DNA from: Vicugna vicugna
Taxonomy: Eukaryota
Assembly (NCBI GenBank): GCA_013265495.1
Contig: MU057989.1
Coordinates: 511,513 to 575,512, forward strand
DNA: 64,000 nucleotides
Direction: 5' to 3'
Shown here: piece after piece, positions 1-64,000 of the stretch
Layout of the letters: each line of letters begins with the position of its first letter
How positions within the stretch are numbered: the stretch's first letter is position 1
The notes under the pieces: model-generated
Databases searched by the model: none
Seen by the model: only the letters and a program-made list of their open reading frames with translations
What the model was told of the DNA's origin: nothing
Position numbers and translations under genes: made by a program

Positions 1-136
1 TGATGACATCCAGGACTAGCTCCTGAAGGACCAGCATTGGAGGCACAGCCACAACCCCAGGCGCGGGGGCACCCCCAGCTGGTTTGGCCTGTGACATGTG
101 ACAGTTCAAATAAAAGTGCTGCTTGTGGGGAAAAAA
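1..136 (+). pseudogene. Probable 3' end of a processed pseudogene, parent unidentified, cut by the window edge
   Basis: GAT GAC ATC CAG GAC TAG (DDIQD*), a short GC-rich UTR-like stretch, AATAAA at 109-114 and an A-run at 131-136, followed by AT-rich L1 sequence. Confidence 0.4.
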
Positions 137-139
137 GAT

Positions 140-1664
140 CCAAAAGATTTGACATGCGAATTATTCAGACTGAAAAAAAAATCAATTAAGTGTTCAGGAA
201 CAAGATCAACTGAAAAATCAGTAGGTTCCACTACATCATTATCAACTAGAAAATATAAGAAAATAAGGTACCATTAACAATAGCCAATAAACAGCTCAAC
301 CACAATTAAAACAACATCTAGGAATTTACCTGAGAAAAAAGACACAAGGCAGTTAAAGGGAAAATTTTAACCCTGCAAATAATATAAAGGAAAGCATAAA
401 TAATTATAGTGATATAACATGTCCTCAAATGGGATGACTTCACACATAAAAGTATCAATTCTCACCCCCCAAATTATCTGTAAATGCAGTGAATACTAGT
501 AAAAATGTTAGCAATATTTTTCAAGGAATGCTATAAACATTCCATAGTTTTTAACAGAGGAATAAAAATGTCTACAAAAAGCCACAGCAATTTTGAAATA
601 GATTCACAAAAAGCAAGAACAGTTGCCCTACCTTATTTTAAGACATTTACAAAGCTGGGGTAGTAAAAATAGAATGCTCTTGTGTAACAACAGACAGGCA
701 AACGATGGAGAGATACAGAGAACATGAATCTACTACCAGGAGCATGAATCCACACCAGGTTACATTATAATAAAATTTCCAAAGCCAAAGGTAGAGAATC
801 TTGAAAACTGAAAGAAGAAACAGACTCATCATGTACAAATAAACTTCAAGAAAATTAACAGAAAATTAACAGCCTTTTCTTCATCAGAAACCATCAAGGC
901 AAGAAGAAAGTGGATGATACACTTTAAATTCTGAAAGGAAAATAAGTCACTGTCAACTAAGAATGCTACACCCAGCAAAACTATCCTTCAAAATGAAGGA
1001 GAAATTAAGACATTGTCATATAAACAAAAGCTGAGGGAATTTATAGCTAATGGGACTTTGCTACAAGAAATGCTAATGGCAATCCTTCAAGCTGAAAGAG
1101 TGGACACCCAACAGTAACTCAAAGCCGTATGAAGAAAAACAGTAAAGATAATTATACATGTAAATATAAAAGCCAGTCCTATTGTATTTTTTGTAATTCT
1201 TTTTTTCTGTGTATGATTTAAAAGCCAAATGCATGAAATAATGGTTCTACATCTATGTCAATGGGCACACAATTATAAAGCTGTAATTTGTAATAATAAC
1301 AACATAAAGGGATGAAAGAGCTATATAGGAACAAAGTTTTGTATACTGTTGAAACTAAGTTGGTACTAATTCAAACAAAATTTTATTAAATTGAGTTGTA
1401 TGTTGTAATTCACACGCTATCTACTAACTAAAAATATGGAGTCAAAGTAAGGATAAGATAATCAAACAATACACAAGGAAAATCAAATAAATACATAAAT
1501 AATGCTAATGGGGGAACAAAAAATAGATATTATATGTAGAAAACATATAGCAAAGTGGTGGAAGTAAGTACAATAATTACAAAAATGTAAATGAATTTAT
1601 GTCTTCAGTAAAAAGGCAGATATAGATTTAAAACAGCATCTAACTTAAATTGTCTACAGGAGAC
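140..1664 (+). mobile_element. Ancient L1 fragments: ORF2 piece, then ORF1 C-terminus, inter-ORF and ORF2 start
   Basis: ccagcaaaactatccttcaaaatgaaggagaaattaagac (ORF1 PAKLSF...EGEIK motif) near 973; tgtctacaggagact (CLQET of the ORF2 endonuclease) near 1651. Confidence 0.7.
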
Positions 1665-3160
1665 TTTTTTTTACTTGTTTTTATAAATTGAGGTGTAGTC
1701 AGTTTATGATGTGTTAATTTCTAGTGTACAGCCTAGTGATTCAATTATACATACATATATATGTATATATATATTCATTTTCATATCTTTTTTATTATAG
1801 GCTATTACAAGCCTATAATATCTTCCCTGTGCTATACAATAGGACCTCGCTGTTTTATATATAGTAGTTAGTATCTGCAAATCCCAAACTCCTAATTTAT
1901 CCCTCCACCTCCCCCTTTTCTCCCTTGGTAACCATAATTTTGTTTTCTATGTCTGTGAGTTGTGGTATGTATATCACAACTAATTTATCCAATCATCTCT
2001 TGATAGACATTTATGTTGCTTCCATATCTTGGCTATTGTAAATAGTGCTGCTATGAACATTGAGGTGCATGTATCTTTTCTAATTAGTGTTCCCTCCAGA
2101 TACATGCCCAGGGGTGGGACTACTGGATCATATGATAAGTCTATTTTTAGTTTTTAAAGGAATCTCCATATTGTTTTCCATAATGGCTGCACCAAATTAC
2201 ATTCCCACCAACAGTCTAGGAGGGCTTGCTTTTCTCCACACCCTTTCCAACGTTTATTGTTTGTGGACTTTTAATGATGCCCATTTGATATCTCATTGTA
2301 GCTTTGATTTGCATTTCTCTAATAATTAGTGATATTGAATATCTTTTCATGTGCCTGTTGGTCATATGGATGTCTTCTTTGGAAGAATGTCTACTTAAAT
2401 CTTTTGCCCATTTTTTATTAGTTTTTTTTATATTAAGCTTTATAAGATACTTGTATATTTTGGAAATTAATCCTTTGTTGGTCCCATCATTTGCAAATAT
2501 TTTCTCCCACTCCATAGGTTGTCTTTTCATTTTGTTTAAGTTTTAAGTTTAATTAGGTCCCATTTGCTTATTTTTGCTATTATTTCCATCACTCTAGGAT
2601 ATGGATCAAAAAATATTGCTGCAATTTTTGTCAAACAGTGTTCCTATGTTTTCCTTCTAGGAGCTTTGGAGTATCCAGTCCTACATTTAGGTCTTTAATC
2701 CCTTTTGATTTTATTTTTGTATATGGTGTTAGAGAATGTTCTAATTTCAGTCTTTTACATGTAGCTGTCCAGTTCTCCCAGGGTAACTTATTGAAGGGAC
2801 TGTCTTTCCTCCATTGTATATTCTTACCTCCTTTGTTGTAGATTAATTGACCATAAGTGCATATGTTGATTTCTGGGCTTTCTATCCTGTTCCATTGATC
2901 TATATTTCTGGTTTTGTACCAGTATCACACTGTTTTGATTACTGTAGCTTCATAGTATAGTCTGAAGTCAGAGAGTGTGATTCTTCCAGCTCCATTCTTC
3001 TTAAGATTATTTTGGCTATTTGGGTTGTTTTGTGTTTCTATACACATTTAAAAATTTTTTTGTTCCAGTTCTGTGGAAAATGCCATTGGTAGTTTGATAG
3101 GGATTGCATTGAATCTGTATATTGCCCTGGGTGGTATGGCCATTTTAACAATGTCGATTC
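1665..3160 (-). mobile_element. 5'-truncated L1 (ORF2 3' part, 3'UTR, poly-A)
   Basis: ORF 2216..2530 [14 protein letters not shown]...KGLISKIYK is the L1 ORF2 C-terminus; poly-T at 1665. Confidence 0.9.
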
Positions 3161-3163
3161 AAA

Positions 3164-4408
3164 GAAATAATATTGTTTAAATGTCCATACTGCCCAACGC
3201 AATCTACAGATTTAATGTACTCTCTATCAAAATACCCAAGATATTTTTCATAGAAATAGAACAAATAATCCTAGAATTTATATGGAACCAAAAAAGACCC
3301 CATAGTGCCAAAGCAACCTGGAGATAAAAGGACAAAATTGGAGGGCTCACACTCCCTGGGTTCAAACTGTAGTACAAAGCTACAGTAATCAAAACAGCAT
3401 GGTACTGGCACGAAAAGAGATGCATAGATCAATGGAATAAAATAGCCAAAAATAATCCCAAGCATTTATGATCAGTTAATCTATGACAAAGGAGGCAAGA
3501 ATATACAATGGAGAAAAGTATCTTCAATAATTGGTGCTAGGAAAACTGGACAGCTATATGATAAAAAATGGAATTAGAACATTTTCTCACACCATATACA
3601 AAAATGAACTCAAAGTGGATTAAAAACTTAAAAGTAAGGCCTGAAACCACGAAACTCCCAGAAGAGAACATAGGCAGAACACTCTATGACATAAATTGTA
3701 GCAATATTTTTTTTGGATTTATCTCCTAAGGCAAGGGTAACAAAGGCAAAAGTAAACAAATGGGACCTAGTTTAAAAAAGCTTTTGGGACCTAGTTTTAA
3801 AAAACTATTGCACATCAAAGGAAATCATTGACAAAATGAAAAGACAAACTAAGGAATGGGGGAAATATTTACAAATTATATGACTAGTAAGTCACACAAT
3901 ATATATACAGTTCATGTAGCTCAATTCAAAAAAAAAACACCTATTTAAAAAGGAGCAGAAGACTTAAATAGACATTTTCCCAAAGTGGATATACACATAG
4001 CCAACAGGCATATGAAAAGATGCTCAACACTGTTGCTCGTCAGAAAAATGCAAATCCAGACTACAGTGAAGTATCACCTCACACCTGGCAGAATGGCTAA
4101 TATCAAAATGTATAAAAAACCAAATGTTGGCGAGGGTGTGGAGAAAGGGGAACACTTGCACACTGTTAGTAGGAATGTAAATTGGTGCAAACACTATGGA
4201 AAACACTATAGGGAATCCTCAGAAAACTAAAAAGTAGAACTACCATATGATCCAGAAATTCCACTCCCACATATATATCCTAAGGAGACAAAAACATTAA
4301 TTTAAAAAAAAATACACCCCAATGCTCATAGCAACATTATTTAAAATAGCCAAGATATAGAAGCAACCCAAGTGCCCATCAACAAATGAATGGTGTGAGG
4401 TATACACA

Positions 4409-4450
<42 letters not shown>

Positions 4451-4889
4451 TACAATGGGATACTACTCAGCCATAAAATAGAAAGAAATTCTGCCATTTG
4501 AGCAACGTAGATAGACCTAGAGGGTATTATCCTGAGTGAAATAAATCAGACAGAGAAAGACAAATTATGTTATCACTTAGATGTGGAATCTAAAAAATAA
4601 AACAAATGAATGAATATATCAAAACAAGCAGACTCACAGGTATAGAGAAAACAGTAGTGGTTCCCAGTAGGGAGAAGGAAGGGGAAGGGGCAAGGGAGGG
4701 GTGGAGGTTCAGAGATATAAACTACTATGTATAAAATAAACAAGCAATAAGCATATATTGTACACCACAGAAATATAGCCATTATTTTATAATTACTTGA
4801 AATGGAATATTACCTATAAAATACTGAATCACTATGCTGTAGACCTGAAGCTAACATAATATTTTAAATCAACTGTACTTCAAAAAAAA
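3164..4889 (+). mobile_element. L1 ORF2 3' part and 3'UTR (L1MA-like) with an internal (CA)n tract
   Basis: ORF 3985..4230 (ANRHMKRCST...YHLTPGRMA) is the ORF2 C-terminus; typical L1 3'UTR; A-tail at 4882-4889. Confidence 0.9.
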
Positions 4890-7800
4890 TACTTCCTCTG
4901 CATAGAATGGTCTGTTTATGCCTAGTGAAAAAACAATTTAACACAAAGCAAGTCATTTTATTCTCACTTTATGCTTGGTTTATTCGTCTACCGAGTGGGG
5001 ATAAGACCACCTGCCACAGAAAGCACTTTAAGAACTAAGCTATATTATGTGAAATACCATGAAAAGAATACAATTATATAACAAGTACTTGTTTAACGAA
5101 TCAGTTATTCTTATTGCTATTTCAATTAGGAATCTGTGTTTGGGGACGGAGTTCAGGTAACAGAACCAGTCAGTTCTTCAGGGACAGCCTTTTTCCTGCA
5201 TTCGGGCCAGGCAGGTGCTTTGTGCTAATTGCCTGCAGGGCACACCCCCACTCCTCCTCCTTGGACTCTGCAGAATTAGCCAGAGCGAGCCAGGTTTCCA
5301 GGTGGCAGGGCCACACCAAGGTTAAAAGCCTGCAGTGCCAGCTGGTGGGTAAGGGGGCAGCTTCGCAGCGCAGCCTCTGTCCTAATTCCACACTCTCTCC
5401 TACTTGACCTGCCAGCGCCGGTGTCAGCATAACAGATTCAGGTGGAATCCTGAAGCCAAAGGTACATCTCCGTAGACAATCTGTAGACTTTATGAATGGA
5501 GAATCCAGGGTATAGGAAAGAAAGGCAAAGAGGGGGAAAAAATTGAGAAGGAAAGAGCAGTCTTGGGGATCAGAGAGCGAAGAGGGAGATTGTGAAATGC
5601 CCTGATTTTTTAGAGGCTCTGATTTTGGATTCTTCCTGCCTGGAAAAGGTTGGAGGTGACCTGGTATTAGGGCCCCAAAGCACATGTGTAACCTTCTCTA
5701 CCACCTAAGAGAAGAGATAGGAAGGAAAAAATATTTAAACTGCACAAAGGAACTGTAAAACTACAAATTAAGAACAAAAGTCATCTCTAGAACGGTCCAG
5801 GAGAGAAGCTGGAAAAGTCTTACCTGCCCCCCTGCCAAAAAAAAGTGTCTTTGGTGGACACATCCATGTCCTAGGAACAGAATCCTCCAGCAGAAAAGGG
5901 TCATAGAAGACTTAGGTACAGCCCAGTGCCCTTCGTCAGGCAAAGGTCTAAACACAAAATCTCTAATCCTTTTTCTCTTGCCAAGGAATTTACCCATATT
6001 TTATCATGCCGAAATTTCAAAATACCTAATTGCAATTTCTCTTGCTTTTAATTTAAGCCTGTTTTTGCTTTCCCTAGATAAGAGGGCACCTGCTCTGCAC
6101 CCAGGCATATTTAAAAGCTCATCATATAGTAAAGACATTACTGGAAGTAAAAATCCTCTCTTGAATTTCTTTTTCTTAAACAAGCTAACATCTTAGCCAT
6201 TCTCCATAGAACCTATTTCCTCCTATTCTCCTTCTGTAAAAGTCTGTACAATCTCCGTGTCCTACTAAAAATGTCAGGCAATCAGGTAAGACCGTCCAGT
6301 AAGGAACTGCCTAGTGAGACAGCTTACTTCCTGGCCCTCGCCTTAGCAGTCCTCTGTCCGTTTTTCCCTTTGGAGACCCATTGCCATATGCCTTCAGCTT
6401 GCACAAAAATGGACCCTGGAGAGTTACTCCTGGAACACTATGCTCATCCAGCCTTTTCCAGTCTGAGTTTGTGGTGGTGAATTTTTATACATATTTGATA
6501 TACTGCCATGCATTTAGCCGCCTTTTAATTTTGCAAGGTCCTGTGCTCATTAGAACTGCCACCTGAGCTAGACTATAGTCCATTCGGCCACTACTCTTTT
6601 CCCAACAGTAGCATCAGAAGTCAATTTTAGGGAAGCTTGGTTGCATTCCCTGATGCAGACATGAAATGTAGAGTCCCCTCCAGACAGCTTAGATTCGATT
6701 CATTTCCCTTTTTAACTCTGTTCCTTCAATTTTAATATATTTTTTAAACTGTGATGCCTTTAGGAGTAATGATTTCCAATGGTTTACTATGAACTGTGGG
6801 TTTTTTTTCTGTTATTGGTCCTATATTTACCTCTTTTAAGATTCAAAATCCCCCATCTCTTATTCTTGAATTCTAAGATTTGGGATAGAATTCCTGTTCA
6901 CTCATCAAATACCTTAAATTTTTCTGATTGGAGAGGTTTTGATTGTATTCCATCTTAGACCTCATCCTTCAAGACAAAGTTTGTTCCTCGTGTAGTTCTT
7001 GCCCGCCATACTGCCACAGTGTTACCCTACCCCAAAAACCGTATCTTCCCAATTCTGACCAAGTCATTATGAAAATATTAACTTAGAACTTAGAGACAAA
7101 ATAGACATAAACTGAGCTCTCAGAAATATCAGTCAAATCAACTACACTTCAATAAAAAATAAGAATTAAAAAAAGAAATATTGCTGTCAGCCATCTCCCA
7201 AATAAATGAAATATTTTAAAATATAACATATATAAAAACTCTGCCAGAATCAGGAATTCAGGATTAGGTTTGTTTATTTGTTTTTATTTTTTATGATTCC
7301 CTTTCCCGTTATTGCTCAGACTTATATTAAAGCAAGACTTGAATTCTGAGAACTTATATCCACACATGGGGAGGGCTGACAGTTCAGGAGCAGTTTCTGT
7401 CATAGGAGAAAGCCAACTCCGAACTCCAGATTTGCGGTGGCTGTGCCACAGTGGCCAACTGAAAATTGTGGTGAAATTTAGGGGAGGAATGGGCAGAAAA
7501 CTGGGTGAAGATGGGCTATTACAATGTCCAGGATTCTCTTTAAGAAGCAACAAGTCTTGACATCTTTTCTCGGTATCCTGCAAGTTCAAACCAAATTTAC
7601 AGGCAGGCTGAGATGGGAACCGACTATGTATCACATAAGTGATTTCTAAAAATCTTTCTGTACCCAAACAAACTCCATCATGGTGCTCCAAAATTGCATC
7701 ATAAATGGCTCATCCTCTGAGTTTAGTAGTCTGCTGTCTAGGCTCCTCTTAAAATGCAGATATTTAACATTCCAGGTTACAAGAGAACTAGGAACCAGGT

Positions 7801-9703
7801 AGAGAGCCCTTTAAGGGAGGAAGATAGCCTGAGTAGGAGTCAAATTGCTGATTCAAACCTGGTTACAGTCTTGTTTGCTTGGAGAGTTGGCCAAACTCAA
7901 GCCAAGCACCTAGCTGGTGTCATATTTCCTCCTGAATTGTCTGAGTGGCTGGGGTCAACCGCTTCCCACCGTAGGTATACCTTTCCTTTTTCCATGTTGC
8001 CTGGCTTATTCCTGGGCTAAAAACTACTTGGTATGCATAGAGTGGAGACTGAAGGAAATTTTAGCACCACTGAGAAGCCACAAAGCATCAACCCTGCAGA
8101 GATCAGACAACTCATGGAAGAAGATGGGCCATGTCTGTCTGAGTTTCTTTCCCTTAGAGGGATACCAGAGGATAAACACTTCTGGTAGGAGGAAGTGGTG
8201 AGATGGGTATCAGGAACTTTGGAAGGGGGAAAGCCAAAGCTATCAGAGTGGTAACTTAGTTCCTCAGCTCCCTTAAGTCCTAAATGAAAGAATATGTAGT
8301 CACTTCTTAAGTTTTAGGCAGAGGTATGAAGGAGGGTGGGGAAATGCTCTGAAATCCTTATCATCCCAAATTCAATAGGGCCACATTGCTGACCTAACGA
8401 GATGGATCATTAAAAGAGATTTCCTGCCTGACCTCTGGGTGGAATCTAGCATCAGGTTTTCCAGTATTTTTGCTACTTACTGATGAAGGGGACAGTTCTC
8501 AGGGTCTTTAGCCATGAGGTGTAGCCAGGTAGTCCCTGTCTGGAGCACCGGAACCAGATAAGCACAACTGCACGCTTCCCTTGAGTAGTGTCCCCATCAA
8601 GCCTGCTCTTTGTGTGTGGCGGCCAGGGTTCCTATGGGTCAGGTCATGGTCCAGAGAAAGAGGCAGAGCATTTATCCCCAGTCTTCAGTGTCCAGATGAG
8701 GACAGCTGACCCAAGACAATTTTTGTATTCTTCTCAGATCCTTTCATTTATTAGTCAAAGAAGGTGGAAGGGCTTTGGTTTATGGTCTTCAGAAAAGCCT
8801 AGGTCTTGCCCAGTGAAAGGAGATGGTAATTGGCCCATTATTAACAAGAGCTACCTTTTGTTCATGCGATGTTAAGAATTATTCCTTGGTTTAGAAGTGG
8901 GAATAGTGGTCACGTACCATGAAAATTGGGGGGAATCTCCTCTGAAGTTTTCTATTTTCCTTTACTAATTATGGGTATCCTATAGCTGATTTAACTCCTT
9001 TGAAGTAGGTGATTTTACTCTTTTAGGTAAACCCTGTTTATGTCTTTGGCCTGTTTGACCTACACTTACTTGGGCTTAAGTGAAGTCTTGTTTTTTTCTA
9101 CATTCACCTCTTTTTAACTCGCATCTTTGTGTCTTCTATATTTGGTGAATAAGTCAATATTCATGCTTTCCATTCTCTTCATGATTTTATAGACTCATCA
9201 TGTTCTCCCTCAAACTTCATATTTCTAGACCAGGAATTTTCACTTGGGTGGGGAGGATACTGAAGAGAAGAGAAGACATTTATCAGCTTCTGGGAAGCTT
9301 CCTCCTTCCCTGAGTATACCACAAGCTTGGCTGGGGAAATGTGTATTTTGAGACTTTCCACATTTAATTCTAATAGTTGATTCCCACTACCCTGTTAGAA
9401 CCACTGTGTTGAACTGAAGAACCCTAATCTCTTTGTCCTTTATAAGGTCCTTCCTTCATTTCTGTGATAGCTCAGATTTCATATTCAGAGGGAATAAAGT
9501 TTCCATTCATATTGGGACTGCCAGTGTTTGAGGATTGCAATGAAAGCTTGCAATCATAAAATTTAAATTGGTACTTAACTGTGAAGCCCAGAGACTACCA
9601 GACACACCCTGATGCAGATCAGCTTTATCCAGTAGCATCTTCACTTGCTTTACTCCTGGTTTTCCCTGGACAGATTTCCTCTAGTGACTGAAGGAAACCA
9701 GAG

Positions 9704-10643
9704 ATGGAAAGGGCCAACAGCAGATCCCTAGGGGACTTCTTTCTGCTGGGTGTGTCTGAGAGATGGATCAGCTGGAGATGATCTTTTTTGTCATCATCCT
9801 CTTCTCCTACTTGCTGACCCTAGTTGGGAACTCAACCATCATCCTGCTTTCCAGCCTGGATGTCCAGCTCCACACACCCATGTACTTCTTCCTCAGCAAC
9901 CTCTCCTCCCTGGACCTTGCCTTTACTACTAGCTCCGTCCCCCAGATGCTAATCAACTTATGGGGATCAGACAAGACCATCAGCTATGGTGGCTGTGTGA
10001 CCCAACTCTATGTTTTCCTCTGGCTAGGGGCTACTGAGTGCATCCTGCTGGTGGTGATGGCGTTTGACCGCTACGTCACAGTGTGCTGGCCCCTGCACTA
10101 TGCCACCATTGTGAACCCTCGGCTCTGCTGGCTGCTGGCTGCCATTGCCTGGTTCGGGGGCTTGGGCAACTCTGTGATCCTGTCAACATTCACCCTGCAG
10201 CTCCCTCTGTGTGGGCACCGGCGTGTGGACAACTTCCTGTGCGAGGTGCCTGCTATGATCAAACTGGCCTGTGGAGACACAAGTCTCAATGAAGCCGTGC
10301 TCAACGGTGTCTGCACCTTCTTCATGGCCATCCCACTAAGCATCATCCTGATCTCCTACTGCTACATAGCTCAGGCAGTGCTGAAGATCCGCTCGGCCGA
10401 GGGACGGAGAAAGGCCTTTAACACGTGCCTCTCCCATCTGGTGGTGGTGCTGCTCTTCTACGGCTCAGCCATCTAAGGGTATCTGCTTCCAGCTAATCCA
10501 GCAACCAGGACCAGGGGAAATTCATTTCCCTCTTCTACTCTGTGGTCACACCCACGGTGAACCCTCTCATCTACACGCTGAGGAACAAGGAGGTGAAGGG
10601 GGCACTGAGGAGGCTGCTGGGGAGGGGAAGGGAAATCAGCTGA
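9704..10643 (+). pseudogene. OR2C1: Olfactory receptor 2C1 pseudogene
   Basis: OR motifs [37 protein letters not shown]; close to human OR2C1 as recalled; syntenic. ATG at 9704. Lesions: +2 frameshift near 9758-9768, TAA at 10474-10476 replacing Tyr, -1 frameshift near 10496. Original stop TGA at 10641-10643. Confidence 0.93.
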
Positions 10644-11793
10644 AAGAAGGGGAAACTCCATCATTTACCACGTCTGCACCTCTGCACACTGTTTCTCATT
10701 CTCTCTCTGGACAGGTGAACATGCGGAATATTAACCCTAGTCCAAGCATGTTCTTGACAATCCTAAACTGTTGGTATATGGTTAGTATTCTTTCTCTTTT
10801 TTTAATTGAAGTGTAGTTGATTTACTTTGGGGAAAATAGGAAGAAAATAAGCATTTCTCAAACACTTTGGGGTTCTGCAAAGTCTCCCTATAGAAAGTAT
10901 GGGACACTTTGAATCTAACTTGCTATTAGGGGAATGGTAAGATATAAGGAATTAGACAGAGGAGAAAAAGCATGAGACATGAGTGCATCATGGGGAAAAT
11001 GCACATGTGTTCGTATTCCATTCTCAATGCTGTGCATGATACAGAGTCAAAGAATGAGAAAAAAGCAATTATATGTGAAGGAAACTCCTTGTTATTAAGA
11101 GCTTTGAGGTTCTATTTCTAGGGTTTCAGAAGAAAAAAATATGTTTAATGTCTTATTCAGTTGGAAATTCAAAAAATGATAAACAAAAGTACTAAGAATT
11201 GTAGAAGGTTCACCAACCTTAGTAAAACAGAATTGGGCAGCATTTGAATATGCTAGTCTGGTTAGTGGATTTAAGCAAGTATAAGAGCTCGTCTCACAGA
11301 GCGCTTCACAGAGTCTCTCTAGATCCTCCCCTGCCCTATAACCTAGCAAAGTGTGCATGAATATCTGAATCAAATGACTGAATTTTGAACCTGACAGTGA
11401 AGAGTATCAATCCTTTTTTCTGTTTTCACAGCCTTTAGGCTCAATTCCATGTGTATGTTTAGGATATGTTGGAATAAAGGAGATGGTAGAAAGTAGGAAT
11501 TGAAAAGTGACTTTGGGTGAATGAGTTCATGTTCATGTGGGCAGTAAGTTACAGAGTAATTTGGAAGTCCATTACTTACTGAGTGAAAAGGTCCACCTTA
11601 TTTGACTATATTGGTGATTTCACTACATCAGCTTTACAGTGCCAGATGATGATCTAAACTCTTTACATGAATCAACTCACTTAATCCTCATAGCAACATA
11701 TACCATCCTCATTTTCAGATGTGGACACTGGAGCACAAGAAGGAACTTGCTCATAGCACAGTAGTAGGTCTGGAATCAAACTCACATATTCTT

Positions 11794-11953
11794 TTTAAAT
11801 TTTTTTTAATTTGGGGGGAGGTAATTAGAGTTGTTTGTTTGTTTGTTTGTTTGTGTAGTTGGTTGTTTTTTAATGGAGGTACGGGAGATTGAACCCGGGA
11901 CCTCATGCATGCTAAATATGCACTCTACCACTGAGTTATATCATTCCCCTCCT
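11794..11953 (-). mobile_element. tRNA-Ala-derived SINE (Vic-1-like) inserted in a MIR-like element
   Basis: Reverse-strand tRNA-Ala-like body with A and B boxes and an A-rich tail; imperfect TSD aactcacatattctt / aactcaagtattctt. Confidence 0.85.
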
Positions 11954-12158
11954 CCAACTCAAGTATTCTTGACTCAAAAGTTTGTGCCTTTTCCAAAACA
12001 TTTTTTCTTTTTGAAATAATCACAAACTTACAGAAAAGTTGTAAGCACAATATAAATGATCCTGCTTCCCCCGAATTATTTCAGAGTAACTTGATGACAT
12101 GATATTCTATCTTCTCCAAATGTCTTAAGGGCTATCTCTAACAAATAAGAATATTCTC

Positions 12159-12264
12159 AATGAGTTGTATGTATGTTCATGTATACCTGAAAAATTGTGC
12201 TCTACACCAAAATTTGATACAACATTGTAAAATGATTATAAATCAATAAAAAATGTTTAAAAAA
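12159..12264 (+). mobile_element. Young, extremely 5'-truncated L1 tail inside an older L1
   Basis: L1 3'UTR end with AATAAA and A-tail; perfect TSD AAGAATATTCTC at 12147-12158 and 12265-12276. Confidence 0.8.
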
Positions 12265-12642
12265 AAGAATATTCTCTATAGGACCACAAAATAGACATCA
12301 AAATGGCTAAATGAACGTTAATACATTATCTTATTTAATTCTTAGACCCCATTTAGCTTTTTGCCAATTGTCCCAATAAAGTCTTTCATAACAAGAGGAT
12401 TCTGTTCAGAATTACACATTGCATGTAGTTGTCTCTTTAATCTCTGTCAGTATGAAATGATTTCTCAGTCTTTTCTTGAGTTGCATGACCGTGACACTTC
12501 AAAATATCATTAGGCAGTGATTTTGTGAAACATCTCTCATTTTGGGTTTCATGTTTCCTCATAATTAGATTCAGGTTATCTTTGGCAGGAATTCCACAAA
12601 TATGATGTTGCATTCTTCTCATTGTATGCTATCAGATGGTGC

Positions 12643-13026
12643 TGTGGACAGAACTGTATCCCCCACCCACAGATTTGTACACTGAAGCCCCAGTCCCCAA
12701 TGTAATTGTATTTGGATGTAGGGCCTTTAGGAGGTGGTTAGGGTTAAGTGGTATCAGAAGGGTGCACCCGGACACTGATGGGATTGTTGACCTTACAAGA
12801 AGATGAAGAGAGTGAGATCTTTCTCTCTCCACACACGCTCTGAGGAAGGGCCATCTGTGGACAAAGCAGCCTTCTACAGGCCAGGAATGGGCCCTCACCA
12901 GAATCTGAATCCTGCCAAAATCTTAATCTTGGGTCCAGTCTCCATAAGTGTGAGAAAGTTAATTCCTATTGTGCAAATCATGCAGTCAATGGTATTTAGT
13001 TATGGCAGCCTGAACAGACTAAGACA
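12643..13026 (+). mobile_element. MLT1-type (MaLR) solo LTR
   Basis: Begins tgtggacagaactgtatcccccc and ends ggtatttagttatggcagcctgaacagactaagaca, characteristic MLT1 termini. Confidence 0.8.
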
Positions 13027-14331
13027 GGTGGTGTAAATGTCCATTTCTCCCGTTATTAGTGGTATTACTTGTGTCACTAAATGAAGGTGGTGTCTGCCAG
13101 GCTTTTCTATTATTTCCTACTTTGTAATTAATAAATATTTTATGGGGAAATACTTTGAAATTACTTAAATATCCTGTTATTAATTATTTATTCACATCTT
13201 ACAGAATCAATGCTTTCTATTTTATTCTATGTTTTATTACTTGTTAATATCATTATATTGCTCTTCTCTGTTTAATCACTGGGAGTCCATTCAAACTGGT
13301 TTGTTTTTTGACTTGTCCCCATATTCTTTGAGCATTTCCTGGCTTTCTGCTTTCTCAAGATGTCCCATGCTTATGTCTTATTAACCCTGAGTCTGCCCAG
13401 CCATTTCTTCAGGAAGCTGTGGTTACTTTCAATGTAAAATGGTATTTAGAATTTAATTTCTGTGCACAAAGTGACCTTATTACTACTGGGGTGAACTGCT
13501 CCCAGATTCTGTCTCTCTGGACAGATGCAGGATAGAGATAGATAGATGATAGGTAGGGAGAGAGAGAGAGACACAGGCACAGACACATATATCCCTCTTC
13601 CTTTATTTATATCTATATATCTATCTAGAAATGGAAAAGTCTGACAATACCAATTTTGTGTGTGTGCGCATAAAATACGTATTTCAGGCATTCCACAACA
13701 CACACACAAAACAGTTTTAACAGTTATTTTTGTCCATGAGTTATATTCTATTAGGAATGCAATCAATACACATTTTTTTAGAAACAGTTTTGCTACCATC
13801 TGGAAACAACCAGTTAGAATGAAGACTATTTGCAAAAATAACAGAAGTACATATATGGAAATTAATTTCAGAAATATGCAGGAACTATGTAAATAAAATG
13901 ATTACACTTTACTTAGAAAATAAATTGTCATAATTGTAGATATATACAGTCATAGAAATAAATATATATATATACACACATATTCAATTGATACTTGTGC
14001 TGAGCACACTTAAGCTGCATCCCTAAGATATTATAACACTGACTTCTTTTCTTGAGAAGAAAACATGAGACAAGAAATCAGAAGACATTAAGTTAAAAGG
14101 AGATGCTCAGATCCCATAAGCATGATGTTAGGCAAAAGCAAAAGGAGAGAGGATCACTGGGGGCACCCCTGTAAAAGTCATGGCCAATAGACAGACGGGA
14201 CAGAATCTCTGATATTTGGCTCTTACTTTTTTTTTTTTTCCTGTGACATTGTCCTATTATTCTTAGGCACCAGTGAAGACTTATATGAACCTTGTTTTTA
14301 AAAAATAGGTTGGGGGGTATAGCTCAGTGAT

Positions 14332-14450
14332 AGACTGCTTGCTTAGCATGCCCAAGGTCCTGGGTTCAATTCCTGGTAACTCCGTTAAATAAATAAACCT
14401 AATTACTTCCCCCCTAAGAAAAAATATTTTTTAATTTTTTTAAAAAAGAA
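14332..14450 (+). mobile_element. tRNA-Ala-derived SINE (Vic-1-like)
   Basis: ggggggtatagctcagtgatag...gcttagcatgc...ggtcctgggttcaattcc, followed by the aaataaacctaattac tail. Confidence 0.85.
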
Positions 14451-14849
14451 AGAATAAAGGAAAAGTATTGTGCCCAAGCTTTGTTTGTAGGTAAGAAAGC
14501 GTGGAAGCTGTTGGAGAAACAGTTAACAAAGGGACAAAGGTGACAATGGGAAACAGAGTGCAGTACAAAGAACAAGATGATGAGTGACAATCAGGAAAGT
14601 GAAAATATTCCTCATGGAATCTCAGAAATACTTGAGGCCTGAATTTCTAAGGAGAAAACCTAATTAGTTGATCATGTAAGCAAATTTCACTAGAAATCAG
14701 GGAAATTCAAATTAAAGCCACAATGAAATACTCTTTTATTCCCCCTGATTGGCAGAAATGTAAAAGTCTGACAATACCAAGTGTTGTCAATGGTATGGAG
14801 AAACAGGTTATGACGCCAGAAGAGTCCGTCTCTTCATTGGGGCAGACTG

Positions 14850-15400
14850 CTGTCCATTGGCGGAGGGCGGAACCAGGTGGGGGGTCATTGTTCTTCAGGG
14901 CACCGCCTGCGTGCCCGCGGCGCTCTTTTCCGGCTTGGCTCTTGCGCATGCGTCAGGCCTCGTGGCGGTCCCGGCTTGCCCCGCGGCAGCTTCCGGCCTG
15001 GCGCGCTGGAAACGACTGCTGGGCGCGACTGCTGGGTGGGCGAGTTGCGCGTCTGAGACCGCCTTTGCTCTGCGGGCGGGTCTGGGCGCTGCGGTTCTGG
15101 CCTCTACCCTGAAACTCTCGCCTTGTGTCTTGCGTCCTGGAACGGAAAGACTCGCAGTGGCCTTGAGCCGGGACCTCCACCCTCTTGGGAGGCGTGGGGC
15201 CGAGGTAGCCTGGTGTGTCGGCCCCGTTGCCCTTCAGGGCTCCAGTCCGCTCACTTTCCTAGTGAAGACGGCTTTTATGGGCTCCAAGCCTTTTTTCCTT
15301 GTGGCTTTTGCTAATAAAACACTCGTTCCTTGAGGTCCTTCCGGGTCCTTATGGGCCCTTGTGCTGGACGGTGGGGACCCGAAGACAACTCCTTACTTCC
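14850..15400. promoter_or_regulatory. Orphan CpG island with promoter motifs
   Basis: Dense CpG; ATTGG and GGGCGG near 14856-14871; NRF1-like TGCGCATGCG at 14943-14952; ETS-like TTCCGG sites. No adjacent coding exon recognised. Confidence 0.75.
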
Positions 15401-16079
15401 AGAGAGCTCCCAAACTAGTGGAGTAGATAGACCCGGGGAAGTAAATTCTGGTTGGAGGTGGAGGAAGAGAAGGCGTCCTGAGAGAGAGTTACAGAAAGGG
15501 CCGAGGAGTTCAAAGTTTTAGGAAGCTTCCAGAAGGTAGTGATAGTAATGTTAGTGTGATGGTGATGGTGGTGGTAACCAGTCCTTACCCTCTGGGCCTC
15601 ATGTCTTTTTTGATGAAGTCCACACCTTGGAAACATAAATTTTACCTTATTTTAATTTCTAGGCTCGGGTGCCCTTGCTCCCTGAGGGTTGGGAGGAATA
15701 GAGCTTGGCAGCCCCTCGTGTTCAGTTTCTATGGAAAGAATGAATCAGGCCTTGGGAGAAGTTTAGTGGCAAAGGCATTAAGGCTGGCGAGCACAAAGCC
15801 TGTTCCAGGACGTGGGACCAGTTCACCTGTGCTGGATTGTAGAATGTGTGTTGGGTAGTGGGCATTGAGGCTGGAGGAGTAGGTTAGGTCATGAATGCTA
15901 GGGAGAGCCTTTAAAGTTAGGAAATCTTGGCTTATTTCAGTGGCAGTAGGAAGTCTTGAAGGCTTTTGAGCAGGGTAGTTTATACAGTTGGATTAGAATC
16001 CAGATCTGCTCTACAGGAAGACCAGGTGGAGAGATGGGAGACTCTTGTACCATCCTGGCCTAATGATATGTACGTAGAC

Positions 16080-16290
16080 CAGAGGTTCTCAACAGGGGTG
16101 GTTTTGACCCCTTCAGAGATAATTTGACAATTTCTGGAGTCAATTTTGTTGTCAAGGCTGGCAGGTGCTCCTGACATCTAGTGGGTAGAGGCCGGGAGTG
16201 AGGCTAAATATCCTACAACGCACAGGACACCTGCCCACCCACAGACAACAAGGACCTGTCCAGCCCAAAATGTCAGTAGTGCTGAAGTTC
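16080..16290. mobile_element. MER20-like hAT DNA transposon
   Basis: cagaggttctcaac...catctagtgggtagaggcc...cctacaacgcacaggaca...cccaaaatgtcagtagtgctga. Confidence 0.8.
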
Positions 16291-19200
16291 CTGGAGCTAT
16301 AGGAGTGGAAATGAAGGAGAGACAGATCCTAGAGACATCTCAGAGACCAGTCTTCATCTCCTTTCATATTCTTTCTAGTGCTTAAGTACTGGACATGGAG
16401 TCAGTTAATCAGGTTTGAACGCCCCAGACTTCCTTGTGTTTTTTTCACCCATTCATTCATTTGGCAGATACTTATCTTGCATGAGACATTATTCAGGGTG
16501 CTGTGATTCAGCAATGAACAAAACAAGTTTCTTGCTCCCCAAGAAGCTTACATTCTTGTAGGAATGACAGACTTTAAATGAATAAATATATGTCAAGTAG
16601 TGAGATACACCTGAAGTTCATGTAAGATGGAGTTTCTCTTATATCACCCCAGACCATTTACTCTGCACCTTTTATGTGCCAATTACTGGGCCAGATGCTT
16701 ACAAATAGCATTTCGCCTACAGCCCCTGCCACAGTAAGGCTGCCTTGTTGGTGTAAACATATAGAATAAGGTCTGTGTTTTGAGATCTCACAGAAATTGT
16801 TAAGCAGAAGAGTGTTGAGAGTGAGAGAGTGAAAAATTAAAAATTCTTGAAATTGATTTGACCCATATTCAAAATCCAGCTCCTTCACTTCAGTCACCAT
16901 GCAAATCATTTGACCTCCGATAGCAGGTACGCAATGGGGCTACCAGGAAACCCATACTTTACTTGCAATTCTGAATGAATCCTAGATTCATCAAAAACTC
17001 CAGAGGTGCCACGAGAATGACCATGTGTATGGGGACTGTCAGAGCAACCTCAGGAGCACAGCTTCATCTAGATGCCAGAGCAGGACGGCGCCAAGTTCAA
17101 AATCCTTCAGGCTAACTACTATACCCCAGGGAGTGGCCAGAGTATTTGCTAGAGTCCTCTGACCTGCACATGTGAAACCACTCAGTCCTTCTCTTTGTCT
17201 CTACCCAGAAGCCACACTGAGGATGAGCAGCAGGACTTAGAAGAGACTGGAGCTGGTAATGGTGAAAGTGAGGATTTGCCTGTGATGCAGTTAGTGATGA
17301 ACAAGCACAGTCTAGCCCAGGGTCCCAAAAGTTCCAGGCTGTTCCCAAACTGACTGGTAAGGCAGTCCCTCACAGGTGAGGCAGACAGGAGGTGGCAAGA
17401 GGAAAGGAAGTGGAGTAGGAGGTATGAGGGGCCCAGCTGTGGTTTTGGCTGTGACCACCTATCTGCCACCTCAGGCTGAGGAATCGCAATAGATGTGGAA
17501 AAGGGTTATTAACATCCTGCACGCTTTGCCCTACTTCTCTGGGTTGTGAGAATACTTCTATGGGAAGTGCTTAGGAATCCTTGGGAAAAAGAAATAGTCA
17601 ACTGAAGAATTGCATCCATTCGTTAAAATGTTTCAGTGAGGAATGGAGGTATAGCAGCTGTAAGGAGAGCCCCAGCATTTAAGGTACAGTGGAAAACTGG
17701 AGTTTTAATGGATGTCTGAAGGGCTGAACCAAACCAGCAGTGTAAGTTTACACATCAGAATAAATCTACAGACTTCGGGTGCTGCCTTTTGTACAACCTA
17801 CTTCACGTTTATTCTCAAGTGGTTAGTGCAGTGATCAGGCTCATCTGGCAATGGGATGTAGACACTAAGGTGCAAGAGACGGTAACTGTAGGAAGCAGTG
17901 ACCACACAGGGAATGGGGGGATCATAGGGGAAGGCTGGGTTTATCAGAACCGGGAAGCTTGGAAGAGTGGTCCCACAGAGCGGGGACTCAGAGCTCTGGG
18001 GGCTGGGCTGGGTGGTAGTGGTATTTCTGAGGGGTCCAGTGAGAGTGGTTCTGGAAGATACTGTGTCTACTTCGTTCATGGTTTTGTTCTCAGCTCCTGT
18101 GTAATGACTGGTACTTTATAGGCAATCACGTATTTCCTGAATGAATGAATAACTGAGCATATTTTCTTACCTGTCTACTCCAGACCATCCCGAGAGACTG
18201 ACAGGCAAGGCTTGGGAGCTCTGTACTCTGTCTTCCTTTTCTGCCCAGCACTGTAGAGGATAAAGCAATTTGGAGGGTGGAGGCTACCTAAGTATGCAAG
18301 GGGTTCAACAGCTGCATCCCAGTTTCCCTGGCCAACGTAGGCCCAGGCAAGAGTCAGGGGAGCCTGCTGGTGAGGTGTCGGTACCTCCACTTCCTTCGCA
18401 CGCCCATTGACTTTCACTGGCTCTGCTCACTTATCCAGGCCAGCTTCTTTGAGCTGGTACCCACAGCCCTTCAGTAGTTGACCCACCCCTGGGCTGTATC
18501 CCTCTTCCCCACCGTGAATCTCCAGTGAAATCAGGCTGTCCGCAACAGGTCACATTCAAGCCCACTTCTTTGCCTTTGCCCAGGCTTTTCTAAGGTCCCG
18601 TTTCTTCCCTTTGTGGAGCAGAGGTAAGTATGTGGCTGTGGGAACTGACCCGCATAGCCTAAGGGCCAAGCGCAAGGACTGTATATGCAGAGAACTGTAG
18701 CGTGGTCCAGGCAAGGCTAACCCTGAGGAAACGCTAAAGTATATTCTTCTGTCCTGCCTTTGTTTCTCCTTCCCTAAAATGGGGGGGGAGGGTTGGCTTT
18801 GAAGTAGAGTATGCATTCTCTTTTGGTCATATCTAATTCCTCAAGAAGGCTCAAGGCAGCGAACATGACACTTCCTTTTTGCCAAAGCTTAGGCAAGGTA
18901 CTGACGCCTTGTGTGCATAGGCTGAGAACCGAGTACAACCTTCCCCTCTTTCACCACTTTTTCATCATGGAGAATCCAGGAAAGCTTTAAATATCTATGA
19001 CTTTTTCTGGTTCAGTAAGTTTTAATATAAGTTGTTAGTGCTCCTTATACCCACCCTTCTTTTCACCTGCACTCAGAGCCTCCTGCAGCCCCTGTATTTC
19101 CCTTGCTCCTGTGATCACCTCCCTTCTCAGTGATAGCTCAGACCTCCCCAACCCAATTCTGGTCCTTCTTTCCCCATTTCCTGCCCCTTATTCCTTTCTG

Positions 19201-22200
19201 CATGTCCTGCTGCCTTGAAGCAGGTTCTATACTTGGATCCTCTTAGGACCCTGGAGGCTTTCATGAGTAAAAAATTTCTAATGGAGGTTATAACCAAGGG
19301 CCAAGGAAGTGGAAGGAGAGACATCTTTATTGTCAACAGAAATAGTAAGGCTTATAAACATGTCAAAACTGTTTACTCTAAGAGATAAGAAACCAGAAAT
19401 GGGTGGAGGCAATGGTAAGATAAGAAATCTTACAAAGGCTGACCTAGATGTTACACTTGCTCTGAGATTAAGTTACTTAGGGAAACAGATTGAGTGTTGC
19501 CCAGTGGATTTACCTTTTCTTCCTTTCCTTTTCCCTCCTCTTTGGTGGTAGCTGAGTTACAATTAGTGGTCTGCTCTGAAGTTAGCAGTAGTACCTAACA
19601 GTAAGTGCCTAGAGGTCAGTTACTGGTTTAGACTGGATCCAGGCTGTTAACTTCTAGATGTGCTTTCCATGAGGGGGAGAATTTCTTCCCTGACGTGGCC
19701 CAAAAAGACTGCTCAGGCCACTAGCAGGGGCATTCTCTGTTGGGAGCAAGGATACACAGGTTTTCTGGCAGGACTTAGGGATCCTATAGCCTTCTCCCCT
19801 TCAGAGCAAAACTGAAGTCCCCAGTGAGACAGGACTCAGGAATCCCAGGCAGAGCTAGAAAGAGTTCAGCATTCTTATGCTGAATTCTATTCCTAGACAT
19901 GGCTGTTAAGATCCACTTGTCAACAAGTCTACTGCTAAGCCAGGGGTTGCCTAGTCAAATGCTCCACAAGCACAAGGAAGCACTGAGGAACACATGTTGA
20001 CCTAAGGAATCGATCTGTCAGGTTTCCTGCACACTCCTAGTGTGTCTCTTCCTTCCCGTGATGTGTGTACCACTTTTATGTGTACCCACTGATGGCGAAT
20101 GAGGGCAGAGTTCTTACTGAAGCTTTTCTTACGCTGAGAGCACTGGTGTGGGTTTTCTGGTCGTGGGCACTGAAGTGGGAGCAGCTGTTGGAGCTTTTCC
20201 CACACTGCCCACACCTGTACGGGCTCTCCCCAGTGTGGACTCCCCAGTGAGTGCTAAACTGGGAACTGTTGTTGAATCTCTCCCCACAGCCAGTGCGCTG
20301 ATGAGGCTTCTCCGCAGTGCGGGTCCTCTGGTGGCCAGTGAGGCCGGAGCTCTGGGTGAAGCTTTTCCCACCTGCCCCACAGCGGCAGGATCTCTCTCCT
20401 GTGTGAGTCACCAGGCGGGCAGTGAGGCTGGCATGATCCCTGAAGGCTTTCCCACGCTCAGTGCGCTTGTGCGGCTTCTCTCCTGTGTGGATTCTTTGAT
20501 GTCAAACAAGAACCTCAGCTAAAGCTTTTCCCACATTTGTGACGTTTAGAAGCTTTTTCCGTTTGGGGGCTGGCTGCTGGTGAGAGGGAGAACTCTGAGG
20601 GCAGCTTGTCCCACACAGGAGGTATGCTCCAGCCTTCTCCCCAGTACGAATTCTGCAGTGACTTACTGGCTCCTGGGGTGGGATTCTCCTCACTCCCGGC
20701 TGGAGAAACTCTACGTTGCCTTGTTAGCATTGGCTCATCCACCCAGCCCGTCTTAGCTCAGAGTGCCAGAAAATGTCACTAGACTTTCTCTGAAGAGGCT
20801 TGTTCATTTCTGCTTCCTCTGTATCGTCCCATTTCAGATTCTCTTTCTTGATCTCAAAACCTGAAAGAACAGAAATAACATTGAACTGTGGAGAAGGAAA
20901 ACAATGGAATGAGGAAGGAGTTAACAACTACCTTTAAGAATAAATACTAATTAGAGTTCTCATGTGATTCAGACTTCTGCTAATTAAAAGCCTAACTTCT
21001 TCTACTTGTAATATTTTTAAGCTCTAAATTCTGTGATCACAGGTAAATATACCCTAAGTTCCACCCACTTTTCTCCTATCACATCTCATTTTGGATGTTG
21101 TGACCCAATGACAAGGCTGAGGCTAGGAGTCACGCTCTGTGTCATCAGTGACTCTGTCTCAGTTCTTGAGTGACCCAGTTTCTGGGAGGAGTTACAAAAG
21201 ACCACCCTGGGTTTGGCCAGCTCAAACAGGAAGAAAGCAAGTTCCTGGGCATTGGGTAACCCGGGCTTAGTTTTACAAGGAAGGTCAGCACTGGAGGACA
21301 GAAGAGTCTGGGCTGGAGACCTGACTGGCAATCTAAGGAAGCAAGTTAAGTGGAACTCCAGGGAGGAAAAAAAAATGACATGGACTCCATGAAAGAGGCT
21401 GGCAAAGCAACACTGGGGCTCTAACGTGCAAGGGGAATGATCCTCAAACACTATGAAAACCCGGCCTATATAAAGTCATACATCGAGATGATGACAAGGC
21501 CAGGAGCAGAACGGCTCCCTCTGAATGCTAAATAATGGCTGAGTGGACTGTACCATCCTTTGAAGATCAGAGCCAAGACTCTTACCACATCTGTTTGGGA
21601 ACAGGTCTGGCAGGCCAGCCCTCCTAACTTCCTGGCCGGGATCCCTGAAGTCTTTTCATCCCCGCCTGCACCATCCATAGTGGTACCTTCTCTAACCTCT
21701 GTGGGCTCCCCATTCTGCTGGCTTAGCTTTCCAGCCTCGACATCACTTCCCTCTTGGCCAGGAACAGCGTCACTTGCCATAGTAGGTTCAGAGGCCCAGG
21801 AGCTTGAAAGGGCACCCGTTTCCTTGTAAAGGATACAAGGTTCAGGCACGTAGCCTGTCCTCATATTGCAGTAACTCAACTGCAGGCTTTTAAACTTGGT
21901 GCAACTCTGCCCTGGGGTCCACAGAAACCCCTACTCCTGGAGTCGTTCCACCATGACCCTGTAGATCTGGCTGTTCTGCTGATTGGTCTGGGGTTTTTCA
22001 TAAAACTGAGAGTAACTTGGAATGGCCAGGAGTGTCTTGTTCTCTCCATAGACCCAGTGTACGCCTCCTGCCAGGAGTGATCAGACCAGAGCAGACAGAT
22101 ACAGCAGTGCAGGGTTTTAGCAGCCCACAATGTCACATCCTAGTCTCTCAAACTATGCCACAAGATGACAGCCCTTCGAAGTCACACAGCAGCTCCTGCT

Positions 22201-22765
22201 AGGACATCACCCACTTTCCAGGGAGAATACAGTGCTCGATCCCCTGGCTAACATCATCTCCATTCTTTTATGTTCTGTTAACAAAATCCATGTATAACAT
22301 CTGCTCACACAATTCACCATTTTTATCACTGGAAAGCACCTGACTTTGGCTTTCCAATTTCACAACAGCACATGTTTAGGTACTACTTTTCCCTTTGTGT
22401 AACCTGCATGTGGCCAAGTGAATGGCTGTCTGTTGAGTGTCCACTCTAGCCTTCAACCCACATATCACCATCAGTGAGGGAACAGGAACTGTCCTCAACT
22501 TATAGCTGGAAGACACAGCACAATGTCGGGGAGCAGTTTGCTTCTAGGTGATCAGCTCCAGGACGTGTGCAGAAAGGCCCTCACCGAGTGGCTCTGGAGT
22601 TTCCTGGCCTGGCTGCTTTCTGTCGGATTTGAGGTGTCTGAGCCCTTCACTGTGTCCTCTTGCCCACCTCTTTGTACTTCCCTTTGGGCATTGGCTTAGC
22701 CCTTTGGCCTCCACAACCCTGTCTGCCAAGACACTGGGAGAACTGGAGGAGCCCTGTGAGGCCGG

Positions 22766-23010
22766 CAGAGCTTCCTTCTCCTCCGCAAAGGCACAGGGCT
22801 CCTGGCTGCGGCCTCCCGTCCTTCAACAGTAACTGGCCCAGAGCTCCCAAACTGGTTCCACGCTGCTCCAGAGTCTGGTGGAAGCTTCGTTCACACAGAA
22901 GCTCGCGACTTCCCGGCAGGGCTGGCTGCTTTGCGGGTGCACCTGGAGTTTCTCATGCAGCCAAGGCCACTGAGAACAGGCCAGAGAGTCCTGGTTTCCT
23001 CCTCAGCCCC
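22766..23010 (-). pseudogene. Highly decayed second Myb/SANT-like exon remnant within ZSCAN32
   Basis: Frame-hopping translation GAEEETRTL...HEKLQVHPQSSQPCREVA...CERSFHQTLEQRGT...EPCAFAEEKEAL parallels the Myb/SANT exon at 22067..21586. Confidence 0.7.
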
Positions 23011-24165
23011 GGGGTGGGGGAGGCTGTGTCTGTCCCATCGGCTGAGTCTGGCTGTTGTGCTTCCCCCTCGAATTTTTTCTTCTCCATTTGATGGTTCATA
23101 CGCTTCCACTCCTCTCACTGCTGGGAGTCTGGCACCTTTTCCTCATGCTGAAGCCCTGAATATCTGGGGTCCCTGTTCATACTCTGATCCACCCAGGATG
23201 ACCTTCAGACCATGATCCAGGTTCCTTCTGCATGTGAAGATGCAGGAAGGAGACGTCAAGGCCGCAGCCCATGGCAGAGCCTGTCTCTGCATCTGATGGT
23301 CAGGGAGGCTGCTCAGAGGAGGCACAGCCCAGATGGGGCAGAACTGATTTGAAAAAAGGCAAGAGATCAGTCCTGAGACTCTGAGAAAGGGCTCTTGTTG
23401 CCTCCTGAAGGGCCTGGGCATAGAAGCCAACTGCCACAGTTGGATTGTTTTGTTTTTCAATCTTCTCTGCTACCCAGGCCACATCACAGCTGGGTGTGCG
23501 CACAGGTTCACTCCTCTCTCCCCTGTTGCCCTCAGAGTCTGGGCCTCACTGGCTACTGTCTGTCTCCAGCTCTGTGTTGCTCTTGCTGCCTCTCTGTCTC
23601 CATCCCCTGCTTATCTCCACCTCCCCACACTCTGTATCCCCACTGTCCCTTCTCTCGATCTTGCTCACTGTCACGCATGCAGTCCATCCCTGTCCCAAGG
23701 TGGTGCTTTCCCTCCTTCAGTCTCTGTCTTTCTTTCCTTGTCTTCTTTTCTCTGTGTCTTTGCCTACTCTGTGTTTTCCTGTTTATTTCCTTCTTTCTTT
23801 ACCTCACAGGCTCCCCACTGCCCCTCTGTCTCCTTTCCTCTTGGGTTCTTTCGGTCTCTCTCTTTCTCTCCGAACAACTGAACACATCCACTGTGGACCC
23901 AGAGGGAATGTGGACCCTTACCCAGTGAGGCATTTCTGTCATTCTTCTGTGTAGCATCCCTGCACAGGGCCCTCTGCGTAGGGCCAAGGTGCACCTGTCC
24001 TTCCTGATGGACGGATACGGCTCTGTCCTCACACGCGACTGGTCCCTGTAATGACACCGGGGTCTGCTGCTGCCAATAAAATAGCACCACTCTAGCTTGC
24101 GGTGGGGAGTAGGGGCAGAGGCAGGACCACAGTTATCACAGTGGGGCAAAACAGGGCAGGGGGAG

Positions 24166-24300
24166 GGGGCAGGATATAGCTCAGTGGTAGAGCGTGTGTT
24201 TAGCATGCACAAGGTCCTAGCTTCAATTCCCATTACCTCCATTAAGATACATAAACAAACCTAATTACCGCCCCCACCCCCACCCCCAGAAAAAGAAACA
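24166..24300 (+). mobile_element. tRNA-Ala-derived SINE (Vic-1-like)
   Basis: ggatatagctcagtggtagagcg...tagcatgcacaaggtcctagcttcaattcccattacctcca plus tail. Confidence 0.85.
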
Positions 24301-24659
24301 AGAAAGGGGGAGGTGAGGCCCCCAGGAGAAAGATCAGCGTGGATAAAGACTCATGTGATGATGTCAGTGACAGGACAAGAAAACAACCCGAGAGAAACTT
24401 AATGGACCACAGAAAAATCTTTCCAGCATCTCCGGGAAAGAAGGAACTTAGGGTGAGAGTGAGTGCAAGGTGAGATGGGAACCCAAAGAAACAAAAGGTG
24501 TCAACCACAGCTCACCTGAGCCCCGGCTGGGCAGAGTACAGCACCTGTCTCCTGGCGTCCAAGGCCCCTCTTCTGAGGAAGGTTCCTGGGAACCTGCGGG
24601 GTGAACCAGGCTAGGCGAGAAAACAGCCAAGGCTAGAGGGTGCCTCCACATCGCAGCCA

Positions 24660-24835
24660 CAGAGCAGGGGTTGCAAGTGGGGTCCCAGGCCAGCAGCAGC
24701 AGCAGCACCTGGGACTCATCAGAGGCGCACATTCCTGGACCCCACCTCAGACCTGATGCATCAGCAACTCTAGGGGTGAGGCCTGGGCATCCTCAGAGGG
24801 GTCTGATGCAGTCAAGTTTTGGGACCACTGCCCTA
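24660..24835. mobile_element. MER5A-like DNA transposon
   Basis: cagcagcagcacctggga...ccccacctcagacctgatgcatcagcaactctagggg...aagttttgggaccactg. Confidence 0.7.
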
Positions 24836-26839
24836 GCCAATGACCTGTCTCTGTGTTAAGAAGTTCCTTTTTCCAGATTCCTCCTGACATAATGGCTTTA
24901 AATTTTTTTTCATTCTAAAGAAATATGTATATGTTGTATTTTTAAAAATTTTAATAGAATACTGGGAAGCAGGGAGGAAATGTCCCATTGCCCAGCCACC
25001 CAGGGGTAACCACAGTGCTCTTAAAAATACTGCACGAACTCAATCCTTTTATTTTTCTTCAGAGCAAGATAACATATTCTGTCCCAGATTCCCACCCTCA
25101 GGAATAGTACAAAGCAAATGGTGCATTTTGATGACTTCTTAACAGAACTTCAGAGGACACTCAGAGGTCTGTGACCCTTTGGGATCCGAGCAGTCTGCAG
25201 GCACGGTGAGCTGAGGGAACACAACATGGAACAGAGTGAGTCCTGCCCCCCGTCTACTCAGACCGCAAAGCCTCATAAATCACACACCAAAGAGAACAGA
25301 TGTTCCCAAGTGTTAACAAAAATGCTAAATGGCCAAGTTAGTGTATTTACTTTGCTTAAAAAGATACAAAAGCAAATAAGCTCTTAGGTTTTCATTTCAA
25401 CAGCAGAAGCTTGCCTTTTAAAACAGCATGAAGACACAATGTTTTCCTCTAGGAATTTGAGTTACATAAAGATGAGCTGGCTACAAAAACTACTTAGCAA
25501 CTTGTAATGGCAGCTTTGAATTAAGCAGAAAAGGTAGCAGTGGCCTTCAGGACGATCTAGAAATGTATGCAGCCAAAGTGCTTCCCTGAAAATAACTTAG
25601 AAAGATAGAGCCTTGCTCTGTCTGTGGAGGGGAATATACTCAGCCATAAAAACAAAGTCATGATATAGGCTGGAAATGTGATAAATGAGAGAGGCTAGAA
25701 ACCAAAGGTAATATACTGTAGGATTCCATTTCTATGAAATGTCCAGAACAGGCAGATCAAAAAAGAGAGAATGAGGAGCAACTACTTAATGATATGGGGT
25801 TTCCTTTTGGGGGCATGAAACTGTTTTGGAAAAAGATAGAGGTGGTGATAGTCCAGCATTGTGAATGTACTAAATCCAACTGAATTGCTCACTTGAAATG
25901 GCTAATTTTACACCTCAATTAATTTTAATTAAAAAAAATTTTTTCTAAAAACTTAAGACAGGGCAAAAAAAGAGCTAGGGAAGAAAGGCAAAACTAATAG
26001 GGAAAATGTATTTTGGAAGAGATTAAGCTGGATGGGGAAGGGGGTTATGTCTTCAAGATTATGAAGAACTCCTCTGCCCAGGCAAGGTGAACATGCTCAC
26101 CTTGAATAACAGCTGACCCAGGAGCAATTGAGTTAAACTGTAATTAAAGAGAAGTGAACACACAAAGGATCTCCGTCCCTTATTGTAAGTGCTAGTATCA
26201 TCAACTAAAATCTGAAATCTTGATTTTTGGGTGTATTTCAAAGACATTTAATCTGGTACCCAGGGGCGACTGGAGCTCAGACCTGCATCTCCAGTAGGTG
26301 ACAGTTCCTCCCCACCTTGGGTGAGGGCAGAGGCCCCTGCTCACCTTCTGCCTGTTCCCATGGTCTCTGGTGTGAGCTCCGGGACCCCGCTGCGGTCCAT
26401 ACCTCCGGATGAAGCCCCTTTTCCAGGTGGGATCTCGGTGATTCTCTGGCTGCTCCCAAAGGGGCTGTCTCCTTATTAGGCACTTTCAAGTCCTTCCCAG
26501 AATCTGGGCCCTGAGAACAGAACCCATCATCTGTCACTACAAATTCCTACCTAAGTAGGACTTGACAGCCCCTGAGAGTGGGATTAAGGAACAAAGTGAG
26601 ACAGTCAAAGAGGAATATTCTCAGGGCCACTGTTAATAAAACAAAAATGAATGGAATTTGGCCACAATCACGTGGTGTCAAGTGATTTAGATCATTTACA
26701 TGGAAGTGCCCAGCATGGAGCCTGACACACACAAGCTCTAAGAGCGGTGTGCCTTTGCTAAGTGGGAACGTCAGCCTTCACTTTAGAAAGCCCCTGTGGT
26801 CCCCGCACTGCTGCCCTTTCCTCTCCCCCAAATCCAGTC

Positions 26840-27515
26840 ATCACCAAGTTCTACCTTCAGAAGATCCCCTTTCCATCCCTGCACCCCGAAGCCTGGTTCA
26901 GGACACTGTCCTCTGTCTGGACTGCTGGCATCGCCTGTTAACTGGCTGCGCTGCATCCTCTCTGCTGCTGAACCCTCTAATCCATTCTCTACATGGAATA
27001 GAGTAGGTAGCACGTATGATTTCGTCCGTTCCTGTTAGCACTTGTCTGTGGCTTCCCACGGCATGCACGATAAAAGCCAAACTCCTCTCTACAGCCTAAA
27101 AAGCACAGCCTTCCCCTCTCACATCCCACACCACTCTCCTGATCCTGAAGCTCTAGCCACAAACCTTGCCTTCTTTCTCAAACATGACAAGTCCCCGGCA
27201 GCCTCAGGCTCTTGGAGTGCACTGTGCTCTGTGCCTGGAGAGCCTCCTCCCAGCTCCTAGCACACCAGCTCCTCCTTCTCCCTCACATTTCAGCTCAGAT
27301 GGCCTCTCAGACAGGCCTGGCCCCCTAGCACCTCCCTACGGTCATTCTGTATCAGATCACCCCGCTCATTCCTTCAGAGCACTCACCTGAAGGTACCTTT
27401 GTTCATTTTCTTACTGTTTCCCCTGTGGAGTGTAGGCTCCAGCAACCCGGGGTCACACCTGTCTTGTTCACTGTAAAATCCCCAAAGCCTGGCATATTGT
27501 AGGTACTTAAAATCA
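26840..27515 (+). mobile_element. L2 LINE 3' remnant
   Basis: Ends gtcttgttcactgtaaaatccccaaagcctggcatattgtaggtacttaaa, a typical L2 3' end. Confidence 0.65.
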
Positions 27516-28325
27516 ACTTTTTTCTTTCACTGCCATCTTCATCCTTTAATTCCCAACCTCGTAACTCATCCTTAAAGTGACAGAGGAGAGATACTGAGAA
27601 GCAGAGTTCCCAGAGGTTGCTGAAAGCTTCATGGGGCCAGCGACCTCCTGGTAGCAGAACTGCCTGAAGCACTGGCGGGAAGCCTCGGAGTCAGGGCTGC
27701 TGCAGTGCAGGGATGACTTCTATCCCTGTGGGGACTCCTTGCTTGGGGACAGGTGTGCCTGAGGACTCCTGACTGCAGCCATGCTTTGCTTCAACTGACT
27801 GGCTCACTGGTTGCCACTTGCCCCCTGCAGATCAGATTCTATCCCTTTTCTTATCACTGGGAAGTGGTTCTCCTGGGTACCAGTGAAAAGTGCGTCTTTC
27901 TGGATTCAGAGACATGAGCACATCCTAGGTGTGCAGATTCAGTTGAAAAAGGCTCACCTCTAAAGTGAGGCTGAAGAGAGTGGAAAAAGACAGCATAAAA
28001 CCGTCCCACAGGCCTTCACTCTGGTTCTTACGGTTCCTTCCTATCCTTTCCCTTTACTCCCTCTTCAATCCAAGCTAAGGAACCAAAGCACTAAAAATAT
28101 CAACAACAACAAAAAAAGTTTTCTCCCTAGCCAATATTCTGTGGATGAATTCCTTAAACTGCTGCTCATTGTAGTCCAGCTGTTCTTTCTCACGATCCCC
28201 ACATGCCTGGGTCTTGTCCCTGCTCTCCTTACCCTCAGAAGCCTGGACCCACCCTCCCAAAGGCCACCTCTTCTTAAAGAGGGAAAAGTATTACCCTTTT
28301 CTTCACTATCAGGCCCTCCTCCCAC

Positions 28326-28345
28326 CACACACACACACACCACCA

Positions 28346-28385
<40 letters not shown>
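28326..28385. repeat. (CA)n microsatellite
   Basis: Directly visible interrupted CA tract. Confidence 0.95.
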
Positions 28386-28387
<2 letters not shown>

Positions 28388-29239
28388 TGTGGATGATAAA
28401 TGATTGTTCTGGTTTGCTCTTGTTTTCCAGCATTCCCTTTGCTCACAGCAGCATCTCCCTTTGTGAAAGAGCCTCTCCCTATTAGTCGTGTCCGGTCAGG
28501 CTACTCATTATAGTACCCTTCCTCCAACCACAGGAGTGGGTGACTGACACAGGCTGGGCCTGTCAAAATTCTTCTCTGCGATTTTCCACACAGGTGGGGT
28601 GAGAAAAGTTCCGAATTTCCCGGAAATTGCTAAACTGGGACGATGTAAGATGGGAGCTTTCTGCGGTTCTGTCCCACTCTCCAGTCCATTCCTCTTCCAC
28701 CAAAGGGGTGAGCTTGTTTACAGGAGTTTAAAAAAAAAAACTTTTAAAATCATGGATTCAGGTTGAATGGCCTTCACTTATATTCTCTTTACATTTCAAT
28801 GCAGCAGGAGGGGCTAGAGAAAGCAAAGGCATTGTTGTTAATGGTCCTTTTTAACGAAAAACGAGCGTCACAGAGCATCGTTCCTCAGCAGCAAGGCCAG
28901 GGCTAGAACCTGTACTCCTAGCCTTACACATTTTCATACAACCCACACCTTCTCTGGATGAAGAACAATTTAAGAAATACTGTCCTAGTTTCATGCAGAA
29001 GGCGGAGCCTGCCTTCGTCCTGACCCCTAACATTTCATTCATACTTAATTTAAAAATACTCCTCTCTCAAAAATGTGTTTCTTTCTGGTGACAATCCACT
29101 CAGCGGAAAACAGGATGAGGATGGGGAGTCGGGTTGATTCACTTTTCACTAGGCAAGGATGCACTGAGTACTCTTGGTGCACTCGGTGCGAGGGGTAGAT
29201 ACAGTGGCTGAAGAGGAATAGGAGAACAAGTCCTCCGGC

Positions 29240-30200
29240 TTCTGCTGCAGCGAGCCGGGGGTCACTTGCCGAAGGGGGCCTGGCTTCGGGCACAGAAATC
29301 AGGACGGCTCCGGCTGGCTCGGATGGGTCGCGCACCGGGGCGAAAGGCCGGGGCCCAAGAAGGTGACCGCGGAGAGTGTGATGGGCGCCCGGCCTTGGCC
29401 CAGCTGCCTCTGAGACGACTGCCAGCTGCAAGCGGCTCCCCGGCCGGCGTGAGGCCCAGCCGCGAGCCCCTGGCCGCCAGGAAGCGGAGCACTCACCGGA
29501 CGCGCGGATTCCCGACTCCCCAAGCTGGCTCAGCAGCGGGGCTAGAAGTCTGAGCCGGGAACCTGGCTGCAGCGAACCCACTGCGCTTGCTCGCAAGTCG
29601 TACCAGCCGACTACAACTCCCGGAGTGCACTGCGCCGTTCTCGCCAGCATCGACAGACCCAGCAGCCAATAGGCCAGAGAGAACGCCTCGAAGAGCCAAT
29701 CCCTCTTGGGAGGAGGCGGGCCCTCCCGTAGCGTACGTAGTTCCTCAGCCGCCAGTGGGAGTGTCCGTGACAAGCGGCTTCTGCCCCGCCCCCGGCCCTG
29801 GCTCCGGGTTCCTGGTCCCAGGTCCCCAGAGAGGTGAGTCCGCTGCAGGTGGGCGCGGGGTGCAGTTCTGTCAGCGCCGCTGCCGTCGCAGGTGCCTTCC
29901 CGAGCTCTCACCCGGCCACGTAGCTGAGCCGCGCTCCAGAGTGCTGCAGCTTCGCCAAACCCCGGGACCAGCTGGGGCGCGGAGTCGGATCGGTGAGCCC
30001 TCAGAGGCCGGACCGGCTGGGCCTCGGAGCCTTGGGGGCGACCAGCTGCCGCGCCCCCGTGTACCTTGCTCACCAGCAGGAGGCTGCCGCCAGCTGCTAA
30101 CCCCCGGCGCGCGCCGTGGCCTTCCTGGGCTCACCCTGTAGCGCCCGGCGAAGTGCTGACGGTCGGCCTAAGGAGGATGCGGGGGAGTTGTGCAGACTAC
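29240..30200. promoter_or_regulatory. CpG island, bidirectional ZSCAN32/ZNF174 promoter
   Basis: ZNF143 site ACTACAACTCCCGGAGTGCA at 29610-29629; CCAAT boxes at 29666 and 29696; GC box; divergent first-exon donors (minus CG|GTGAGT after 29497, plus AG|GTGAGT after 29833). Confidence 0.9.
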
Positions 30201-30582
30201 CTGGAAGACAACATCAACTTTTCCCAGGGATTCCTACCAGCCTGTTAGATCTGGTTGCGCATTTGCTCTGAGACCTCGTATGCTTGTCGCTGAAATAAAA
30301 GCGGTATTTTTCCTAGTTTCCTTTTAGGACATTATGACTTTACCCGTTTGCAAAACAGTTCAGGAAATTGGCAGAAGAACAGACTCTTCCCACTCCCAGG
30401 AACTGTGTCGTCTTCAGGAGTTTGGGGTCAAGGCTGACGAATGAGGAGGCTCTGTGTGCATCCTTTCCTCCTCAGCATCCTCAGAGGAGCTTCGTTTCTA
30501 CCATCTTTATAGCGTTCAGAGCCATGATCCCGAAGGCTTGAGCTGTTTACAAGGAGAGAGAAGCTGCCTCCTGAGCCCCAAA

Positions 30583-30990
30583 ATGGCAGCTAAAATGGAG
30601 ATAACTTTGAGCTCGCAGACCCACATTCAGGCTTCCTCGAAGCAAGAGAGACATATAATAGCAAGGCTAGAAGATAAAAGGGAGCCCGCCTTGCAAAAAG
30701 AGTGGCCCGATCCAGAGCTCTCCCGCCAGAATTTTAGACGGTTTTGTTATCAAGAGGTGTCTGGACCCCAAGAGGCACTCTCTCGGCTCCGACAGCTCTG
30801 CCGTCAGTGGCTACAGCCCGAGGTGCACACCAAAGAGCAGATTTTGGAGCTGCTGGTTCTGGAGCAGTTTCTAAACATCTTGCCCCCAGAGATCCAGGCT
30901 CGGGTCAGACATCGATGTCCAATGAGCAGCAAGGAGATTGTGACCCTGGTGGAAGATTTTCACAGAGCAGCCAAGGGACCAAAGCAGTGG
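30583..30990 (+). CDS. ZNF174: ZNF174 coding exon 1 (SCAN domain)
   Basis: [11 protein letters not shown]...[50 protein letters not shown]...PKQW; donor GTAAG at 30991. Confidence 0.95.
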
Positions 30991-31966
30991 GTAAGGAGGG
31001 TCCTCTCTTAATACCCGGAGGATTTCTTTTTCATCTGGAGAGTGTTTGATCTCTGGTTCCCTAGATAGACCAAGTCCAGACTTAAAATGTTGCTTCTGGC
31101 CTCTATTTGGAACCTACCCGCTACCACGCTACCCTCCCACTCCCCAGGGAAATGTAACAGGTTTTCAGGAAACCGAGCCACTTGCATTCCAGTGAGAAAG
31201 CAGAGGATCAACTAGGGTTCTCGAATCTTTGCCCACAGATCTCCTCCCACCCATTTCTCTTGAATTTTCCCCACAATCAAGATTCTTAGCAGACAGGGTC
31301 ATCCTGCTGGGTCAGATCTGATTTGGGGGAACTTTATTAGACCTTGTCCCAGTGAAGTATCTTGAACATTGACTTTGAATCAGGAAGTTACAGCTCAGCT
31401 GGCCGGTATTCCTTCCAACCCCCACTCCAGTAGGAGCCTCGGGAGGAAGCAAACAATCATGAAATACTTTGTGCTTTGTGAAATGGAAGCAGTTAGGGAA
31501 CAAGGGTAGGGCCATTTTCTTACAGCCCCACTACTGCTGAGATCTTACCAGGAGAGCCTTGGGCAGAACAATTCATTAGATAAGGATAGTTTTTAATGGC
31601 CCCCACCCTACTGCTTCCTGATCCTACAGGGCCTGTTTCCAGCAGAAGCAGGGAGGCAGGTGGGCATAGGGTAGGAATCTGCTGGGTCAGTGTTATGGCT
31701 GGCCCCACTCTCTGATGACTTTGACTCCAACCCTTGAGAAAGGCCCAAGCTTTGGGGACAGCCACTCAGGAAGTATCGGCTGATTTGAAGTAGCCTCCAT
31801 TCTGCATGTCCTCTCCTTTGAGAGTTTCAGCAATCTCCATCAAAGTTGACCAACAGGCCATTATCAGAAATTCCCAGGGTAAAGCAGTCATTACAGGCAA
31901 GTGAGAGGTCACGCGGCCCTGCGTCAGTCCTTAGTCTGTGCTCTAATGCATGGGGCTTGTTCCTAG

Positions 31967-32189
31967 GTGGCTGTTTGTATGCAGGGCCAGAAGGTGCTCT
32001 TGGAGAAAACCGGATCCCAGCTTGGAGAACAGGAACTGCCAGACTTCCAACCGCAAACTCCTAACAGATATCCCCGGGAGAGCTCTCTGGAGGAGACTTC
32101 CCGGGCAGGATCTCAGGACCAGCAGAGCCCTCCTCATTGGGAAAAATCCCCACTCCTCCAGGAACCTACCCCTATGTTGGATGGGACAG
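31967..32189 (+). CDS. ZNF174: ZNF174 coding exon 2
   Basis: cctag|GTG GCT (VAVCMQGQKVLLEKTGSQLGEQELPDFQPQTP...); ACAG|GTAAG donor, phase 1. Confidence 0.93.
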
Positions 32190-32457
32190 GTAAGCACTTT
32201 GTGCCTCTTCTGGCCTCTCATTAGCCCTTTATCTCCCTCAAAGCATCTCATGGTTCTGAAAAACCATAGACCAGGTGTTGGTTTTTTTTTTAATTTGTAT
32301 GTAATAGTAGATTTTTATTACCTAACAATTTTCATTCATTAGAATGGTGGTGATACTGTGCATAAGAAGTGTGCTTTTATCATTTTCTGTTGATGACTAT
32401 CTGACAGTACAGTGCACAACAGGATCATTCTGGTGCCAACTTTTCTGTCCCTTTCAG

Positions 32458-32537
32458 AGCTTCTTGTAGTGAAGACAAATCCAAATATGTTCACTGATGA
32501 ACTTCCATTCAAGCTGCAGCTGAGTTTCATCACTTAA
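32458..32537 (+). CDS. ZNF174: ZNF174 alternative terminal exon (236-aa isoform without zinc fingers)
   Basis: Strong acceptor ttttctgtccctttcag|AG, in phase with exon 2: ELLVVKTNPNMFTDELPFKLQLSFIT*. Resembles the human short-isoform tail as recalled. Confidence 0.7.
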
Positions 32538-33179
32538 AATGATCCCTTGTTTAGAAGGGGCCTGGACGAGTTTCTGCTCATTAGAGGAAAAACCCCTCTC
32601 CATGCTATTTTCTTTCTCTCTCTCCTCTTGTGACATTGTCTGGACTTTAAACCCCTGTGTCCCTTTCCTTATCTGTCCCTGGTACAATCCCAGTATAATT
32701 GCTGGCCATGCTCTACACAGTCCTATGATTTCTAAGACTGAATGACAGTGACACTTCAGCTGGTCTTGGTGATGTGAATAAGGGTATAGTCAACAGGTTA
32801 GAGAAGAGGGTTGCAAGAAGGCTAGAGCCTTGATGCCTTAAGAGTTGCTACATTCAGTCAAATGCTTTGATTTGATTATTCTCAAAACTGAGGAACAGAG
32901 AAGACTTACCTAGGGCACCCAGCAGGAAAGCCTTGTGAACCTGGCCAAGACCCTGCCGCATAGCCCATGGCCTTCATGGTCCTGAAGAAAGTGGACCACG
33001 CATCCTTCCTTCTCCTGCCTCAGCAGAGGCAGCTGGGTGTGTGTGCTGTCTCTGGCTCCTGTTATTTGATAACAGGAGGCTGAATTCTCATGCCCCTCGT
33101 CCCTAAGACCCAAAAGTGCCTCCCTTTACAGCTGCATCATCAAATGCAGTTCCACTCACCACATACGGCTATTGACATT

Positions 33180-36000
33180 TTATTTATTGATATAGTTCAT
33201 ATACTATAAAATTCACCCTTTTAAAGTATGCACAGTTCCGTGGTTTGTCATAGATTCACACACTTGTGCAGCCATCACCACTCTCTAATTCCGGTATATT
33301 TTCATGACCTCAAAAAGAAACCTATACCCATTAGCAGTCACTGTCCATTCCCAACTCTCCGGCTCCTGGCAACCGCTGTCTACTTTCAGCTTCTGGATTT
33401 GTCTGTTCTGGACATTTTGTTGTCCAGAATCATACAACATGTGCTCTTTTGTGACCAGTTTCTTTCATTTAGCATAATATTTTAAGGTTCATCCATGTCA
33501 TAATGTGTGTCAGTACTTCATTCCTTTTTATGGCTGAATGATATTCCATTATATGGCCATTTTGTTTGTGTATCAGTTGATGAACACTTGGGTTGTTTTA
33601 CACTTTGGGGCTATGATGAATATACTGCAATGAATATTTCTGTACAAATTTTTGTGTAGACGTTTGTTTTCATTTCTCTTGGGTATATACTGAGGAGTGG
33701 AATTGCTGGATCATATGGTAATGCTACATTTAACCTTTTAAAATTAGACTTTTCCAAAGTGTCTGTGCCATATTACACCCAGCAGTCTAGGAGGATTCCA
33801 GTTTCTCTACATCACTGTTGACACCTGTTATTGTCGGTCTTTTTGATTACAGCCATCCTGTTAGGCATGAGGTGGTATCTCATGGAGGTTTTCAGTTATT
33901 TCCCTAATGACTAGTGATGCTGAGCATCTTTTCATGTGCCTGTTGGCCAGTTGTATATTTTCTTTGGATAAATATTCAGATCCTTTGCTCATTTTTAAAT
34001 TGGGTTTCATTCAGGACTTTGAATATATCTTGCCACTCTCTTCTGGGCTGTAGTGTTTGTGTAGAGAAATCAGCTGAGAGCCTTATGGGGGTTCCCTTGT
34101 AACTCACTCTTTGTTTTCTCTCTTGCTGCCTTTAGGATCATTTCTTTATCCCTGACTCTGGCCATCTTGATTAGGATATGTCTTGGTGTGGGTCTATTTG
34201 GGTTCTTCCTGTTTGGGACCCTCTGAGCTTCCTGTACTTGGATATCTGATTCCTTCTTTAGGTTTGGGAAGCTTTCAGTCATGATTTCTTCCAATACCTT
34301 TTCAATCCCCTTTGATCTTCCCCTTCTAGAACCCCTACTATGCGTAGATTGGCACACTTTATATTATCCCATAGATCCTTTATGTTGTTTTCATTAGATT
34401 TTATTTGTTTTTCCCTCAGCTGTTCTGATTGGGTGCTTTCTGTTGTCCTGTCTTCTAGGTCACTTATTTGTTTCTCTGCATTATCTAGTCTGCTTTGTAC
34501 AACCTTTAGGTCAGCTCTCATCTCAGCCAATCAGTTTACCAATTCTACTTGGCTCTTCTTTATAGCTTCAATTTCATTTTTGACGTATTTTACGTCTCTA
34601 AACACTATCTCTTTTAGTTCCTTCAGTACTTTGATCACTCCTTTTTTGAAATCTTGATCTAGTAGGCCATCAATGTCTATTTCATTGATTGTTCTTTCAG
34701 GGGATTTCTCTTGCTCTTTTAATTGGGAGTGGTTCCTCTGCTTCTTGGTCTTGCTCATATCTCTCTGGCACTGTGGCTTAAGGAGTATCAGTTATCTATT
34801 GTGGTCCTTAAGGAGTTTATTTATTTATCTGTCTAAAGCCTATGCAGGAATAAAACTTAAAAAAAGAGAATTTTAAAAGAAGGGAGAAAACAAAGGTTTG
34901 AAAATAGTGTATAATCAAATAGAAGAGCAAGTTGAAGCAGAATAGCAGTCGAGTTGAGATGTCTTTTAAAAACCTTAAAAAAAGGAGAAAAAATTTAAAA
35001 AACCCAATATTTAAAACCTGTGTATAATCAATAACAGGAGATCAAAACCAAGAACAATAAAAATGAAATGAGGTGGAATTTTTAAAATAATAATAAAAAG
35101 ATTTTTTAAAAATTTAGAAGGGATTAAAACTGTAGAAATATACAATTGTTTAAAAAGTAAAGATAAAAAAGTTAATAGAAAATAGAATAGATTAAAAAAA
35201 ACAGTCCATGAACTGAGGAGAAAAAAAGCAGAAATGAGATGAAAAATTATAGGTTAAATAAAACAGCCCAATTTTCTAATTAGAAACAGATTAAAGGATA
35301 TATTTGTAGCATCTACCTATATCACTGTTTTAATTAAACATGCTTTTCATATGAAAATGTTCATTATTATAAGGCAATCTATAGGTGAATAAATGTTTCA
35401 AATTAAAAAAATAAAAAATAAAAATAAATAAATTGGATTGATCTCTTCATTGTTGTAGTAGGAGTTCTTTATATAATCTGGATACTAAACCTTTATATAT
35501 AATTTGCAAGTATTTTCTCCCATTCTGTGGGTAGTCTTTTTACTTTCTTCCTATTTTTTTATTTAATTTTTTTAAATTTATTTTTTATCTTTTTTACTTT
35601 CTTGATAGTATCTTTTAAAGCATAAATGTTTTGGATTTTGAGGAGGTCCAATTTATTTTTTCTTTGCTGGCTTGTACTTTTGGTGACATATCTAAAATAC
35701 TGTTGCCTAATCCAAAGTCACAAAGATTTATACCATTGTTCTGTTCAGAGAGAGATAGGTTTAGCTTTTATGTTTAGGTCTTGGATCCATTTTGAGTTAA
35801 TTTTTGTATATGTTGTGAGGCGGGGGTCCAACTTCATTCTTTCGTATGTGGAAATCCAGTTGTCCCAGCACCACTTATTGAAAAGACTATCCTAAAAAAA
35901 AAAAAAAGAGAGAGAGAGAGAAGGAAAAGACTATCCTTTACCCCTTGTGTTGTCTTAACAACCTTGTTGAAGGGCAACTGACCATAATTGTGTGGGCTGC
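33180..36000 (-). mobile_element. Old L1M 3' segment, interrupted at 34007-35428 and apparently nested in a MER3/MER33-like element
   Basis: Reverse-strand L1 3'UTR/ORF2 on both sides of the insert; MER3/33-like sequence at ~33130-33180 and 36000-36195 (ctagccacatttt...atgtggctagtggct). Confidence 0.75.
34007..35200 (-). mobile_element. Younger L1 5'UTR end and disrupted ORF1 fragment
   Basis: ORFs 34531..34758, 34279..34530 and 34070..34357 give L1 ORF1p (MSKTKKQRNHSQLKEQEKSPE...ISDLEDR...LWDNIK...PRHILIKM...ILKAAREK), split by a stop and frameshifts. Confidence 0.9.
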
Positions 36001-36825
36001 TTTTAAAATCTGAATTTAAATTAATTAAAATTAAGTAAAATTAAGAATTCAGCTTCTCAGTCTCACTAGCCACATTTTAAATACTCAGTAGCCGCATGTG
36101 GCTAGTGGCTGCCATATTGAATAGTGTGCGTGTGTGCACACAAACACAAATTTTCCACATGGCAGGAATCCTATTGGCTGGCACTGCTCTAGATCCTCCC
36201 ATTTGCCCACAGGCTACTCCAGCTCATTTCTATCCTGATCCTTAATCCTGGTGGTCAGAAGTTGTGGAGTTTCTGTAATTAGAGTACATGTCTGGCCCAT
36301 ATCCCAGTTTCCAATCACCTATGCTGTCAACTTTGTAATGGAACACACACTTGCTGGATTTACCATTACTTGAAGAGACAGTGGTGGTCATTCAGTATCC
36401 AGTGTAAGTGAGGTTCTGTTTGCAGCGCTGAAATTTCGCCCCTCTTCCTTCTTTTCATTCAGTAGGCAATACTCAGTTCTGATGGGTTTGCTTTTCCGGT
36501 TTCTCCTTTCCTAAACCTTTCCCTAAAGATGGGAAGGAGGGAGAGGTTGGAGACCTTGGTTCCTAACTTGAATATAAATCAGAATCCCCCCCAGGATTTC
36601 CCCCTGTTAACTGCAGACTTCCAGGTCCCACCGCCAGAGATCCTGGCTTAGCAGTCTTGGGGGAATGGGGCCCCCTACTTGTCTGACAGGTGCCCCTAGT
36701 TAGTCTAAAGTGAGTCGCCAAGTGGAGAACCACACTTGAAGGAACTTCACGGTGTATTTCATAACTCTTTTGCTGCGGTGCTTTCTTCGAAGCCTGGAAA
36801 TGAAACATATCCTTTCTAATTATAG

Positions 36826-37427
36826 AGGCCCCCAGAATGAAAAATGACAACAAGGAAAATCCACGGCCAGAGGGGGCGAATGGAGCAGAGCCGGGTGCGG
36901 TGTCCGTGGGAAGATCCAAGGGGAGTGGTCCTCGGAGCCCCAAACCCAGAGGGGCGGACGGGAACGAGCCCCGCTTGTCCCGGCGGCAAGGCAGCCCCCC
37001 GAACGCTCAGAAGTCATTTGCCCCCTGCCGGAGGCGTTGCAGGGAGCTGGAGTACGTCAGCAGCCCCCTGAAGAGCCACCCCCTGAGAGAACTGAAGAAA
37101 AGCAAGGGTGGCAAGAGAAGCCTGAGCGGCCGTTTGCAACGTCGCAGCCACCAGGCCACCCGCTCGGCCAAGAAACCGTACAAATGTGAGGACTGTGGGA
37201 AAAGCTTCACGTGGAATTCCGAGCTGAAGAGACACAAGCGGGTCCACACAGGCGAGCGGCCCTACACATGCGGGGAGTGTGGGAACTGCTTCGGGCGCCA
37301 GTCCACCCTGAAGCTCCACCAGAGGATTCACACTGGGGAGAAGCCCTACCAGTGCGGCCAGTGTGGGAAAAGCTTTCGCCAGAGCTCCAACCTCCACCAG
37401 CACCACCGGCTGCACCATGGGGACTGA
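36826..37427 (+). CDS. ZNF174: ZNF174 coding exon 3 (three C2H2 fingers); spliced CDS 1233 nt, 410 aa
   Basis: tatag|AG GCC CCC AGA ATG; fingers [69 protein letters not shown]; ends HGD*. Candidate poly-A signal AATAAA at 37875-37880. Confidence 0.95.
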
Positions 37428-39024
37428 CTGCGGGGGCCACGTGCTCTCCCATCAGAAGGAAGGTACCGGCCTCGCCCTCCCCCTGACTTGCATGTAAATC
37501 ACAAAGCCTGTCTGCGTGACTTACAAGGAAAGCAAGAGGTCCCCTGAGGGGTGGTTGGCACCCCTGGGGCTGGTGAGGAGGCCGGAAGATGCTGACAGGG
37601 ATGTCACCACACACGGGGATGTGGCGACTGCAGTGATGGAGAAGAGGTGGCAGGTGTGGGCGCTGGGTCAGAGAGCACCAGGGTGTCTGTTGGAGAGCAG
37701 GGAGTCACTGCTGAGGGAAAACCAGGACGACCCCGCAGGTGTCCCCAGTGCTTAGATGTCAAAGCTCCCCCACGCTGCTTCCTTTATCCTCTAAATATGT
37801 CCAAGGATAAGTTCTGTATAGAGTTATGCACTTGCCCTCGTACCAGACAATCTTTATCACACGCACACTCCTTTAATAAAGATGAGTGATCCATGTGCAC
37901 TTCAAGGCAGAAGTTCATTGGAATATAAATCCCCTAATATTCTTCCCGTGGTTCCTGGCTTTTTGTGACACAGGACACATGAAGTGGCAGTGTGGTCATT
38001 CCTTTTGTGAGGAGAGGGGTAGTAGACAGTGCTTTCACCAAAATAAATACAAACACACACACACACTCTGACGGATCTTTTTATATCAGAGCACCTTTGA
38101 TTGGGGGACAAGAAAATCCCAGCTTCTGCACCCCGACCTGTAGCTATAGAGAAAAGGTAACAAGAAGCAAACAGCAGAGCCACCCCTCATCACAAAGAAG
38201 ATACCAGGGTGAAAATCGGCTGTTCGGAGGTCTCAGGGCTTAGTGTAGTGAATAAATGATCCACATTGTGCAACCACTACCAAAAAGTTAAAAAAAAAAA
38301 AGAAGTAGTGGATATGGGTGTAGACCACTAAGGACACAGCAAAGGGAATCCTTACTACCCTCCTTGCTCCCTCAGGCCAGTAGCTTGAAGAATAACAAAA
38401 TGATTCAGGTGATGAAAATGTTCTAAAACGGAGTCATTTCAGTACGTGTGCTAAAAATCATTGAAATATCCATCAATTTTATGCTGTGTAAGAGAGACCT
38501 CAGTGCAGTTTCTGAAAATGACAAAAGGTTTTATCTCAAATGTTTTGAGTCCTAGAACTAGGCCTGAGGGATCTTCTAATCCCACCCCCTCATTCTCTCA
38601 AAATGTACATTTTAACCCACTCAGCGGACAATGCTTCATCGCGCTGGGCAAGCCAGCCGATCTCCCAGTTTAGAGAAGACTCTTGGTGGACGGTGCTCTA
38701 CCTCAAACAAAACAGGAGCAGGTCATGTTCTTTCTAAAGCATCAGTATTCTTGAGTGATTGCAGTCACCTCAGGGCTGTGGCCTATGCTATTGTGTGTCC
38801 CCCAAGAATCTCAGGTTCCTGCCACTGCAGAGGGATAAGGGCACATGTGTGCATCCTTGACCCCCGAGTCTTTGCACACACTGTTCCCTTTGCCCTTAGG
38901 ACCCGCCACCCCTTCTCCCTCCCCACCTCCCAGCTCTCAAAAGAGTTGTCAGCTCCACAGAGCCTTCTCTAGTCAGACATGGATGTCACCTTGTGTCATG
39001 AGCCCCCTGCTCCACTCTGCACAC

Positions 39025-39245
39025 CTATGGCACTCAACCTGGGAGCAGATTTGCCCCCCAGAGGGCATTAGACAATGCCCGAAAACATCGTTGGTGGCTA
39101 TGACTTGGGGGAAGGGAGGGGAACCCCTGGCCTCTACTGGATAAAGACCAAGGATGCAGCCAAACATCCTGGGGTACACAGGACAGCCTCCAAATAGAAT
39201 CATCTCCACCAAAATGTCAGCAGTGCGAGGGGTGGGGAACAGTGC
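39025..39245. mobile_element. MER20-like DNA transposon
   Basis: ctcaacctgggagcagatttgcccccca...ccaaggatgcagccaaacatcct...caaaatgtcagcagtgcgagg. Confidence 0.75.
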
Positions 39246-39762
39246 CGTATGGATTAGAAGCTATTTAAGGCCGAGAAGCTTGGTTTTCCACCATTTTAGC
39301 TTTTAGGCTTTGCCCACACCCAGTGGAAAGAAACAGGTGTCGAGTAATTGAAGAGTCAAGGCGCTCTGCTCCACCCTCAGGACCCATTCCTGCCTGAATC
39401 AGATCCTGGTGGCAGTCTGTTGAATGCAGCAGACAAAACCTCTTGGCTTTTGGACAGAGAGAGACTTAGTGGACTCAGTGGTGAGTGAAGACAGGAACTC
39501 TCCCTTAAATAAGAGCTTTTTTAACTTAGACCCAGTGGTGCTTTATAGTTTTTGGTGGCACTTTAGACTAATCCGCTGTCCCTTTCCCAGCGACTGTGTT
39601 AAATGTAAGAAGAGTTTATCGTCATTGTTAGGCCTGCCCCTTACCTCCCTCCTGTCACTGCCTCTCACTGGTCAGAGCCTCCTGATTCCTTATTCTGTTC
39701 CCACCTTTTTTTCCCAGGCCAATTTCACTGTTGCTTTTTTAAGAACTTCTCTAATCATACTT

Positions 39763-40367
39763 TGTATTAGTTTCCTATCTGTGCTGTAACAGATGACCAC
39801 TTAGTGGCTTAAAAACAACACAAACACAGCAGAGGGCAGGGAGCAGAGTATAGCTCAGTGGTAGAGCACATGTTTGGCATGCATGAGGTCCTGGGTTCAA
39901 TCCCCAGTGCCTCCATTAAAAATATATAAAAATAAAACAATACAAATATCTTCTCTTATAGTTCTGGAAGTCAGAAGTCTGATATCAGTTTCACTGAGCA
40001 GAAATCAAGGTGTCAGCCAGGCTGGTTTCTTCTGGAAGCTCTGAGGGGTGAATCTGTTTCCTTGCCTTTTTCCAGCTGCTAGCAGCTACTGGTGTTTGTT
40101 GGTTTGTGGCCCCTTCCTCCATCTTCAAAGTGCATCCCTCCAGCCTCTCATCACATCATCTTCTCTTCTGACTCTGCCCTCCTGCCTCCCCCTTATGAGG
40201 ACCTTTATGATTATATTGGGCCCACCCAGATAGTCCAGGATATCTCCCCATCCCTAGATTCTTAACCACATCTACAAAATCCCTTTTGCCATATAATACA
40301 ATACATTCACAGGTCCCAGGGATGAGAATGTGGCATCTGTGGGGGGACTGCAATTTAGCCGACCACA
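39763..40367 (-). mobile_element. MLT1 solo LTR containing a Vic-1-like SINE (39838-39935, +)
   Basis: tgtattagtttcctat...ttagtggcttaaaaacaaca...; cccttttgccatataatacaatacattcacaggtcc; SINE gtatagctcagtggtagagc...ggttcaatcccc. Confidence 0.8.
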
Positions 40368-41244
40368 TCCCCCTATTGAATCAGTTTGGTTAGTCAAAGA
40401 AGATTTCTCCTAAAAACAAAGGAACACAGATTTCCACTTTTCTCAGAGTTGGGACAGGAACTCTCCCTTAAATAAGAGCTTTTTTAACTTGATATGTTTT
40501 GAAGAACCTGTGTGCTTGTGTTTTCTGTCTTCTGATTATAACATTAGTAACTGCTGAATCTTAAATGTTTTTGTTCAACTGTGGACCTTGAATAAATGTT
40601 ACAAAATCACCACTCTGAATATCACTCCTTCCCAAAAGGTTATCTGGCCTGTGATGCTGCCTCGCCTCCCCCAGCCCGGTTTTCCTTTGGTAGGTAAGGC
40701 TCAGCTCCTGGCAAGGAGTGCCCGTTGGGGTCTGGAGTCCAGATCAAAGGCCCCTGGACACTCAGCCGCATTTGCAAGTCAGCACTCACTTTCTCAGATG
40801 TTGGATTCTCCCATCCCCTTTGCTCATGCGTGGTTCTACCAGAGGATCTCAACACAAAACGTTGACCTAACTTGCAATCGGCTACTCCAGCTAAGACGAT
40901 AATCTTTCTCCTTTGTGTGCAGCTCTTCCCCATGGGGCAGTCTGAGTGTCACCATCTTTTCTGGGTTTGCCCTGTGCTCACCCATGTAGGGGCAGGGTGA
41001 ACCCAACTCTGGTTATTTGGGCCCTGGGTTACCCCAGGAGATGGGGGTAAGGGGGAGATCCCACGCAGATGTCAGCATCTGGACCTCACAGATTCCTCTG
41101 AAAAGCATTTTCCATTTATAGCAGATACGGACTTGTGAAACCCATCCAATAATACCGTTATCACTCCCCACAAATTGACAATTCCCAAACACCATCCAGT
41201 AGATAGAGTTGAAATTTCCCCCAGATGTTTATAAAACAAAAATG

Positions 41245-43550
41245 CTGTTTTATGGCTTTATTGAGATAAATTTCATACATATAAAATGTATCCATTTGAA
41301 GCGTACAGTTTAATAAGTGTACAGTAAATTCACAGAGTTCTACCACCATCACTGTAATCTAATTTTGGAACGTTTCCAACAGCCTAAAAAGAAACCCTGT
41401 CATCACTAGCCATCACTCCCTAATCCCCACGCCCCTTTGCGCCCCCCTCCTCCTTTCACTTGGCACAATGTCTTCAGGGTCCATCCATGAACTAGCATGT
41501 GTCACTACTTTATGCTTTTAACAGCAAATAATATTTCACTGTATGAGCAAACCACATTTTGTCTCTCCGTTCATCACTTGATGGGCATTTGAGTCGTTTC
41601 CACTTGTTGGCTATTATGAATAATGCTGCTGTGAACATAGGTGTTCATTTTTCCTGGCTGTACACCCGGGAGTGGAATTGCTGGGTCATGTGCTAACTCT
41701 CTATTTAACCTTCTGAGGACTCACCACCGTTTTCCACAGGGTCTGCACCATTTTACATTCCCACCAGCAGGGTGTGAGGGTTCCAGTTTCTCCACATCCT
41801 TGTCAACCGTTGTTATTATCTGTCTTTTCTGTTGTAGCCATGCTAGTGGGTGTGAAGTGGTGTCTCTCTGTGGGTCTGGTTTGCTTTTCCCTGATGGCAA
41901 ATGACACTGGGCATCTTTTCATGTGTTTTTAGTGGCCATTCATGTATCTTCTTTGAAGAAATGGCTATTCAAAACCTCCGCCATTTTAAAATTGGGGCAG
42001 AATTAAAATTTTGTCTTTTTATTGTTGAGTTATAAGAGTTCTTGCAACATTCTGGAATCAAGCCCTTATCAGATAAATGACTTGCAAATATTGGCTCCCA
42101 TCCTGTTGTAATATACTTTTGCACAATTGCAATACGTCTGTTGAAAGCAGCTGCCAAATATAAAAGTGACTCATACCTTCACAATTTCTGAATTGCCAGT
42201 GACACAGAAGTGTGAGGCACAATGTCACTCCTGGCTCCTGAAACTTGTCTGGGACCAGATGAGGGCAGAACCAGCGAGAGGGGCCCCAAGAACCTATCTT
42301 GGTCCAGGGGGTGACTCTGCCTTAGTTGGATCTGAGGCAGCTCCATGAACAAAGCAGAGGAGTGGACCTGGTACCAGGCTCTGCTCCCAGCTCTGTGGTT
42401 CCCCAGCCCCGTGACCCAGACATGTCACTGAAACACTCCAAGCCTGTTTCCTCCACTGAAAATGAAAGACCCACCTGGCTTAGCTCACATGATTGGTGAA
42501 GTGAACACATGGACGGGAAAGGATTTTGTTCTCTGTAAAGTGTCATATAAACAGAAAATGAATGATGTGTCAAGTAAAACAGCATCTTGAAATCTCCTTC
42601 TATCAGCTCTTCAGATCCAAATACTTGTGCCGGGAAGGAGAAAAGAGGCCACAAGGATTCAACGGAGGAGAGATTCTATTTTCTTGGATTTGGTCTTTTG
42701 TTTACACTGTGGTCATAGTAGAGAATGTCCTGGAAAGGTAGAAGAATTTCTCCAAAAGGCTGTTTATGAACAAAATTGGTGTCCTAGAGAGAGGTGCCCC
42801 AAAGCAGAGACACCCCCCTTTCTTCCAGGGCCCTTCATGCTCCTCCATACTTTTCTTTTTCACATTGACTAAAAAGTTTTTTCATTGTGATAAAATATAC
42901 GTAACATTAAATTTATCATTTAACCATCTTTGAGTGTACAACTCAATGGCTTTAAGTACATTTACAGTATGGTGCAGCCATCACCATCATCATCGCCAGA
43001 ACTTTTCATCTTCCCCAACTGAAGCTCTGTTCCCTTGAAATACTAACTCCCCATCTTCCTTTTCTAGCCCCCAGCACCCGCCACTCTACTTTCTGTATCT
43101 GTGATGTTGCCTGCTCTGAGTACTTCACAGAAGCGGAATCATGTACTATTTGTCATTTTGTGACTGGCTTATTTCACTTAGCACAGTGTTGCCAAGGTTC
43201 ATCCGTGCTGTAGCCTAGGTCAGAATTTCCTTCCTTTTCATGACTGAATACTATTCCATTGTACAGAGAGATCACTTTTTTTTTTAAAGAAATATCATCT
43301 TCTTTTTATTCATACAAAAGAAATTTCCCCAATTATGCAATTTACAATCAAGGGCACCTGAGGGCAAATGAAACAGGTGATGTCCACAAATTCACATGGA
43401 TTTTCTGCTCACAAGAATCGGATTATAGACAAATCCCAAGTCTGAGCTGATAGATGTGTTACTGTATGGCAGAAAGACCACATTTTAACCATTCAGCTGT
43501 CAGTGGACATTAGGGTTGTTTTCACCTTTTGGCTATTGTGAGTCATGTGC
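41245..43550 (-). mobile_element. Two old L1M 3' fragments (~41245-42110 and ~42875-43550)
   Basis: Reverse-strand L1 3'UTR/ORF2 motifs such as ggagtggaattgctgggtcat and acattcccaccagcag. Confidence 0.75.
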
Positions 43551-45802
43551 TCCTTACTTTCTACAGTATGTAAGTTTCAAAAACCCCAATAAAGGGTTAA
43601 CCAGAGGGCCCCAGAGTCTCACAAGGGTGGTACCATACAACACTGTCCCTGGGGCACCTGTAGTAGGGGCAGAGGGCCAGGCAGAGGCCTAGACGTTGGA
43701 ACAGAGGGTCGGGGACAAGGAGAGGGACAAAGATGGTGGAGGGAGGCCATTTGGGATGGGGGCAGCTTTAAGGAGGGTGGAACACTAAAAATAAAGGTCC
43801 CAAGTTAGGGTTAGTTATCTGGGTCCCCCTGGGAGGTGTGGGGCCACAGACGTGTCCGCACATGAGGAGGCAAGGACGGGCAGTGTGTTTTCATCAGTGG
43901 GAGGGAAGGCCTGAATTGAAAAGTTCTGAGAACAGCACAATCTTAGGAAATGGCAGAGCCATTCACTTTGACTCTGAGCTGCCCATATATCTCTCAAGTT
44001 TGGTTCTTCCTTGAGCCAAAATAAAAAGTGACCCTCAGAGCTCAGTGGTATGGATTCTTGTTGGAGGCCTGGGAAACAAGGTCCCTGGGGGAAGAGGAAG
44101 CAGAGATGTCACCTATGCTCAGGGTACCTCCCCATCCCCTGTCTACTCTTTCTCAAGGAGAGGAGGAGCTTATCACCCATCTGCTGTTCACTCTCTGGGT
44201 CTCCTCTGGCCCTTCTCACCCAGCATCCTGGTTTCCTGGGCTCTCTCTGCAAATCTTCTATCAGGGTTACTGCCTCTCAACACCGTCAGAGTGTTCATGC
44301 TGAAGCCAGTGTGGTCTCTCAGATAGGATGGTCAGGAGCACTCCAGCTGCAGAAGATCCAGATCTGCTCTTTGCTGGGCATCTCTGGCCTGAGCCACTGA
44401 CAGCAGTCTCCAGACGTGGCTACAAGCCTCTTCAGCCCAGCGACCTCCTCACAGCAGAGGAGGACTAGTCCACTGATAGCAGTGTTTCAGGACTAGGATC
44501 AAGCTTGCAGGTTGGATTCCTGCCCCCAGATGGCATCTTTTATCTGGAGGCTTTCTATGTCTGGGGGATGGGGAGTTCCAGGGTACCCAAGTTTGCAACC
44601 ATCTTAAGGCTCAGAGGATAGCCTCCTACCAGCAGGGGCTGAACCTGGGAGTGTCACAGCCTCTCTGTTCAGTATGGTTGGGCATCTGGGTTCTCCAGAT
44701 TCTGGCTGTTTTTCCCTGGAAAGAGATAGTACAGATGAGCAGGTAAAGCTTACAGTATGTGGGGTCAGCTGACACATTAGTTGAGGCCTTTGCAAAGTTC
44801 TCCATTAGGATCCTGTGCCCTTTCCAGAAGCCTCCAACCAGTGAATGCCAAGTCACTATTTAGCTCTCTGATCTCCTCAAAAGAAAACAGGCTCCCTGAC
44901 CTTGCTGGCAAGATGACACCCCTCTCATAGCATAATGTACCTCTTCTCTATAGCTCTTAACACAGCTGCAGTGTCCCACTCACTTGTGATTAACACATCT
45001 CCTTAGAAAGTTTAGCAAAACTGTAAACTCATGAGAGACAAAGGATCTCTTCACAAAGCTACCACTCATCAAGTCACCCAAACCAGAAACTTCCAAGTCA
45101 TTTCTTACTCCCTGCTCTCTCACCACCACCAAGTGGTCACTTTTTAAAGCCACCCCATCTTTCTCAGTCCTGTGACCCCTTCTACAGGCCGTCTCACTCA
45201 CTCTATTGTAACAACCTCCTGAGTGTCCGTCGTCTCTGGGCTTGTCCTGATCTGCAGCATCTGGCTACAGAGTCATCTCCCCAAAGCAGGTGATATCGCA
45301 ACTCTGTCCCTGCCTTCCTGTTGACCCGGGCCAGTGCTATTGGATAAGGGTGTAGACAGTGGAGACAGGAAGAAGCAGTCAGATATGAGAGATATTTGAG
45401 GTCAAATCCACAGGACTTGATGATTGTTAAATTTGAGGAGCAGAGGAAGGAGTGTGTGTTGGTAGTGTGAGCAGTTGTCTAGATGTGGCACTACATACTG
45501 GGGCAAACAGATCAAGGACTAAAAGCATGAGTTGGGTTCTGGGCATGTGTTTTGATGCCTCAGAGACACTGAAAGAAGATCTCTCATAGGCACTTGAATA
45601 TAGAAATCCCGAGTGCAGGAGAGGAAAAACTGGAGCAAGACAGAGTGAGGTATTTGTAGTCATGGAAGTGGCTAAGCTGGCTTGGGGAGAACATACACTC
45701 AAGTGAGCCTAGGATACATTCTAAGTAACCAGAAGCATGTTAGAATTTGGCTTCAGAGCACACAGAAATCAGGCAAGGAGACTGGCACCGGCTCTAAAGA
45801 GG

Positions 45803-46272
45803 TGTTGGCTTAAAAAAAACAAAACCACACACACAACTTCAAAGTTGTGAGTCGAGTTTATTCAGTGCATTACTGAGGACTGTAGCTGGGAGACCAGATG
45901 GGCTTTCACGCTGAGAAACTGTTCTGAAAGAATTGGGGGGATCAGCACATACGTGATTTCTGACAAAGGGGTACACATTCAAGCACACACTTCAACAGAA
46001 GGTTGCTGTCAGTCACAAGGAACAGAAATCTTAGTTAATGGTTTTAGTGCTTTTCCAAGTACAGGAAGATGCAAGAACTGGGGTTCATAAAATTTCCTTT
46101 CAAAAATATCTATCTGAAAGTCTGTTCTGCCAGTTTTCCCACAGCACAGAGTGCCTCACTCCCGATCTCCGCCCTGAACAACTGTCAGCGCGTGTTGAAC
46201 GTTGGCGACTACAGTGTCTAAAGAACTCAAGCCTTGTAGAACTGGACAGCCAGCAACGTTCTTTAGTTGGCA
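45803..46272 (-). mobile_element. ERV solo LTR (ERV1/MER41-like)
   Basis: TG...CA termini (tgttggc / ttggca); minus-strand AATAAA about 60 nt from the LTR end; tactgaggactgtagc...gggagac resembles MER41-like LTRs of artiodactyls as recalled. Confidence 0.65.
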
Positions 46273-46339
46273 GAAATTCTAGCCAGGGTTAGTGAGAAGC
46301 ACAAAGTATCCCTTTGGAGAAGACAGAAACACACAGGCA

Positions 46340-46960
46340 GGGCAAGCCCGTAACTTGATACTGCCAAAGCGGGGTTAGGGCCAGGAAGGTGGCGCTGGGC
46401 TCCCCTTCCCTCCCCCAGGGCCGTCAGTGCCTAGCTCAGCGAGATTCCGGCTGGCTCCCGACAGTCACATCACCACAACCCTTCCCTTAGTGCGGAGGGA
46501 GAGACCAGAGGAGCCCCTCAGCCAACGCTCTCACGCCGCCGCTGCCGCCTCACGGTGTCTGCGGAGACTCCCATCCCTCAGCGAGTGATGGGGGCGCACC
46601 GGAAGCCAGACAGAGCAGCCGCTGGTTCCCACGGCCCCAGGAGCACGTAGCTACTCGGCCCGATGAGGGCCCCGGAAGTGAGAGCACTACTTCCGGTTCC
46701 CAGCCTTGTGAGCCGCTCTAGCGCGTCTCGTCTCTTTAGCACTTCCGCCGGCTTGCGGGGTTGGTGGCCTTGCCCGAGCCGCTAGGTCTCTCGGAGGCCG
46801 CGCAGAGCCTTATGGGAGCCCTACTCAGCGCACTCTCGCCTCCCAATTTCCATTTTAGGCGGCGACCCATGCGGGCCACCGGTGGCCTGCGTGGCCGAAG
46901 GTTTTTGTCCCTGTGCCGCCGCCACAGAGCAAAGACTGGAAGAGAATTCGACGTCTAATG
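46340..46960. promoter_or_regulatory. CpG island at the 3' end of ZNF597, positional equivalent of the human ZNF597:3' DMR
   Basis: Dense CpG; ETS/GABP sites CCGGAAGTG 46672-46680 and ACTTCCGG 46689-46696; TGCCGC at 46543 and 46914; minus-strand AATAAA at 47177-47182 just beside it. Confidence 0.75.
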
Positions 46961-49900
46961 CGACATCTATTGCTGTCTTCTGTTGCAGTGCTGGAATTTT
47001 CTTCTGAGTTCCGAAGAGCAGAGGATTTTACCGCCAGTGTTAAAAGAGCCTAAGTTATTCATTAATCCTCTCCAAACCACAATCCCACCAGTCTTCAAAA
47101 TTCATCTCATTAAAAGTACTAAAGTGTAAAAAAATTTTAAAGTTCACTTCATTGCCATCATGATTAAAAAAAAGCATTTATTGGATGCCAAATTGCACAT
47201 CAGATAGACATAATCATTGCCCAGTGAGAGCTTGCACTCTAGAGCTAAGACTGATGAGAATACACCAAAAACTGTAAAATCAAAATATTAAACAGACAAA
47301 CAGCACAAGTGCCTACAACAAATATACTTTCCAAGGTATCCAAAGGAACTAGAGATTGCAGCATATTTTCAGGTTTACATAACTGTATATTTATTTCACA
47401 TCCCCATCCTCCCCAGACTGTTAATACAAGGTAGGATGCCCCCTCCCTCCAAAAGCTAAAACACGTGTAGTCTGATGGGCCGTGAAAAGATGGATAAGGG
47501 TCATCTTGTTATCAGATCAGTAGCTCTTTCAATCTACAAAACTAAAACAGATGAGTATACACACTTCTCATGAAGATCATTGAGTTACCCTTTAAACAGA
47601 TAGTCCAAGCAAAAACACCTTCCAACTGAAATCCTCTAGGCATAACAAGTTTAATGAAAAATTTCAAAGAGACTCTTTATTCAGATAAACTATAACTTGC
47701 TTTGTACGCATATCCAGTGAATTGGCAGATAACTTGGAGCAAAATCTGCAGTATCAGATTGCATGACCTGTTGCAACTATCAGAATAATGCCACTTAGTT
47801 ATACGTAATCTCAGGAGTCAAAGACTTAAAACGGCATTTGCTATGAAATGTCACTTGTTTTTAGTTTTAACTCCCTGAATTACTGGCTTAGTCATTTTCT
47901 ATGTTAAATGGGGAGATGTAATAGACTATCACTTATTGCAACAAAGCTGTAAACAATACTATTTTGAGTCCGACTCCTTCAAGAAAAACAATTCCACCAT
48001 TTCTTTAATTACAAAATGTAAACTGTTGACATCTAAATTCCATTGGAATGATGCTTTTCATCATCATCATGTTTTCATCAATGATGGCTGTTACAGAACC
48101 TGAAATTCCAGCAGCCCAGTAGTCACGTTAAGGACTTGTTTGATACACATTTTCATCACTGCATCAGCAACCAAAACCAAGACATTTGGTCAAGAATTGA
48201 TTTCTTTAGTACAAATTTTTCACCCTGCACAATGTGTCAACATCCATGGTGCAAAATGTAGCGAGCCAACTGTTTTTAACAATAAACTCCTGCACTGAGT
48301 GTTTCATCCCTGTATTAACTTTCACCCAAGTACTGATGAAAACTAACATGGTAGGCTAATGATATCTCTGGGTTGATGACCATCTGTGGAATGTATGTCT
48401 GTCAACACTGAACAGAAGGGAGAAAATGCCATAAACATAAAAACAGCACAGATCTCACTGATGGGCACTGACCTCTCCCTTCACCTCCTTGGACTAAAAG
48501 CAGCTTGAATTACATCTAGCAAATTACATCCGGTAAATGTATTTAGGTGAAAGTTCCCAGTAAAGCAACAATTGAAAATATGCCTCTTTCACAGTAACTG
48601 ACTCAGGTTTTTTTTCCTCCACATACCAATCATTAACAATATTACACCAAAAAGGCATTTTAATTACATTCATGTATATATTAATGTCTCCATAAAAGAT
48701 ATTTTTCTACCCTCTTATGGAGGTTTGGCATAATCTTCCAAAATCTAGAACATAAACATGTAAAACTGAAGTTAATTGTGAAGGAAGCCTCAAAAGTGAC
48801 TTCCTATATTGAATGCAGAACAGCATTTCTGGTGTAAATTCTCAACTTCCCCTGTATTTTCTTAGGAGCAAAGGAAAGAATGAGAGCTTCCATATTTCAC
48901 GTCAGCCCCATTCTGTCCAAGTACCTTCTACAGTTGTCTTCCCTACTTCCTTCTGCAGCAGCTCTGCTACTGGGGGCCTCTTTCCTGGATTCATTCCCTA
49001 TCCTGCAGCTCTTTAGTCAACTGAAACGTGGGAGCCCCTGGTATGTGCTGGTGGGAGGCACTGTGTCTGCTGCTCCCACCAAAGGCAGAAGCAGGAGAGC
49101 AGAGAGACAGTCTGTTCTGATGTTCAGCAAATATCCCAGAGCTGACTGATAAGAAACCTAACTGGAGATTATCTTTCTACACAACTCTAAGCCCCTTTCT
49201 GGAGACTTGCTGGAGAAAAACCTACAGGAGACCTCGCGTTTTTATTCAAGGCCCCGAAGCCCTGGCAGACTGGTGTCCTGTATCCTAAGAGTGGAGACAT
49301 CTGAAACAAAGAGCCAAGTGTGACCTTGACATACAGAGCACAGGGCCTCAACTGTGGATCTGCAAACAAGGAGTTAAACAAGAAGAAGTTGGGGAAAAGG
49401 AGTGGGTGAGCTGGGTCAGGGCTACTGGTTTCTGTTTCCCTTACCAACAGTATCTTCCTGCCTCTAACACGTGAGCTTGCAGCAATAGCTGGCATCTTTC
49501 TGTACATTCAGTTCTCAGTCTGCTGTTCAGTAGAGAGACTACATCCTCCGGGTACCAGTTTCCACCCAACTAGTCCTAAAGTGGCCTGTTATTATTGCTC
49601 ATGAGATTTTCCAGTGATAATCCCATTTTAGTAACTGCTATACTTTTATACTATTTAAACAGAATAAAACCATTCTCACATCCCAATCAAAAACCCCTTT
49701 CAATGCTGTTTTGCTGACGGGTACCCAATCAATTTTGCCTTAAAGAGAAATTCCTTATGAATGTATATTTACAAGATTCCTTGGTTCTTTAACATTAATA
49801 ACCATTCCGTTTAACAATATTTTGCTCTAGTATTTATATTTAACAGTACTATCTAAATACCTACATATTTTCAAGTACTTTGATTAAACTCTAACAATTT

Positions 49901-50926
49901 TCTATGTGTATCTCTCTTTGGATATGAGGAAGAAAAAAAAATTTTTAAACCAAAACTCAGCTAAGACTTTAAAGACTATACTCTGTAGAGTTTGCAATCT
50001 CTGATGATAGGGATGGAGTTTGAACTTGAAGTCCTGGAGAGAATACAAGGATAGTCCTTTCCTGTCAGATTTACTCTGAAGATTAAATAATACACCTAAC
50101 GCGTCCAGCGTGCTCACTAAACAAGAGTCACTGTTACTCGTTGCAAGGCAGGCAATGTGCTTTGGTAGACACTTGGAGGCAAATCCTCTTACAGGGAAGC
50201 AAGTACCTTTCCCTTGGTCAAGTCCAGACACCAGAAAGGGCTAGTCAGACTGCCAAAATCCCTTCCAAACACTTGAATCACAAAGGCCAGTGGCATCAGA
50301 TCCGAGAAGAGGAACTCCACCGACACCAACAGCTATCTCAACACTAACTAGTCCAACCTATTTGGGAACTCTTCACCTGGCGGGGGGAAAAAGTTTCCAA
50401 ACTGCTCCAGAAATTCACATGTAAAACAAAAATCTCATACAAACATTACATTTAGATTGTTATAGCAAAAAAAAAGTATGAAACAGATATAAAAGTATTT
50501 ACTTTCCTAGATCCTAGATCTGCAGAACTAGTAAACAATTAATAAATTTTCCTTCCAAAACTTACTTAGAAACCATGTAGACAAAATTAAAAGAACTCTA
50601 GCAATACCTCTATTTTAATGAAAACTGAATTTTTTTTGAAGTTCTGCATCATGCTCCAGCTCACACAAATGGACTCTGAACAGTAACTGAGTTACTAAGT
50701 CAGAATTCTGGCTTCATTCACGAGCTGTGACATGGACTCTGCTTCCGAGACTCTAAAATAGAAATCATGGTGCCCAATCAAGGTTGTGGTGAAAATGAAA
50801 TGCTTTCTTACATGGAAAGTGTGTAAAGTGCTTAGCACAGTACCTGGCACTTACACTGGGGTGACCGTGCCCCAGTTTTCCGTTTAGATGCTGAAAAGCA
50901 CAAACATTCATGAAAACTTGCTCTAT

Positions 50927-52023
50927 TTACATGGCGTTTCTCAAATGGGTTCGCTCATGGGCAGTGAGATGTGTCTTCAACCTGAAATGTTTCCCACACA
51001 CAGTACATTTTAAAGGGTTCTCTCCTGTGTGGCTCTTCCAGTGGTGGGCAGGCTCTGAGGCCGAGAGAAAACTTTCCGCAGGCGTTTTGCACGTCTGGGC
51101 CTTTTCCCGTCTATGAGTGCTTTGATGGGAAATGAGCTCAGAGAGATGAAGACAGGTCAGCGGACACTCGGGACATTTGAAGGGTTTGAATTTGGAGAAT
51201 GAAAGCATATTTCCCCCACAGTCGCTGCAGTGTTCAGCACTGTCCTCGTGGCCTTTCTCGGGGAGGGCAGGGAGTGCAGGCTGCAAAGAGCAATTCCTGC
51301 CCGGGCTGTGCAGATGTTGGGGGGCTGAAGCCTGCCTTTTCTCAGGCAGAGCGAGGTTTGTTTGCTGACCGAGATACTTCCCGTGGGCTTTTTTGGCAGC
51401 ATGGGTCTTCTGATGCTGGGCCAGTCCCGGGAGCCACAGAAAACCTCTCCCACATGTGCCACAGGTGTAAGGTTTCTCCTTTCCGTGGACATTCATGTGC
51501 CGAGACAGGTGTGAGTGCTGGCGGAAGGTGCTGCTGCACTCAGCACATTTATAAGGCTTCTCCCCGGTGTGGATTCTCCTGTGTGTTCTCAGGTTGGCTC
51601 GGTGATTGAACATCTTCCCACAGTCCCCACAGTTATACTTTTTCTCTCCTGAATGCATTTTCTGATGCAGAACCAAGTATGAACTATCACTGAAGCTTTG
51701 GTTACACTCAGGACACTTGTATGAATTTGTGGCTTCTCCCCCAGGAAATTCAAAAATTTCAGAAAGTGTGCTGGTTCCTAAACACTGAGATAGCTCTACC
51801 AACGGGGTATGGTTTTCGATAGTAACTAAAAGACTTATGAGCCTTTTCTTGCAGGCAGAAGTTCCACCTGATATTTTCCTTTCGAGGTTTCCAACTCCAT
51901 GCTCAGAGGATTTTTCTGGGCAATAGACAAGAGGAACAGTGATGGAGTATTTTTCTAAGGCAAGCTCTTCAAGTCCCATTGATTCGAGACTTAGCTGCTG
52001 ATTAATCTCAATCTTGCCTTCAC
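50927..52023 (-). CDS. ZNF597: ZNF597 terminal coding exon (C2H2 fingers); spliced CDS 1257 nt, 418 aa
   Basis: EINQQLSLESM...LLVTIENHTPLVELS...CGDCGKMFNHRANLRTHRRIH...FRQHSHLSRHMN...GRGFLWLPGLAQHQK matches ZNF597; open frame to TAA at 50927. Confidence 0.95.
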
Positions 52024-53975
52024 CTCGATAAAAACAAAACAAAGCAAGACAATAAACACTCTCAAGTAGCACGGGGTAAAGAACAAGCTAAGGTAGTTAC
52101 ACAGAGGACCACGAAACTCTAGACGGTTTATTCTATTGGCCAGACCCTGCTAGGATGGCCAACAAAACTCAGGCCTTCAAAAAGCATTCCTTTTTAATAT
52201 TTTCCCCAACATTCTCAATTTATAAAGCCACTGTATCAGTCCAAAAGGGGTCTTTCCATCCAAAGCAACAGCCCTAAGAATGCCCCAGCTCACTGCCTGG
52301 GAAGGGTTTCTGGGCTCCAGGACAGTGTGCAGGAATCCAAACAGTACTCAGTGGTTTTGCTGATTCGAGGAGACAACATTCAAGGATGCCAAGGTGGCTA
52401 GAATTAGACAGCAAAACACAGAGAAGAGGCAGATGCCCAGGCACAGAGCTCTGGGCATCCAGGCTGGGTCCCCTTAAGACTCTAGCTGTGTACTCATCTG
52501 TAAGTCCATGTGAGGAAACTACCCCAGGCCAGGGAAAGACCCACCAAAAAGGAACAGAAAGAACAAGCTACAGAGTTCACGTAATAGTTCAATAGTTCTT
52601 GTTCCTACCAGCCAAAGTGGAAAGACCCCCTAACACACAGAGCATCAGGCAGTATCCTTAGAAAGACTTTGCCTTAGTAGCAGGCCACATCAGCCCTAGA
52701 CTACAGTTTGAGCTGAACACACCCTAACAAAGCAACAAGCAAGCTTTAAAAGGAACATATTGATCCCAAGTAACTTAAATTAGCATCCCACACCAAAGTC
52801 CAAAAGTAATTTTAAAAATATAACAAAAGCTAGCATCCAACAGAAAACTCACAACGTCCAAAATCCAATCAAAAATCACCAGGCATGTAAGAGGCAGACA
52901 AATATGACCCATAACTAGGAGCAAAGTCAGTCAACAGAAGCAGACCCAGATATGACACAGATGATGAAACTAGTAGAAAGAATGTTTGAAGAGCTATTAT
53001 AAAAATGCTTCATATGTTCAAGAAGGTAGAGGAAACTAACATGGTAAAGAGAAGTAGAAAATACAAAATGTGAGTTATGAGAAAGCTCAAATAGTCAACC
53101 CTAGTCAAGGATAAAATCTACTTAGGCACAGGAACATTTCTATGTATAGTTCCTCTCAGGTGAGAAAGGCACAGTACTACCTTAAGAGTAAATCAATTTT
53201 GAATCTTTAGCCAATAATAATAATTCATACTAATGGAGTTTCACAAGTAAAGTTATGAATTAACCATAACAAATATTTGGAAAGATAACCATGTACTGCC
53301 ATGTCTTAGGCAAAAACCACAATCACAGTACTAGCCAAGATTTGTGGCTTTTACGAGTCATTTCATCTTTTGAAAACTGCTCTCCCTTAAAAATAAAATA
53401 AAATAAAATAAAAATTTTAAAATTAAAAAAAAGGCTGGTAGACAAAGACAAAAACTTACAAGGAGCAAGAGAAAAATGACTCACCAGATACAGGAGAACA
53501 ATAATGTAATTAACAGGTGGCACCCCATCAGAAACAATGAGATGGGGGCGAGTGAAGGAATTGAAAACAAACAAACAAAATGCTCTCAAATAAGAATTCT
53601 ATATTCAGTAAAACAGTCCTTCAGAAATGACAGTGAAAGAAAGTTATTTCCAGGAAAATACTCAGAGAACTTATTGCTGTCAGAAACATTTGATGAGAAA
53701 TACTAAAGGAAATTTTTTCTTAATGAAAAGAAGTCGCACCAGCAAGTAAAAAACTGACTTATTTGAAAAGAAATAAAGCATGTTGGAAATTTTAATTATA
53801 TAGGTAAGTACAAAAAACTTTTTTAAAAAATGCTCTCATGCAAGTGCTTTTCATATCAACATAAATCACTCAGGGATGGGTCTCACTCCCCCATACCAAC
53901 ATGTGGATGAGATATGAAATCCTAATCCTAGAACTGACAAAAGTTCCAAAATGCAGGAAAAACAAATTGTCTTAC

Positions 53976-54102
53976 CCATTAAGGCCTTATCCATGAAACA
54001 CTCCTGTGCCGTGTCTCTGCTGAGGGACCTCTGGGCAGGGTGCAGACTCACACACTCCTCTTGAGAAAAATACACAGCCAGGTCCTCAAACAGCACTGGT
54101 CC
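53976..54102 (-). CDS. ZNF597: ZNF597 KRAB-A exon (127 nt)
   Basis: cttcag|GGA CCA: GPVLFEDLAVYFSQEECVSLHPAQRSLSRDTAQECFMDKALM G|gtaag. Confidence 0.93.
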
Positions 54103-54965
54103 CTGAAGCAACATGAGAGTCAATCTCAGGACAAGAAGCCAGAAAGCCACCCCCTTAGTCAGTGTGGGAAGGCTGGGAAGAGCTAGAAACATCAGAGGCA
54201 AAGGAGAAAAGGGCTTGGTATAAAAGATCCTGCGTGCTGGGGAGAGGGTATCAATGGGTCCTAAGGGCTGGGGGATGGGGATTGGGAAGGAGGGAGTGAA
54301 AACGAATGTAACTTTGGAGGCAGAGGTTTAAGGACCAAAAGGGTAAATAAACTGTGAGAAGTTCTAGAAGAGACTATTAGAAGAGAAAAGATGAGGGAAT
54401 GACTCTCAGTGAGGGAAACCACTACGTAGGGACTCTCTAAGGTAAAGGAGAAGACTAAGCAGCCCGGGAAGAATCATGAACGGCATGGAAGTTCCAGCGT
54501 TCTCCCAACATCCTTCCTTTTGCTGGTCCGTCTCCTTCCCCATGACACTCATTGCTAAGCTCACTGTAGCATCATATCCAGACCTATTCCTCCTTCCGGA
54601 AGTTTATCAGTCCTATAAATCAACAGAACTTGGGACATGATTAAGAATCACTTGGGGGTTCTGTTTGTTTCTGTTTATTCAACAGATGTGGAATGAAGCT
54701 TAGAAATTTGCAAGTTTGAGCAGCATGCCAGGGAGACACTTAGGTACACTGTTACAGCCTTCTCCAGCCGGCCTTGATCCCAGTTGGTGGTTCTTAGAGG
54801 AAGGCTCTGATAAGCCATTTCTTCTACCTGCCTGGTAGGAACATACACAGCTTGGTGAAAGGGCTATCTGGGGATCAGGAACCCTCGCATTATGATGGGT
54901 GAGGCCAGGCAGAGGCCAAAAAGGAGTGACCGGAACTTGGACAGAGAGAAGGGACCGGGTCTCAC

Positions 54966-54998
54966 CTGAGCCCCGGTTGTAGGGAGTGTGGATGCCAT
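54966..54998 (-). CDS. ZNF597: ZNF597 first coding exon (MASTLPTTGAQ)
   Basis: gagATGG context; CAG|GTGAG donor; exon acceptor before 55052; upstream non-coding exon donor G|GTAAGT after 55222. Confidence 0.88.
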
Positions 54999-55149
54999 CT
55001 CGGGGGGATGGAAAAACCTTCTTCAAGTCGCCACGAGGACTTCGGGACCGATCTGGGAGGGAAGAGAATAATCCTTGGAGGGACCAATTCGCTTGCAAAG
55101 CTCCTCCACGCACCCCTGGGCTCCCTCGCTTCCCCACCCTTTTTAAGAT

Positions 55150-56110
55150 CTGAGCCGATGGCTTCTCTCCCTGGCCCAGCGTCGGAAAGGCCGACTCCCG
55201 GGCCAGCCAGGCCCCACTTACCGCTCCGAGACTAATGATCTCAGAAAGCCTCCCTCCACCCAGGAAGAAGCAGCAAAAAGCTACGCCCGACAGAGACTCG
55301 AGACTTAGACAGCACCGACCACCACTAGGCGCCACCGCTAGGCTCCCACGCTCCCACACTCCCCTACGCTGGACCTGCCGGGAAAGCCGCCGGATGCGGC
55401 CCGCCTCCCAAGTTTTTACGCAGCCTTGTCCTGTGATTGGCCAGCGTGACGCCGGAGGGGGCAGGCCTTCTCGTGTGTTGACCAATAGAGTCCCTCAATG
55501 GAGGACACACATGGCTCGCTGGGCATGCTGGGAGTTGTAGTTTTCCTTAGTTTTTCAAAATAAGTGTTTCCGGTTCCGCTGCCTGGGTCTCCCCTGTGAG
55601 CTCCTTGCCCGCCGACCCGATAAAGTGGAGCGTTAGGATTATCACAGAGGGTTGTAATGTTTCAGGGAAGGAGGAAAGCAAGTAGACGGGGAGAATTCGG
55701 AACCAGAAAGGGTACGGTATTGAAATGGGGGTTCGGCCAGCAGTGCCCTGTGGGTCTGAAACTTGAGTCCCGTCGAGTGGCCAGGAGTGCGGGTCCCAGT
55801 CTTGCCCTGAGCAGTCCACTGTGTCGTGGGTGGACTTCGGGGCCGTGGAATGTAAACGGGTGTCTTCTGCGTGGACAAAGTTCTGGTCGACGTAAGCTGG
55901 GTTGCTAGTCTCCGACTTCAAGTATTACGCCGGCATTGTGCCCGGCGACTGCAGCCCAACCGAGCCAGATCAGACTCAAAAGCCACAGCGGACCTCAAGC
56001 GGTAGCGGAGCCGTCGGGTTGCTTCGCAGGACGTTGTATGCCTCCTAATAGCTCTCATTCGACCTGCCCCATCGCCACGTATTTTCTACTTTACTGGCAC
56101 TAGGTGCCGT
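55150..56110. promoter_or_regulatory. CpG island, bidirectional ZNF597/NAA60 promoter
   Basis: ATTGG at 55436 and CCAAT at 55482; ZNF143 site ACTACAACTCCCAGCATGC on minus at 55523-55541; ETS-like TTCCGG near 55568. Confidence 0.88.
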
Positions 56111-57483
56111 GGTGTAGGGCTTTGGAATTAGGAAACAGCTCTTTCCCCAGCTCGGCCACTAATTGCTTGTCATTTTGGCCCCTATACAGCTTTGCTTTCC
56201 TCATCTGTGAAGAGCTGAGAATGCCTCCCCTCAAAGAGTAGTTTCAGAGAAGTTGTCAATTTACAAAGGTGTTTGTTGGAAAAAAAAAAGGATGATATTT
56301 ACCTTAATAGAAAATTCTGAGTTTGAATATATTGTCTTATTCTAGTGACAGGCATGTTCCTATACCTAAAAGGTTAATCAAGGATTAGTTGCCTGGTTAT
56401 TGAAACAGTATTATCAGAGCTGACAAAGTAAGTAGTGGGATTTGGTGGAATTTCAGATAGGATAGTTTCAGCTGCAAGTAACAGAAAACCCAACAAAACA
56501 TTCAAAAGTAGGGCAGTTACAGGTTAGTTAATGCAACATCTTAATGACACTGTCGTGGTCCCAATGCTTCCATATTTCTCCTCCACCATCCTAAGCATGT
56601 TGGGGAAGGCAGCAGTGGAATCCACATAATACAGACAAGCATTGAGTCATGTACCAATCCAAAACAGATCATCATCAAAAGTAAAAAGACTACCTACTGT
56701 AATTGGTTTTGGTCGCCTCCAGGTGACCCATTCTCTCCTGACCATCTACCTGCACAAATTCGGGGCTCTTTTGGAAAAGGGAAAGAAGGAAGTAGGATAG
56801 ATGGGTAGTTCACAGTATCTGCCAGGAGTGACATCTTGACAGCTACAACTGGGCCTTCGGGGAATGGGACACAAAATAAGTATCTGGTGGATATGCAGGA
56901 GGAAGGAAAAAGGTGCTGAAAGGACAAGTGGAAGAATGATCAGGTCAAACTTTCCTACAGGCTAGAACAACCCAATGTATAAGTGTTGAAATGAGCTGAC
57001 AGCTTGGTACATGGAGCTCAAAATCAAAAGTATGTTCACCATAGGGTCACAGGGCTGCTCCAGTAGTCATCTTTCCCCCTTCCTTTGCACTTTTATATTC
57101 AATGGTATTCTTATGTCAGGGATGTCTCGTTTGGGGCTCAGATTGTCCTGATTTTGGTTTTTGGCCCTTTCACCAAGAACAAGTGGCTCTAATGGCCCTT
57201 TCCTTTGAATTCTGTTCTTATTATTACAAAGAGATAAACACACTTTCCAATCACTAGAAATTATGCTTGTAGTATTAACTCAATGAATAACCAGAAAGAG
57301 AGTTATCTCTGAAACAGGAGAGGAAATGAAATCTTCCCTATACCTTCTGACTTCCAAAACTAAACAAGCCGATTAAGAAAGAAGAAGCTTGAAAGCTTGA
57401 TCTTGCTAGAAATAAATAGTTGAGATACAAAGTCTATGGTAGTTCAAGACTAAAAGAGTGACTGGATTACATGCCTGACTTCA

Positions 57484-57626
57484 TTTTTTGTTGTTGTTGG
57501 TTTGGAGGGGGAGGGGAGGTAATTGGGCTTATTTATTTATTTATTTTTAGAGGAGGTACTGGGGATTGAACCCAGGACCTCGTGCATGCCAAGCATGAGC
57601 TCTACCACTTGAGCTATACCCTCCCC
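57484..57626 (-). mobile_element. tRNA-Ala-derived SINE (Vic-1-like)
   Basis: gaggtactggggattgaacccaggacctcgtgcatgccaagcatgagctctaccacttgagctataccctcccc; flanking tgcctga repeat. Confidence 0.88.
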
Positions 57627-57768
57627 ACTGCCTGAACTTTGATTTTCTTTTAAATCAGAGCTGCTCCGTCATTAGAAATTCAAGTGATAGATTTTAATCA
57701 TCCAAACTTAAAAATTCTTCTGCCACAGCCCTTTGACAAGTTTCTTCATTTCAGCCCCTAACATACTA

Positions 57769-57794
57769 ATCATCATCATCATCATCATCATCAT
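57769..57794. repeat. (ATC)n microsatellite
   Basis: Directly visible. Confidence 0.9.
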
Positions 57795-59546
57795 CTGTAT
57801 TAAAATTATTTCCATAGCCAAATATCTGCTTTCTCTCTGAAGATCACATTGTCTTTTCTAAAAGTAAAAATATTATTTTATTATTACAAAACAGTATATG
57901 TACATTTCAGAAAGTTGGAAAATATAGGTAAAAAAAAAGAGAAAGTAAGAGCACTATATTCTTATAACCCAGAGATTATCACTGTCTACTGTTAAGTATA
58001 TATTTTTTTGTTCTTGGTAATTTTAAACCTGATTTCCAGGCTAAATTGCCCACTTGGTTTGTTGTTTTTAACATTGCCAGATGGTACTGCTTTTTAGGGT
58101 CCGTTACTTAAAAATAAGTACATCTCTGGTTCTTATAGCCTTTAGTGTATCCTTCATGAGATGTCATTACCGATGGGAAGTTGACAGGGCCTTCCCATGG
58201 TGCACCAAAGGAGTCTAGATAAGCAGGAATATCCTATCCCCCAACTTCAGCAAGAGACTTCTCTCACAGGTATCCAGAATGCCTGACTGAGCAGTTAGAA
58301 AACTGATGCTGATTAATTCTTGCGAATAGAAGCTGCAGCCGGAGACCCCTGGACAGTAATGAGGTCTACAGAGAATGCAGGTTAGACACAGTGAAGACAG
58401 AGAAGAAATGATGGGTTGGATAGTAGGTTAGAGTACTACATGCTTAGATATTTCATTTGCCCCTAAAGAGCCCATCAGATTGTGAATTCTGAGATAAGAA
58501 CTCTTATCTCAAAGACACTTGGCCTGGGAGTTACAGAGATGGCATAGCTAGGAGCAAAGTGATGACCTTGCCTCTTTCCCCATTGCCACATACAGAAAAG
58601 TATACCTGGAGAGACCGAGGCCAGCCGGAGTGGGGATGAGTGTTCCAGGGAGAAAATCAAAGCCTGCTGTATCCTAAGCAAAAACTAAAAGAATACAGCA
58701 ATACTAAACCTATCCTAAAAGAAAGATGGAAAGGTCTTCTCTAAATAGAAAAGAAGCGAGAATCTATAAGAAAGGGAAAAATCACAATAGGAAAGGCAAA
58801 TGTATAAAAGCACTGAAGATCACTTAAAGCAGCCAGTACATAGAGTGAAAAAAAACAATAAAAATTTTTTGTAAAAGTGATTATAACTACAATTAACAGC
58901 AGAAGGATAAACATGAAGCTGCTGTGTCCTGCTGTGGATGATGTGCTCATAGTCAGAGGGAATGTGTTGAAATAAAACCCATATTGCTAGTCAACATTTT
59001 TAAAATTATCAACACTGAGTGATAGAGGAGGTTTAGTGAAACAAATGCTTTTACTTTGTGGGTAGGTGGGTAAACACTTTTTTTTAGCAAGTAATTTGCC
59101 TCTACTGTATGCATTGCGAGGTTTAAAACTGTTCAACAACATTGACTTAAACAAATAGAAATATACTTTTTTCTCCCACATACAGTCCAAGCTGGTAGGA
59201 AAACTCTGCTCTGGGAAGTTCCAAGAGACCCAGGCTCTTTCTGCTTTGTGCTCCACTATCCTATGGGTGTTTAGTGTCCTAAGTGTGACTCTCACCGAGT
59301 ATGGCTCCCTACCATATCTGCACTGCAGCCAGCAGGTAGGGGAAGGAAAGGGGATGCCCCTTCCTTTTCAGGGCAGAACTTGGAAGGTTGCACCTGTCAC
59401 TTCTGCTTACATTCCATTCACCAGTCACTTAGTCATGTGGTCACATAACCACACCCAGCTCAAGGGAGGCTAGGAAGCATCATATTATTCTAGTAGCCCA
59501 TGCCCAGCTAAAAAGCATAAGTACTATCACAATGAGAAAGAAGGAT

Positions 59547-59639
59547 GGGGGTGGGTATAGCTCAGTGGTAGATCTGCATGATTAGCATGCAGGAGGTCCT
59601 GGGCTCAATCCCCAGTACCTCCATTTTTTTAAAAAAAAA
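59547..59639 (+). mobile_element. tRNA-Ala-derived SINE (Vic-1-like)
   Basis: gggtatagctcagtggtag...tagcatgcaggaggtcctgggctcaatccccagtacctcca plus A-tail. Confidence 0.85.
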
Positions 59640-61828
59640 TGGAGAAAGTAGACATGGGGGACAATTGGCAATAAGTGCTATGTGATCCTAAGGAAATACA
59701 TAGAAAATGGAAAAAAGTGAGTGGAAATGAATGGAAAATGGGAAAAGATGAGTGGAAATACACGAAGATGTTCGTTGCAGAATTATTTACACTAGAGTAA
59801 AATTGGAAATGACCTAATTTCTAAGTATTTTTCCTCTTTTCCAGGAGGAAAGATTGTAGCCAGTCAAGATGATATTTATAAGGAGTTTTTGCTAACATGG
59901 CAAACTGCTTCCAAAATCAGCTTTAAAATGGGATACCAAATTGTACCTAAAATACCATCATACTTATTAAAAATGTACTGAACAGAGCAATAAGGAGACA
60001 TACTAATGTTGAGTGATCATCTTTGGATGATGAGCGAAGGGTAATTTTTCTCAACACTTTTTCTTATTTGTTACAGTGAGTGTATATTTCTCCCATAATT
60101 AGCAGAGTAATTAAGCCAGGACTCTGGAATGAAATTGCCTTGGTTGAAATTGCTTCTAACAACTTAACAGTTACAACATCTTGGAGTTTATTATTTAACC
60201 TCTCCAAGCCTCGGTTTCTGTATCTGCAAAATAAGAATAATGATTGTTAACTGCCTCATGTGATTGTTGGGATGATTAAATGAGATAATATGTTACATCA
60301 CACGTGGCACAAAAGTAATGCCCCCAAAGTAGAAGCTTTATAATTGAAAAGGTTTCTAAATAAAATTATTATTATATATTGGCGCTTCAGCAATCAGATA
60401 CGTCAGTGTAGTCCACAGGTAGCTTCCTGTGATGAGGTGTTTCCCACGAGCTCGACAGAGGGTAATAAGGCTGAATTTTGAGAATTAAACCAGGAAAATG
60501 AAGATTAAATCATGTTTCTATTGAAATAAGAAGTAATCTTAATTGAAGCCTGGAAGGTTAATTAAGGTGTGATCTATGGATGTGAAAAGGAATGTGTTTA
60601 TGGAGCAGCCTAGTCTGAGTGGAGCCAAGAGAAAGAAGAATCAGCAAGAATGGCAGCCCTTCTGGCGCCATGCAGACACAAGGAACACTGGGCTTGTGGG
60701 GCAAGCATTTCTGACCCTCAAGAAGGGATCGACTAAAAGATCCCCCTTAAGACTCTCTGTGTTCCTTCCTCTTCTATCATGCTCACCAACAATTTTCTGG
60801 TTAGCAGTCTAGTTTCTCAGGAACATTAAGGGAGAAGGAGGTGTCTGGAGCAGCGGTGCTAGTATTCTAGTGATTCTTAACTATAAACAAGTAAACCAGA
60901 ATTTGGTTTAAGCTTCAGTCTTTTGTGAGTCTGATCAGTAAGCCCATCCAGGTACAGTGACAATAGGAATGGAGAATGAGACCCTTCCAATAGTCCAGAC
61001 TAAGTGGCCACCTCTGTCTTGGTTTTAATTGAAGCAAGCAGTATCATCCTTGGTGATCTAGCTCATACACTTGCATCATTTTACACCCAAATGGGGTTAA
61101 TTTGGAAGCAAAATATTTGGTTCCTGGTTGTACTGGCTTTGATCCATGTAAATGTTAACACACTCTTCTGAACCATGAGTTGGAACAACCACCTCAAGCC
61201 AGTCTCCTGGACTTTCTTCTCTCCTGAGAGTGCTCCCAGGGTTGTCCAGAGTCCACTCAGGCAAAGTAGATGCTGATCAACAAGCTGACTGTCTACAAGG
61301 CTTGCCATGAAGTGGCTTATTCACGATCTGTTTCTGTGACCCTGGAAAAATGTTTTTGGAGTCTTCCAGGAAAGACTGGTTTTGGAAACACAGCTGTCCT
61401 CCCAGTAATCAGAATACTTGAGATCCAAGAGAACGCATCGTGGCTTGAAATGAAGAACCAGTCTGTTTGTTTCTCAGTTTTCATTCCTCCTGATGCCCCT
61501 GGGGAGAGAAGCTTCACTCCACCTGCTATAAAGGCTCTGGGTGGGTGTTTCATTGTCTGGAAAATGGGAAAACAATACTGACCTTTCAGGGTCAGTGGAA
61601 AAATAAATGAGGACATTCAGGAAGGACTGTAACGCAGTATGTAGCATGCAGCAGACACTTAGCAAATCTCTGTTCACTCATATTCCATTCAGAGAGTTCT
61701 GCTGTCCCGTGTAAGTGCCTCTGTTGAAACCCTTATCAAACTGTCTTATAATCACATACCTTAAAGGCAGAGGCCGTATCTGTCACCAGTTGTACCCACA
61801 GCTCCCGGCAGAGTGCCCAGCTCTCCTT

Positions 61829-61875
61829 GTTTGTTTGTTTGTTTGTTTTTATGAGAGGGAGGTAATTGGGTTTGT

Positions 61876-61918
<43 letters not shown>

Positions 61919-62017
61919 TCTATTTATTTATTTATATTAGGAGGGCCTGCTGGGGATTGAACCCAGGACCTCATGCAAAAGCATGCGCTCTACCACTTGA
62001 GCTATACCCTTCCCACC
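61829..62017 (-). mobile_element. tRNA-Ala-derived SINE (Vic-1-like) with expanded (TTTA)n
   Basis: Perfect 13-bp TSD CCCAGCTCTCCTT at 61816-61828 and 62018-62030. Confidence 0.9.
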
Positions 62018-62167
62018 CCCAGCTCTCCTTAAGTGAAGGAAGAAAGAAGGAAAAGAATCCAGTATCCAAGTTCAGCCCTCATCTCACTCACACTTGCTTT
62101 TTATTGATGAAATTTCCATATTGTCCATGTAAATGAGACATCTGGGAGGATACCAAGACACTGGTAA

Positions 62168-62375
62168 CTAAACAACAGGTTTATACTAGATAGCACAGGG
62201 AACCAAATTCAGTGTCTTAGTATTAACCTATGGAGAAGAGGAATATGAGAATGAATGTCTGTATGTTCCTGTGTGACTGAAGTACTGTGCTGTACACCAG
62301 AAATTGACACAACATTGTAAACTGACTGTACTTCAATAAAAATATATTTAAAAAAATTTTTTTAAAGGGGGAAAA
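62168..62375 (+). mobile_element. Short 5'-truncated L1 3'UTR
   Basis: tagcacagggaac...tgtgctgtacaccagaaattgacacaacattgtaaactgactgtacttcaataaa; flanked by the repeat gacactggta. Confidence 0.8.
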
Positions 62376-62836
62376 ATGACACTGGTAGCCATGGTTACCT
62401 GGAGAACTCTTGTTACTCAGAGTCACAGGGAGGCAAACTTACTTTTCACCCTATATCCTTTTATTCTGCTTTCAAATTTTTACCATGGGCATACATACGT
62501 CTACAAAAGTGTTTATGTCAGAAAATCCCCCCCCCAAGTTAAACCAAAGCCAAAGTGTATTTACATCTGTAAAAATCATATAGTGATGAAATATAAATGG
62601 TTAATAAAGGTAGGAAAAAGCGGTCAAACGTACTAAGAAATACACATTAAAAAAATGAGAACTTTTTCACTTAGATTGCAGAGAGGTAATGAAGGATAAT
62701 ACCCCATGTTGGTGAGGACACGGGGACAGAAGGCGTCTCACACTTGGTGTGAGAATAAAGTAGTAAAACCTTTCTGGCAGGCAGTGTAGGGTTTGTTTTC
62801 AAATTGAAAATGTCGTCAATTAAAAACAAGTTAACA

Positions 62837-62970
62837 GGGAGGTGGCAGGAGAGTATAGCTCAAGTGGTAGAGTGCATGCTTATAATGCAGGAGGTCCTGG
62901 GTGCAGTCCCCAGTGTCTCCTCTAAAAATAAATAAATAAACTCAATTACCCCCCCAAAAAAACCTCAAAC
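62837..62970 (+). mobile_element. tRNA-Ala-derived SINE (Vic-1-like)
   Basis: gtatagctcaagtggtagagtgcatgct...ggtcctgggtgcagtcccc plus tail; aagttaac flanks. Confidence 0.82.
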
Positions 62971-63798
62971 AAAAGTTAACCAACATTCTAGGAATTTTAC
63001 CTAAGGAAATTATCTGAAATGTGTGTGGGTTTTTATGCAAGGTTTTTAGTTGGCAATGCCGCTTACAACCTGAATGTCTGGGTTTTGGTGGGGAAACCTG
63101 ATTCCTGGCCCCTGCTACTCCACCCTCCTCAACCCCAGTCCATCTATGATACAGCAGTGATGTGATACAGTGGTGAGTAGGGCCCCTGGTGGCTGTGATC
63201 ACCTAGGGTTGGCAGAAAAGAGCAGTATCTGACTTTGTTCCTCTTGGGCAAGATGAGAGCCTGGGTACCAGAGAGGGAGAGGTGAAAATTAATATGCTTA
63301 ATATCTCCTTAATTTCTGGAAAGATCTTGGCCTTGGAAACTCGTGGAACTACAAAGAAAGTTAATTCTTATTTGTTACACTAAGTGTGTATCATCTCCAT
63401 CATTAGCCCAGTAGTTTAGCCAGGGTTTGGGAAGGGCAGAGCCTACATGTGGAGACGGTAGCTTGCTGCTCATCCTGGCCCAGAGGTGCCTGATTATCCA
63501 TCTCTGGGGCTGGGAGAGGGCTCTGCAGCTGAGAGGAGGCAGGAATTGAGGGCTTCCCTTCAAGTGCTCCATGGAGAACTGCTGCTTCTTGTCAGCTTGG
63601 AATGTGGCTAGAATACAGGAGTAGAGACCGCTGGCTCTCCCCACGGTTGTGCCTCTAGGTATCTCTCTGCTTGACCCATGGCCAGAGGGTAAAAACTATC
63701 AGGAGGAGGTAAGAGAAAAATAATAGTACACTTGAAGAGACTTGGCACTGAGAGGGAGGAGGAGCAGGCAGAACTCTCAGAATAAGCAGTTCTTGAGT

Positions 63799-63880
63799 GG
63801 GAGGATATAGCTCAGTGGTAGAGCACATGCTTAGCATGCATGAGGTCCTCGGTTCAAACCCCAGTACCTCCATCTAAAAA
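63799..63880 (+). mobile_element. tRNA-Ala-derived SINE, short form
   Basis: gggaggatatagctcagtggtagagcacatgcttagcatgcatgaggtcctcggttcaaaccccagtacctcca; TSD-like gcagttcttga / gcagctcttga. Confidence 0.82.
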
Positions 63881-64000
63881 TCCAGGCAGCTCTTGATGAA
63901 ATATCACTTCTGAGGGAGACAGAGGACAGCTCTACCCAAATACGAATGACTGGAGGAGATTTGATCATAGCAAAACTTCCTGGAATTGAAAAGTATGTTT

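Follow-up and report, generated by a model that had tools for sequence, protein, structure and literature searches.

How did the CpG island that lies beyond the 3' end of ZNF597 originate, and by what means might it act on the genes beside it? In the human ZNF597/NAA60 domain a maternal germline DMR (ZNF597:3') is accompanied by a nearby secondary, paternal DMR, and the human papers, in the sections drawn on here, treat the former as an upstream regulator and give no mechanism. We analysed a window of 64,000 nucleotides of Vicugna vicugna DNA containing the corresponding region of a camelid. Our explanation, on which we remain evenly divided when it is taken as a whole, is that the camelid island is the orphan promoter of a dead gene, is orthologous to the human germline DMR, and acts through the steps set out below.

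The vicugna locus and its 3' island

The window is an ordinary camelid ZNF174-ZNF597-(NAA60) locus, with ZNF597 on the minus strand (Table 1). The 365-residue translation of the last exon is 99.7-100% identical to ZNF597 of Vicugna pacos (the lower figure being that from tblastn), and the three coding exons together give 418 amino acids, as many as the alpaca protein has. Another donor, at 55222, hints at a first exon that is non-coding. The promoter island has CCAAT boxes and, at 55530, a motif that we take to be of the ACTACA/ZNF143 type. No NAA60 coding exon was found within the window, and that name rests on synteny.

Table 1. Positions of the features discussed, numbered from the first base of the window
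Feature	Position	Strand	Remarks
Decayed SCAN zinc-finger first coding exon	44220..44715	-	acceptor before 44715, ATG 44602, donor TGG/GT after 44220
LTR-like element, TG...CA ends	45803..46272	-	abuts 3' island; AATAAA 45862-45857
3' CpG island, putative orphan promoter	46340..46990	.	probable orthologue of human ZNF597:3' DMR
Donor-like GTGAG in 3' island	46554, 46535	-	
Donor-like GTGAG in 3' island	46677, 46707	+	
ETS sites of 3' island	46599, 46672, 46689, 46741		
Non-coding block common with human	47138..47159	.	anchors island to human 3' DMR amplicon
Candidate ZNF597 distal poly-A signal	47177..47182	-	predicted
ZNF597 last coding exon, C2H2 fingers	50927..52023	-	stop codon 50929-50927
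ZNF597 KRAB-like exon	53976..54102	-	translation and GT/AG edges
ZNF597 start-codon exon (coding part)	54966..54998	-	
Promoter CpG island, ZNF597 and (by synteny) NAA60	54873..56214	.	counterpart of human ZNF597:TSS-DMR

The initial annotation of this DNA had likened its layout to that of the human domain, and in gene order, gene orientation and island spacing the two do agree. The 3' island, said to lie about 4 kb beyond the ZNF597 stop and about 9 kb from the promoter island, is 3.9-4.6 kb from the one, and its centre is 8.9 kb from that of the other. The human DMR, like the camelid island about 600 bp in size, is placed ~4 kb past the end of the ZNF597 coding sequence, and in the two species the distance beyond the long 3' end of the gene is about 0.2-0.5 kb. 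The camelid island differs in having 50 CpG in 651 bp, where 29 CpGs are given for the human DMR, and perhaps in the LTR-like element on its left edge.

The tie to the human DMR was made here by way of primers. One published human primer matches the window at 21 of 22 bases in the block common to both species (the best of 200 shuffled primers reached 17). It is the only one of four human genomic primers to exceed chance: another, at 15/20, has the expected place and orientation yet a chance-level score, and two are without a match. The top match in the window to the human pyrosequencing primer (14/16, with no null) falls in the island and covers the ETS site at 46689. The 3' island is very probably, as its sequence suggests, orthologous to the human ZNF597:3' DMR, and the correspondence drawn in the initial annotation holds to that extent. 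A conserved 19-mer sought in metagenomes was found at 11 loci, none of which aligned past the seed or simple repeats.

In composition (GC 0.64, CpG o/e 0.76; sliding-window boundaries 46151-47073) and in motif content the island resembles a promoter. The paired ETS sites described earlier, CCGGAAGT at 46672 and ACTTCCGG at 46689, are present, and CCGGAAG occurs three times against 0.17 expected from 2000 dinucleotide shuffles per island (P about 0.0005, uncorrected for the nine motif patterns tried on six segments). The two ZFP57 hexamers (TGCCGC, at 46543 and 46914) are also where they had been reported, and their number is not above chance in the island (0.70 expected, P 0.16), so we reject them as evidence of imprinting. 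The hexamer recurs, as had been cautioned, in other islands of the window (once in the 15-kb island, twice in the 30-kb island and once in that at 37 kb, with none in the ZNF597 promoter island); nor is it strictly required, human DMRs being maintained by ZNF445 too. A duplication shared with another promoter island of the window was considered for the 3' island and rejected, all six alignments lying inside the shuffle range.

Where does ZNF597 itself end? The TTTATT reported at 47177-47182 (a minus-strand AATAAA) is present; the 3' UTR that it would give measures about 3.75 kb and ends ~190 bases from the island. Two things speak for this signal: read along the minus strand, the human-shared block follows 18-39 bases after it, and in human the DMR is placed 0.5 kb past the ZNF597 gene end (PMC6454695). 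Minus-strand AATAAA or ATTAAA motifs number 10 in the interval 43.0-50.9 kb, nine of them from the left flank of the island to the ZNF597 stop. The element abutting the island, which by eye we take to be LTR-like, has no clean target-site duplication and is single-copy within the window; its AATAAA is followed by a GU-rich tract (U+G 0.72 downstream), a strong minus-strand poly-A site at 45857, between the SCAN exon and the island.

A decayed SCAN exon and the proposed origin of the island

The minus strand holds, 1.6 kb to the left of the 3' island, what appears to be a SCAN zinc-finger gene's first coding exon, with stops and frameshifts and with splice sites that look intact. Four comparisons bear on its identity: the Pfam SCAN model (E 0.0044, short of the curated cut-off), tblastn with the ZNF174 exon of the window (E 1.2e-5), PDB 1y7q (E 3.9e-5), and a DNA alignment in which the remnant pairs with the ZNF174 SCAN exon over the stretch between ATG and donor (score 123, the shuffles reaching at most 43). 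SCAN-domain homology combined with disabling lesions points to an unprocessed SCAN zinc-finger pseudogene. ZSCAN32 was considered for the remnant and rejected, as it is at 23.9-27.8 kb, with 65-92% identity to the hippo protein (remnant, 32%).

HMMER with the remnant gave 13 hits, of which 10 were looked up and eight are named (ZSCAN23, ZNF500, ZSCAN12, ZNF213, ZSCAN32, hypothetical or uncharacterised); there was no clear intact orthologue of the dead gene among those 10. Identity to the best hits is 31-36% for 12 of the 13 and 51%, over 34 residues, for the other. Of 86 candidates from a word-indexed search for homologues of the read-through remnant, none scored. Neither Pfam read-through nor tblastn detected a downstream C2H2 finger exon at 37.5-44.2 kb; the dead gene may have lost it by decay or by deletion.

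Genes of the ZNF174/ZSCAN32/ZNF500/ZNF213 type have a first coding exon composed, like the remnant, of an ATG, a SCAN domain and a TGG/GT donor, and a CpG-island promoter about 1.5 kb upstream, a place that the island beside the remnant would take; the stops, the frameshifts and the lack of a detected finger exon set the remnant apart from them. The minus-strand donor-like sites of the island lie 1.8 kb from the acceptor of the remnant (1.35 kb once the LTR-like element is left out), and in the ZSCAN32 of the window the donor at 29497 is about 1.5 kb from the SCAN exon (whose start was placed by eye). The spacings are thus alike, the suggested link between exon and promoter being drawn from spacing only, and the 3' island is the sole CpG island from the remnant to the last exon of ZNF597. 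Because of this ZSCAN32-like spacing with no other CpG island in between, and because the remnant is identified by four comparisons that include the DNA alignment with the ZNF174 exon, we consider it quite probable that the island began as the promoter of a SCAN zinc-finger gene, now dead, which would have lain tail-to-head behind ZNF597, on the same strand.

In the first step of our explanation, ETS factors would still drive transcription from the island, leftward and away from ZNF597, and the product would probably be a short non-coding RNA (about 1.1 kb) ending at the poly-A site at 45857. Against a fixed leftward direction, CpG-island promoters are often bidirectional, and we also count against it the donor-like sites on both strands (with a third on the plus strand at 46291, just left of the island), none of them being above threshold with a rough donor matrix, and the weak GC skew (-0.06 to -0.11); as evidence of direction, skew and donor scores are uninformative.

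A search of sequencing runs with 329 words sampled from 43900-47100 is not counted as evidence. Among the 24 matches listed, 14 runs hold 0.34-0.35 of the words (three recorded as RNA, from one study, and 11 guessed to be RNA, from four others), and five, of a kind not recorded, hold 0.94; the other five are raw-read runs outside the index. With assumed start positions, the expected shares (raw, then scaled by 0.94) are 0.34/0.32 for a minus-strand RNA from the island to the poly-A site at 45857, 0.37/0.35 for a first exon plus the remnant exon past its donor (0.27/0.25 if spliced), 0.39/0.37 for a ZNF597 UTR running to 45840, 0 for ZNF597 ending at 47160, and 0.15-0.23 for plus-strand RNA starting inside the island. 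About 3% divergence at full cover, or other LTR-like copies, would fit the observed shares equally, and we reject them as evidence of transcripts.

Is the domain imprinted, and how might the island act?

The initial annotation held that the imprint is older than the primates. The point is not a new one, having been made already in cattle: bovine ZNF597 is reportedly maternally expressed (Gu 2020, PMID 31874365), the gene is counted among the known imprinted genes of cattle (PMC9334527), and Holstein blood shows a maternal bias of NAA60 at one SNP (PMC6215656). Cattle are, like camelids, even-toed ungulates; we lean slightly towards the domain being imprinted in camelids.

The likeliest alternative, which we consider somewhat unlikely, is that camelids do not imprint this locus: the island would be a plain orphan promoter, free of methylation, whose CpG content ETS binding preserves, and imprinting would have arisen separately in humans and cattle or been lost in some lineages. 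In pig day-21 embryos, ZNF597 promoter methylation was 40.3 and 40.4% in parthenogenetic embryos and 41.8 and 41.4% in controls, a ratio of 0.97, so that this promoter showed no parental difference, and both groups lay above the 24-27% of the ZNF174 promoter (PMC11734915, S2 Table). A paternal secondary DMR, as estimated with a camelid proxy, should cut parthenote methylation by tens of points. ZNF597 and NAA60 also go unnamed in the text and one supplement of a genome-wide parent-of-origin scan in pig. The chance-level ZFP57 count and the higher CpG content than that of the human DMR fit the same view. The mouse gene is reportedly not imprinted, and a human paper labels the gene human-specific. 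Maternal DMRs, however, can remain CpG-rich. The three cattle reports, too, stand against a locus without imprinting (PMID 31874365; PMC9334527; PMC6215656), as do the conserved spacing and non-coding block.

If the orphan promoter does belong to an imprinted domain, how would its two copies come to differ? In the second step, oocyte transcription of ZNF597 would pass the poly-A site ~190 bases away and cross the island, laying down maternal methylation by the known transcription-H3K36me3-DNMT3A route; we give this a little less than an even chance. In the third, which we regard as doubtful, the unmethylated paternal island would damp the ZNF597/NAA60 promoter 9 kb off by promoter competition or Polycomb marking, with DNA methylation coming after and steady antisense transcription playing no part. 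We favour this explanation because of the human primer anchor, the hierarchy of 3' DMR over promoter DMR (one patient had lost methylation at the 3' DMR and gained it at the promoter DMR; PMC5392596) and the allelic marks of human soma, where the block carries maternal methylation and H3K36me3 and paternal H3K27me3 (PMC9255983) and the last exon of ZNF597 is methylated maternally (PMC6454695); because of the cattle reports; and because of the oocyte-transcription logic of the ZNF791 locus of pig and cattle (PMC11734915). That locus is similar in being a zinc-finger cluster, patchy over lineages, with an embedded CpG-island promoter whose methylation is put down, as a proposal, to oocyte transcription, and dissimilar in that the proposed driver is an upstream LTR and the methylated promoter is that of a live gene (PMC11734915), whereas at ZNF597 the LTR-like element is downstream and faces away and the gene of the promoter is dead. 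We count against the explanation the pig promoter result, the single primer of four above chance, and the want of a detected intact orthologue or finger exon.

The initial annotation had instead made the paternal island an antisense (here plus-strand) promoter whose transcription through ZNF597 silences the common promoter; such transcription could be steady or confined to the early embryo. A maternal germline DMR with a secondary paternal DMR nearby is indeed the pattern of a transcription-driven secondary DMR, and the ETS-rich island has plus-strand donor-like sites. GPR1-AS (Liz)/ZDBF2, an example of brief antisense transcription in the early embryo, likewise has a maternal germline DMR controlling a secondary paternal one; it differs in needing a paternal transcript towards the secondary DMR. 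The gene remnant, however, sits on the other side of the island, on the minus strand, and the human somatic marks are the reverse of those that we would expect of steady paternal transcription, which argues against it (PMC9255983; PMC6454695). In stranded RNA, SNVs unique to ZNF597 or NAA60 are almost only maternally expressed, and no paternal antisense ZNF597 lncRNA is reported in the cited part of that study (PMC6589892). The claim is therefore unsupported and we think it improbable, although a brief embryonic antisense RNA may exist.

Less probable still is that the island falls within a longer ZNF597 3' UTR or read-through ending at 45857, or within plus-strand read-through from ZNF174, and is a methylation-sensitive poly-A or boundary switch, as at H13/Mcts2, more than a promoter. 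The strong poly-A site directly to its left and a long human NAA60 isoform that covers ZNF174 and ZNF597 on the plus strand (PMC6589892) favour such a switch, but the ETS cluster and the promoter-to-exon spacing indicate a promoter, and nine candidate poly-A signals (47177-50614) precede the island.

A possible control element from a dead gene

By itself, the preserved layout matters little, since it repeats a known human domain and imprinting in cattle is already reported. What is new is the decayed SCAN exon beside the island, and with it a proposed origin and direction for the control element of a domain with known links to the growth restriction of UPD(16)mat and to one Silver-Russell-like case. 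Extended beyond camelids, the proposal would be that the ZNF597/NAA60 imprinting control region is a recycled promoter whose SCAN gene died early in placental mammals, that ZNF597, by oocyte read-through, writes its own maternal imprint, and that the active paternal copy, facing away from ZNF597, shuts the ZNF597/NAA60 promoter; in this full form we think it unlikely. Were it so, the leakiness of the poly-A site and the survival of the island would set which lineages are imprinted (human and cattle as against mouse, and perhaps pig), and new imprints would have arisen by the death of a gene, instead of by the insertion of a retrogene or an LTR.

The 3' island and its probable human counterpart

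The last exon of ZNF597 matches that of Vicugna pacos at 100% (99.7% by tblastn), and the next-best matches (dolphin, hippo, donkey) reach only 73-76%, so the source is a camelid; the three coding exons together equal the alpaca protein in length. Ruminant ZNF597 models (P0054, P0091, P0116, P0118, P0072, P0077) are more diverged, at 54-67% identity, and several span just 62-69% of the camelid last exon, which suggests that C-terminal fingers may have been lost or have decayed in ruminants. As no NAA60 coding exon was found within the window, that name rests on synteny.

Features of the window, with coordinates and remarks
Feature	Position	Strand	Remarks
Olfactory receptor frame	9760-10476	plus	238 aa; apparent frame change ahead of last helices; presumably OR2C1, by synteny; possibly a pseudogene
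CpG island	14720-15392		ETS, CCAAT and NRF1-type motifs; no neighbouring coding exon found; perhaps a further orphan or non-coding promoter
ZSCAN32	20060-29500	minus	left of ZNF597; looks broken in this camelid: SCAN exon with frame shift at about residue 50 and similarity gone past residue 61 (near 27600); finger exon (20.1-20.7 kb) with frame changes
ZNF174 SCAN exon	~30.6-31.0 kb		left of ZNF597; near-identical by eye to ZNF174 structure sequence
Duplicated ~35-base stretch	about 39490-39530, 40450-40490		copies about 950 bases apart; possibly another repeat remnant
Decayed SCAN exon	44715-44220	minus	pyrimidine-rich acceptor, ATG at 44602, TGG|GT donor
LTR-like element	45803-46272		470 bp; adjoins 3' island, between it and the decayed exon; labelled by eye
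3' island	46340-46990		GC 0.64, 50 CpG, o/e 0.76
ZNF597 gene	50.9-55.0 kb	minus	last exon matches Vicugna pacos ZNF597
ZNF597 coding exons	54998-54966, 54102-53976, 52023-50927	minus	sum 418 aa
Promoter island	54873-56214		common to ZNF597 and, by synteny, NAA60

Every feature listed in the initial annotation is present: both islands, the two ZFP57 hexamers, the paired ETS sites and the poly-A signal. The 3' island lies 3.9-4.6 kb from the ZNF597 stop codon, its centre 8.9 kb from that of the promoter island. With P values uncorrected over 54 motif-by-segment tests (2000 dinucleotide shuffles), ETS sites are enriched in it (3 vs 0.17 expected, P 0.0005) and ZFP57 hexamers are not (2 vs 0.70, P 0.16), the hexamer rate being similar to those in three other islands of the window.

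The human ZNF597 3' DMR was described as an interval of ~600 bp, 4 kb 3' of ZNF597 (PMC3975056), and a later annotation puts it 0.5 kb from the gene end (PMC6454695). Five human primers (Table S1 of PMC8142457) were compared with the window. One genomic primer agrees at 21 of 22 bases with 47138-47159 (best of 200 shuffled primers, 17); a second has a tied best match at 46516, in the expected orientation, at the chance level of 15/20, and the two other genomic primers found no match in the window. The best match of the bisulfite sequencing primer, scored without a shuffle null (14/16), covers the ETS site at 46689. Position and the strong 21/22 anchor make it very probable, short of full alignment, that the 3' island is orthologous to the human DMR.

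A decayed SCAN exon beside the island

To the left of the island lies a feature that the initial annotation overlooked. All six reading frames of 37.5-50.9 kb, with X written for stops, were compared with Pfam, and the one match was a minus-strand SCAN domain at about 44.24-44.45 kb, which with E 0.0044 does not reach the curated cut-off. A tblastn search with the ZNF174 exon of this window (E 1.2e-5) and four PDB matches, all SCAN proteins (best E 3.9e-5), confirmed it, and its DNA aligns with that ZNF174 exon all the way between start codon and splice donor (score 123, against at most 43 for shuffles). The exon is riddled with stops and frameshifts. There was no clear intact orthologue among 13 matches, no downstream finger exon detected by the six-frame Pfam reading or tblastn, and, in a coordinate-prefix search of a pig table, no zinc-finger transcript start between ZNF597 and ZNF174 (PMC11734915).

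A CpG island ahead of the SCAN exon marks the start of both ZNF174 and ZSCAN32 here, and the sole CpG island in the corresponding position for the remnant is the 3' island. A distance of 1.8 kb separates its donor-like sites (46554 and 46535) from the remnant acceptor (~1.5 kb for the ZSCAN32 equivalent). From this layout we infer that the 3' island was the promoter of the dead SCAN gene, facing away from ZNF597. The LTR-like element carries a minus-strand AATAAA (45862-45857) with a GU-rich downstream tract (U+G 0.72, ranking second among 10 sites), a strong poly-A site at which a leftward RNA of ~1.1 kb would naturally terminate. In a sequencing-run search, 14 contig sets, on record as RNA or guessed to be so and drawn from five studies, contained 0.34-0.35 of the words of 43900-47100; leftward RNA to 45840 would give ~0.34, and plus-strand RNA from inside the island at most 0.23. 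This is a lead only, as an equal share could come from a diverged camel or from words of repeats.

Possible imprinting and proposed action of the island

That the imprint is older than primates, as initially proposed, agrees with reports from cattle and so is not news: ZNF597 is named among known imprinted genes (PMC9334527), its bovine expression is given as maternal (PMC12247366, citing Gu 2020), and NAA60 shows maternal bias at one SNP in Holstein blood (PMC6215656). In the pig, by contrast, the ZNF597 promoter window (chr3:38786446-38790446) is ~40% methylated without parental difference: day-21 parthenotes gave 40.3 and 40.4%, controls 41.8 and 41.4% (PMC11734915, S2 Table). With camelid CpG spacing as proxy and flank methylation assumed to be 75%, a paternal DMR is predicted to shift the mean from ~14 to ~50%, and therefore a difference should have shown; these data count against uniform conservation. 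The pig ZNF174 promoter, at 24-27%, lies below the ZNF597 promoter in both groups (PMC11734915), and word searches of the text and one supplement of a pig genome-wide scan did not find ZNF597 or NAA60 named (PMC12969872). With the cattle reports positive and the pig data negative, imprinting of the domain in camelids seems plausible, somewhat better than an even chance; its absence there is a less likely but live alternative.

One human patient had lost methylation at the 3' DMR and gained it at the promoter DMR (PMC5392596), and the former has been described as a probable control region (PMC8142457); the human literature examined does not state how it acts. We suggest that in the oocyte ZNF597 read-through past the gene's own candidate poly-A site, ~190 bases from the island, would methylate the maternal island, and that the paternal island would remain an active leftward promoter, damping the shared promoter via competition or Polycomb marking, a state that DNA methylation may later fix. 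A brief embryonic antisense RNA is a less likely but live alternative to this chain. Steady paternal antisense transcription is unlikely, being opposed by maternal hypermethylation and H3K36me3 across the human block, with H3K27me3 on the other allele (PMC9255983), by maternal methylation of the ZNF597 last exon (PMC6454695) and by the almost entirely maternal origin of RNA unique to ZNF597 or NAA60 (PMC6589892).

The camelid layout adds a further species to a known domain. At the remnant or island, a pseudogene or non-coding RNA may already be marked in genome browsers; a dead-gene origin of the 3' DMR was not met in the literature surveyed, in which subscription journals were thinly covered. 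Descent of the island from a dead gene's promoter is a specific and cheaply testable idea on the origin of the control element.
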